Positions 1 through 64,000 of a stretch of 64,000 bases of DNA are shown piece after piece (within the stretch, counting starts at the first letter, position 1; every line of letters starts with the position of its first letter). Position numbers and translations under genes: made by a program. The notes under the pieces were generated by a model, which worked only from the letters and a program-made list of their open reading frames with translations, was not told the origin of the DNA and ran no database searches. The stretch is from positions 43,144,211-43,208,210 of the forward strand of contig NC_133623.1 of the NCBI RefSeq assembly GCF_048593235.1, read 5' to 3'. The stretch is from Sminthopsis crassicaudata (Eukaryota).

Positions 1-1286
1 TGGAAGAGAGATAGACTAAACAGCCTCTGAGATCCCTTCAGGCTCTAGATCTAGACTCCTCTGGTTACTTTCCACCAATTGATTTTTCAGCTCTGTGTAG
101 TCACTTCAACTTTAAAGTAACAGAAAACTACACGACAAGGAGGCCTCAGAAAAGTACAAAAGTGGCAAGGCCGGGTGAAGTGCCCTGAGAAAACTAAGGG
201 TTTGATTTACACTGCAGCATGCAGGCATGGGCAAGCACGGGCACACATGGGTACACACACATGTGCACATGGGCACACACACTCCCCTCCTTAGCGGTAT
301 TCAGGTGTGTGGTGAATTGAATTGAAATTGAGGAAATAACTGTTTCTCTAGGGACTGATCAAATTAGAGCTTAAAAATTGATCTTGGGACAGCTAGATGG
401 AGCAGAGGGTGAAGCAAGGACCCTGAAGCCAGAAGGACCTGGGTTCAAATTCAGCCTCAGATACTTAAGGCTTACTATCTGTGTGACCTTCACATCACTT
501 AATCCTGATTGTCAAAATTAAATCAATCTTACTTTAGGATTTCCAAATTCAGAGAGAGAGACTCAGGGTAAACACAATCTGCTCTAACCTACTTTGGCAG
601 GCAGCATGGGGCCAGGGAAGGAAAAAGTGCTGAACTTGGGGTCACTGGGCCTAAGCCTTGGCCCCAGTTTTGCTACTTCTTGCCTCTGTGACCTTGGGTA
701 AATTGCCCTCCTGAACTTCAGTTTTCTTTTCTGCAAATTGATATACGTGTGAGGGTGGAAGTGGGGTTGAACCAGACAACCTCTAGGGTTCCTCTCAGCT
801 TCAGATTTAGGAGCAGTAGGCTGGCAGTTCTTAAATGCCCTTTCCTTTGCTGCTTTATGAGGTTATGGGGGTCTGGGGAGGCAGTAAGGGGAAACCTGAA
901 AAGCCCATGGTTCCAGGAAAGGTCTTAGTCCCAGCTTTGGGGTCTCTGCTGATGGGTCATCAGTGTCATGCTCTCACTCTGGGTCTTGAGGTCTATATTC
1001 CTTAAGGTGAGTCCTGGGAAATAGGTGAGGCTGCTGAGAAGGCTCTACAGAGGCGTAGGCAGCAGCTTATGCTTTATATTCAGATACTAGGGAGAGTAAG
1101 GGGAAAAGAATGACATACTCTCAACGAGCAATTTGTAAAAAAAAAAAAAAAAAAATCCCAGTGTTTATTAGCAATACTCATAGGTCAGGGTGTCATAGGA
1201 CTCCCAAACTTGGGCTCAAGCATTGACTGACTTGGGTCCCTTTGGTTAAACACACTTAGCTGGATCAAGTAGAACCTGGGGTTTCT

Positions 1287-1477
1287 CTAGCTTCTTAAAG
1301 TGTGGGTCACAACCCCATATGGGTTCATATAACTGAATTTGGAGGCTGCAAAATTATCATTTATTAAAAGTAAATGTTTGATTTGTATACCTATTTTATA
1401 TACCTATATAGCTGGGATCACATAAAAATTTCTCGGGCAAGAAGGCATCACAAGTGGACAAAGTTTAAGAAGTCCTA
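1287..1477. mobile_element. hAT/Charlie-like non-autonomous DNA transposon (MITE)
   Basis: Inverted termini: left ctagcttcttaaagtgtgggtcacaacccc, right aaagtttaagaagtcctaat (reverse complement ggacttcttaaacttt). AT-rich interior, ~190 bp, resembles Charlie-type marsupial MITEs. Confidence 0.6.
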
Positions 1478-4400
1478 ATCTAAGTGAGACCGATAATGAT
1501 TCAGGGGTCTTCAGGAAATGGAGGGAAGCAATTGTCTGCTCTGGGACTTAGCTGCCTGTGCAAAGGGACTTGGTACTCTAGTGGAGGGGCTTCTGAGAGC
1601 CAGTCGGCCAGGCATCTTTACAGCAGCTCAGGGGAGAAAGAAGCTGAAATCAATCACATAAGTGAATTCTTGAAAAATTCAGCATAAAAAGTCCAAGCTT
1701 CCATTCCCAACCAAAAGAGATTCTGGAGAAAAGTCAAGAGCATCGGAGGGATGGAATGTTTTCCTCTAAATGCTTCCACGTGTTGTTTGCTACTTGAAGG
1801 GGAGCCCCTAAAATTCTCAGATAATGACGAGATCCAGAGGAGAGAAGAAAAAACAAAGCTTTGGCTAGGAGGGGCTAAGGTAGTGGTGGCCAGACTGATA
1901 CATTGCAAGTCTCTATAGTTATGTGCAGACGTGGCACATTGGGCACGCCTTCAAGATAGACTAGCAGTCCATGAATTCTACATTATACACTGTTATGGAA
2001 ACTTAGTTGCTAAGGGAAATAAGGCTTGCTCTATGCAATAATACTCCTCTTGGGAACATACCATTTAACCTACTAGAGGTCTGGAAGCTGCTTATTTCCT
2101 AGGGCTGATGCAGTCCAGAGGCAGATAATAATGTTTGCCACATCCGTGCCATGATCTACAGTCCCACAGGACTTGTAACCACATTATTCTATGCGAAGTG
2201 TTATTGCACCCATTTTGAAGAGGAGGAGGATGATAGTGATGGTGATAAAAGCTGATATAACACAGTAGAAGGTCAGTCTTAAGAGTCAGGAAGAACTGGA
2301 TAGCAAGAACTTGAAAGGCTGTCCCTTGGGAGAGAGATTAGCCTTCCCAGCTTGGTCTCAAAGGGCAGAATTAGGAGCACCTTGGGAGTTGCAAAGAAGT
2401 CAATTCCATGATAAATTTCCCTAACAATGAGAACTTTCCAAGATTGGAAGAGGCTGCTTCAGGAAGTTGTGGCTTATCCTTCCAGAAAGGCTAGAGGACC
2501 CACTTATTGAGGATGTTTTAAGAGTCATGTTTTTTTTTTTTTTTTCAACTATTAGTTGTTCTAGCTTATTCTCAAGACCTCTTCCCACCTCTGAAATGTT
2601 ATGATTCTGGATTCTGATTGGGTATTCAAGGCTTGCTTCTGACAAATACTATATGAAACTGAGCAAGTCGCATAAGTCTCAGTTTCAGTGGCCCAGGCAA
2701 GTCTTTAAGACTAGAAGTTGTCCATCGGCACCAGTGGAGGGATGAGCCACACCAGAATTTTGCAAAGCACTCTAAATACATCATCTCATTGGTCTTCACA
2801 AGAATCCAGTGAGGTGGGTTTTATTATCCCCATTTTATAGATGAGAGTGTGGGGAAACACAATTTCAATTGAATGAATGGAAACAACAGTGAGGACAAAG
2901 AAGTTTAGATGGGAAAGATGGAAGGACAGAATGTTCTGACAAAAAGGGTAATTTCAGTATTCAGTATCACGGAAACAGAATAGTTATGTAGGTGAAGGTA
3001 AGAGCTAAGGTATAACCATCCTTGTATGGGGCCAATGCAGAGTAAGCGTGTATGGGCCAGGCTTATTAATGATCCATCTGGGATTCCAAGATGTCTGAGG
3101 AGATAACCAACATGAAATCCCTAAATATGAAGACAAGTTGGAATAGAGAAAAAGCCTGTGAGCCAGATACTGAACTGAAAGTGAATAGCAAGAAAATAGC
3201 ACTGATGTCAGAGTCAGAAAAACTGTATGATCTCATACAAGTCACTTTACTATACTGGGCCTCCTCGGTAAATGAGAGCATTGGTTCAGATGCTTTTCAT
3301 GGTTCCCTCCGACTCTTAATATTGTATGTGTCTGTTGTTCTTCTATAAGCAAGCTCCTTAAAGGCCAGAACTGTCTTTGTTTTGTCTTTTTGTATTCCAA
3401 CAGCCTTGTAGGTGCCTAGAAAGCATTTAATAGAAATGCACAGATTTAGAGTTGGAAGGAACATGAACAGCTATCTAGTACAGTCATTCTATAGATGAAG
3501 AGACCATGGACCAGAGTAGTTAAGAAATTTGCCCAGATCACATGACAGGCCAAGTTGGGATTCAAACCCAAGTCCTTGGATTCCAAATCTAGGACTTTTT
3601 CCACAGAATGTCCTTGATTCATGTTGAGTAAATTCAAGTGAACTGAGTTTTCTTAAAGCAGGGCTCACCAGGATAAATAATTTCTTTGGCCCTTGCACTG
3701 AAACAAATTCACTTTGGAAACTTCAGTTTAAAAGCAGACGTGTCAAATAAGCAAATATAACCTAAACAGCCAAATGGCTCATTTTCCAGAGAGAAACTGT
3801 TTTTTCAACACAAAGGGCAAATGCTATTTCCAGTAAAAATGGTTGTTTATTGAGTGTTCCATGGGTTTCAGCTAATAAATGTCAGCTTCTATGAAAAAAA
3901 ACTATTCATTTGCAGCTCTGTGTCACGTATCTTTAACAAATCTGGAAAGAAGGCTAAATAATGGAGAGAGAGAATGATGGAATCAAGCAATTAGATTCTG
4001 TCTGTGAATCCATCTTCGCCAAGTGCCTTCCCTACCCTGGACCTCAATCAAATCTGCTTTGTACTCTATGACCTCTGAGGTCCATTCTAGCTCTGGTGGA
4101 CATTCTGTGGCCACAGCTATGAAAGATGTGTTGGCAAGGGTGCCCGCCTCTAAGGGGCCATGTGCTAGCTCTGTGCCCAATGCATACTTGGGAACTCATC
4201 CAATCTGACCCAATCCATCAAGTCCCCATTATGGGAAAGGCAATGAGCCAGGCACTGAAGAAGCAGAAACCCGTCTCTGCCTTCATTAAGCTTATAGTTG
4301 AGGGGGACAGGATATATACAACTTGTAAACCGCTAAGGACAGACATAATTACATCAGGAGGAAGAGCAGGATAGGGAAGGATTCAGCTCCTGCTCCTCCC

Positions 4401-5651
4401 TGTACTTAACCCTCCCAATATTTCAATATCAATACATTCTGACATTGTTAAGGGAAGTAAAGAATGTTCCCCACTAACCAAGAGTTCTCTGACCTTGAAA
4501 GAAAAATAGCTGTTTCCATGGAGACATTCACCCCCAAACAAACACACCAATTACCTCCTGGACTATTGGCAGACAGGTTGCTTGGAAGCTCTAACGGAAG
4601 AAGTTTCACATTTGCTTTTCTCATAGGGTAGGGCTGGTTTGGGATTTCTTTCTCCTCATTCTTTCCTCCCCCCACTCTCCCACAATAGTGGTAAAGCCAT
4701 CAGTGGAGTCAATTGTTTCTACAGGACTGGAATCTATGAGCGAATGCCTTTCTAGGGTTCATCACTGCCTACCCTATTTTGGAAACATCTCAGCCAAGAA
4801 AAATGAAGCAACCACAGAATCTTCACAACCTTCCATTTAAAAATATCATTTAAAATAACGATTAAGAACTTTTAAACATAACTTTTAAAAGTTTTTTTTA
4901 AAGACTGGAGGCATCTAGTCAGTACTTGGAAACTTTCCTTCCAATGGATATCATTAGCCAGCCCCGCTAGAGACCTATGTCCATTTAATCAGTGGTCCTG
5001 GAGGAGGGCCAGAGAAGATTAACCACAGGGTTATGTTTCCTAGAGTCTAGAGACATAAAATATATATACCTATTGATTGTTTCCTAAAGAATTCAACAAA
5101 TTTAAAAAAGAATTCTATAAATTCATAGAGTCCCCCAAATGTCCTAGATCAAACAATGCTCCCCCTCACCCCAAGCCACCGGCAAAGATCCAACCAGGTG
5201 AATGAGGGCAGTTAGTAATTAGGCAAGTCAATATCTGACCCATTACCGCAAGCCCAATTTGCTTCTACACTGGAAAATGACTAGATTGATAAAGCAAATA
5301 ATCTCTTTGATGGCACCAAACCATAGAGATAGCTCTACTTTAATCATTCCCCTAAAAGAAATATAATTATATAAATCAAGGGCATCTGATTTCAGAGTTC
5401 AGAAACATCTGTAATGCCCATGGTGATTTTCACAGGTGAATGGCTAGAGTGAATGCAAGGTACATTTTTTGCTCTGACAAACTTGAACATTACTAAGGTC
5501 CCATCCTACTTCACTTTTAGTCAGTGAATGTATGAGGCAGAAAAGGATATTGGATCTGCCATCAGATCTCCTGTCTCAACGATTATCTGTCTATCCCTTT
5601 ATCTCTCTGGGCCTCAGTTTCCTTCTTTATAAATGAAGGGGATGGGTTAGA

Positions 5652-5880
5652 TCATTGGTGTCAAAAGCAAATAGAATCTGGGTAGGGACCAGAGGGGGCA
5701 GGGAGTAGGGAAAGAGGGAAAAATTACTCCCCTACATAAGGATCCTTCCTGGCTTCATATTGGCTTAGCTTCAAAGTATAATATTAATCTGTATTTTATT
5801 GTATTTTTATTTATTTTGTTAAATATTTATTAATTGCATTTTAATCTGCTTCAGGTGCACTTGGGAGTGCTATGGGATCT
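5652..5880. mobile_element. hAT Charlie4-like MITE fragment
   Basis: tggtgtcaaaagcaaatagaa...tacataaggatcc...tattttattgtatttttatttattttgttaaatattt...ttttaatctgcttcaggtgcacttgggagtg follows the Charlie4-type internal pattern as I recall it. Confidence 0.5.
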
Positions 5881-6422
5881 AACTTTACTTTCAGATTGTA
5901 CAAGTCCCTTCATCTCTCTAGATTTCAATTTCCTCCTTGTTAAAATGAGGTGAATTAGATTAGATGACATCTAAAATCTCTTCTGCCTCTAAATCTATGA
6001 TCCTATGATTATTATTAATATTTTCAAACTAGATCTTTTATTTTTACATCAGAATTTTGAATGGAGCTACCAAAGGCTCTGATAAAATTTGAGAAGACAT
6101 CAATGGAGGATGAGACTAAGTGCCAAGAAGCCATCATTTCCCACTCACATTAGGGCTTTCAGACTGTGAAGATGTGCCCAGTGAGCACATTAAACAATTC
6201 AAAAAGGTATGTGAAAACAGTCAGATTTAGGTCACCGGTCTATTATCTAACTCATTTTTAAACATTAAAGATGTAAGTTTTCCCCAGGAAAAAATCCCCA
6301 GGACCAGATGGATTTACAAATTCTACCAAACATTTAAAGAACAATTAGCCCCAATGCTATATAAACTATTTGAAAAAATAGGGATTTAAGGAGTCCTACC
6401 AAACTCCTTTTATGACACAGAC

Positions 6423-7268
6423 ATGGTACTGATACCTAAACCAGGTAGATCAAAAACTGAGAAAGAAAACTATAGATCAATTTCCTTAATGAATATTGAT
6501 GCTAAAATTTTAAATAAGATATTAGCAAAAAGAATTCAGAAAATCATCCCCAGGATAATACACTATGATCAAGTAGGATTTATACCAGGAATGCAGGGCT
6601 GGTTTAATATTAGGAAAACTATTAGTATAATTGACCATATTAATAATCAAATTAGTAAAAACCATATGATCATCTCAATAGATGCAGAAAAAGCATTTGA
6701 CAAAATCCAACATCCATTCCTACTAAAAAAGCTTGAGAGTATAGGAATAAATGGACTATTCCTTAGAATAATCAGGAGCATATATTTACGACTGTCAGTA
6801 AGCATAATATGCAATAGAAATAAACTGCAACCTTTCCCAGTAAGATCAGGAGTGAAACAAGGTTGCCCACTATCACCATTACTATTCAATATAGTACTAG
6901 AAACGCTAGCCTCGGCAATAAGAGCCGAGAAAGAGATTCAAGGAATTAGAGTAGGAAATGAGGAAACCAAACTATCACTCTTTGCAGATGACATGATGGT
7001 ATACTTAGAGAACCCCAAAGACTCTGCTAAAAAGCTATTAGAAATAATTCAGAATTTTAGCAAAGTTGCAGGATACAAAATAAATCCACATAAATCCTCA
7101 GCATTTTTATATATCACCAACAAAATTCAACAGCAAGAGATACAAAGAGAAATTCCATTCCAAACAAATGTTGAGAGTATAAAATATTTGGGAATCCATG
7201 TACCAAAGAATAGTCAGGAATTATATGAGCAAAATTACGAAACACTTGCCACAAAAATAAAGTTTTAA
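6423..7268 (+). pseudogene. L1 ORF2 reverse transcriptase fragment (281 aa open segment)
   Basis: MVLIPKPG...[19 protein letters not shown]...[13 protein letters not shown]...[14 protein letters not shown]; ends at a premature stop caused by a tttaaa duplication. Confidence 0.95.
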
Positions 7269-7852
7269 ATTTAAATTTAAATAATTGGAAAGACATTGAG
7301 TGCTCTTGGATAGGCCGAGCGAATATAATAAAGATGACAATACTCCCCAAACTAATCTATTTATTTAGTGCTATACCAATCAGACTCCCAAGAAACGATT
7401 TTAATGACCTAGAAAAAATAACAACAAAATTCATATGGAAGAATAAAAGGTCGAGAATTGCAAGGGAACTAATGAAAAAAAAGTGAGATGAAGGTGGTCT
7501 AGGTGTACCTGATCTAAAGCTATATTATATAGCAGCAGTCACCAAAACCATTTGGTATTGGCTAAGAAATAGACCTGTCGATCAGTGGAACAGATTAGGT
7601 ACAAAGGACAAAAAAGGATACATCTATAGCAATCTAGTCTTTGACAAACCCAAAGATACCAACATTAGGGATAAAAATTCATTATTTGAAAAAAACTGTT
7701 GGGAAAACTGGAAATTAGTATGGCAGAAACTAGGCATGGGCCCACATTTAACACCACATACTAAGATAAGACCAAAATGGGTCCATGATTTAGGCATAAA
7801 GAACTAAATCATAAATAAATTAGAGGAACATAGGATAGTTTACCTCTCAGAC

Positions 7853-8722
7853 TTGTGGAGGAGGAAGGAATTTGTGTCCAAAGGAGAACTAGAGATCATT
7901 ATTGATCACAAAATAGAAGATTTTGATTACATCAAACTAAAAAGTTTCTGTACAAACAATACTAATGCAAACAAGATTAGAAGGGAAGTAACAAATTGGG
8001 AAAATATTTTTACAGCTAAAGGTTCTGATAAAGGTCTCATTTCCAAAATATATAGAGAACTGACCCTAATTTATAAGAAATCAAACCATTCTCCAATTGA
8101 TAAATGGTCAAAGGATATGAACAGACAATTCTCAGATGATGAAATTGAAACTATTTCCACTCATATGAAAGAGTGTTACAAATCACTATTGATCAGAGAA
8201 ATGCAAATTAAGACAACTCTGAGATACCACTACACACCTGTCAGATTGGCTAAGATGACAGGAACAAATAATGATGAATGTTGGAGGGAATGTGGGAAAA
8301 CTGGGACACTGATGCATTGTTGGTGGAGTTGTGAAAGAATCCAACCATTCTGGAGAGCAATCTGGAATTATGCCCAAAAAGTTATCAAAATGTGCATACC
8401 CTTTGACCCAGCCATACTACTACTGGGCTTATACCCCAAGGAACTACTAAAGAAGGGAAAGGGACATGTATGTGCCAAAATGTTTGTGGCAGCCCTTTTC
8501 ATAGTTGCTAGAAACTGGAAGATGAATGGATGTCCATCAATTGGAGAATGGTTGGGTAAACTATGGTATATGAATGTTATGGAATATTATTGTTCTGTAA
8601 GAAATGACCAGCAGGACGAATACAGAGAGGCTTGGAGAGACTTACATCAACTGATGCTGAGTGAAATGAACAGAACCAGAAGATCACTATACACTTCAAT
8701 ACTGTATGAGGATGTATTCTGA
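7853..8722 (+). pseudogene. L1 ORF2 C-terminal fragment (289 aa open segment)
   Basis: IKLKSFCT...IREMQIKTTLRYHYTPVR...CWRECGKTGTLMHCWW...YCSVRNDQQ, typical L1 ORF2 C-terminus. Confidence 0.95.
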
Positions 8723-10670
8723 TGGAAGTGGATATCTTCAACATAAAGAAGATCCAACTCACTTCCAGTTGATCAATGATGGACAGAAATAACTACACCC
8801 AGAGAAGGAACACTGGGAAGTGAATGTAAATTGTTAGCACTACTGTCTATCTACCCAGGTTACTTATACCTTCGGAATCTAATACTTAACGTGCAACAAG
8901 AAAATTGGATTTACACACATATATTGTATCTAGGTTATATTGTAACACATGTAAAATGTATGAGATTGCCTGTCATCAAGGGGAGGGAGTAGAGGGAGGG
9001 AGGGGATAATTTGGAAAAATGAATACAAGGGATAATGTTATAAAAAAATTACTTATGCATATACTGTCAAAAAAATGTATAATTATAAAATTTTTAAAAA
9101 TGGAAAAAAAAAGATTTAAGTTTTAAGTTGTTGGCTTAGCGGTAGAGAATTGAGCATATGAATTGGGAAAATTGGGGTTCACATGCCATCTCTGATCCTT
9201 ATGAGCTATGAGATCATGGGGAATTCAGTTAACCTTTTTGAGTGAGTCTCAGTTTTCTTATCTGTAAAATAGAAATTATAAGACATACACTACCCACCTT
9301 ACCCGACTGTCTCGAAGCTAAAATGGAAAAAATGTGTGGACACGCTTTGTAAACTAAGTGCTTTATAGATGTCAATTATTATTACATAGACCCATCTATC
9401 TGGGCACATCACTGGAGAGGCTGCACACAAAAAGACTCATTGTCTCATCTTTGGATAGTAGTGAAACCCCAAGATAATTAAGTTAAGCATTAGATTTTAC
9501 CACCCTCAAATAGATCATTACTTCTGAACCAGTTCAACTATCATGAGACCTACTGAGCAAAGACTTGTATTCAACTGGGAAAGAAGAAACTCATTGCTTG
9601 ACTTTTAATAGATTCCAAATTTTGCATGACCAGGCAATGGAATCTGAAGAATTTGCTCCCTCTCAGAGTCTGGTTTGATAAGACCGGGGAGGTTATGAGA
9701 TAGGAGGTTCCCAGGACTTTAGGACCAGCACGCACTTGGCTTTCAGTGTATATTCAGTTATTTATAATCTGTTTGACCTTAAGAGACTCTCAGTTTCTCC
9801 AACTGCTAAAAAAGAAAAAAAAAAAAAAGATTAGTCTATGTTAATTTAAAAGGCTACTTCTAGCTCTAACATTTTTCTAGCTAATCTTCAGTCTAATATG
9901 TTGCATAACAATTGCTGGATTTCCTCAGTTATTTAAAGTAACCTGCATTGAATGTTTTATTATGGTAATGTGAAGTGGTTTTGTTCTTAATGAATAGTTG
10001 GGAGAATATGTAGAAATGAGAGGCCTTTCAGTTTCAAACACACAAGGACCCCTGATAAGCCCACTCACTGATATGCCCACAAAGAGTGCCAGGTCTCCAA
10101 ACATTGTTGCTGATAACCCAGCATCACAATCTCGGCATTTATCCACGTACTTCTGCATTCCTAGGATATCATAAAAAAGTTGAACTTAAACAGTATAGCC
10201 CTGGCCTTACAATGGCTGCCTTCTGTAGTGGGAGAAGGGGGAGAGGTGAACCAGAACCTTCCAAAGTAGTGGTTCCTTAGAGATATCTGTGCCTGGAGCA
10301 GCACCGCAGCTTAAAGGCCTGCAGATACTCACAGTGAATAACCAATCATGGCAAGCACTTAAAATGAATTCACATCCTTCCTGTCCTGATATTGCTTTGG
10401 CTTTTGTTTCAGAACTAGACTTCTGTCTCTGCCTCAGATTCCAAGACTTAGGATCATCAGCCTAGAGCCACAAGGGGACCTCAAAAACCATGTAGTTCAA
10501 CCCCTCTTCACTATACAGAGGAGGAAACTGGGGCCTGGGAAATTTAAGGAGCTTGTCCAAGGCAACACTTCACTTTGTTTTATTTTTAATTTATTTAAAA
10601 TGTTCTTTTTTCCCCGGTTACATGCAAAAAAAAAAATATTTTAACCTAAGTTTTTAAAACTTTGAGTTCC

Positions 10671-11087
10671 CAGAAGATCGCTGTACACTTCAATACTGTA
10701 TGAGGATGTATTCTGATGGAAGTGGAAATCTTCAACATAAAGAAGATCCAACTCACTTCCAGTTGTTCAATGATGGACAGAGGTAGCTACACCCAGAGAA
10801 GAAACACTGGGAAGTGAATGTAAATTGTTAGCACTACTGTCTATCTACCCAGGTTACTTATACCTTCGGAAGCTAATACTTAATGTGCAACAAGAAAATG
10901 GTATTTACACACATGTATTGTATCTAGGTTATATTGTAACACATGTAAAATGTATGGGATTGCCTGTCATGGGGGGAGGGAGTAGAGGGAGGGGGGGGAT
11001 AATTTGGAAAAATGAATACAAGGGATAATATTATTTAAAAAAAAATAAAAAAAATTAAAACTAAAATTTAAAAAAAAAAAAAAAAAC
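10671..11087 (+). mobile_element. Short L1 3' fragment nested in an older antisense L1 3' end (~10580-11190)
   Basis: Nearly identical to 8680-9100; A-tail; TSD ctttgagttcc at 10660-10670 and 11088-11098. The flanks join into a continuous older reverse L1 3' end. Confidence 0.9.
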
Positions 11088-11849
11088 CTTTGAGTTCCAG
11101 ATTCTTTCCCTTCCTCCCTCCCCATCTCATTGAGAATGCAAGTAATTCAATATAGGTTATGCACGTGTGTGGTCATGCAAAATATTTCCATCACAGCAAG
11201 ACAAAACTCTTCTCTTTGCTACCAATTTCTTCCATCATTGTGACTAATGGCTACTGACCTATTATCATTCATTCAATAAGCACTTACTAAATGTCTTTAT
11301 GCTATAACAGCTATAACAGCCATGTACACTCTGAGTCGAAGCTTTATAGTGGCGACGAGGGGGATTGGTACTGATCCAGTGATGCTATCATTTAACTAGG
11401 TCCAACAAGTAATCTTGCTTTGGGGGGAGTGGATCATTCAATCCACAAACATTTCTTAAGAGTCTACTATGTTCCAAGTGTGAGATATCATGGTGTAGTG
11501 GTGAGAGACATGATTCCAGAGTCACAGACACTTCAGGTCTCTTCTCTGACATGTACTGATGAGATGACCTTGGACAAATCTCTTAATTTTTCAGTGCTCG
11601 AGTCAGTTCTCTAAGACTATAGGTTGCAGAGAAAGTGTTGATTTACATGGATAGAGGGAATTTCCTCACTATCCAATAGAGCAGACACAGGTATTATTTC
11701 CACTCTGCTTGCCTTGTGAAGAAGAGGAATCCTTCAAATGGCTGGTAAATTGAAATGCTTATAGAAGGCACTAACTGAATGTTTACATTTTTTCTTGCCT
11801 TACTAGTTCAAAGAAGAAAGACATACCAAAAGCCTCTGAGTAGGGAGAG

Positions 11850-12316
11850 TGTCACCCATGATTACATGATGCTTTTCTTCTTTACTTCTTTCTTGTTCTT
11901 AGATGATGGAATATCAGACCAAGCTACAACCTTATGAGCTTTGTAAGATCAAGAAAGTGAGCCCCAAAAGGTCTAGAAAGAGAGGGTTCTCTGCGAGATA
12001 TGGTGGACGACCAAGACCAATAAGAAAGTCCTAAGTGACATAAGTGACCCAGTATAGTAGGTGTTTAAAGGCAACCAAGAGGTAGCGATAGCAACTCATT
12101 CACCAGGTATGTCATATTTGGAAGTGGACTTGGTATGGCTAATACTTTGTAGCTAATGCTTTAAATCTAAGCCTGTTCTTCCCGGGGATCAATGTAGGAT
12201 AGGGGAGAGCGTGTTTCTGGATATTGAGGGAAAGGTTTGTAATTTCTGTTCTTGCTATATCCTCTCAGTAAATATCCCTTTGTAAAATCTAATTGATGTT
12301 AATCGGTTAAATGACA
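11850..12316 (+). mobile_element. Probable ERV solo LTR (467 bp)
   Basis: Starts TGTCA and ends TGACA (5-bp terminal inverted repeat). Flanking 6-mers ggagag / tgagag (1 mismatch). AGTAAA-like poly(A) signal ~45 bp before the 3' end, preceded by a GT/T-rich tract. Confidence 0.6.
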
Positions 12317-13389
12317 TGAGAGCACTAATTCCTAAAGGATATCAATGATATAAGGGAGGTGCTAACCGATCACCTATTTTGGAGGACACACACTGGAATG
12401 ATGGCTTGAGCAAATAGCGCAGAACCCCCCCCCCAATGATCTTCAGCATCCTCCTAGAACTTCTATTATTCTGAGATATGTGTGTGTGTGTGTATAAGAT
12501 GTGTGTTTATGTAGCAGTTTCTAAGAAGCTATGTAGTAGCTTCTAAGTCCTAAGCATCGGCTACATTGACACAAAAGATTTAGGTGGAAGAAACAAACTT
12601 GACGTTCTCCAAACCTTTCAGAGGAGAAGGAAACAATACAGACAGGAAATGAGACATCCCAGTGGCTGGGTCTACTCCAGGGTCTGGACTGATCAAACTC
12701 TGTCTGTGCTGAGACATTACCCAGATTTTGGTCTTGACTTCAAGCCATCACTCCTTCTATACTAGTGGCAGAATTTGGAGACCTGGGGACTGAAGGGAGA
12801 GTGTTAATCTCATAATCAAAGGATCAACATTATGAAATATTCCCTCTCATATAAATTTTCCATAAAACCCATAACTCTTTTCTGGGGTCCTAATAGGACA
12901 TAATCTGTGACTAGTACTGAAAATGGACCATCAGAAAGCTGAATCCATTACTTAAGAGCTATTCAAAGCCCTTTGCTGGAAGTTAAAAGGCCATATATAG
13001 TATGTGTCCTCATGGAGCTCCCAGCTGAGCACCACAGATCAGAACACAGAAAAGGAAAGCTCTGTTGATTAATCACACTCTTGGGCAGATGGCATGGCAT
13101 ACAATGACATGAGATTAATGGGGGAGATTTTTGCTTTGTCCTTCGGCCATTTCCCCTCCATCTCCCTCACCCTCTCGCTTATCTTCAGTCTCTGCTGACT
13201 GTTCCGTTACTGCCCACAAATATGTCTTTGTCTCCTCCATCCTTAAATCAAAGTCTTGTCTTGGACAAGTTCCGTAAATTTCCTGGACCCCAGCTTCCTC
13301 TGTGCAGTGGAGAGGGAAAACTATACAGTTTTTGAGGTCCCTTGTGGCTCTAGATTGATGAGCCTAAGTCTTGGAATCTGAGGCATCCT

Positions 13390-14465
13390 TAAAAAAATCT
13401 CTCACTTGATCCATCTGTCCCTGCTAGCTATCACCCCATATCTCTTTCCCCTATTGAAGTCAAATTCCTTGAGAAGGTGATCTACAATGGGTGCCTCCTC
13501 TTCCTTTCCTATCACTCTCTTTTTGATTGTCTGTAGTCTGGCTTTTGACCTCATCATTTCACTAAGACTACTCTCTCCAAAGTTATCAAATGGATCTCTT
13601 AAATGGACTTTTTTTCACCTCATCTTTTTCTACCTCTCTATGCCCTTTGATTACCGTATTTTCCTTTATATTTACTGTTCTCTAAGTTTTGTGGCACTAT
13701 TCTATTCAGGTTCTCCTACTCATCTCTCCGCTCCTTCTCATTCTTCTTTGTTGGATCTTTGTACAGATCATACCCACTCACCGTGAATATCCCACAGGGC
13801 TCATCTTAGGCCTTCTGCTCTTCTCCCTTATACTACTTCACTGTGTGAGTTCATCCGCTCCTATAATTTTAATGATCATGTCTATGCTGATGGTTTTCAA
13901 ATCTATGCTCTCTCAGCCTCCCTGCTGACCTCCAGTCTCTCATCTCCAACTGCCTTTGACACAACTCAAACTGGATATACAGTAGACATCTTAAATACAT
14001 TATGCCCCAAACTGAACTCATTATCTTTTCCCCTAAATCCATCCCCTAACAAACTTCCTTTTACTGTTGAGGGCACAGCCATCTTCCCTGTCACCCATGC
14101 TTGGTTTGTCAATCTGTTGCCAAGTCCAGCCTTTTTTTTTTTTTAAACATGTCTTATGTACACTTCCTTCTCTCCTCTGACCCTGCTACTACCCTGCTGG
14201 AAGACTTCATCATTTTATGCCTGGACTCTTGCAATCGCCAGAAAAAGCCTCTCCTGATATCTCTCAATTCTAGTGCTTTTCCTTCCTTGGTTATCTCCAA
14301 CTGATCCTGTCTATATCTTGCTCATCCCTATTTGTTGGTATGTTATCTTCCTCATCAGATTGTGAGTTCCTTCAGAGCAGGGCCTGTCTTTTGCCTTCCT
14401 TTGTACCCCTAGCATTTCACACAGTGCCTGGCACATAGTGGGAGCCTAATAAATGTTTATTCACC
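13390..14465 (+). mobile_element. L2 LINE fragment
   Basis: Pyrimidine-rich L2 body (ctgctgacctccagtctctcatctccaactgcc...actgaactcattatctttt) ending in the L2 3' end acacagtgcctggcacatag...aataaatgtttatt. Confidence 0.85.
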
Positions 14466-15949
14466 GACAAGCAAAAAATGCAGCGGGCTTAGCCAGAGGA
14501 CCACTCAGCGCTAGTTGTAGAAAATGTCTACTTTCGGCTTCTGGCTTCTTGGAATTGGAGTCTACCCCTTTGTCCTAACCCTTTACAGCTTGCTGCAGTT
14601 GTATATTATGTCTGGGAATTTGAATGTTGCCAAGAATCAAATCCTGTTTGGACATTCTATTTGGATTGCTAAACACAAATGAAGTGTGAGCAATAAACAA
14701 CTATACTCCAAGAATAGACATTGAGAAACAAAATATTTGCTCAGTTCTTTGCAAGGGGGGAGAGAAGAGGAGGGGGAGAGGAGTGTAGAGAAACAGGAAA
14801 ATGATTTGGTTTTAGCTTTTAAAAAGTTAGTGGAACATTCCATCCTTGGCCAGAGATCAATTTACTAGAACATCACAATCTTTGGATCTATAAGTGGCAA
14901 GATTTCATATTTAGATGCGAGATCTTCAAGGTTATCTAAATCAATCACTTCATTCCTTGGAGGAGGAAACAGACCCAGAGAGGTATAATGACTTGTTCAA
15001 GACTTGCTCAGCTAAGAATCTGAACACAACTGAAATTTGAACTTAAATCTTTATTCTCCAAACCCAGCATTTATTCTGCTATATTACTCCTTCACCAGTG
15101 CAGAATTTTAGAATATGAAAATTACATTTTAGTAGACCAACTTGATGAGTTTTCCTGGCCACAAAGTTCCCTTCCCTGTGCTATGATGAATGATGATCTT
15201 CTCCGAGCTGAGTTAGGCTGCTCCTCTAGTGACATACACAGCCCAGCACTGGACACAAACTTTAAGTGTTTCTAGCCGGACAGAAGCCGTCTGAGCTTGT
15301 GCCTTACTGGCCTTTGCAAAGCCGGCATCCACGAACCCAGAATCCCTCCTCACTGAGGGCCACCAGATTAAGATTTCAAGGAAGAATACAATTATATGTG
15401 TATTAAAAATGTTTATTACACCTGACCATGCTTTTAGAATGGCAACTGCTAAGTTAAATTTCCTCTGTTTTGCTCCTCTTGCATTACTTTTTATTCCTGA
15501 GATGCTCCATATTCCTTACACTAGCCTCTCCCAGTAGTCTCAATATGTTTATGGTATTAAAGTGTGCTGTGGTCAAAATCTTTTATTTCATTCCTAGTGA
15601 TCCCTAGAAATTGGGGAACCATTCAGGGTTCCTGTGCTTTTCCAATATTTGCCTTACTGCAAGTGCCATTTGTCCCCTAACTGGGGAATATGGCTTACTG
15701 GCCATATTCTTTGGAGTTTCCAAAGGTCATAGAAAGAAGGGGTCAGCAGCTGAAGGAATGATCCTGTCAATCTAAAAGTAACAGACTTATAGAATATGGA
15801 CTGAATTTCATTTCTTGCTAAAATTGGCATCTAAAAATTATCCATGAAGTGATCATTCTCTTCTTCTTTCCTGAAGGTTCCACTTCCTCTGTATCTATCA
15901 CCCCCTTCTGTGAATCCATTAGAAGTAAGTTTCTTTGGTTTCTAAAAAA

Positions 15950-16400
15950 ACCGAGAAGACTTGTATGACCTGATACAGAGCGAATTGAGCAAAACTAGAA
16001 CAACCGACAGAATAATACCAAAACTGTCAAGATTAACAACTTAGAAAGACTAATGACCATACACAATTTCAGAGAAGACCACCTCCTGACAGAATTGGAC
16101 AGACATATTTGGATTTGGCAAATATGTGATTGGGTTTGCTTAACTGTGCTTATTTGTTATTGGGTTCTTTTCTTTCTTTGGAGAGAAGAATAGCAAAGGG
16201 ACAGAACTAATGGTAGAACTGCCAAATAAAAGAAGGAAATAAAAAAGTATCATTGAAACCCTTTTAAAAATGCACAGAAAGAAACTAGAAAAAGTTCCTA
16301 AAGAAACATAGATAAACAGGTCAGCTTTGAAAATATCATGTTGACCTTACTTACCTACCTTTAAAAGAAAGAACAAGTTTTTGTACAGTTATAGAGATTC
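15950..16400 (+). mobile_element. Old L1 3' fragment
   Basis: gaagacttgtatgacctgatacagagcgaattgagcaaaactagaaca... ORF2-end/3'UTR pattern, degenerate. Confidence 0.55.
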
Positions 16401-16714
16401 ATGGTTTCACACAGAGTTGTGCAACGGGCTAAGAGGTAAGAGGAACTGATCTCTACTTTAGTCTTTTCCTCATAAAGTTGCCTCAACTACAAAGAGAATG
16501 AGAGATTGAATGGAGCAGCCAGAAGCAACATATATAGAGGCTTGGTTTTAGTTAGCTAGCCTTTGGTAGCTAATTCATTGATTGCCCAAGAAGGGAAAAA
16601 GTACTGTCTTTGGTCTCACACAACACAGGAGGACGAGGGATCCATTGGCAGGGTAGAGTTTGAGTTTCAACCAAGAACAGATGTCACCCCAAGGAATCCC
16701 ATCCTGTGGGGAAA

Positions 16715-17085
16715 TTGGAGAATTAATTTTTTTCAATTACATGTAAACACAACTTTAATTTTTAAAAGAATATTCAATTTTTCCAATTACATGTAAAAAT
16801 TCTTAATATTTGTTTTTTTCTCCAATTTTGAGTTCCATAGTATCTCCCTCTCTTCCCCCCTTCTCCCCTCATTGAGAAGGCAAGCAATTTGATACAGTTT
16901 ATACATGTGCAGATATGCAAAGCAAATGTCCATGTTTATCGCGTTGTGAAAGAAAACATAAACCAAAAAAAAAAAACAAACCAAGAAAAATAAAGTAAAT
17001 GAAAGTACCCTTCAATCTGCATTCACTCTCCTTCAGTTCTTTCTCTGCGCGTGAATAGCACTTTTCATAAGTCCTTTGGAACTGT
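16715..17085 (-). mobile_element. Antisense L1 3' end fragment
   Basis: tttttcaattacatgtaaa...ttgagttcc...ctctcttcccc...gcaagcaatttgatacagtttatacatgtgc, the reverse complement of a marsupial L1 3'UTR. Confidence 0.7.
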
Positions 17086-17631
17086 CTTGCATATGAGAGA
17101 AATGATTCATTGAAAACTCCTTATACTCTAATCTTAGTTCATTATGATTTTATAAGGGTAATGGTTATTAGTAATTATTTTAATATATTTCTCTAGTCAA
17201 TTCAACTCTCACAGCCATACACTGCTACTGGAACAATCATAGCTCAGCCTAACTCATCAAGCTACATAATCTCTAAGTTACTTTATATCAATCATTTAGT
17301 TCAGATCTTCATAGCTAACATGTAATGCCCAAATTTGATGCTTAGGATGAATAGAATGCAGGGTGTCCTCAAATCAACTTTTAAAGACAAGTTCATTTGG
17401 GGAAAGGGTGGGCTAATTAGCTGTGAAGCACAACTGCTGCAATCAGCTAAAAAAATACAAATGCTGTTAGCACCCCTCACACTTCAGAGCTCTGAAGGAG
17501 ACTTCCAGGGGGCCAGCCTAAGCTAAAATTCTACTCTTGGGGTTTTCATCTTCCAACTCCCAAGCTACGGTATGTAGCCAGCCTTCTGTGCTTTGCTCAG
17601 ACTAATGTGTAATTAGATTAATAAGTCTTTA

Positions 17632-17823
17632 TGTATACATATGGAGCATATGGAGTTAATTTATACTTTAACATATGTAACTTGTATTGGTCAACCTGCC
17701 ATCTGAGGGAGGGGGTTGGGAAGAAGGAAGGGTAAAATTGGAACAAAAGGCTTGGCAAATGTCAGTGTTGTAAAATTACCCAAACATATATCTGGTAAAT
17801 AAAAAGCGATAATTTTAAAAAAT
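17632..17823 (+). mobile_element. Short L1 3' end insertion
   Basis: L1 3'UTR (tgtattggtcaacctgccatctgaggggaggg...ctggtaaataaaaagc) flanked by gtctttatg on both sides. Confidence 0.75.
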
Positions 17824-17979
17824 ATGTCTTTATGAAGAAAAATAAGAGTATTGCTAGATATCAAGCAATTAAGAAATATTTATTAATCACTCTGTATTAA
17901 GCACTAGGTTAAGGCTGGGGATACTAAGGCAAAAAAAAAAATGAAACATTTTTGACGATACTCAAGGAGTTTACATTCT

Positions 17980-18060
17980 GATAAATAGATAGAAAGAAAT
18001 ATAGGTAGATGTATAGATAGATAGATAATTAAATGAATAAACAGATAAATGGATAGAGAT
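17980..18060. repeat. Degenerate (GATA/TAGA)n microsatellite
   Basis: atagatagaaag...gatgtatagatagatagataat...ggatagagat. Confidence 0.7.
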
Positions 18061-21000
18061 AACTAGGTAGTACTTATAATAGTGAGGAACCTGGCTTCCT
18101 TCCATCTTTTAACGCAGTAGGTAAATAGATGAAGAGATCTTTGTATAATAGAAACAGAAAGCAAGCATGCAATGAAAGCTTGAGGCCGTTCATTTAACAG
18201 AAGTAGCATCCCAGAGAAGCAAACACATTTGCCCCCGTCATACAGGCAAGTAGCAGCAAGAGTGAAAACCAAAGTCCAGATTTCCTGATGCAGAAGGCTG
18301 ATTTTTCCAACTCATCTGACCCATTTAAAAACACCCTTCATTCACTGTAATGTGACTTTATGGATGGCCTTTGTTACACTGGCCAACTTGTATCTGTTAT
18401 CTGAGGGTCTCACCAGAACGAATATTTGGTTTGTATAATCTGCTTTTCCATGGAAAGGAAGCATGCTATCTAAATTAGATCACACTTTCATTTCTTCCCA
18501 AGAGAAAAGAGTGGGCAATTGCTCAATGCTTGCAATTAATAACCAACCCTAAAGAGGACTAATTAAATATACTATGTAATCAATTAATATTTCTCGTAGC
18601 TAACAAGTACATTTAGATTTAGCGTTTTTATTGCATTCTTCATATTTTTTTCATTATTTCTTCTCTTTTTTCATCTTTTAATTCCTACTTAATTTCCTTA
18701 CCTAATTTTTGTACTTTCCCCAAGCAATGTGATTTCCATAGCATTATCATTTATTGTTTGATTTCTTTTTGTCATTTATCCATCTGAGTATATCGCTGAG
18801 ATTATCTTGGCAGTAGAGAATCTTAGATGTATAAGTGGAGGGGACCTTAGAGATGATCTAGCCCAACACTCTCATTTTCCAGAGGAAGAAACTAAGACCC
18901 AGGAAGGAAACCAGACTTGTCCGAAATCTTAGAGGTGACAACTAGAACTGGAATCCAGGTGTTTGGATTTCTGATTCACTTTACTTTCCACACCCTCCCT
19001 GTACTACATAGGATTTCCCCCCTTCTCCACTGCTTCGAGTATTTTAACTGATCCCATTCCCTCTCTAGCATTTTTCAAATGTGTCAATGCTCTCTGCTTT
19101 GCTCATTTTTACCCAATGTCTAGACTATGCTATGCAGTTGGATGGAAACTTGGAGAGTTGGTCTATCTACATCTGTCTTGGTCAGACACTGCAGATAGAT
19201 GATGAGCTGGGCTTAGGATTGAAGAGGAGGAGGAGAGAGGACTGCATCGCTTTTGGGTTTCCAGTTTCTTGAATGTGCACTGAGTTTTTTTTTTTAACTA
19301 TCTTTTCTTGAGCTTTGCTCTTTTGTGGGTTACGTGAGTGGCCTGGCTTCCTTCCACCCTCTCCCTCAGATAGCTTGGATCAGTCCTTTTAAAATTGGAA
19401 ATCAAATGCAGAGAGAGGATTCATTCCAAACCCTAAGTCCAGTTCTTTCAGGCTCAACAGACATTCATATGTGGTTATGGCTTGAATTGTTTTTGCATCT
19501 AATGCTACATGAATCTTTCTAATAACATTGGTCTGGAGCCTTATTGCTTAGTGTGTCTGAGAATATGAATTCCAGACATCATGAGACTTCAGAGTTTCCA
19601 AGAACTAGACTCCTTTGCTAGTCTGTTTTTCTATTTGAGGAAAATATAAGATAAGATGTTGACTTTCGACCCTAGTAGGAGAGGCAAACTGTTACCCAGG
19701 TACCACTAAGAGGCAAATGTTTAAAGCAATCACTTTAAAAAGAGAGAAGCTTTATTGATGACTTTTATATCCATTTAGAAATAACTGCAATATAGAAACC
19801 ATCAATGATTTTTCGATCACTCAGACTTTCACTTCCTTTAGTAATTTTTTCATTTTGGTAATACCTTGTCCTTATATTGTATTTTAAAATTTGCAAAGCA
19901 CTTTATATTCATTATTATGTTTGTGCCACACAATATGCTTATGGGATCATAAGCATAGTATTATCTCTATTTTACAATTGGGCAAAATGAAGTTCAGAGA
20001 GGTCAATTATTATCAAATAACATCAGGAGATAACTCAGTAAAATGAGATTTCTTCAAAGGTTTTATGGGCCATAGAATTGGTGTAGAGAAGAAGCATAAA
20101 CAGGTATTTGGAACCAACAAATCCATATCTACCACACGCTAACAGCTAACCACACAGCTGCTTTCACCAGGGTGAACAAGGCTAATTACAAAGAGTCCTA
20201 AGCACAACTGAACTATCCTTAACCTTAACCACTTCTCTCTCAGGCTGGGGGAAGGGATCTCAATGGCGGGTACTGTGCCTCAGACTCATGGGAAATTCTC
20301 TGGAAGACTCTTTTTGCCTTTCAGTAGTCTGGGGAGTCCCCTCTTGCTCCTCCATCTATGTGGGTTTTGAACTTTTCCCCGGAATTTCCCAGAATTCCCA
20401 TGCCACCAGGACTGTCCTGTCTTAATATGTACCCGAGAATGAGTCCCTCTGACAAATGTCATTTGTCTATGTTCTATTGTGGTTAAAGGCAGGGAGTAGG
20501 ATACATGTGGATCAGCAGAACCGGTCGGGTCACAGCAAGCACAAATGAGGTAGTGGTGATGACTGACTGCAGGCTGTTAGTGCATGTTTGAAGCTGCTCT
20601 TGTTCTTGTTCTTAAGAAGGCACACCAGGGAATTTAGCAGCAAAAGGGAGGGAGAGATCAGGGGTTGAGGGTCACATTCAGCTGACAGTCTGGAATGAGG
20701 TGGCAAGCAAAGAAATGAATGCAGTCAAGTTCCAAGCAGATGATAACATCCAAAAGAAAAAAAGTCTCCAAGTGGCCACCCTCCCAATGGGGAAAAAATA
20801 AGGGAAGTGAAAACGGACTGAGGAATCAAATAATGTGACCGTGGGAAGATCACAGGACTTCACAGGAGTCAAAAGAGGTAGTAGGATGCCCTAAGAGGTA
20901 GGGCTGAAGTTTAGAGGGCTCGGTTTCAAATCTTGACTCTGCTACTTATTTCCTGTTTGATCTTGAAATGAATTGCTTCACTTATCTAGGCCTCAATTTC

Positions 21001-21189
21001 CCCTACCAAAGGAGGAGGTTCAAGACCACTGGAACTCTTGGATTTGAGTCCTACTTCTGCCACTTGATTATGGGACCTGAAAGCAATCCACTGCCCCCTC
21101 TGGGCCTCAGTTTCCACCTCTGTGAAAAGGAGGGGAGGACTTATATACTCAAAAGTCTCTTCTGCCTCTAACATTCTAGAATTTTCTTA

Positions 21190-21550
21190 CCACATTTACC
21201 TTTCTTTGTATCCCCAACACTTGACACAGTGCCTGACACTGCGTGTAAGCCATCAGTCAGTCAATATGCGTTTATTAAGCACATACTATGTGCAGGCATG
21301 GCATTGGGTGCTGGGGATACAAAGAGAAGTTAAAAACATAGTTCCTGCCCTCAAGGAATGAATGTTGTAATGGGGAAACTACATGCAAGCATGTACATAT
21401 AAGACACATACAACGTAGATGGAAGCTAATCTCAGAGGGTGGGAACTAGCAAGGGAAGACAGGACAGAATGGAAAAACTCTCCTGCCAAAGGTAAAATTT
21501 GAGCTGTCTTGAGAAGATGTGCTTAATAAATGTTTGTTGACTAACCAATT
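21190..21550. mobile_element. Back-to-back L2 3' ends
   Basis: ctttgtatccccaacacttgacacagtgcctgacac followed by the reverse L2 tail cagtcagtcaat...ttattaagcacatactatgtgcaggca...gttcctgccctcaaggaa. Confidence 0.65.
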
Positions 21551-21889
21551 GACATTTCCTTCCACAGGCATGTCCATAATAAATTGCCAAGAGGCCACTT
21601 GGCCCGGTAGATAGAGAGATGGCCTTGGAAGCAAGAAGTCCCCCTTCTGGCACACATTGGAGAGTTATGTGAGTTTTCGGTGCTTCAGGTAACTCCCTGA
21701 GACTATCACAGAAAGGCTTTTCCTCTTAGGGACTTAGCGATATTTCTGAGAATCACCACTGATCCAGCACTTCCAAAAGGCATTCCAGCTCATGGCTTCT
21801 TCCATATTCCAACTTCCTTTAAAGTGCCCTCATTCCCCTTGCCCAGCCCAACACTAAAGCCTTTAGTCAAACAGAGACTTTTCTTTTTC

Positions 21890-22030
21890 TTTTCTTTTCT
21901 TTTTTTAAAGCTTTTTATTTACAAGACGTATGCATGGGTAATTTTTCAACACTGACCCTTGCAAAACTTTCTTTTCCAAATTTTCCCTTCCTTCCTTCTA
22001 CCCCCTCACCTAGCTGGCAGGTAGTCCAAT
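21890..22030 (-). mobile_element. Short antisense L1 3' end
   Basis: T-rich tail, then aaagctttttatttacaag...gcatgggtaatttttcaac...ggcaggtagtccaatacatg. Confidence 0.75.
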
Positions 22031-22945
22031 ACATGTTAAATATTTTAAAATAGAAACCATAGACTTTTCTAATGTTTTATTTGTGCTCCGTTTTTTTCTA
22101 TCAGTTGTTTCCAGATATACTCATATCCCCTTGAAATAAATAGCCATCCCCCTTATAACAAAGAGAAGAACCATTTGCTAAAACAGGGCTTCTAATATTC
22201 CACACTTAGAGGCTCTCTGTAAAATCCCATCACCTCGGGCATACATTTTCCCTGACTGTCCCTGCTTTTTACCAAGGCTATCACATTCATCTTCATTATC
22301 AGCATCACCTCTACCAGAAGGCAGCGTAGTACCTGGTGATGAAAGCTAATGGCTACCTTCCCCGATTGGCTAAGTCAAAGGGAAACTGACATTATATTCC
22401 TGGAGGATGAGGAGAAAAGAGAAGATATCAGTTATCCCGGGAAGCCTCTCCCAAAGGAAGTCACCTTTCCCTTCCACGAGGAAGAGTCACTCTCTCCTTG
22501 CACCTCTGAAATGAACCCCCTTGGTGAGATGAACCAGAGGGAGTCTAGACATCACTAGCTGGAAGCTGGGTCCATTTGTGGGGGATCCTCCCGCAGGGAT
22601 TCTAGGATAAGTATAGGCTGGGCTAACTGGTTGCTGAGTTCTTTTACAATCCTGTACAATCCTGATCCTTTGATCATTTTTTGAGGTGGCAGTATGAGTA
22701 TCAAGGAAAGAACACTGAATTAGGATTCAAATAAACCTTAGTTTCATTCTAGCCCATGATTTGTGTAACACTGGTTCCACTCTGGATTTTCAGATGGGTT
22801 GGACTAGACCTCTTCTACGTATGATCACTACCAACCCTATCTATGATTGTGAAATGCAGAGCGTGAACCTTTAACCCTGGCTGACCAATGAATTGGCCAC
22901 ACTCTTATGTGGTTTAAAGTTACTTCTAATGCCAACATTTTTTTG

Positions 22946-23089
22946 NNNNNNNNNNNNNNNNNNNNNNNNNNNNNNNNNNNNNNNNNNNNNNNNNNNNNNN
23001 NNNNNNNNNNNNNNNNNNNNNNNNNNNNNNNNNNNNNNNNNNNNNNNNNNNNNNNNNNNNNNNNNNNNNNNNNNNNNNNNNNNNNNNNN
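22946..23089. other. Assembly gap (144 N)
   Basis: N run, preceded by a T-run. Confidence 1.
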
Positions 23090-23489
23090 TTGATTATGCA
23101 CATTTCAACTCTGGAGTACCAGTCCATTATTATACAGTTGACTTACTTTCCCTGGAGAATCTGGCCTCTTTAGCTGCTATATAATCTCTTATAACAAATA
23201 CAATTTGTTTTTTAACTTCTGCTCCAAAGTCATTCCCTTGTTTCTTTTTGACAATTTGCCATTAAAAAAATATGTGGATGGTTGCATCGCCTCCTCCCCC
23301 TACTTCTCTACATTGTGTGGGTGTTTGGGGGGCATCTTTGGGAAGGAGAGAGGATGACAGGGAGGACGGGATCCCAAGAGGCCCTGATTCTGGGAGAGCT
23401 TGGGTCAGAAGAATGGGGCTGGAAGATGGAGAGGATTTCAGGGTACCAGGTAACTCTCTTCCTCAGAGAATCAATTGCCTTTTTGTTTG

Positions 23490-23730
23490 AGTACAGGAAA
23501 GAACCAGGAGCAACTGGTAGAAGTTAAAAGGAGGCAGATTTAGGTTTGCTATCAGGAAAAGCTTCTTAGTAATTCAAGCTGCCCCAAAGTGTAATGGGCA
23601 GCTCCAAAAGGGAATGGGCTTCCTTTCACCGGAAGCCTTCGGACAGAGGCTGTCAGGTCATGGGAATGGGCATTCTTTCCTAGCCACGGGTTGGAAAGCT
23701 TAACGACTAGAGTCCCTCCCAACCTGAGAG
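23490..23730 (+). mobile_element. L3/CR1 3' fragment
   Basis: aggcagatttaggtttgctatcaggaaaagcttctt...aaagtgtaatgggc...gggttgga...gtccctcccaacctgag, CR1/L3 3' pattern. Confidence 0.65.
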
Positions 23731-23927
23731 TTTTGTTATTCCACCAGGGGGCCAAAGCTTCCAAAGTAGAAGGAAGAAACAGCAGATGATTAGAGAAGGG
23801 CGCATTTAACCGGTCCACCGAAGTAGGCCTGCCAGTCTTCCCCCCTTTCCCCCTTTTCCCTCCTCCCCTTGCTCCCAGAATCCCCACATAAATCACACAA
23901 GCCAACATGGGTTCTGCATCTGATCAC

Positions 23928-23933
23928 TTTATT
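23928..23933 (-). terminator. Polyadenylation signal of the SPACA4-like gene
   Basis: AATAAA on the minus strand ~98 nt after the stop codon, followed by a GT-rich element (tgttggcttgtgtgatttatgtgg). Confidence 0.75.
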
Positions 23934-24030
23934 CCAATTCAAGGAGGAAAGTTGTTGATCCTGGGTTGGGGTTAGGGATGGAGGATGGGGGGGGTGACCA
24001 GAAAGAGAAGTCGAATCTCTTCTTCGCAGC

Positions 24031-24429
24031 TTAAAACAGCCAGTAGAAAAGCAAGGCTAAAGCCATGCTTACTACCACAATATTTGGGCCTAGTCCAATG
24101 TGACTTGGACCTGGTGAACCAGCATTGCAGAGTTCCCCACTGCAGCAGTACGTGATGAAGTTATAAGTGATTCCCATGTAATCAACAAGTTGCTCCTTTC
24201 CGCAGTTGGTCGCCTCCACACAGCCTTTGTTGATGATGTAGGAGATTCCACTGGCTACACCTCGGCCCTGGTAGCAGTCTTCTTCCTTTCCACAGTACAT
24301 TGGGATGCCTATACAGTTTGGAGTGTTGGTCAGATCACAGTAGTAGCAGCTCTTGGCAACTACCAGCGGAGTCAGGATGGCAGCGAAAAGAAGGCCCAGA
24401 AAAACAAAGTGCCTGCAGCCCATAATCAT
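24031..24429 (-). CDS. SPACA4: Sperm acrosome-associated protein 4 / Bouncer-family Ly6-uPAR GPI-anchored protein (132 aa, single coding exon)
   Basis: Signal peptide (MIMGCRHFVFLGLLFAAILTPLVVA), 10-Cys LU domain ending CCSGELCN, hydrophobic GPI-type C-terminus. Family motifs CG.EEDC..G.GVA.G...INKGC..AT.CG.E..V.Y.G.TY...T.CC.G.LCN align without gaps to human SPACA4 as I recall it (about half identical; from memory, not a database search). Orthologue versus paralogue is unresolved. Confidence 0.92.
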   Translation of the reverse strand: MIMGCRHFVFLGLLFAAILTPLVVAKSCYYCDLTNTPNCIGIPMYCGKEEDCYQGRGVASGISYIINKGCVEATNCGKEQLVDYMGITYNFITYCCSGELCNAGSPGPSHIGLGPNIVVVSMALALLFYWLF

Positions 24430-24446
24430 GATGTCTCAAGGGATGG

Positions 24447-24470
24447 CTGGGGAAAATCTGTGTAATTCAG
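24447..24470 (-). promoter_or_regulatory. Candidate splice acceptor 17 nt upstream of the SPACA4-like ATG
   Basis: Minus strand ctgaattacacagattttccccag|ccatcccttgagacatcATG: branch-like ctgaat, pyrimidine tract and AG. Confidence 0.45.
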
Positions 24471-24528
24471 TGACTCTTACTCCTTAGAGAGATCTCTAGT
24501 AAGTCCAAGAGTCTAGTCCCCGGCCTGA

Positions 24529-24546
24529 GAACAATAATTATTGTTC
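24529..24546. promoter_or_regulatory. Perfect 18-bp palindrome containing two inverted SOX (AACAAT) sites
   Basis: gAACAATaattATTGTTc, 100-117 bp upstream of the ATG. Confidence 0.5.
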
Positions 24547-24959
24547 AGTCCGCAGTTTTCAAGTCTCTGCCCTCAAACTCCGTCCTTTTCTTCCCTTCTC
24601 TCTTGTTCTAGGCCCTGGAGACCTCTAGAGTCTTGGCCCTTTTCCCTCCCTGTCAGTGGGAGGGAAGTTAACGTGGAGGAAGAGGGATGGAAACCTCCCC
24701 TTTCCTACTGCCTCCCACCCACCAGATCAGTCCTTTCCCTCTAAACTTCACACTACTTCCCTTGTTCTTAGAAAGGAAATCTGTCCCATCTGACTGTTCT
24801 GATAACTTGGAATAAGGATGACCTCACAAAGCCTCCCTCCTCTCACATCAGAAGTTGCTCTGTGAGGTCACAGGCTCCTGCCCTTCCTCCCACCAATGGC
24901 CTAGAAAAAAATGGTTTGATGACTCTCCAATCCACCAGGGTATATCCAACTGCAGAATC

Positions 24960-25340
24960 ATAAAATACAGAATTTCACAGTTGGGAAAGACCCTTGGTGG
25001 CCTTTTCCTCTAGTCCAGAATTGACTGAGAATCCCTTCTGAAATGTTCCCAGCACGGAGGAAGATATTGTCACCTCCCAAGGCCTCTCTTTCCACTTTTT
25101 AGAAGCACTACCTGTTAGGAACTTTCCCCTTAAATTCAATTTAAATCTGCTGCTTTGTGACTCCCACCCATTGCCCCTAACTATCTTGTGGAGCCCAAAC
25201 AGAACTCATTTAATTACTCTCTTGTGCAGAATGCCATTTCAAATACTTGAGCTCAATTCCCTTGAGTCTTGTCTTCCCCAGGCTAAATAAACATGCCCAG
25301 TTTCTTCAACTGATGCTAATACCAGCCCTTTAATTCTGAT
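24960..25340 (-). mobile_element. L3/CR1 fragment (antisense)
   Basis: atacagaatttcacagttgggaaagaccctt...tgtcacctcccaaggc...ttccactttt...ctgttaggaactttcccc...caggctaaataaacatgcccagtttcttcaac. Confidence 0.65.
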
Positions 25341-26494
25341 CTGAGGAAAGACTAAAATGTTGGTGAATGGGAGAACAGAATCCCAAGGAACCAGGGTGAG
25401 GTTCAGTCCACGGCCTCTTAAGATTTAGACCCTTTCTAGTGGGTGAACTGAATTATCTAATTATCTGATAATTATAAGATTATCTGAGAGGTAAAGGCAG
25501 ACATGAAACGAAGAGGATAAGAGGGAAGGAAAGAAGTTATGAGCAGATATGGGGAGGTGAGTAAGTAGCAAAATAGAACCCATTAAAGACTAGATGGCAG
25601 AACCATGGAGATGGTGTGAAAATGCTGGGATTAGGGAGCTAAGGAATAGGGTGTGAGGAGGGAAAGGTAACTGAGATTCAGCTACAAATCAAAATGTCCT
25701 TATCCCTGGCACTCTGGGGTTTCTGCGCTACACTTTCAACTAGAGCCATCCAAAATACCATCAGGTCCCCAGCTGTCTAGGCCCCAGGCCTCCACCTCTT
25801 TAAGCATTCAGCTGCCTAACCCTATGCTGAGCCTATGAAATCAGACCTCCTATGGAGAGAACCCCTACTGAGTCACTGGTTCACCCCCCCCCCCATCGGC
25901 CAAGAAGTCCCCTGGCAGAAAAGGACCCAGATCTAACTCTGGTGCCTCTCGTCACTGCATTTTCTTACCTGGCAACCCCCTCTTAGCCTGACTGACACAA
26001 CCTAGCTCTTCTTCTGCCCAGGATCATAGATTTAGAATAGAAAGGGACCTCAATCTAGTCCCACTTCTTTATTTTATAAAGGAAGAAATTGAGTCCCAGA
26101 GTGGTTAAGTGACTTACTCCAATGTAACATAGCTAGAAGGGGGTAGGATTTGAACCCTGCTTATCAATGTTCCTTAGTTGCCAAACCCAATGGCCTTTTC
26201 TCTAGTCTCATTCCCCTTGACCTCTCTGCAGCCTTTAATACTGCTGATCACTCTCTTCTCTTTGACACTGATTTCCCTCTAGGTTTCTGGGACATCCCTC
26301 TCTCCTAGTTCTCCTACTTCTCTGATCTTCTTTCTCTTTTTCCTTTGCTGGCTCCTCTTCCTTTTCACTCCATCTGCATGGAACTGCCATCCAATGGTCT
26401 CTAACTGTAGGAGTCCTTCACTATTTATCCCAGGTCCTCTTTTCTTCTCCACTACTTGGCTTGGTAATCTCATCAGCTTCCATAGATTCAATTA

Positions 26495-26637
26495 NNNNNN
26501 NNNNNNNNNNNNNNNNNNNNNNNNNNNNNNNNNNNNNNNNNNNNNNNNNNNNNNNNNNNNNNNNNNNNNNNNNNNNNNNNNNNNNNNNNNNNNNNNNNNN
26601 NNNNNNNNNNNNNNNNNNNNNNNNNNNNNNNNNNNNN
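26495..26637. other. Assembly gap (143 N)
   Basis: N run, immediately followed by the head of an antisense SINE. Confidence 1.
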
Positions 26638-26693
26638 GGCCAAATTTGAACTCAGGTCCTCCTGCTCTATCCACTGCGCCCCCTAGCTGCCCC
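26638..26693 (-). mobile_element. Marsupial CORE-SINE (WSINE1-like) 5' part
   Basis: aaatttgaactcaggtcctcctg..ctctatccactgcgccccctagctgcccc. Confidence 0.85.
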
Positions 26694-27419
26694 AAGGCTG
26701 ATGATTCTCAATCTCCCTATGCTAAGCTCAACTTCTCTGCTGACCTCCAATCTCCTATTTCAAACTACCTTTCAGACACCTCAAATTGGCTGTCTAGTAG
26801 ACATATTAAACTCCATATATCTAAAACATACCTCATTGTCTTTCCCCCTAAACTCTCCCCCAGCCCTCCCTTCCTTATTGCTATAGAGGGTAATACCATA
26901 CTCCAGTCCCAACCTAGGAGTCACTCATGCTGGATTCCTATCTCTTTACTTTTGCAACATTTCTACATAGATCCCCTTCCTGCCTCGTATACTCCCCCCA
27001 TTCTAATACTGGCCCCCATCACCTCACACTTGGATTATTGCAGCAGCTTGCTGATTAACCTGCAGCCTTAAATCATCCTTCATTGAGCCACCCAAATGGT
27101 TTTCCTAAAGGGCAGGTCCAACTACATCACTGCCTCCCCCCCCCCCCAATTCAATAAACTCCAGTGACTTCCTTTCCTCCAGGAATCACTTAGAAAATCC
27201 TGTTTGGTATTCAAAGCCCTTCATAAGCTTGCCCCCTCCTACCTTTCCAGTCTTCCTTCAGCTCTTTGATCCAGTGAAACTAGTCTCCTGACTCTTCTGC
27301 AAACAAGAGCCCCCATCTCTGCTCCAGCCATTTTCTCTGGCTGCCCTCCCACCTGGAATGCTGTCTCTAGTCTGCACCAAATTCTGACCTCTTTGACTTC
27401 TTCTAAGTCCCAACTAAAG

Positions 27420-27610
27420 TCCCCAAAGGTCAAGGTCACCCACTGCATCCTGGACCAGCACCAGTCATCTAGACTTTTGTCTTGTCACTGGACTTTGATA
27501 ACCCTGGAGGAAATGGGAGGTCCTGCCTCACTTAAATACAACCCACCTGCAAGTCAAAGAGGTCACCTTCCTAATGTTATTGGTCTTCTTTGAGAATAAA
27601 CAACCACAAA
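27420..27610 (+). mobile_element. MAR1-type marsupial SINE tail
   Basis: caaggtcacccactgcatcctgg...ctgcctcacttaaatacaacccacctgcaagtcaa...gtcttctttgagaataaacaa. Confidence 0.55.
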
Positions 27611-27789
27611 GTCCTGCCTTCTACGGAAGCCCTCTTCAACTCTTCTGAATTCCAGTGCCTTCTTTCTGGTCATCGTTTCCAGTTTATCCTGCATATAGCC
27701 TGCTATTTCTATGGAATTCTTATTCAGATATGAGTTGAACTAGAGGGCCGCTAAGATGACCTTCCAACTCAACACAATTTACAAGATCA

Positions 27790-27900
27790 ATAGATGACAG
27801 ATGATAGATGATAGAACAATGATAGAGAGATGACAGATTATCATCATAGATATCATATCTGTCATAGAAAGATAGAAAGATAGATAGACAGACAGACAGA
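27790..27900. repeat. (GATA/GACA)n microsatellite
   Basis: tagatgacagatgatagatgatag...gatagaaagatagatagacagacagacaga. Confidence 0.8.
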
Positions 27901-29219
27901 CAATCAAGAGAGAAGATCAAGGAAGATTTCTTGGGGTAGATGATATGTCCATCTAGGATATATTTTCATAATACAATACCATATAATACAATACAGTATC
28001 ATATAATAGATGGCCGATGACACTATGTTGGGGCTTTATTGATGCTTCCAGTAGTGCGTTGCCAGTCGTCTCTGCTACATGTCATTCAATGATTATAACA
28101 TGGCCTGGTCTTTGGAGAAGGAAATTCAGAGATCTGTGGACTTTTGACCATTCATTTGGGTGAAATGAACCCAAGTCAGGCTTTATAACTTTGGAAGTAG
28201 CTAGGGGGAACTATAACTGTAACCTTCATTTAAAAAATCACTCCTGCCAAGCAGTTTTGAAAAGATCTAATAATCATTCTTCTCTCCTTCCTCTCCTAGT
28301 CTTAACATCTGGAAAGAAAACTCATTCCAAATCATGATCAAAGATCTCAACTAGAAAAGCATTTGAAAATTTGAATTCCACCACTGGAAATAAGGCAGAA
28401 CCAACTGAAAAGCTCTTGCTACACATACTTTTATGGACCAAGGCAAGTCTGTCCATAAGGTAATACTTGTTCTAGGCAAGGTTACAAAAAGATTATCCTA
28501 GGGGTCTATGGCTTTCTGCAACTATACAGATAGTAAAATTCGTTTTCTTCTTAGGACAGCAAAAAAGTCACAAATAGATACAACTCGAAATAAGCTGATT
28601 GACTTTACTTCAATGACATTTAGTAAACCATAGAGGTCAAGCACAAAGATCATCTAATCCATCCTGTGAAATGGTCACTGTACTTTTTTTTAGCCAGGGG
28701 GACACTCTAAAGGAGTCATCTCTGGCTTTCTTTGTGTCTTTCTCTCAAAATGGCACACACTTGTTGCCAGAGTCTGTATCTGCTTTAAGTCCTATCTAGG
28801 AATGAGTTTATGCCGCCCTCCTACCTGCAATGCCCTCCCCAGGTGGAAATGTGCTAGGTTTGGAGTTAGAAGACTTGTGTTCAAATTTGGGCTTTTCCAT
28901 AGGCTATCTGAGGGGCTGTGGACAATTCATGTTACTTCTCTGGGCCTCCCTTTCCTCATCTTTAAATAGTAAAAATGTGATTTTTGGTGGCATGATACAG
29001 TGAAATGAGCATTGATCTTAAAATAATAGGACCTGAGTTTGAATTCCACCTTTGTAGTTTACTATCTGCGTGACCTTAGACAAGCCACTCTGGGCCTCAG
29101 TTTACTCATCTGTAAAATGAGGAAGTTGGATTAGATGTCTTTCCAGCTCTAGATCTATGATTATCATCTCATTGTCATAGTTTTGGATAGGGTTCAGATA
29201 GAAATGGCCCTATTTATGA

Positions 29220-29320
29220 AAAAGAGGAGGAGGAGGAGAAGAAGGAGAAGGAGGAGGAGGAGGAGGAAAAAGAGGAAGAAGAGAAAGAAGAGAAAGAAAA
29301 AGGAGCAGCAGAAGAAAAAC
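29220..29320 (+). repeat. Polypurine (GAG/GAA)n tract
   Basis: aaagaggaggaggaggagaagaaggagaaggaggaggaggaggaggaaaaagaggaagaagagaaagaag. Confidence 0.9.
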
Positions 29321-30594
29321 CAACAGTGATCAGAATTGTGATTTTTTTGTAGGCTATCTACTCTAAGATGAGGAAACTGCCTCAATACTGACAGACACCT
29401 TTTCTCATATTAACTTTCTGTCTTTAAGAGTTGCCCAGAGCACTGAGAAGTTAAGTGACTTGTCCAGAGTCACATCACTAGTAGATGTCAGAGGCAGGAC
29501 TACCCTGAGTCTAAACCTTGGTTACTACTACACCTTGGTCACCTTTCAGTAATAAAAAGAATGGTTATTTATGATTACTTTGGCTGACCTCAACTACATA
29601 TTAGAAGAATGCAATCTGATTGAAATAATCATAAGTGGAACTGGGGGGGCAGGGTGGAGCATTGGGAGGTTCCCTCCCCAGTGGTATTTGCAAGTCAAAG
29701 CAGTCAATGTCATTAAGAGCCAATTCAGTCCCCTAAGGCCAAGGTGACACACTGGGATACACCAGAAGGGAAACAGGAAAGAAGGGATTTCAGGGAAGGG
29801 AGTGGCCCGCACAATTCCTCCTTTTGGATATGAAAAGGGATTTGGGGCATCAATTAGGGAATCCATTTAGAGAGAAAGAGGACCTGAAAGGGAGAAGATA
29901 TGAGAACCAGACAGTGAGGGGTTTTCAATGCTAGACTGATGCTTGAGGCAGTGGGAAGTCACTTAAGACTTTCCCTACTGGAATATGACAAAGGTCAAGT
30001 GTTAACCCCAAAGCCTAAGAAGTGGAATTTTCCTTTAGTGGGAGAGATTTTGAGAGATGTGCTTCCTGGCTCTCATAGCTCACAGCTGCCTCGCCCAGTC
30101 TTCCCACTCAGAAGGCCAAGCCCAAGGTCAGAATTGTTGGGCTTCTCCCAGCTTCTGTTTCCCCAACTGAGCCTGAGCAAGACCCTTAACTTCTCGTTCT
30201 TTTATAAGAACACAGATGCCTGCCTCCATGGCCAAGCTTAGAAAATTATTTTTTGGGAACAGAATCTTGAGAAGCATCACATTTTCCGGGGCCACACATA
30301 CAAATTGAAGATATATGAGGCTAGCCTGGGCCTTCACAAGCCATCTGAGGACTTTAAGAGCACTGAGAAGAGGACTGCTAAAGATCCCTCCACCCTAAGA
30401 CTCTGGATTCACATGTGAGAAGAGCTCTTAAAGATCCCTCCTCATTGAGGCTTGCTGTGTCTCAGGATCAGTAATATATCTTCTCTAAAATCTAAGAGAA
30501 GAAATATTCTATTCTGAGGCCAGAAGACTTTAGAATCATTGAGGAGGTTATTAGAACACAAACACTCTAAGGTCCGGGGACCTTAAAATTATTG

Positions 30595-31198
30595 CTATAA
30601 GAGATACAAAGAGAAATTTCATTTAAAATAACCGTCCAGGAGGCAGCTAGGTGGCACAGTGGATAGAGCACCAGCCTTGAATTCAGGAAGACCCGAGTTC
30701 AAATCTGATCTCAGACACTTAACACTTCCTAGCTGTGTGACCTGAGCAAATCACTTAACCCCAGCCTCAGAGAAAAAAAATAAATAAATAAAGTAACTGT
30801 CCATAATATAAAATATTTGGGAGTCTATCTGCTAAGGGAAAGTCAGGAATTATATGAACAAAATCACAAAACATTTTCCACACAAAGTCAGATCTAAACA
30901 GCTGGAAAAAGATCAAGTGCTCATGGGTAGGCCGAGTGAATAATAATAAAATACTACCTAAATTAATTTGCTTATTCAGTGGCATACCAATCTAGACTAC
31001 CAAGAAATTATTTTACCAAGCTAGAAAAAAATAATAAAGTTCATCTGGAAGAACAAAAGGTCAAAAATTTCAAGGGAACTAATGAAAAACATACAAATGA
31101 AGGTGATGAGGTGTGAGGTAGCCTAGCTGTGCCAGATCTAAAACTATAGTATAAAGCAACAGACATCAAAACCATTTGGTACTGGCTAAGAAATAGAT
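30595..31198 (+). mobile_element. Internal L1 ORF2 fragment (no 3' end), split by a SINE
   Basis: Homologous to 7135-7575 of the L1 above (gagatacaaagagaaatt...aaaatatttggga...catttggtactggctaagaaataga). Confidence 0.85.
30638..30789 (+). mobile_element. Marsupial CORE-SINE (WSINE1-like), full length
   Basis: ggcagctaggtggcacagtggatagagcaccagccttgaattcaggaagacccgagttcaaatc with A-tail; TSD aaaataaccgtcc / aaagtaactgtcc. Confidence 0.92.
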
Positions 31199-31321
31199 TC
31201 CTCTGCTCTTGGGCCCTGTGTTTAAATGTCAGAAGATTTTGTAAATACCCTTTTGCTTTGGGCTTTTTGTCTTTATATGTGAGAATTTTTAATGATCCCT
31301 TCACAGTTCAGGCAGTAAATT

Positions 31322-31943
31322 ATTTTTTTATTATAGCTTTTTATTTGCAATTTATATGCATGGGTAATTTTTCAGCATTGATAATTGCAAAACCTTTTGT
31401 TCCAATTTTTCCCTCCTTCTTCCCACCCCCTCCCCCAGATGGCAGGTTGACCAATACATGTTAAAAAAGTTAAAGTATAAGTTAAATACAATTTATGTAT
31501 ACATGTCCAAACGGTTATCTTGCTGTACAAAAAGAATCGGACTTTGAAAGAGTGTACAATTAGCCTGTGAAGGAAGTAAAAAATGCAGGAGGACAAAAAT
31601 AGAGGGATTGGGAATTCTATGTAGTGGTTCATAGTCATCTCCCAGAGTTCTTTCACTGCGTGTAGCTGGTTCAGTTCATTACTGCTCTGTTGGAACTGAC
31701 TTGGTTCATCTCATTGTTGAAGAGGGCCACGTCCATCAGAACTGATCATCATATATTATTGTTGTTGAAGTAGATAATGATCTCCTGGTCCTGCTCATTT
31801 CACTCAGAAGCAGTTCCTGTCAGTCTCTCCAGGCCTTTCTGAAATCCTCCTGCTGGTCATTTCTTACAGAACAATAATATTCCATAACATTCATATGCCA
31901 CAATTTATTCTGCCATTCTCCAATTGATGGGCATCCGTTCAGT
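31322..31943 (-). mobile_element. Antisense L1 3' fragment inserted in the satellite
   Basis: Reverse L1 ORF2 end plus 3'UTR; perfect 15-bp TSD ttcaggcagtaaatt (31307-31321 / 31944-31958). Confidence 0.92.
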
Positions 31944-32061
31944 TTCAGGCAGTAAATTCTTAAAGATCTTTCCAATCTAGAGTACTGTATTCATAGATGA
32001 TATGAGCTCCTTCAAGAGAAGTTCTCTTCAAGAACCCACCACACTTGGGCCTTATGTTCAA

Positions 32062-32203
32062 TTTTTTTTTCCCCTGAGGCAAATGGGGTTGACTCTCCCA
32101 GGGTCACACAACTAGGAAGTGTTAAGTGTCTGAGGTCAGTTTTGAACTAGGGTCCTCCTGATTTCAGGGCTGATGCTCTATCCACTGCGCCACCTAGCTG
32201 CCC
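32062..32203 (-). mobile_element. CORE-SINE (WSINE1-like) inserted in the satellite
   Basis: T-tail...gctctatccactgcgccacctagctgccc; flanking tatgttcaa duplicated. Confidence 0.9.
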
Positions 32204-32421
32204 TACTATGTTCAAATTTAATATGTATTAAGGGTGCTTCTGCAATAGAGCATTATATATAGCAACTCTTTAAAGATCCCTTCACATTGAGGGACTATTT
32301 TCAATCTGAGAAGAGATTAAAGATTACTCTGCATTAGGGCATTGTGTTCAAACATGATCCTTCCACCCTTGGGATCTTTAAGACCTTTAAGAGTAACAAC
32401 TCTTAAATTTCCCTTCATCTG

Positions 32422-33002
32422 ATGAATGTTATGGAATATTATTATTCTGTAAGAAATGACCAGCAGGAGGATTTCAGAAAGGCCTGGAGAGACTTACAGG
32501 AACTGATGCTGAGTGAAGTGAGAAGAACCAGGAAATCATTTATACATGGCAAGAACAAGATTATACATGATCAATTCTGATGGACCGGGCTCTCTTCAAC
32601 GAAATGATTCAAACCACTTCCAATTATTCAGTGATGAAGAGAGCCATGCACATCCAGAGAGAGGACTGTGGGAGCTGAGAGTGGATCACAACATAGCATT
32701 TTCACTCTTTGTTGTTGTGTGCTTCTATTTTATTTTGCTTCTCATCTTTTTTTCTGGTTTGATTTGATTTTTCCTGTGTGGCAAGATAATTGTATAAAAA
32801 TGTATGCATACATTGGATTTAACATATATTTCTACCACGTTCAACAAGTATTAGATGAACTACCTGCCATCTAGAGGAGGGGAGTAGGAGAAGGGGGGAA
32901 AACTGAAACACAAGGTTTTGCAAGGGCTAATGTTGAATAACTGTCCTCGTATGTTTTGAAAAATAAAAAGATTTAATAAAGGAAAAAAATTAAATAAAAA
33001 AA
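32422..33002 (+). mobile_element. L1 3' fragment inserted in the satellite
   Basis: atgaatgttatggaatattat...3'UTR and A-tail; TSD ttcccttcatctg (32409-32421 / 33003-33015). Confidence 0.92.
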
Positions 33003-33232
33003 TTCCCTTCATCTGGAAGGATCGTTAAGAGCTGTTCTCACATATGAACACAGTGCCCTACTGCCGAGGAGTCTGACAGTTCTCTCCTCAGATTGAAAAA
33101 GAGTCCCCAATATACAGGACTCATTAAGAGAATTCTTAAATATCCCTCCACTTTCAGGTACTATTTTCCAATTTGAGGAGAAAATTCTCAAAAATCCCTC
33201 CATACTAGGGCACTATGTTCATATGTGAGAAC

Positions 33233-33380
33233 TTTTTTTTTTTTTTTTTTGCTGAGGCAATTGAGGATAAGTGACTTGCCTAGGATCACACAGATAGTTA
33301 ATTGTTTGAGATCATATTTGAACTCAGATTCTCCTGACTTCAGGGCTGGTACTCTATCCACTGTGCCACCAAACTGCCCC
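33233..33380 (-). mobile_element. CORE-SINE (WSINE1-like) inserted in the satellite
   Basis: Poly-T...ctgacttcagggctggtactctatccactgtgccaccaaactgcccc. Confidence 0.9.
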
Positions 33381-36300
33381 AAGAGCTCTTCTTGCATATG
33401 AACATAGTGACTTAGTGTGGAGGAATCTTTAAGAATTCTCTTATCAGATTGGAAAATAGTCCCCAATGTGCAGAACTCATTAAGAATTCTCACACATGGA
33501 GCCCAAGCATGGAAGGATCTTTAAGCATTTTCATCTCAGATGGAACAACAGTGCCTGAATGAGCAGGGATCTTTGAGTTCTCACATATGAACACAGAGCC
33601 CAAGGGAGGAAGGATCTTTAAGAGTTATTTTTTCAGAATTGTAAATAGTGCCTGAAAGTGGAGTAATATTTAAGAGTTGTGATATGTGAGCATAGAGCCA
33701 CAGGGCAGAAGGATCTTTTAGAGCTTTTCTTCCATATGAACACACTGCCCTAGTGTGGAGGGAATCTTTGAGAATTCTTTGCTCATATTGGAAAATAGTG
33801 CCTGAATGGAGGGATAGTTAAGAGTTCTCACATATGAACAGAGCCCATGTGTGGAATGATCATTAAAAATTTTCTCAAATTTGGATACTGGGACTAGATA
33901 CGGAGGGATATTTAACATCTCTTTTCTCACATATGAACACATTATACAAGCTTGGAGGGACCTTTAAGAGCTCTTCTTGCATATGAACACAGAGCCCAGA
34001 ATCTTTGAGAATTCTCCCCTCAGATTAGAAAATAGTCCCTGAATGTAGAGGGATATTTAAGAGTTCTCACATATGAACACAGAGCCCAAATGGGGAAGGA
34101 TAATTATAAAGTTTTCCCAAACTTGTAAATTGAAGCCTAAAAAGCATAGGGATATTTATTTAACAGCTCTTCCCACTTAAGAACACAGCACTTTAGTATG
34201 GAGGGATTTATAAGAATTCTTTTCTCCAATTGGAAAATAGTCCCTGAATATGGAGGTATCATTAAAAGGTCTCACATATGAACACAGTAAAAAGTCTTCT
34301 CAAATTTGTATTCTGCCACCAAGTGCAGAAGGATCTTGAAAACCTCTCCTCACACAAGAACACAGTGCCCTACTTTGGAAGATTCTTTGGGATTTCTCTC
34401 CTGAGATGTAAAATAATACAGGAATATCTATAAATTCTCAAATATTAATGCAAAACCCAGTTGTGAAAGGATCCTTAAAAAGCCTTTTGAAATTGAGCAC
34501 TTAGCTTATGTGTGCAGAGATATTTAAGAGCTCTTTTCACGTATGAACAGACCACACTAGAAAGGAGGGATCTTGAAAAATTCTCTGCTCGGATTGAAAA
34601 ATAGTCCCCATTAAGGCAGGACTGATTAAGAATTCTCACATATGAACACAGAGACCAAAGGCGAAAGGATCTTTAAGTCCACTTCTCACATATGAACACA
34701 GTACCCTCCTGGGGAGGGATCTTTGAGATTTCTCATCTTAGATAGAAAATAGTGCCTGAATATGGAAGGATATTTAATAATTTTCCCATATTAACACCAA
34801 GACTAGTTGAGGAAGGATCCTTTAAAAGTCTTTGCAATTTTGTGCACTTGGGCTATGTGCGCAAGGATATTTAAGACCTCTTCTCACATGTGAACAGGGT
34901 GCACTATTGGGAAGGGATCTTTGAGATTTCTCACCTTAGTTAAAAAATAGTGCCTGAATGTGGAGGAATATTTAAAAATTTTACCTTATGAAGAGAGAAC
35001 CCAGGTGCAGAAGGATCAGTAAAAAGTCTCTGAAATTTGTATCCTGCCGCCAAGTGAGGAAGGATCTTTAAGACCTCTTCTCAAATAAGAACACAGTGCA
35101 CTACTGGGGAGGAATCTTTAAAATTTCTCACCTTACTTGGGAAATAGTGCCTGAATATGGAAGGATATTTAAGAATTCTCATATATTAATGTCAAGACTA
35201 GTTGAGGAAGGACACTTTAAAAATCTTTTCAATTTTTGTGCACTTGGCCTATATGCGCAGGGATATTTAAGACCTTTTCTCACATATGAACAGTGTGCCC
35301 TAGTGAGGTGCGATCGCGGACAATACTCTCCTCACATTGTAAAATAGCCCAAATAGGCGGGACTCATTAAGACTTCGCACATTTGAACACAGACCAAGGG
35401 TACAGGGATTTTTAAGAATTTTCTCGCTTGTGAACACATGGCCCTGCTGAGGAAGGATCTTTCATATTTCTGTCCTCAGATGGAAAATAGTATCTTAATG
35501 TGGAGGGATATTTGCAAATTCTCCCATATGAAGACAGAACCCAGGTGCGGAAGGATCAGTAAAAAGTCTCTGAAATTTGTATCCTGCCGCCAAGTGAGGA
35601 AGGACCTTTAAGAACTTCTCAAATAAGAACACAGTGCACTACTGGGGAGGGATCTTTGAGATTTCTCACCTTAGATAGAAAATAGTACCTGAATGTGGAG
35701 GGACATTTAAAATTTTACCTTATGAAGACAGAACCCAGGGTGTGGAAGGATCAGTAAAATGTCTTCAGATATTTATGTCCTGCCGCCAAGTGAGGAAGGA
35801 TCTTTAAGACCTCTTTTCACATATGAACACAGGGCACTAGTGGGGAAGGATGTTTGAGATTTCTCCTCTTACATGGAAAACAGTGCCTGAATGTGGAAGG
35901 ACATTTAAGAATTCTCATATATTAATGCCAAGACTAGTTGAGGAAGGACCCTTTAAAAGTCTTTTCCATTTTGTGCACTTGACCTGTGTGCACAGGGGTA
36001 TTTAAGACTTCTTCTCACATATGAACAGGGTGCCCTAGTGAGGTGCGATCATGAACAATACTCTCCTCATATTGTAAAATAGTTCCAAATAGGCGGGACT
36101 CACTAAGACTTCTCACATTTGAACATAGAGCAAGGGTGGAGGGATTTTTAAGAATTTTTCTCGCTTGTGAACACATGTCCCTGCAGAGGATGGATCTTTA
36201 ATATTGCTCTTCTCACATGGAAAATAGTACCTCAATGTGGAGGGATATTTACAAATTCTCCCATATGAAGACAGAACCCAGGTGCGGAAGGATCAGTAAA

Positions 36301-38246
36301 AAGTCTTCAGATATTCATATCCTGCCGCCAAGTGAGGAAGGATCATTAAGACCTCTTCTCACATATGAACACAGTGCACTAGTGTGGAGGGATCTCTAAG
36401 ATTTTTCACTTTACATGGAAAACAATGCCTGAATGGGGAAGGATATTTAAGAAATCTCCCCTATTAAAGCGAAAACTAGTTGAGGAAGGACCTTTTAAAA
36501 GTCTTTACAATTTTTTGCACTTGGCCTACGTGCGCAGGGATATTCAAGACCTTTTCTCACATATGAACTGGGTGCCTAGTGAGGAGCAATCACGGACAAT
36601 ACTCTCCTAACATTGTAAAATAGACCCAAAAAGGCAGGACTCATTAAGACTTCTTACATTTGAACATAGAACAAGGGTAGAGGGATCTTTAAGAATTTTT
36701 CTCGCTTGTGAACACAGGACCCTGCAGAGGATGGATCTTTGATATTGCTCTCCTCACATGGAAAATAGTACCTCAATGTGGAGGGATATTTACAAATTTT
36801 GCCATATGAAGACAGAACCCAGATGCGGAAGGATCAGTAAAAAGTCTTCAGATATTCATATCCTGCCGCCAAGTGAGGAAAGATCTTTAAGACCTCTTCT
36901 CACATATGTACAGTGTGCTCTAGTGAGGTGCAATAGCGGACAATACTCTCCTCACATTGTAAAGTAGTCCCACATAGGCGGGACTCAAGACTTCTCACAT
37001 GTGAACACACACCAAAGGTGGAAGGATTTTAAAGAATTTTTCTCATTTGTGAACATAGGACCCTCCTGAGGAGGGATCTTTCATATTTCTCTCCTCTCAT
37101 GGAAAATAGTGCCTTAATGTGTAGGCATATTTGCAAATTCTTCCATATTAAACATAACACAGGTGTGGAAGGATCAGTAAAAAGTATTCAGATATTCATA
37201 TCCTGCCACCAAGTGAGGAAAGATCATTAAGACCTCTTCTCAGATATGAACACAGTGCACTAGTGGGGAGGGATCTTTGAGATTTCTCACCTTACATGGA
37301 AAATAGTGCCTGAATGTGGAGGGATATTTAAGAATTCTCATTTATTAACGCCAAGACTACTTGAGGAAGGACCCCTTAAAAGTCTTTTCAATTTTGTGCA
37401 CTTGGCCTACGTGCGCAGGGATATTTACGACTTCTCACAATACTCTCCTCACAATGTAAAATAGTCCCAAAAAGGCAGGACTCATTAAGACTTCTCACAT
37501 TTGAACACACACCAAGGGTGGAGAGATTTTTAAGAATTTTTCTCCCTTGTGAACACATGGCCCTGCTGAGGAGGGATCTTTCATACTTCTGTCCTCAGAT
37601 GGAAAATAGTGCCTTAATGTGGAGAGATATTTGCAAATTTTCCCATATGAAGAGAGAACCCAGGTGCAGAAGGATCAGTAAAAAGTCTCTGAAATTTGTA
37701 TCCTGCAGCTAAGTGAGGAAGGACCTTTAAGACCTCTTCTCACATATGAACATAGTGCACTAGTGGGGAGGGATCTTTGAGATTTCTCTCCTTACAAGGA
37801 AAATAGTGCCTGAATGTGGAAGGATATTTAAGAATTCTCACATATTTACACCAAGACTAGTTGAGGAAGGACCTTTTAAAAGTCTTTACAATATTGTGCA
37901 CTTGGCCTATGTGCACAGGGATATTTAAGATCTCTTCTCACATATGAACAGTGTGCCCTAGGGAGGTGCGATTGGGGACAATATTCTCCTCACATTGTAA
38001 AATAGTGCCAAAAAGGCATGATTCATTAAGACTTCTCACATTTGAACACAGACAAGGGTTCAGGGATTTTTAAGAATTTTTCTTGTTTGTGAACATATGG
38101 CCCTGCTGAGGAGGGATATTTGATATATCTCTCCTCCCATGGAAAATAGTGCCTTAATGTGGAGGGATATTTACAAATTCTGCCATATGAAGACAGAACC
38201 CAGGTGTGGAAGGATCAGTAAAAAGTCTCTGAAATTTGTATTTTGC

Positions 38247-38886
38247 CCTTTTCATACTGGCTAGAAACTGGAAAATGAATGCATGCCCATCAATTGGAGA
38301 ATGGTTGAGTAAATTATGATATATGAATGTTATGGAATATTATTGTTCTGTAAGAAATGACCAACAGGAGGAATACAGAGAGGCTTGGAGAGACTTACAT
38401 CAACTGATGCTGAGTGAAAAGAACAGAACCAGAAGATCGCTGTACACTTCAACAACAATACTGTATGAGGATGTATTCTGATGGAAGTGGAAATCTTCAA
38501 CATAAAAAAGAGCTAATCCAGTTCCAATTGATCAATGATGGACAGAATCAGCTACATCCAGAGAAGGAACACTGATTGTGTTCCTTCTTACACAATTGAG
38601 TGTAAACTGTGAGCATTTTTTGTTTTTCTTCCCAGGATATTTTTACCTTCTAAATCCAATTCTTCCTGTGCAACAACAACAACAACATTCATATATCAAA
38701 AAAATTCGGTTCTGGACATATATATTGTATCTAGGATATACTATAACATATTTAATATGTATGGGAATGTCTGCCATCTAGGGGAGGGGGTGGAGGGAAG
38801 GAGGGGAAAATTTGGAACAGAAGGGAGTACATGGAATAATGTTGTAAAAAATTACCTATGCATATGTACTTTTAATAAAAAAAAAA
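38247..38886 (+). mobile_element. L1 3' fragment inserted in the satellite core
   Basis: ccttttcatactggctagaaactgg...A-tail; TSD gaaatttgtatt(t/c)tgc (38231-38246 / 38887-38902). Confidence 0.92.
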
Positions 38887-40799
38887 GAAATTTGTATTCT
38901 GCTGCCAAGTGCAGAAGGATCTTTAAGACCACTTCTCACATATGAACACAGTCCACTAGTGGGGAGGGATCTTTGAGATTTCTCACCTTAGATGGAAAGT
39001 AGTACCTGAATGTGAAGGATATTTAAGTATTCTCACATATTAACAGCAAGTCTACTTGAGGAAGGACCCTTTAAAAGTCTTTACAATATTTTTCACCTGG
39101 CCTATGTGCACAGAAATTTTTAAGAGCTCTCCTGACATATGAACAGAGTGCCCCTAGTGAGGTGCGATCGCGGACAATACTCTCCTCACATTGTAAAATA
39201 GCCCAAATAGGCGGGACTCATTAAGACTTCTCATATTTGAACACAGACCAAGGGTGCAGGGATTTTTAAGAATTTTTCTCGCTTATGAATACATGGCCCT
39301 GCTGAGGAGGGATTTTTGTCATTTCTTTTCTCGCATGGAAAATAATGCCTCAATGTGGAGTGATATGTTACAGTTCTCTCATATCAACACAGAATCCCTT
39401 TGCAAATGGATTAGTAAAATTCTTCTCACATTGGTTCATGGGGACTAAGTTTTTAGGAATATTTAAGAGCTTCTCTCACTTCTGAAGGGAATATCCTAGT
39501 GCTGAGGGATTGTGAGAATTTTCTTTTCAAATTGGAAAATAGTGCCTGAATGTGGAGGAATATTTACAAATTCTCGCATATGAAGACAGAACCCAGATGC
39601 AGAAGGATCAGTAAAAAGTCTTCTGAAATTTGTATACTGCTGTCAAGAGTGGAAGGATCTTTAAGACCTTCTCACATAAGAACACAGAGCCCTACAGTGA
39701 AGGGATCTTTGAGATTTCTCTTCTTAGTTGGAAAACAGTAAAGGAATGTGTATAGATATTGAACAATTCTCACATATGATCACCCAGCCCAGTTGGGGAA
39801 GAACCTTAAAAACACTTTTCAATATTGTGCCCTGGGCCTACATGTGCAGGGATATTTAAGAGCTCTTCTCACATATGAAAAGAAAGCACTAGTGAGGATG
39901 GATCTTGGAGCATTCTCTTCTCAGATTGAAAAATAGTCCCTAATAAGGCAGGACCGATTAAGAATTTTCACATATGATCACAGGGACCACTGGTGCCTCT
40001 TCTCACATATTACACAATGCCATCCTGGGGAGGGATCACTGAGATTTCTCACCAGAGATGGAAAATAGTGCCTGAATGTTGAGGGATATTCACACATTCT
40101 CACATATGAAGACAGAACCCAGGTGCAGAAGGATCAGTAAAAAGTCTTCTGAAATTTGTATACTGCCACCAAGTGCAGAAGGATCTTTAAGACCTCTTCT
40201 CACATAAGAACACAGAGCCCTATAGTGAAAGAATCTTTCAGATTTTTCTCCTCAAATGGAAAATAGTACAGGAATGTGGAAGGATATTTAACAATTCTTA
40301 CATATGACCACCAGCCCAGTCACGGAAGGACTCTTAAAAAGTCTTTTCAATTTTATGCACTTGGTCTACTTGTGCAGGGATATTTCAGACCTCTTCTCAC
40401 ATATGAACAGAGTGCACTAGTAAGGCAGGATCTTGGAAAATTCTCTCCTTGAATTGAAAAATAGTCCCCCAGAGGCAGGATTCATTAGGAATTCTCATAT
40501 ATGAATACAGAAACCAATGGTGGAAGGACCTTTAAGACCTCTTCTCACATATGAACACAGTGTGCTACTGGGGAGGGATCTTTGAGATTTCTCACCTAAG
40601 ATGGAAAATAGTGCATGAATGTGGAAGGATATTTAAGAATTCTCAAATATTAATGCAGAACCCAGTTGCAGAAGCATCGTTAAAAAGTCTTCTCAAATTT
40701 GTTTACTGGGTCTCTGTGTGCAGGGAATTTAAGAGCTTGTCTCACTTCTGAACCCTGTGTCCTAATGTGGAGGGGGACCTTTGAGAATTTTCTTTTCAG

Positions 40800-41100
40800 G
40801 AACACTGGGAAGTGAATGTAGATTGTTAGCACTAATGTCCATCTACCCAGGTTACTTATACCTTCGGAATCTAATACTTAACATGCAACAAGAAAATTGG
40901 ATTTACACACATATGTTGTATCTAGGTTATATTGTAACACATGTAAAATGTACGGGATTGCCTGTCATCTAGGGGAGGGAGTGGAGGGAGGGGGGGGATA
41001 ATTTGGAAAAATGAATACAAGGGATAATGTTATAAAAAAAATTACTCATGCATTTATACTGTCAAAAAGAATTTATAATTATAAAATTAAAAAAAAAGAT
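40800..41100 (+). mobile_element. Short L1 3'UTR inserted in the satellite
   Basis: Near-identical to 8810-9110; TSD aattttctt(t/c)tcag (40786-40799 / 41101-41114). Confidence 0.92.
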
Positions 41101-41428
41101 AATTTTCTTCTCAGATTGGAAAATAGTGTCTGAATGTGGAGGGATATTTAACAGTTCTCACATATCAACACAGAACCCAACTGTGGAAGGATCGTCAAAA
41201 TTATTCACAAATTTGAACACTCGGACCAAATGTGGAAGGATCTTTAAGACCTCTTCTCACATATGAACACAGTGCCCAAATGCAGAGGGATCTTTGAGAA
41301 TTTACTTCTCAGACTGGGACATAGTTGGTGAATGTGCAGGGATTTTTACAGGTTCTCACATATAAACACAGAAGCCAAGGTAGTAGGGATTTTAAAAATT
41401 CTTTTCTCAGATTTGAAAATAGTACTTG

Positions 41429-41841
41429 CACATGGCTCTCTTCAACAATGTGATGAACCAAATCAGTTTCATTTGTTCAATAATGAATAGAACCGGCTAC
41501 ACCCAGTGAAAGAACTCTGGAAAATGAATGTGACCATACATAGCATCTCCAATCCCTCTATTTTTGTCTGCCTGAATTTTTGATTTTCTTCACAGGTTAA
41601 GTGTACATTATTTCAAAGTCTGATTCTTCTTGTGCAGCAAAATAATTGTATGGATATGTATACATATATTGTATGTATCATATACTTTAACATATTTAGC
41701 ATGTATTGGTCTGACTGCCATCTAGGGGAGGGGGTGGTGGGAAGGGGGGAAAAGTTGGAACAAAAGGTTTGGCAATTGTCAATGCTGTAAAATTACCCAT
41801 GCATATATCTGGTAAATAAAAAGCTACAATAAAAAAAGAAA
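41429..41841 (+). mobile_element. Older-type L1 3'UTR inserted in the satellite
   Basis: catggctctcttcaacaatg...ctggtaaataaaaagctacaataaaaaaa; degraded TSD gaaaatagtacttg / gaaagtagtgcctg. Confidence 0.85.
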
Positions 41842-43295
41842 GAAAGTAGTGCCTGAAAATTTAGGAATCATTAAACATTGTTACATATGAACACACAACA
41901 ACAGGGTGGAAGGATTTTTAAGACTTCTTCTCGCTTATGAACAATGGGCCCTCCTGCAAAGGATTTTTGAGATTTCTTTCCTCAAATGGGAAATAGAGCT
42001 TGAATGTGGAGGTTTATTTAAGAATTCTCACATATGAACACAGAGTCTAGGTGTGGAAGGATGTCCTTTCAAATTTGTACACTGGGGACAAGTGCAGAGG
42101 GATATTTAAGAGCTCTTCCCACATATGAACACAGTGCCCTACTGTGGAGTGATCTTTGAGAATGTGCTTCTCAGACTGGCAAATAGTTCCTGAATGTGCA
42201 GGGATCTTTAACTATTTTCACATATCAACATAGTGCCCTATTGCGGAGGGGGTCTTTAAGAATTATCTCCTCAGATTGGATAGTAGTGCCTGAATGTGGA
42301 GGGATATTTAAGAATTGTTTTCTATGAGCACATAGCCCAAGGGTGGAAGGATTTTTGAGGGCTCTTCTCATATTTGAACACAGTACCCTAGTGGATGAAA
42401 TTTTGACAATTGTCTTCTCAGATTGGAAAATAGTGCCTGAATGTAAAGGGATATTAAGAGTTATCACATATGAACACAAAGCACACGTGTGGAAGGATCT
42501 TTAAAAAGTCTTCTCAAATTTATACACAAGGCCTAACAGCGTAGAGATATTTAACAGTTCTTCTCACATATACACCTAGTGCCCTACTAAGTAGGATCTT
42601 TACAAATTCTCTCCTCAGACTTGAAAATGGTACCTGAGTGTGGAAGGATCTTTAAGACTTCTCACATATGAATACTCTGCCGAGGGATGGAGGGATTTTT
42701 AAGAGCTTTTCACATATGGACACAGTGCTCTAGTGCAGAGGGAGTTTTAAGAATTCTTTTTTCCAATTGGAACATAATCCCTGAATTTGGAAGGATCTTT
42801 TAAATTTATCACATATGAACACAGTCCCTTAGTAGAAAAGGATCTTTAAGAATACTCTCCTCAAATTGGAAAATGTTCCCTGAAAGTGCAGTGAGCTCTA
42901 AGAGTTGTCACATATGAACAGAGTCCAAGTGGGGGAAATTCAAGAGTTCTTCTCAGATTTTAATAGAGCACCCAAGGGCAGAGGCATCTTGATCTTGCAG
43001 AACTCTTCTCCTATATGAACACAGTGACTAATCATGGAGGGATCTTTAATAATTCTTTTCTCAGATTGGAAAATAGTCCCTGAATGTGGAGGAGTATTTA
43101 AGAGTTTTCACATATAAACATTGTGCCCCGTGGTGAAGTGCTTTTTAAGAGCTCTTTTCACATATGAACACAGTGTGGAGTACTTGGGCTCTGTGTTCAA
43201 GTTTGAGAAGAGCTTTTAGCTATCCCTCCACACTATGGCTTGTATAGTCTGATAACACTTACATATCCCTCCATATTCAGGGGAAGAGAATTCTT

Positions 43296-43452
43296 TTTTT
43301 AAATTTGCATTTCTTTAATCAATGGCAATTTAGAGTATTTTTTCATATGACTAAAAATGGCTTTAATTTCCTCATTTGAAAATTGTTCATATCCTTTGAC
43401 CATTTATCACCTGGGGAATAGCTTATACTCTAGTAAACTTTGAGTCAATTGA
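43296..43452 (-). mobile_element. Internal L1 ORF2 piece with short A-tail, inserted in the satellite
   Basis: Reverse complement matches 8060-8215 (gataaatggtcaaaggatatgaac...gaaatgcaaatt); perfect TSD gaagagaattctt (43283-43295 / 43453-43465). Confidence 0.85.
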
Positions 43453-44589
43453 GAAGAGAATTCTTAATGGTTCCTCTGCACTGGGGCCCTGTGTTCATAT
43501 GTGACAAGAGCTCTTGAAGATCCCTCCTCACTTGGGCACTATTTTCATATCCTAAGGTTTGGAGACATAGATTTTCTCCTCCATAATGTGAGGCCCTCAA
43601 AGAACAGGGAACAACATGGATCCCCCCTTATTGGCCAAACAAACTGTGGAGTATGGATGCAATGTAATGACTCCAGCACATGAAACAGTCACTAGAAGAA
43701 TTTAAGGAACCACAAGGAGATTTGTATAAACTGTCTCAGAGAGGAATAAACTCAGCCAAAATAGTATACACAAAGCAGCCGCAGTGCTTGATACAAAGTA
43801 AGCACTTAACGAATGCCTATAGATGGACTGATTGACTACAACAATAAGTATAATACTAAAATGGAGCCCAAAACTGAATCATTACTCAGCTTGGCCCAGA
43901 GAGTTAGGGAACTATGGGTGCAGAACGTTGCACATAGTATCGGATGTAGTTGCTTGTCAAATGGTTTTCTTTAGCTTTTTAAAAGCAAGAGAGAATCCAT
44001 GAGAGGGGCTGTAGAAATGATTATAATATAAAAATGAAAGGCACCAATAGTAAGTACCTTGAGCAGCAATGTGGGGGGGGGGGCTTCATTTGAGTGCAGT
44101 GATTTGCCTATAGTCACACATAAAACAAGCAATGAACTCACATCTTCCGTTCTGATCCAGTAGCTCAGTTCTACCCTACTGCCCAAGCGTTCCACCTATT
44201 GTAACCTTCAAAGGCAGAGAAGGGAAGACTCTGGCGTAATAAGACTGCTCATCTGGAAGGGGTGAGATTCCATGAAAAAACAAGGCAATTTGCTCAAGGG
44301 AGGAGATGCAGTCCCAGAAACCACTCCTCAAACAAACACTTTTCTCCAGCCTCCCATAAAACTTCTGCAGCTCAATCCCATGAAGTCATCCAGAAATACC
44401 CTGGGTCACTGACAAGGTCACATGACTCAGAGCAAAATGGGACATTCAACTCCTAAACTATGCAGATTCCAGCTCATCTTGGCTCCAGCAGAGCAGAGCC
44501 ATTCAAATAGAAAGCAATTCAGAGAAGCGCAGCATCTCTGGACTGGGAAGAGACTCCAAGGCATTGGGTCCGACCCATTCCCAACCCAG

Positions 44590-44880
44590 AATCCCTCCCG
44601 CCAGCATTCCTGCCGAGTGGCCTCCAGCCTTTGCTTAAAGACCACCAATGAGATGTCTTTCAAAGCATCTCTTTCCATTTTAGGGCAGCTCATCTTGTGC
44701 AGAAGTTTCTACTTCTATAGAGAGCCTGAATCTGTCCCTTCCTCATCCAGGGCTTCTGATTCTGCCCTCTGGGGCCAAGAAGGACAAAGCCAAACTACCT
44801 TCCACTGGAGAACCCTGTGCCTTTCTAAATCTTCTCTTCCTCCATCTAGACATTCCCAGTTCCCTTCAGTGGATATTCCA
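44590..44880 (-). mobile_element. L3/CR1 fragment (antisense)
   Basis: ctccagcctttgcttaaagaccaccaatgag...ttccattttagggcagctc...agaagtttc; the antisense translation contains the CR1-like SLVVFKQRLE. Confidence 0.65.
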
Positions 44881-47800
44881 TAAAATGTGACTTGCTCAGT
44901 TACATGGCTGCTGTCAGAGCCAAGATTTGAACTCAGAGCTTCTTTCTCCAGTGGGCTCTTTCCACAATACAGTTCAAACAAGATGGACACTTTACCCAAA
45001 GCGCTCTCAGAAGCACACAAAGATGAAGCAGCTGTTCTCAGCCCTACTATAAAATCGATCGCTAACTGCAGCTGCTGACCCTTAGACTCTCTCCTTCCTT
45101 CCTGCTCCCCTTTCTGCCCCCCCCAACTGTGCCACTGACAGCTTTATAATGTTTTTGCCTCTTCTGTCCATCATGAAAGTCATCCCAGATGTCTTTTCTC
45201 AACTTGCAGAAGACCACGGGTTCCTTTGGACTCTGAGCTAATGGACCATGATCTCTGGCCGAGTCTCCATCCAAAAGGTGGCAGGCTTTAAGTATGTGCT
45301 TAGTGATAGGACCTTCATTGCTTGAAAAGTTCCTTCCCCATGAACCAGTGAAATCTGACTCCAAGTCTCGTTTAGAGGTTCAATCCCAAACCTAGTTAAT
45401 CAGAGAAGGCCCAGGCAGTGCCGCTGAATTATTCACTCAAGCAAAAGTGGGAACGAGGTGCTTTCAGGTTTACAAACCTTCTTTTTACGGACCAAAAACA
45501 AAAGAGTTGACTCTTTTGGCACTGACCTGATATCAGGAAGAGGCTTCTAATCCTACCTCAAACATGTATTAGCTATGTTATTTTAGGCAATCCACTGGAC
45601 TTCAGAGCCTCAGTTTTCCTCATCTGTAAAATGGGAATAATTGAATCTGCCCCACAGGCCTGTTGTGGGGATCAAATGAGTTAAAGAATGATGGAGATAA
45701 AACTTTATGCTGAGGGTAGATCAGGGAAGAGACTTTCTCAGAGTCAGAAAATAAGTGTCACAGGGTAGGATTGGACTGCAGATCTCTCCTGTCTAATAAG
45801 CCTCATGAGGAGTTGCCACTTCCCACGCCGCTTTCCTCAAATATATTGTTGAGGGATGTGTTCTCCATCCAGTCCGGCCAGTGGCCAGAGGGTCTCATTA
45901 GCTTCCTCTGCTGTTCTGCTCCTCACACTGTACCTGGCGAGAAGGAAAGCTGGCCAACAAGCCTTACTGGTTGCTGGCTGATAGCAGGAGATAGGGCAAC
46001 TGCCACCCTCCTCACCTCGGATGTTACCTGGCCTTTCGCCTGTCCATTAGGGCAAAGTGGGACTCTGGGACAATTTGGGGACATGAAGTGAAACAACCAA
46101 CAGCACTGGCCTGGAGACTCTCAGCTCAGCTTTTAAGTGGTTACATGATCTTGGATAAGTCCCTCTCTCCAGGTTCCATTTTCCTTTTCTGATGAAGAGA
46201 ACTGATGCAGCTTAGTCCCCATGGGTGACCATGGGCGGATCTCAGGCTGCCTAGGAATTGGGATGGAAACAACGGCGTCTTCCTTTTCGCTGACTTCTAA
46301 CTGAAATGTAGCTTAAGGGACCCCGGTCTAGATGACTTCTAAAGGCCTTTCCAGTTGGACCTGTGACCTGTGACCTCTCAAACAGATTAGAGCATAGGGA
46401 GAAGAGTTCCTCCACTAGATCTGAAATATTTTTCCAGCTGTCTGGGCTAGCTCCAGGCCTCATGGAATGAGAGAGATTGGACCAGATAGGGCCTAAACTC
46501 CCACCTGGCTCTCAAGTTCCTCTCTCCGTCTCACCGAGGGTTACACAAAAGCCTTCAAGGAAGCAAGTTCCCCCTCTCGCAGCCAGCCCCAACCCCCTAA
46601 TCCTGGCAAGAACGTCATCCCCTCCCTGTGACCCGGATAGGAGAAATGATGGCCAAATCCAAGCTGGCCAGCCATGTGCTTTTTCAGTCTGTAAAAGCTG
46701 CATTCCTCACAGCTTGTGCAAACAGGAAGACAATGACTGTTCACACATAACCTTAAAAGCGGATATGGCCGGACCATCCAGTGTGACTTGCCCACTTGGG
46801 AGCTTTTGCCCATAAAAGGCCCTGCATGCGGCTCCCTGGGCCACACAGCATCTCTCAGCCAGAGACAGTTTGGCACCTCTCACAGAAGGCCAACAGAACC
46901 TGCTGGTCTTTATCCATAAATAACCTCAAAGCCGCCACCTACGCTTCCAGCTAAATATTGACGGGAGACTCCAGGAACTGCCTCGCTTCCCCTCAGCCTC
47001 TGTATCGTGTCTAAGGATGTAAAGGTGCCACTTTCAATTTGATGTCTGAGAAGTCCGAGGCAATATGGTCGAAGGGTTAGAGCACCGGACTCCAAGTTAG
47101 GAAGTCTGTAGTTAGTTGGCCATTTTCAGTCATGCTAGATGCTTTGGGACCCTGTTTGGGGCTTTCTTGGTAAAGAGGGGTTTGCCATTTCCTTCATTAG
47201 CTCATGTTCCAGATGAGGAAACCAAGGCAAACAGAGTGAAATGAATTGTGGTCACACAGCTAGTCAGCATTTGAAACCAGATGTGAAATCAGAAGAGGAG
47301 GCTTCCTGAGTCCAGGCCCAGCGCTCTGTTCACTAAGGCACCACCTAGCTGCTTCATATCCTACTTCACACTCAGAAGCTCTCTACAGTTTCCTTATCTG
47401 TAAAATAGGAATAATTAGAGTGCCTACCTCATAGAACCATTGGGAGTATCAAATGAAATAGCCTATACAAAACTGTGAAGTACTGTATACATGTCAGCTA
47501 CTGGTCATAAGGCCCTGTCCTTGGTGCCAAGGACACAGTGACAGGGCCAGCCCAGCTACTGGTCTCATGGAGACTGAAAGGGTCTTAAACGCTAACCTGT
47601 GAGAAAAGCCAGAGATCTTAGAGCTGGAAGGGAGCTCAGAAAGCATTAGACTCAACCCTTCATTGGTCAGAAGAAGAAACAGGGAAAGGACCTGTCCAAG
47701 ATCACAAGCCATTCAAACTCAGGCTTGGCTTTCCAACTCCACATGGAGGGAACTATATTGAGAAGTATCTGAGTCTGACCAGGCACGTCATGAAAGGCCC

Positions 47801-48589
47801 GATGGGAAATCATACATCTCACTTCTCAACAGAGACATGGAACGAGGCATACATTGTCAGACGTGGTTGGTGCATTTGTTTGCTTTGCTTGCCTGGACTT
47901 ACTTGTTGCAAGGGAGGTGTCCCTCTTGGGGTAGGGGAAGGCACTGGGAAATAACTGTGGAGATGAAAACGAACATCCCTATAACTTTTTTTAATGTAGC
48001 TGAGCCTAGGGGCCACAGATGGAAGGCAATTAGATGGCGCTGCTGTGAATGGAGCTGGGGGTCTGTAGACAGGAAGTTTGTGCTATTCAGTTGTTTTTCA
48101 GACATGTCCGGCTCTTCGTGACCCCACTTGGGATTTTATTGGCAGAGATACTGAAACAGTTAGCCATTTCCTTCTCCAGCCCATTTTCCAGAGGAGAAAA
48201 CTACGGCAAGAGGCTAGCAAATGTCTGAAGCTGGATTGGAACTCAGGAAGGGGATTCCTTCTGCCTTCACGGACATCATTGTCATATCACTGTTCTGGAA
48301 GATCTGAATTCCAATCCAGGCTCAGATCCTTAGCAGCTATGAGAACCTGGGCAAGTCACTTCACTTCTTTGTATCTCAGTTTCCTTATTTGTAAAATAGG
48401 GATCATAATAACATCTAGCAGGCAGGGTTGGTGTAGGGATCAAATGAGATAACATTTGCAAAGCACTTAGCACAGTGACTGGAACACAGTAGGTGCCATA
48501 TAAAGAATGTCATATTACCTTCCAGGAAACAAAAGTTATCAGATGCCCATCGATTAGGGAATATGGCTAACCAAGCTGTGGTTTAGGAA

Positions 48590-49000
48590 CACTGTGGACT
48601 ATTATTGTGTTGTAAGAAATGAGATATGAGGACTACAGAAAGCATAGGAAGACCTAGCACCGAGTATAAAATGCAGTCAGCAGACCCAGGAAAACTGTCT
48701 GAGACTGTAAGAGCAATTGAAATCAAATGACCAAACTTGGTATTATGGGATAAGTATGCACCTCCCTCCTGCTTCTCAATAGAGTCGAGGACCATGAGCA
48801 TGGAAGGCTATGTACAAAGGCAGACTTTTCCATAACTTGGTTACTTTCAACGAACTATCCCCCCCCACACACTTTCAATTCTTTGTTATAAGAAAGTGCT
48901 CTTTGGGAAGCAGAGAAAAAAGGGAACATTAGGAAATGTTAAAATCTAGGTGATGTCAAAACAAAACAGATGAGTAAAAATTTCTTTAAAAAAATAAAAT
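48590..49000 (+). mobile_element. Old L1 3' fragment
   Basis: gactattattgtgttgtaagaaatgag...; degenerate 3'UTR ending gtgatgtcaaaacaaaa. Confidence 0.55.
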
Positions 49001-49003
49001 ATT

Positions 49004-49180
49004 GGGGCAGCTAGGTGGTACAGTGGATAGAGCACCAGCCCTGAAGTCAGGAGGACCCAAGTCAAATCTGATCTCAGATACTTAACACTTCCTAGCTGGG
49101 TGACCCTGGGCAAGTCACTTAATCCCAATTGCCTCAGCAAAAATAATAATAATAATAATAATAATAATTAAATAAATAAA
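49004..49180 (+). mobile_element. CORE-SINE (WSINE1-like) with (AAT)n tail
   Basis: ggggcagctaggtggtacagtggatagagcaccagccctgaagtcaggagg...ctcagcaaaaataataataat. Confidence 0.92.
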
Positions 49181-50364
49181 GGAGAAAGACTAACTGTGGC
49201 TACTCTTCACCACTGGAATAGCAGACAGAGAACTGGATTCAAATTCTGCCTTTGAGGGGTACTGACCAGGCAAGTCGCTTAAGATCTCCATGCCCTAGTC
49301 AAATTTCCAAGAATATAAGGTGCTGATCAGCATTTGTAAAAGGAGTTCTCCAATACCAGTGGTTTCTCTCAGAGAAGTACACACATCAATAATGTAGCCT
49401 TTGTGGGGCACCCAGGGCTCTTAATGATGTTGCGGGCCGAAGGAAATGGATGGGAGCTGGAAAATTCCAGTCCCCAAACAAAAATAGTACAGCCATTTCA
49501 TTCCCCAGCTGGCCTTTGCTTGACTCTGCTGGTGGCCCCGGCCTCCCGCCTCCTGTCTCCCACATAAAGATGCTGGAAGGTTCGTCAAACAACAAGGCCT
49601 GGACCTTTCCAAGTTAATGCTGTCAGCTGGAAGCCCATTGCCTTTCTGTCTCCAACGGGGCAGGAGAGGCTAAGGGTGGCGGCAGAGGAGAGGAGCCTGC
49701 CTCCTTGACGGGTGGAAGCGGCTCATCTGGGGAGCAAAAGCATATGGTGTTCATCTACCCCTCACGAGGAAGGAAGCTGTGGGGATTAATGAGCTTTGGG
49801 TAATTTGGGGTTAGAAAGTTTGAGAGCTAGAGAACTCATTGGAAGCCCTATAAAGGCAGGCTGGGGGTACGGGAGGATGTTTAAAACGTGGAGGAGATGA
49901 ACTGATGTCAGAGAACCAAAAGAACACGATAATGCAGCAACTATAATGATATAAAATGAAAAGGTCATCAAGAGGAAGCCCATTCCTGAGCAACTGAAAA
50001 TACCAGTACAGATCCCAGAAGGTAGATAATGAAGTCGACCTCCCATCTCTCAAGACAGAGGGGGGAAACTCCCAGGTCTAAATGGTGCAAACAATAGCTG
50101 GGGAGGGGGGGGGGGTTAAGGGTAATTGATGTGTGAGAGAGTGTATTTCCAGAAATAACTGATATAAAATTAGAGAGGATAATAAAACCTATCGAGCAAT
50201 GAAGTACAGAATAGGAAGTTGAATGTCTGTATATTGATTAAATTCGATTAATTTAGGTGTGGATTTCCATCATGGCATGCTATGGTAGAAAGTGTACTGG
50301 CCCAAGAATCAGGAGTCACAGCATTCCAAGATGCTGGATCCAGAAGAGAGCTCATCCATTTCAG

Positions 50365-51335
50365 GCAGTCACTAAACAGTTATTAAGCAACTATTGTGTG
50401 CCAGGCACTGTGCTAAGGGCTGGGACAAGAGAAAGCCCATATTCTCGAGGGGCTGACAGTCCAGTGGGGCAGACAACATGAAACAACTTTGTACAAACAG
50501 GCTGTAGACAGGATTGATCAGGAATAAGCCAGAGGGATTGGGAGAGGCTTCTAGTAGGAGGTGACATTTTAGCCAGGAAGTGAAGGAAGTCAGAGAAGGC
50601 ATGAGACAGCAGTGGAGGAAGAGCACATATCAGACAGGGAGCACAGCCAGGGAAAAGGCCTGGAATCTGGAAACAATGTTTTATGTGAGGAATTGCAAGG
50701 AGGTCATTATTACTGGATTTCAGGGTACATTGTAAAGTGGGAAATGGGTGGCAGATTGTGAAGGGCTTTAAACATCAAACAGAGGAGTTTATATATGATC
50801 CTGAAGGTGATAGGGAGCCACTGGAGTTTATTGGATAGGGTGGGGATGACATGACTTTTAGGAACATGTTTAGGAACACCATTGACCACTGAGTGGAGGA
50901 TGGACTAGAGTGGGGAGAAGACTTGAGGCAGGGAGACCAACTAGGAGGTTCTTGTAATAGACTAAGACTGAGGTGATGAAGTCCCACATAGTGGTGGTAC
51001 AACATCGAATAAGAGAAGAAAACATAGGATTTGGCACCCGATAGGATATAGGAGCTGAGAGAGAGCAGGGAGTCTAGGGTTATACCTTAGCTGTGAGTTT
51101 GGATGACTGGGAAGCTGGTAATATGCTCAATAGCAACAGAAAAGTTTGGAAGGGGAAAGAGTCTGGGCAGAGAGGGATGATGAGTGCACTTGAACATATT
51201 TTTTGTTTAGGAGATATTTGGTTTGAGATATCTAATAGGTTCATTGGACCCACAATAGGTACATTGGGAGGTGCGAGACTGGAGACCAGCAGAGAGGATA
51301 GGGCCCGATAGGTAGATTTAAGAATCATCAACTTT
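50365..51335 (-). mobile_element. L2 LINE fragment (antisense)
   Basis: cagtcactaaacagttattaagcaactattgtgtgccaggcac...atgatcctgaaggtgatagggagccactggagtttattg...gagatatctaataggt. Confidence 0.85.
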
Positions 51336-51339
51336 AACA

Positions 51340-52070
51340 CATTGAATAACTGGAGAAATGTTAATTGTTCATGGGTAGGCTGAGCCAATATAATGAAAAT
51401 GACAATATTACTTTATTTTACTTATTTGATTCCTTACCTACCAAACCACTGATAAATTACTTTCTGGAGCTAGAAAACAACAATCATAAAATTCATCTGA
51501 AGGAACCAAATAGCAAGAAGATCAAAGGAATCAATGAAAAAAAAAAAAGGAAGGAGGCTGAGCAGCACCAGATCTTACACTATGCTACAAAGCTTTAATC
51601 AGCAAAACAAGTTGTGATGTATGAATGTATGGGATACTACTGTGCTGTAAGAAATGAAGAAGATGGTTGTAGAAAAACCTGGGAACACACGTATGAACTT
51701 GTGTCAAGTGAAGTGAGCAGAACTGGGAGGCTAATGTATACAGTAATCACAACACTGGGACGATAATCACCTTTGAAAGACTTACTATCTCTGATTGACA
51801 TCAAGACCTGCTATAGTTCCAAAGGACTAATGCTGAAACAGACTGAGAAGTAATGACCTCAGAGTGAACCGAAGCCTATTTTTTTTTTCCTTCCTATCTT
51901 TCTTTTTTTTGGCACACAGCTAGTGCAGGAATTTTTGTTATACGACTTATGCATATTTGTAATAGCTTTTGTTTGCCTGCTCACTGAGTGGGGGAAAGGG
52001 GGGAGAGTTTGGAGGTGAAAAAATGAATAAAAACAAACCCTATTATAAATACGTATAAGGCTTGTAAAAC
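51340..52070 (+). mobile_element. Old L1 ORF2/3'UTR fragments
   Basis: ataactggagaaatgttaattgttcatgggtaggc...aattcatctgaaggaacc...tactgtgctgtaagaaatgaag. Confidence 0.65.
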
Positions 52071-53159
52071 CTCTGTTATTTAGAAAAAAAGGAAGAGGAA
52101 AAAAGAAAGAACAACTTATCAGCCTGCTGCTAGGAAAAGATTAAGGCAGAAGGGCGAGCCAGCAATCGTGCAGGGCCCCAGAAAGACTTAACAGATTTTG
52201 CTCCCACGAGGTGTCCAAAAGAAAGCTTGTCTCAGCTCCTGTTAACTTCCCAGTTCCACAGTTGGGTTAGCAGCACAGAGAGGACCAGAGAACCTGGCTT
52301 TGGATTCTATTATGAAGCATATGATCTATGGGAATGTCTTTCCCATCCCTGGGCCTCAGTTTCCTCCTCTAGAAGATAAAGAGTTTGATGACCTTTTGGC
52401 TCTCAAACCTAGAATCCCGTGAGTTCCTGTCTCAGAAGCTTTGTATCCCCAACGCCCAAGACAATGACTTAGTGTTGTTCAGTCATTTCAGTTATATCTG
52501 ACTCTCTGGACCCCCCTTTTGAGGTTTTCTTGGCAAAGATAGTGGATTGGTTTTTGCCATTTCCTTCTCTGGCTCATTTTTACAGTTGAGGAAATTGAGA
52601 GAAACAGGGTTAAATGAAGCCCAAAGTCAGCTAGTAAGTGTGTTTGAGGTCAAATTTGAACTCCGGGCTTCTTGACTCCTGGCCCAGAGCTCTATCTACC
52701 ACACGACCTAGGACATAATTAGTGTTTACTGCTGGATTATTAATTGCTCTCAATCCTAAATCTTGTTTCTGATACCCTCAATTGTCTACAAAGCAGTTCC
52801 CCTCCCCTGCCCCACTTCCTGATCCTCATGTTAATTCTCACCCACAGTCTTGGGGAGTCAAGCAGCGCCAACAGCTCTGTATAAACAGAGGAAGAAGTTT
52901 GCTCAGGGTGGCATAGCTAGAAAGTGGCAGCCATGGAGAGCCAGATTGGGACTCAGATCACCTGAGTAGAAGACTAGTATCTTAGGGCTAGAAGAGACTG
53001 GAGAAGTCCTCTAGTCTTCATTTTACAGAGAGGGAAACTGAGGCCCAGAAAGAGGGACAGATTTGTCCAAGAGACCCCAGGATTCGACTACAAGTCCTCT
53101 GATTCCCATCTAGCAGCACTTTTTCTGCCATCTCAACGTACCTCATAGTCTTTTTGTTC

Positions 53160-53172
<13 letters not shown>

Positions 53173-53220
<48 letters not shown>
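53173..53220. repeat. (AT)n(AC)n microsatellite
   Basis: Long ta run followed by a ca run. Confidence 0.95.
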
Positions 53221-53559
53221 ATATTTTATATATTTCAGTGCATAAATCTCCCCCCAGTTACTGTTTCTCTCCCCCTCTCTCTTTCTCTCTCTGTCTCCGT
53301 CTCTCTCTCCTCCCTCCTTTGCAACAATTATAATCAAGGAAAATTAATCAAGTCAGTTGGTGTCACTGAAAATGTATGCCTGACATTACACCTTAATTCC
53401 ATCCCCACAGAACACAAATTTCATCATGGGTCCTCTGAAGTCATGACTAGTAAGAACATTGATTAGCTGTTCGCCGGCCTTTACATTTTTGGATGCTATC
53501 ATGTAAATCGGTTCCTGGTTCTATTGATTTCACTCTATCAGTTTATCAGAGGCTTCTCA

Positions 53560-54180
53560 AGTTCCTCAGAACCCTTTATCCTTACTTAGGGTACAATAAT
53601 ACACCACCGCATTCGTATACTATGATTTGGTCAGCCACCCTCGATAGATGGACATGGCTTTGTTTCTAGTTCTTTGCCACTACCAAAAGAGCTGCTACAG
53701 AGAGTTCTGTGGCAGTCTTTTCCCTCTGCCTCGACAGTCTCTTTGGAGTCTATATACCTAGTAACAATATTGACAGCATCAAAGGGGAGGCACAGTTTAG
53801 TGACTTTGGGATATGGTTCCAAATTGCACTATAGAATAGTGGGGTCGACTTACAGTCTGCCCCTGGTGTGTCTGCCCCCTCACAACCACCGCTCCAACAC
53901 CATCATTTTCATCTCTTGCTATCTTGGTCAATTTGCCGATGTGAGATGGTATCTCAGAGCTGTTCGGATTTGCATTTTTCTTATTATTAGTGGATGGGAG
54001 CGATCTTTCAAATAGTCACTGATAGCTTCTGTTTCTTTATTTGACAACTGGCTATTCATATCCTTCAACTACTAATCTATATCAGGAAATGACTCTTGGT
54101 TTTATATATTTGTATGCATTCTCTATATATCTTGCCAATTTGGTCTTTTTCAGAGATATTCTCAACAAAGATTTTTTTCA
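53560..54180 (-). mobile_element. Old antisense L1 ORF2 3' fragment
   Basis: ttctagttctttgccactaccaaaagagctgctac...gtgagatggtatctcagagctgttcggatttgcatttttc. Confidence 0.7.
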
Positions 54181-56179
54181 TTGATTTTTCAAGGCGACTC
54201 TGCTTTAGAGAATGTTTCCAAAGCCCTCCGATATTTTCTCATTTCCTGAAATGACCACTGTGTGGTAGATAATGTTAGCTATAATAGATGATGAGTTCAG
54301 AGAGCCCAGTCTCTTGGTCAGAGACCTGCTCTGTACTATCTAATGGAGGAGCAGAGGAGCACTAGGAACATGGCAGCTTTCACAAACTAACACATGATTA
54401 TAGTAATTGACATTTCTATAACTTCAATTTTTCAAAGCACTTTCTGAGCAGGCTCTCCTTTAGTTGTCCTAACAGCTGTGTGACATGTCATTTAGGCTTC
54501 TCTTTCTAGTTTACAAATGGAGAAACTGAGGCTCAGTGAGGGGGGATACTCACCTAAGGCCACACATCTAAGATGCGAAGGAAGTAGGGTTCAAGGCAGA
54601 CTTTAGATGCCCAGCCTAGCACCTTTTGGAATGATACTACACTGTTTTGGCTGTCCCCGATGTTCGTGACCCAGTGCGGGAACAAGAGCAGAATGGAACC
54701 TGAAAGAAGAAGAGTGGAGTATTAGATTTTGAGTCCAGAAAGCCTGAATTCAAATCCCACTTGGATCACTTACTGGCTATAGTAGATTGCCTTTTGTTTT
54801 CTCTTACAAGGTTCCTCCACTTAATTCAAGATGGAGTTGAGATTAGAATCAAATTCTGGCTGGCTTTCCTGTCACCTGTGATTCTCTGGACAAATCCCTT
54901 CCCTCTCTGAACCTCCTCTGGAAAATAAGGTGCTTGTATAAGATCACACAAAGGAGCTAAGTTCTACAGCTGGAAGGGACTTCAGATGCCATCTAGTCCA
55001 AGCATCTTAGAAGAAGGGACTGAACTAGATGACCTCTGAGGTCTCTTCTAATATTAGTTCTATTATCTTACATTTGACTTTGGTCAAATCACTTCACCCC
55101 TGTGGGTCTCAGTTTCCTCATGTGTAAATTGATGCTTTTTAAAAACTGAATTGCCTTTAATCGATGAAAAATCTATAATTTAATCTACAATTCTGTGAAT
55201 CTTGCTTAGTCTATTTCTTCATCTGTCCCACAGGGGTAAAAATGCCTGTATTAAACCCTTCCCATCGCCAGGGTTGTTGGGAAGCTCAAGGAGCAGACTT
55301 GGGAAAAGCACTTTGCAAACTTAAAGCAGTTATGTAAATAGCAGCTGTTGCTATTGACTTCCAGCCTCCCAACTAAGCATGCCCTTCTGGTTTTCCTCCA
55401 TTTCCTTAGAGCCTTTTAAAATCTGTCAAACTTTAGACACAAGGCAGCCGAGGAAAAGAACTGAGGTTTCTAGACACCTGATAGGGGTGCCACAAGAAGG
55501 ACGGGCTCCAGGTAGGCTGCCTTTCTCTAAGCAGGTTAGTTCAGTCCTGGTGGCAGCAAAACCCTGTCATATATCCCCAGAAGGACATATGAATCAGAGT
55601 TCTAGTTACTCACTATGGGTGGTCACTGAAGTGGGCAGCACCCCTTTTCCCCTCACCTCTGCCCATTTGATTCTGTTATTTCCCTTTGATGGTTACTCAA
55701 AAGTATGGCCAAGTTGCTGTTTGGCTTGGGGGAATAGCGCTCCAAGCCAGAAACATTTGAGACAGTAGAGCTCATAGATTCAGAGTCGCACAGACCCCAA
55801 GGATCCTCATTTTACAGAGGAGGAAACTGAGGTTCAGCTATTTGCCCAGAGTCACACAAGTAAATAGTGAAACCAGGTCTCAAAGTTGAATTTGTCATTC
55901 ATTTGAGGTAGGTATGCAAAGTGAAATCTTCATTTTGGAAACAGTGGCTGGATAAACTGGGGAGACATCCCCAATGAAAAGATAGATGCTTAAAATATGC
56001 CTCCTCTTACCTCTCTTGGCACATGGGGCCAATGGATGCAGGATACAGCACATATGGTCCCATACGGTATCTGTGGGAGATGGTTTTGCCAGACTGGGAG
56101 TTTTTCTTCTTGTTCATTTATTTTTAACTTTTTTTCTTCTTTCTTTTTTTAATGCTTTGTTACAAATCATGGTTTGCTG

Positions 56180-56570
56180 GTTGGTTCTGCAAATGAAGGC
56201 GATATGAAAACAAAGGCTACTCATTTGCATTCAGAGAGAAGACTGTGGGGACTGAGTGTTGATTACAAACTAGCATTTTCACTTTTTTGTTGTTGTTTGC
56301 ATTTTGTTTTCTTTCTCATTTTTTTTCTTTTTGATCTGATTTTTCTTATGCAGCATGATAATTGTGGAAATATGCATAGAATAGCTTGGGTTTAATATAT
56401 ATTGAATTACTTGCCATCTAGAGGAAGGGGGGTAGAAGGAAGGGAGGAAGAAAAAAATTTGGAATACAAGGTTTTACAAGGGTGAATGCTATGTATAAGT
56501 TCTGAAAATAAAAAATAAAAAAAAAAATTCTACCAAGAAATACATTTTTTTGAAAAAAGAAAAGACTTCC
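56180..56570 (+). mobile_element. L1 3'UTR fragment
   Basis: cattcagagagaagactgtggggactgagtg...cttgccatctagaggaaggg...aaaataaaaataaaa. Confidence 0.75.
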
Positions 56571-58789
56571 AAAAAACAAAACTTTAGGCAGGCCCTGAAC
56601 TCAGCCCCTGACTCAAGTCAAAGTGTCTTTTGACTAGTGGAGAGAGTAGATGTAATATGGAGGCCGGAAGGCCTGTGAAGAAATCCCACTTACTTAGTTG
56701 TGTTATCCTGGACAAGGCTCTTCCCCTTCCCATTGTCCATTTTTGTATCTGTAAAATGGAAAAGATGGTAATGAGAGAGCTGGAAGACTACACACTTACA
56801 ATCTTTCCACAAGGAAGAAGCAGCAGCAGAGCTTACCATCTAGTTCAGCAACATGAATTAGTTAAAATGAGAAGCTACCAGTTGGGGGTGGGTTGGGGTG
56901 GCTCCTTGATCTTTCTCCTTCCCCCCAGCAGACAGATGCTTTCTATCACTTGTTCGCAGCAGGGTCTGTAATCCTTACCTCAGGTCCCCAAATCCTGAAA
57001 TAATTTATGACTTTGGGGGTAGGCCCCAAATGACGCATGTACAGAGAATGTTTTGCCAATGTAAGGCACTTGATAAATACCAGTTGTGATTCTGATGTGG
57101 CCAAAGAAGTTCCCTCCCCCATAGCCCCTGGAACTCCCCCTCACTGCCCACAGCCCCCACTCTTTGCCCTGGGATCTCTCCTTCCCCAAAGCCCAATAGT
57201 CTTTGCTTCCTACTTTGTCCCAGCATTAGTCCAAGGCAAAGTCTTATGGTTAAAAGCCAGAAGCATTTTCTAACTTCTCATGTCCCCAAACTCAGGGTCT
57301 GTCTTTGGAGTCTTCATCCTGTCCCTTTGTTCTGGGCCTAGCTCATCTCTGGGTGATGGTGACCCAAAAGCAACACGAGATTTACATTTCTATCACAGCC
57401 TCTTCTAAGCCATAGGACTCCAGCAGAGATTTTCCAAATGTCATATATAAACCCATGCTAATATAACTCAGTGCAGTGGAATTTATTTTTTTTAATTAGT
57501 ACACTCCAACATGACAGATAAGTGAGCTTTTATTGCAGATGGGATTATTACCTGGGAAATGTTTACAGGGTAAATTTCACGCCAGAACACTGGGGTACAG
57601 ACAGTCCCCGACCTTCCTCTGTTACAGCATCGACATGACTCCAAAAAATGAGCTGTTTCTCTTATTTAGACAGGGATCTTCTGGCCTTTGAAGACAAAAG
57701 TAGTCAGAATGTTCTGCCCAAATTGCATAAAATCACAGCTGTAAGGAAGTGTCAAATTAAGAAAGTACATGGGGTATATCACAGAAATGAAAGTAGAAGG
57801 AAAAATTAAATTTGGAGATTTTTTAAAATTAGGTAGCAGTAGAAAATGAAGCCCCACAGGGATTTGAATCCTGGATCATCCTGTTTTCTAGGCAGCTGCT
57901 TCATAGCACTAAATCAGGAGGCCCCCATTAAAAAAATAAGTCAGACTACTGATTTGTACACCCTTCAGAGCCTTGCTTAGAGCCAAGATTATTGCAAGTC
58001 CTTTTTTGGGACTATGTATTAACCACATCATCTTGGGCAAGTCATTTAATCTCTGTCTCCAAGATGGAGAGCAAGTACATTGGTAGAGGGAGTTTTCTCA
58101 TTCCTCAATTCTCTAAATCAATGAAATCCCAAGTCCAGGCCCCATCCCCTTATCTCTTTAGGATTAAACAAACAGGGAGTAACCTATCTTTCTTCAAATA
58201 CATGTGAAGATATTCCCCCTTTTCAAAGGCTCTCAGAGGTCTGGGCAAAATTCCCATCAGCTGCATAAGACTCCTCCAATAACTTGTCATGATGCAGAGG
58301 TGACCCAGGATTTCCTGATGGCTGGGCAGGTAAACCCAAGAATACGGTATGGTAGAAAGAGCACAGGCTCTGACACTATGTGGCTTTGGCCAAATCATTT
58401 CCTTCTCTGGGCCTCAGTTTCTATGAAAATGGGGACAATGCTTGTGCCTGAGAAACATGGACCTGTCTGGCCTGTGGTAGAATCAAGAGAACAAAGTACA
58501 TGAGGCCTTGAATGAAAAGCACAAGAAAATAAAGTTAGATGTGTTGAAATCTTGATGGCCTATATTGGTCCTCTCAAAGGGATAGAGAAACACTCCTTTC
58601 TGCTGTGTTAGAAAACATGGGGCACTATGGGTATGAAATGTTTCCAAGGCTGCCAGATGTGGTCAGAGCTGAATTGTTGCTTTTCTTTATTGGGAGGGGA
58701 GAATGTGAAGAAGGGAAGGTATGTCTGGAAATGCTTGGGGTCAAAACAAAAGGGGCTCTTTGAATTGACCAATCTAATGGCCCCCTTTT

Positions 58790-59245
58790 CCCATGGTGCT
58801 CACCTTGTCTTCTGGACTCTTCCCTCCTCTCCAGGTCGTTGTGACATGGCTCCCTTCCATCTCTCCTTCGACCTTTCTGACTGTTCCTTCTTAGTCTGTC
58901 TCCTTGGCTGGATCTTCATTCGAGTCTTGTCCATGGCTGTCCCCCAACACCTTCTTTTCTTCTCCCTTTATAATCCATATGACATTGAATTATATGATTT
59001 GACTCCCAGATCCCTACTCTCTCTCCCATACTTGTCCTGCATCAGCAATTACATCTTGGCTATTGCAAACTGGATGGCACACTGGCATCTCCATAAGTCC
59101 AAAAGAGAATTCAGCATTTTCCCCTGAAAATCCTCCCCTCTTCCCACAGTCTTCCCAGTTTCCCAGGTACATGAATTTTTTTTTGGGGGGTGGGGAGGTT
59201 ATCTTCACTAACCTCACATATATAATCTATTGTCATATCTGGCCA
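58790..59245 (+). mobile_element. L2 fragment, left half (continues at 63101)
   Basis: cttgtcttctggactcttccctcctctcc...ggctattgcaaactggatggcac...; joins 63101-63700 across the TSD catatctggcca. Confidence 0.75.
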
Positions 59246-60189
59246 ATTTTTTCCCAACATATTTGAATTGTTTTTTCTTGTTTCTTGCAAAATTTTTTCT
59301 TTGACCTGGGGATTTTGAAATCAGATAAAAATATTCCTCTGTGTTTCCCACAAAAAAATCTCTTTGAGGTGGTGATTGGTGCATTTTTTTCTATTTCTAT
59401 TTTTTACTTTTCTATTTTTCTATTTCTTCTCCCCCCTCATATTCTTGGATCATTTCTTGTATTTTTGTGTAAAGGTTGTTTTTTTTTGGTCAGAGCTTTC
59501 AGGTAGTTGAATTATTATTATATTTTCTCTTCTTGATCTGTTCTCTAAATCTGTTGTTTCTTTTTTTATAAGATGTTTCACATTCTATTTTATTTTTTAA
59601 TTTTTATATTAAAACTGTTTCATTATTTCTCAATCTCTTATAGCTTCACTGGCTTTTTCTTGCCCAATTTTAATTTTCAAAGAACTATTTTTATCTTTAA
59701 GACTCTATCTCCTATGGGGATTGAATTTTGGATCACAACATAGTATTTTCACCCTTTTGTTTTTGTTTGCTTGCTTTTTTTCTTTCTCATTTTTTTGATC
59801 TGATTTTTCTTGTGCAGCATGATAAATGTGGAAATGTTTAAAAGAATTGCACGTGTTTAACCTATATTGGATTACTTGCTGTGTAGGGGAGGTGAGTGGG
59901 AGGTAGGGAGTGAGAGAGAAAATCTGGAACACAAGGTTTTGCAAAAGTAAATGTTGAAAATTATCTTTGTATGTATTTCGAAAATAAAAAGTTATTATTT
60001 TTAAAAAGACTATCAACTTTTCTAGTAGGTTAATTATTTTTTCATAATATTGTTTTTCTTGCATGGTTTTTGTTTTTCTTTTGGTTTTTCCTCAATATCT
60101 CTCATTTGATTTTTAAATTCGTTTTTGAGTTGTATAAATTCTCTCTGAACAGAGAGCCATTTTACATTACTCTTTGGGGTAGAAACAAC

Positions 60190-62430
60190 TTTAAAAAAAT
60201 AATAAGCTTTTTATTTTCAAAATACATGCAGAGATAGTTTTCAACATTCACCCCTGCCAAACCTCTCTCCTTTCCCCTACCCCCCTCCCTAAACAGCAGG
60301 TAATCCCATATAGATTAAACATGTATAATTTTTCTAACATATTTCCATATTTATCCTGCTGCACAAGAAAAATCAAATCAAAAAAATTAGAAAGAAAAAG
60401 CAATCAAACAACAAAAAGGGTGAAAATACTCTGTTAGGATCCACACTCAGTTCCCTCAGTGCCCTCGCTGTGTGTAGATGGCTCTCTTCATCACAAGACC
60501 ATTGGAACTGGTCTGAATCATCTCACTGTTGAAAAGAATCAAGCCCATCAGAGTTGATCATCGTATAGTCTTATTGTTGCTGTGTACAAGATCTAGTTCT
60601 GCTGATCTGATGTAGCATCAGACCTCTCTGAAATCATCCTGCTGGTTGTTTCTTACAGAACAATAATATTCCATAACATTCATATACCACAATTTACCCA
60701 ACCATTCTCCAATTGATGGGCATCCACGTAGTTTCCAGTTTCTGGCCACTACAAAGAGGGCTGCCACAAACATTCTTGCACATATGAGACCCTTTCCCTT
60801 TTTTAAGATCTCTTTGGGACTTCTGGGGGCAGAGGCAAGATGGCAGAGATGACATTTGTTTCTCTCTGACCTTCTCTATTAATTAGCCAATTACCCTCAG
60901 ATTAATTAGCCAATCCAGCCTCTGAATTAGCTCTGGACTGGCAAAACCCACAAATATTGGGAATGTGACAAATTACTAGCAGAAGATAATTTTGTGACCA
61001 GCAGGATGATTTCAGAAAGGCCTGGAGAGACTGACATGAACTGATGCTGAGTGAAATGAGCAGGACCAGGAGATCATTGTATACTTCAACAATAATACTA
61101 TATGGTGATCAATTCTGCTGGACGAGGCCCTCTCCAACAATGAGAGGAACCAAATCAGTTCCAATAGAGCAGTAATGAACTGAACCGGCTCCACTCAGTG
61201 AAAGAACTCTGGAAGATGATTATGAACCACTTCATAGAATTCCCAATCCCTCTATTTCTGTCCGCCTGCATTTCTGATTTCCTTCACAGGCTAATTGTAC
61301 ACTGTTTCAAAGTCCGATTCTTTTTGTACAGCAAAACAACTGTTTGGACATGTATATATACACATATATATTATATTTAATTTATATTTTAATATATTTA
61401 ACATGTATTGGTCAACCTGTCATCTGGAGGAGGGGGGTGGGGAAGAGGGGAAAAGCTGGAATGAAAGGTTTGGAAATTGTCAATGCTGAATTACCCATGC
61501 ATATATCTGGTAAATGAAAAGCTATGATAAAAAGGATATATTTGATTTTTCAAAAAAAAAAAAAAGAAAGAAAGAAAGAAAGAAAGAAAGAAACAACCAG
61601 CAGAGAGCCTGGAGAGACTTACAGGAACTGATGCTAAGTGAAATGAGTAGAACCAGAAGATCATCATATGTGACAACAAGCAGACTATGCAATGATCAAT
61701 TCTGATGGACGTGACTCTCTTCAACAATGAGGAGATTCAGACCAGTTCCACTTGTTCAGTGATGAAGAGAGCCACGGGTACCCACAAAGAGAACCATGGA
61801 AACAGAGTATGGACCATGGCATAGCATCTCACTCTCTCTGTTGTTATTTGTTTGCATTTTATTTTCTTTCTCAGTTTTTTCTTCTCTTCCTTTTAATCTG
61901 ATTTTTCTTGTGCAAAAAGGTAACAGTATAAATATGTATACATATATTGGATTTAACATGTATTTCAAACATATTTAACATGTATGGGACTACCTGCCAT
62001 ATGGGGGAGTGAGTGAAGGGAAGAAAGGGAAAAGTTGGAACAGAAGATTTTGCAAGGGTCAATATTGAAAAATTACCCATGTATATGTTTTGTCAATAAA
62101 AAGCTTTAATTAAAAAAAAAAATCTCTTTGGGATACAGGCCCAGTAGAGAGACACTGCTGGATCAAAAAGTTTTGCGAGCCCTTTTGGGCATAGTTCCAG
62201 ATTGCTCTCCAGAATGGTTGGATCAGTTCACAACTCCACCAATAATAGTCTCCTAGTTTTCCCCACATCCCCTCCAACATTGGTCATTACCTTTTCCTGT
62301 CATAGCCAATCTGAGAAGTGTGAGGTGGTACCTCAGGGCTGCCTTAATTTGCATTTCTCTGCTCAACAGTGAGTTAGAGCATTTTTCCTATGACTAGAAA
62401 TGGCTTTAACTTCTTGTTCTGATTTAATTT
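60190..62430 (-). mobile_element. Antisense L1 3' fragment nested in the element above, itself split at 60820-62121
   Basis: Reverse 3'UTR/ORF2 end 60190-60819 resumes at 62122 (atctctttggga|tacaggcccagtag...gcatttctct). Confidence 0.8.
60820..62121 (+). mobile_element. Composite L1: 5' terminus fused to the ORF2 end/3'UTR, plus a second 3'UTR
   Basis: Starts cttctgggggcagaggcaagatggcagag; jumps at ~60995 to gaccagcaggatgatttcag; first tail 61550-61592; second 3' end 61600-62121. Perfect TSD atctctttggga (60808-60819 / 62122-62133). Confidence 0.8.
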
Positions 62431-62854
62431 CTTTATGTCAAGGTTGTCTGAAAAAGCAGCTTTTTAAATTTCAGTGGTTTTTTTTTTACTTCAGGAATGG
62501 GGAGGATGGTGCCTCTGCCATCACTTCAGCTCTCCCCTCTGACCCGGAACTCCGAACCAAAAGCTTCACCGTCCTGCCAGTGCCTTCAGTCAGCAGCGTC
62601 CCAGCCCCGCTGCCTCTGCACTTACCAGCTGTACTGCTTTCTTCCCTCCCAGGGCCGAGCTCTGGCAGCACAGTAGGCCCAGTCAGGGGAGGTTCCTTTG
62701 GTGTGCCGGGACTCATAGTCCCAACTCTTCAGCCGGTCCCGGAGGCAAAAGTTTCTGTGCTTCAGGCTGAGGCTGCAGCCCCACTAGCAGGCCCCGGCCT
62801 CCTCATTTGTTTTTTGTGTTGAGCTAACCTGGGAACATCTGGGGTCTTTTTTGC

Positions 62855-62988
62855 AGTCTTCTTGACTTGTGCCTGAAGGACCCCTGTTCTGCCTCAGTCA
62901 TCTTGGCTTGTGCCTGAAGGACCCCTGTTCTACCTCAGTCTTCTAGGGTTATGCCTGAAGGACCCCTGTTCTACCTCAGTCTTCTTGA
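62855..62988. repeat. Three tandem 41-bp repeats inside the L1 5'UTR
   Basis: gcctgaaggacccctgttct(g/a)cctcagtc starts at 62871, 62912 and 62953. Confidence 0.9.
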
Positions 62989-63100
62989 TTTTCCACTGGT
63001 CCATGATCACCCTGAGATATCATTTTTTTCTGTTCGAGGGGAAAATTTGGAGAGCTTGAAATTTACGCACCTACTCTGCCATCTTCCCAGAATCCTCCCG

Positions 63101-63700
63101 CATATCTGGCCATTTTTAACCTTCAGCATCCCTTTTATCTGTCTTCCTCTCTCTACTCACCACCACCCTCGTAGTCTTTTACCTCCTTTTACCTGGACTC
63201 TTTTGATATGCATCCTAATTGGTCTCCCTGCCTCAACTTTCTCATCCTCCTCCAAACCATCCACTCAGCAGCCAAGCAGATTTTCCTATATTACAGCTCT
63301 GACCATGTCACCCAGCACCTGGCTCCCTAAACCCAGTGGCTCCCTATTACCTCTGGGAATAATTGAAACTGTTGGGCATTGAAAGCTCTTTGCCAGGTGG
63401 CCCCTTCCTGCCTTTCTAGTCTTCCAGTACTCTGCTGTCTTCCAAGCACTCTGCAATCCAACAAGGCCCATCTGCTTGCAGTTTCTCAAATGGGATTCTT
63501 ATTTCCCCTCCTGACCCCACACCTTTGTCCTCCATGCCTGGAGTGCCTTGCTTCCCCTCAGTGTTTCCTCTTACTCCCCTCCCCTTGGCTTCCTTCAAGG
63601 AAGATGGACCTCACCTTTGGCAAGAAGCTGCTTTCTGTCTCTCCCCAGAGCTGCTAGTGCTTTCCCTTTGAGATTACTTTTCAGTTGAGGGCCATCTCAT
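63101..63700 (+). mobile_element. L2 fragment, right half
   Basis: cctggactc...ctaattggtctccctgcctcaac...cagtggctccctattacctctggga...gagctgctagtgc. Confidence 0.8.
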
Positions 63701-63860
63701 TCTGCTCTATGTCTGCTCTATGTCCAGATGGCTCTGGAGGACAAAGTGACACTGGTGGCTTTGCATAGACCTCCCTCACTTCAATCCAATTCACTTGCAT
63801 GTCATGGCCTTCACCTCTGTGAGTAGTAAGTAGTAGGAGCCAATAAGAACTAGCCAATTT

Positions 63861-64000
63861 GGGGGCAACTAGGGGGCGCAGTGGATAGAGCACCAGCCCT
63901 GAATTCAGGAGGACCCGAGTTCAAATGTGACCTCAGAGACTTAAAACTTCCCAGCTGTGTGACCCTGGGCAAGTCACTTAACCCTGGGGCGGGGGGGAAC
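63861..64000 (+). mobile_element. CORE-SINE (WSINE1-like), runs off the window end
   Basis: gggggcaactagggggcgcagtggatagagcaccagccctgaattcaggaggacccgagttcaaat. Confidence 0.92.

What the first reader, a model, noticed from the sequence alone, without database searches (positions are those of the whole stretch)
30330..43550. 13-kb interstitial satellite with nested higher-order structure beside a gamete gene
Four related 47-51-bp monomer types (a-d) form a ~197-bp tetramer, and a trimer plus two tetramers form a ~540-bp 11-mer. The landmark gaggtgcgatc-cggacaatactctcctcacattgtaaaatag recurs near 35305, 36040, 36580, 36925, 37435, 37960 and 39160 (seen). The hierarchy resembles alpha-satellite HOR organisation, but in a short array ~6 kb from a gene. 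I do not recognise the family; it may be an undescribed marsupial satellite. Monomers are rich in short palindromes (CATATG, GTGCAC, ACTAGT, GAATTC, GATC), so it could be a protein-binding array or a repeat-RNA template (inference).
Basis: partly seen in the sequence, partly recalled or inferred. Interest (0 to 1): 0.78.

Follow-up and report, generated by a model that had tools for sequence, protein, structure and literature searches.

The report
Old single-locus tandem repeat with decayed higher-order units
A real block of about 10 kb of 50-letter repeats with a nested 4-unit and 11-unit pattern sits about 6 kb upstream of a sperm-protein gene in a marsupial genome. It looks like one old, decaying local array, not a genome-wide satellite, and nothing found here points to a function.

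Summary
From 30363 to 43550 the window carries about 180 copies of a 47-52-bp monomer and none elsewhere. Monomers form an ABAC tetramer (197-198 bp). In the core (35278-39672), a trimer plus two tetramers form a ~541-bp 11-mer. All seven landmark positions were recovered.

The alpha-satellite comparison holds only for form:
- The seven higher-order units vary in size (7, 10, 11 and 15 monomers) and are only 79-93% identical.
- Nearest-copy identity falls from ~0.91 in the core to ~0.79 at the edges.
- Both ends carry inverted monomers.
- The block holds ten interspersed-repeat insertions, two checked as L1 3' ends with poly-A and target-site duplications.
- CpG depletion equals that of the flanks.

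In an independent DNA sample, exact contigs cover many units at uniform depth (~47-69). Summed depth per bin matches the self-similarity of this one locus, while the L1 inserts sum to millions. So the family is low-copy and probably confined to this locus. Two other coded organisms hold ~83-88% similar pieces.

I found no evidence for RNA structure, an Rfam family, CENP-B boxes or transcription. Catalogue status (Dfam/Repbase) could not be tested. Verdict: an ordinary, old, locus-specific tandem array; low interest.

The parts
30363..33231 (-). Left arm. About a dozen degenerate monomers in the opposite orientation to the core (one + strand monomer at 33036-33072), broken up by SINE and L1 fragments.
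   Evidence: nhmmer hits on the - strand. Inverted matches to the core of about 74-82% over about 100 nt. The intervening pieces have copies elsewhere in the window.
33391..43175 (+). Main head-to-tail array of 47-52-bp monomers, about 165 copies. The order runs from degenerate AB dimers to ABAC tetramers, then the higher-order core, then ABAC/AB units again.
   Evidence: Start-to-start spacing of 46-53 bp or multiples of it. Type string. Nearest-copy identity of 0.79 at the edges and 0.90-0.92 in the centre.
34634..35277 (+). Run of ABAC tetramers, 197-198 bp each.
   Evidence: TRF period 197/198, 75-79% matches. Lag-4 identity 0.74 and lag-8 identity 0.81.
35278..39672 (+). Higher-order core of seven units. 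Starts and sizes: 35278 (15-mer, 735 bp), 36013 (11-mer, 542 bp), 36555 (7-mer, 343 bp), 36898 (10-mer, 497 bp), 37395 (11-mer, 541 bp), 37936 (11-mer, 540 bp without the L1 insert) and 39132 (11-mer, 541 bp).
   Evidence: Landmark spacing of 735, 541, 344, 497, 541 and 1196 bp. Pairwise unit identity 79-93%. The four monomer types of the tetramer are 55-67% identical.
38244..38887 (+). L1 3'-end insertion with a poly-A tail and a 12-bp target-site duplication, GAAATTTGTATT, at 38231-38242 and 38888-38899.
   Evidence: 79% match to the L1 3' end at 8492-9075. Sequence read directly. Summed contig depth in the millions.
40800..41100 (+). Younger L1 3'-end insertion with an A-rich tail and a 14-bp target-site duplication at 40786-40799 and 41101-41114 (one mismatch).
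   Evidence: 93.6% match to 8806-9100. Sequence read directly.
41427..41879 (+). Interspersed-repeat fragment inserted in the array. It has copies elsewhere in the window and I did not classify it.
   Evidence: 82% matches to 31284-31735 (inverted) and 61126-61533.
43182..43550 (-). Right arm. Three to four inverted monomers after a head-to-head junction at about 43178, interrupted by an interspersed-repeat piece at 43302-43419.
   Evidence: nhmmer - strand hits. Inverted matches I13, I17-I24. Sequence read directly. for the inserted piece.
24031..24429 (-). Context only. A single-exon Ly6/uPAR ORF of 132 aa, SPACA4-like. Its start codon faces the array, which lies about 5.9 kb upstream.
   Evidence: Pfam UPAR_LY6 at E 1e-4, just under the curated cut-off. 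The nearest Atlas clusters are named SPACA4, score 0.95, TM 0.69-0.73.

Best explanation
This is an old, non-coding tandem-repeat array that is probably confined to this one locus.

It grew by successive rounds of unequal exchange or segmental amplification. The steps were a ~50-bp monomer, an AB dimer (~99 bp), an ABAC tetramer (197-198 bp), an 11-mer unit (~541 bp, with 7-, 10- and 15-mer variants from out-of-register exchange), and finally a few larger duplications (offsets of 2659 and 3854 bp). Amplification was most recent in the centre, which leaves older, more diverged monomers at the edges. Both ends were inverted.

Homogenisation then largely stopped. Units drifted to 79-93% identity, CpGs decayed to the genomic background level, and L1 and SINE elements inserted. 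Related sequence in two other coded organisms implies that the array predates their split from this species.

The most likely present role is none beyond bulk intergenic DNA upstream of the SPACA4-like gene. The repeat structure, the insertions and the low copy number are shown. The order of amplification steps and the neutrality are inferred.
For: **Structure.**
- Monomer hits occur only inside 30.3-43.6 kb.
- Periods are 50, 99, 197 and 541 bp, with identity peaks at lags 4, 7, 11 and 15.
- The type string is ABAC ABAC DBA. Units are 79-93% identical against 55-67% between monomer types.

**Age gradient.**
- Nearest-copy identity is 0.90-0.92 in the core and 0.79-0.80 at the edges.
- There is no insertion in 33.4-38.2 kb, but seven in the 3-kb left arm (six TE fragments within 30.6-33.0 kb plus the SINE at the arm/core junction, 33234-33378).

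**Decay.**
- The longest exact internal repeat is only 79 bp.
- CpG observed/expected is 0.164, against 0.166 in the flanks.
- Two L1 3' ends carry poly-A tails and target-site duplications.

**Real and low-copy.**
- An independent DNA sample, X4, from another study has contigs of 340-533 bp with 0-2 differences over seven different parts of the array, each at depth 47-69.
- Summed depth per 200-bp bin is 5-219 for the array and 1e6-2e7 for the L1 inserts.
- Depth divided by 52 per bin (0.1-4.2) is in the same range as the number of >=85% self-matches within this window (1-5).

**Shared with relatives.** Coded organisms B and C hold pieces of 100-132 nt that are about 83-88% identical. One 1,214-bp contig of C matches twice, 584 bp apart.

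**Not coding, not a known RNA.**
- No ORF of 90 aa or more lies in the + core.
- No Rfam family matches.
- RNA folding z-scores are +0.27 and -0.36.
Against: - Copy number rests on contig depths, which the tool warns are not copy numbers. No unique flank was laid as a single-copy control, so a second copy of the whole block elsewhere is not excluded.
- Positions that are shared by all 11 monomers of the unit also show fewer differences among the seven units: 8.5% against 12.8%, Spearman -0.39, permutation p 0.003. This could mean weak constraint. Conversion between monomers or uneven mutation rates would give the same result.
- A 79-bp identical tract that includes three CpGs links units that are otherwise 83% identical. 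This suggests some late conversion or constraint.
- Expression in testis or germline was not tested.
Confidence: 0.74

Rival explanations
1. It is an interstitial outpost of a genome-wide, for example centromeric or pericentromeric, satellite family of this marsupial.
For: The tandem monomers, higher-order units and young-core/old-edge layering resemble centromeric satellites. The catalogues (Dfam/Repbase) and the rest of the genome could not be searched.
Against: - Array bins have summed contig depth of 5-219, against millions for the L1 inserts in the same runs. That depth is explained by the self-similarity of this locus alone.
- The rest of the 64-kb window holds no copy.
- No CENP-B-box periodicity.
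- Units are only 79-93% identical and carry TE insertions.
Confidence: 0.06
2. It is a functional multi-site DNA platform, a binding array for a sequence-specific protein (a zinc-finger repressor, or a bHLH factor at CATATG). It would act as a heterochromatin, insulator or regulatory block upstream of the SPACA4-like gene.
For: - The conserved monomer core is TCTCA..AT..G...GGAxGGAT.TTTAA.
- Positions conserved across monomers change less among units.
- A related array is present in two other organisms.
- The tetramer length of 197 bp is close to a nucleosome repeat length. That comparison is my inference.
Against: - The effect is small (a ratio of 0.66) and is also expected from inter-monomer conversion or uneven mutation.
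- The array tolerates L1 and SINE insertions and 7-21% divergence between units.
- CpG decay equals the flanks, and the window holds no CpG island.
- Similarity to the relatives (83-88%) is not shown to exceed neutral expectation.
- The palindrome excess follows from amplifying one monomer.
Confidence: 0.09
3. It is a template for repeat RNA: a repeat domain of a long non-coding RNA, or a source of small RNAs. The inverted arms could give double-stranded RNA.
For: Inverted monomer arms flank the + core. Runs X7-X10, guessed to be RNA, hold 17-43% of the sampled words.
Against: - The share held by X7-X10 falls broadly with run size. They give exact contigs at depth 3-8 across 26 of 30 bins and carry the L1 signal in a similar proportion to the DNA run, which looks like low-coverage DNA.
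- Other guessed-RNA runs of similar size hold only 3-6% of the words.
- No fold-energy signal on either strand and no Rfam match.
- The arms are only 74-82% complementary over about 100 nt.
- At 39% GC the composition is unlike the GC- and poly(C)-rich Repeat 1 of marsupial RSX described in PMC6633197.
Confidence: 0.05
4. It is an assembly artefact: a repeat that was falsely expanded or mis-joined.
For: Repeats are error-prone in assemblies. No single contig or long read spanning several units was available.
Against: - Units differ by 7-21%, so they are easy to tell apart.
- An independent sample from another study reproduces unit-specific sequence, with 0-2 differences in 340-533-bp contigs at seven places and at uniform depth.
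- The retrotransposon insertions have intact target-site duplications.
- The array holds no N runs.
Confidence: 0.02

Closest known systems
Primate alpha-satellite higher-order repeat arrays
   Same: Head-to-tail monomers that are about 55-67% alike are grouped into multi-monomer units that are more alike. Unit-length variants differ by whole monomers or tetramers. A younger core sits between older, more diverged edges.
   Different: - The monomer is about 50 bp, not 171 bp.
- About 10 kb at low copy, not megabases at centromeres.
- Units are 79-93% identical, not about 95-100%.
- No CENP-B-box pattern.
- Pierced by L1 and SINE insertions.

The alpha-satellite figures are from general knowledge.
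Single-locus minisatellites (VNTRs with 10-100-bp units)
   Same: The unit length is about 50 bp. The array is about 10 kb, apparently at one locus, non-coding, and shaped by unequal exchange.
   Different: - Classical minisatellites, from general knowledge, are GC-rich, highly homogeneous and hypervariable. This array is 39% GC and its monomers are only about 60% alike.
- It has three nested period levels.
- It shows no length or sequence difference in the parts covered by a second individual.
Non-centromeric arrays with higher-order structure and locus-specific macrosatellites (e.g. DXZ4, D4Z4)
   Same: A locus-specific tandem block near genes, with units of a few hundred bp.
   Different: No gene, CpG island or ORF lies in the unit. 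The units are much more diverged. No CTCF-type evidence is available. The macrosatellite features are from general knowledge.
Marsupial RSX lncRNA repeat domains (Repeat 1 is about 13 kb)
   Same: A block of short tandem repeats of about 13 kb in a marsupial genome (PMC6633197).
   Different: RSX Repeat 1 is described as GC-rich and poly(C)-rich. This array is 39% GC. Its neighbour is a SPACA4-like gene, and no transcription is shown.

Membership tests
Satellite DNA with higher-order repeat organisation (alpha-satellite type) | Head-to-tail tandem monomers | tested here: met
   About 165 + strand monomers, spaced 46-53 bp or multiples of that.
Satellite DNA with higher-order repeat organisation (alpha-satellite type) | Multi-monomer units much more alike than the monomers within a unit (typically 95% or more between units) | tested here: inconclusive
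   Units are 79-93% identical against 55-67% for monomers. The hierarchy is present, but unit identity is far below that of actively homogenised arrays.
Satellite DNA with higher-order repeat organisation (alpha-satellite type) | High copy number: long arrays or many loci | tested here: not met
   Summed contig depth is 5-219 per bin, against 1e6-2e7 for the L1 inserts. That depth is explained by the copies at this locus. Contig depth is only a rough measure.
Satellite DNA with higher-order repeat organisation (alpha-satellite type) | Centromere association (CENP-B box, CENP-A chromatin) | tested here: not met
   The CENP-B-box core pattern gives 4 matches in the window, 2 in the array, each with a mismatch and with no periodicity; 1.5 are expected by chance. 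CENP-A binding cannot be tested here.
Single-locus minisatellite / VNTR | 10-100-bp unit, 0.5-30-kb array, one locus | tested here: met
   47-52-bp monomers and about 9.6 kb net. Single-locus status is inferred from depth.
Single-locus minisatellite / VNTR | GC-rich, homogeneous units and length hypervariability | tested here: not met
   GC is 0.39 and neighbouring monomers are about 60% identical. Length polymorphism is not testable with short contigs.
Transposable-element-derived tandem array | Monomer or unit homologous to part of a known element | tested here: inconclusive
   Monomer and tetramer profiles give no significant hit to any SINE or L1 piece in the window once the array is masked. 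Dfam and Repbase were not available.
lncRNA repeat domain (RSX-like) | Transcribed, with GC- or poly(C)-rich protein-binding motifs | tested here: not met
   39% GC and CpG-depleted. No run shows transcription. RSX Repeat 1 composition is taken from PMC6633197. Transcription itself is not fully testable here.

The most novel reading that the evidence does not exclude
The array is a conserved binding platform. A sequence-specific DNA-binding protein would recognise the invariant monomer core (TCTCA...GGAxGGAT.TTTAA, with CATATG in one monomer type), and selection would have kept about 180 sites upstream of the SPACA4-like fertilisation gene since before the split of several dasyurid lineages. 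On this reading, the lower recent substitution rate at core positions reflects purifying selection and not conversion.
Probability: 0.07. Interest if true: 0.55.

Novelty: new member of a known kind. Interest (0 to 1): 0.2.

Why it matters
As it stands it matters little. Locus-specific tandem arrays with traces of higher-order structure are common in mammalian genomes, and this one looks neutral and decayed.

It does have modest value as a small, fully assembled example of a repeat hierarchy. It records how such a hierarchy is built (dimer, tetramer, 11-mer, with unit variants that differ by whole monomers or tetramers). It also records how the hierarchy ages once homogenisation stops (edge-to-core gradient, retrotransposon insertions, CpG decay). 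If the array is orthologous across dasyurids, it could serve to time those steps.

It would become interesting only if a bound factor, a transcript or above-neutral conservation were shown.

Tried and rejected
- **Metagenome scan.** I scanned for two CACATATGAA(CA) words spaced 180-210 bp apart. It returned 120 contigs. None matches the monomer profile. They carry an unrelated tandem repeat of about 21 bp that happens to contain the word. This says nothing about the family.
- **Scan notes by sequence.** The look-up gave nothing.
- **CENP-B box.** No periodic match.
- **Rfam.** At gathering threshold over the whole window, 0 matches.
- **RNA folding.** One 541-nt unit was folded on both strands: z +0.27 and -0.36, so no structure signal.
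- **Origin from an element in the window.** Profiles searched against the array-masked window gave only a monomer edge that I had mis-assigned to an insert.
- **Coding tandem repeat.** Rejected. The periods of about 50 and 541 bp are not multiples of 3, and the + core has no long ORF.
- **RSX-like lncRNA repeat.** Rejected on composition and context.
- **Transcription from the 'RNA?' runs.** Not accepted.
- **Literature.** No paper describes this repeat or prints its core words.
- **A fuzzy-regex landmark search** timed out and was replaced by blastn-short.

Full report
**1. Is it there?**

Yes. Repeated 12-mers rise from about 10-50 per kb in the flanks to 250-640 per kb between 33 and 43 kb. 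A monomer profile built by iteration from one 50-bp seed finds 148 copies, and 184 after refinement. All lie within 30.3-43.6 kb apart from one weak hit near 15.3 kb.

Successive monomer starts are 46-53 bp apart, or multiples of that. K-mer offset spectra peak at 50, 99, 197/198 and 540-542, and also at 500, 526, 736, 1278 and 2659. TRF reports only patches, with periods of 50, 99-100, 195-198 and 341, because most copies are under about 80% alike.

**2. Anatomy**

I tiled 176 + strand monomers. Mean identity is about 0.60-0.62 at most lags and peaks at lags 4, 7, 11 and 15. Clustering gives the string ...ABAC ABAC DBA..., where D is the landmark monomer.

The higher-order part is short and irregular. 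It holds seven units:

| Start | Monomers | Length (bp) |
|---|---|---|
| 35278 | 15 | 735 |
| 36013 | 11 | 542 |
| 36555 | 7 | 343 |
| 36898 | 10 | 497 |
| 37395 | 11 | 541 |
| 37936 | 11 | 540 (L1 insert removed) |
| 39132 | 11 | 541 |

The 15-mer and 7-mer differ from the 11-mer by one whole tetramer and the 10-mer by about one monomer, as out-of-register exchange would give.

Units are 79-93% identical. The four monomer types of the tetramer are 55-67% identical. A few longer duplications exist, for example 34866-35588 against 37525-38247 at 87%.

On either side of the core lie ABAC tetramers and then degenerate AB-type monomers. The identity of each monomer to its best match elsewhere falls from 0.90-0.92 in the core to 0.79-0.80 at the edges.

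Both ends are inverted. Sparse minus-strand monomers occupy 30363-33231. A head-to-head junction at about 43178 is followed by minus-strand monomers up to 43550.

**3. Interruptions**

The stretches that are not monomers have copies elsewhere in the window. These include copies next to an L1 reverse-transcriptase ORF at 6423-7268. One insert begins with the tRNA-like head that I recognise from memory as typical of marsupial SINEs.

Two inserts were read at base level:
- 38244-38887 ends in poly-A and is flanked by the 12-bp duplication GAAATTTGTATT.
- 40800-41100 ends in an A-rich tail and is flanked by a 14-bp duplication with one mismatch.

These are therefore retrotranspositions into an existing array, not part of the repeat unit. 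Seven of the ten inserts lie in the 3-kb left arm (six within 30.6-33.0 kb plus the SINE at the arm/core junction, 33234-33378). None lies in 33.4-38.2 kb, which fits old edges and a younger core. Net repeat DNA is about 9.6 kb of the 13.2-kb span.

**4. Real, and how many copies?**

Twenty public runs hold all or part of the stretch, from ten studies. I laid 35000-40999 on four of them.

- **Independent confirmation.** X4 is DNA of the same coded organism from a different study than the best holder. It has contigs of 340-533 bp with 0-2 differences over seven different places in the array, each at depth 47-69. The unit-specific sequences therefore exist in a second sample at uniform depth.
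- **Copy number.** Summed depth per 200-bp bin is 5-219 in the array, against 1e6-2e7 in the L1 inserts. Dividing the array depth by 52 gives 0.1-4.2 per bin. That is the same range as the number of >=85% self-matches that the window's own array provides, 1-5. The family is therefore low-copy and probably confined to this locus.

Caveat: contig depth is a rough measure, and no unique flank was laid as a control.

**5. Relatives**

Runs of two other coded organisms, B and C, give array pieces of 100-132 nt that are about 83-88% identical. One 1,214-bp contig of C matches twice on the same strand, 584 bp apart. A related array with a period of similar scale therefore exists in other species, and the array predates those splits.

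Other agents' notes name this genome as the fat-tailed dunnart, a dasyurid. I did not verify this. The SINE head fits a marsupial.

If the roughly 14% mean divergence between units is neutral, the last amplifications are tens of millions of years old. This is an inference that depends on an assumed mammalian rate of about 1-2e-9 per site per year.

**6. Function tests**

- **Coding.** No ORF of 90 aa or more lies in the + core, and the periods are not multiples of three.
- **RNA.** No Rfam family matches in the window. One unit folded as RNA gives z-scores of +0.27 and -0.36.
- **CpG.** Observed/expected is 0.164, against 0.166 in the flanks, and the window holds no CpG island.
- **CENP-B box.** The pattern does not recur.
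- **Palindromes.** Palindromic hexamers are enriched, 23 against 14 per kb. CATATG alone accounts for 44 of them, which is what copying one monomer produces.
- **Transcription.** Runs guessed to be RNA (X7-X10) hold 17-43% of the words. The share falls broadly with run size. They give exact contigs at depth 3-8 in 26 of 30 bins, with the L1 signal in similar proportion to the DNA run. Other guessed-RNA runs of similar size hold 3-6%. I read X7-X10 as low-coverage DNA, so transcription is not shown. It is not excluded either.

**7. Two small unexplained signals**

- Monomer positions that are the same in all 11 monomers of the unit consensus also differ less among the seven units: 8.5% against 12.8%, Spearman -0.39, permutation p 0.003. 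A first version of this test was partly circular.
- The longest exact internal repeat is a 79-bp tract that contains three CpGs. It links units at 35298 and 39152 that are otherwise 83% identical.

Both fit occasional gene conversion between monomers or units. They would also fit weak constraint, and I cannot separate the two.

**8. Comparison and verdict**

In form this is a miniature, fossil version of a higher-order satellite array. By copy number and size it is a single-locus minisatellite-like block. It fails the copy-number, homogeneity and centromere features of alpha-satellite-type satellites, and the GC-rich and homogeneous features of classical minisatellites (see the membership table).

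It is not like the 13-kb Repeat 1 of marsupial RSX, which is GC- and poly(C)-rich (PMC6633197). I found no paper that describes it or prints its core words. Dfam and Repbase were not available, so 'uncatalogued' remains untested.

The neighbouring ORF at 24031-24429 on the minus strand is a Ly6/uPAR protein. Its nearest Atlas clusters are SPACA4. The array lies about 5.9 kb upstream of its start codon, and nothing links the two functionally.

Verdict:
- The hierarchy reading is correct.
- The satellite-family and function readings are not supported.
- This is an ordinary feature of low interest.

Noticed in passing
window 35298-35376 and 39152-39230: A 79-bp exact identity that includes three CpGs links two higher-order units that are otherwise about 83% identical. 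This is longer than I would expect at that divergence. It may be a gene-conversion tract.
   Followed up: partly
window 35278-39672 (unit alignment): Positions conserved across all 11 monomers of the unit show fewer differences among the seven units (8.5% against 12.8%, rho -0.39, p 0.003). The cause could be conversion, uneven mutation or weak constraint, and it is unresolved.
   Followed up: partly
window 6423-9100: An L1 element. The reverse-transcriptase ORF (Pfam RVT_1, E 6e-49) is followed by a further ORF (7853-8722) and by sequence up to about 9100. Several fragments inside and beside the array match its downstream part, 8492-9100, at 79-94%.
   Followed up: partly
window 24031-24429 (-): A single-exon Ly6/uPAR ORF of 132 aa. 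Its nearest protein-atlas clusters are named SPACA4. The scan has already noted it separately (s1-153593).
   Followed up: partly
window 29224-29267: A (GAG)n microsatellite of 14.7 copies, about 1.1 kb left of the array.
   Followed up: no
window 22946-23089 and 26495-26637: Two N runs of 144 and 143 bases flank the SPACA4-like ORF region.
   Followed up: no
loci L001-L120 (JGI metagenome contigs, e.g. Ga0105051-55, Ga0209491, Ga0335398): The two-word pattern hit more than 120 contigs. They share an unrelated tandem repeat of about 21 bp (unit like GTCACATATCAATGAGTCAT, about 77% alike between contigs), probably from one abundant organism in those samples.
   Followed up: partly
window 1-64000: No 500-bp window reaches CpG-island criteria. 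The highest CpG observed/expected value is 0.42, so the whole window is CpG-poor.
   Followed up: yes
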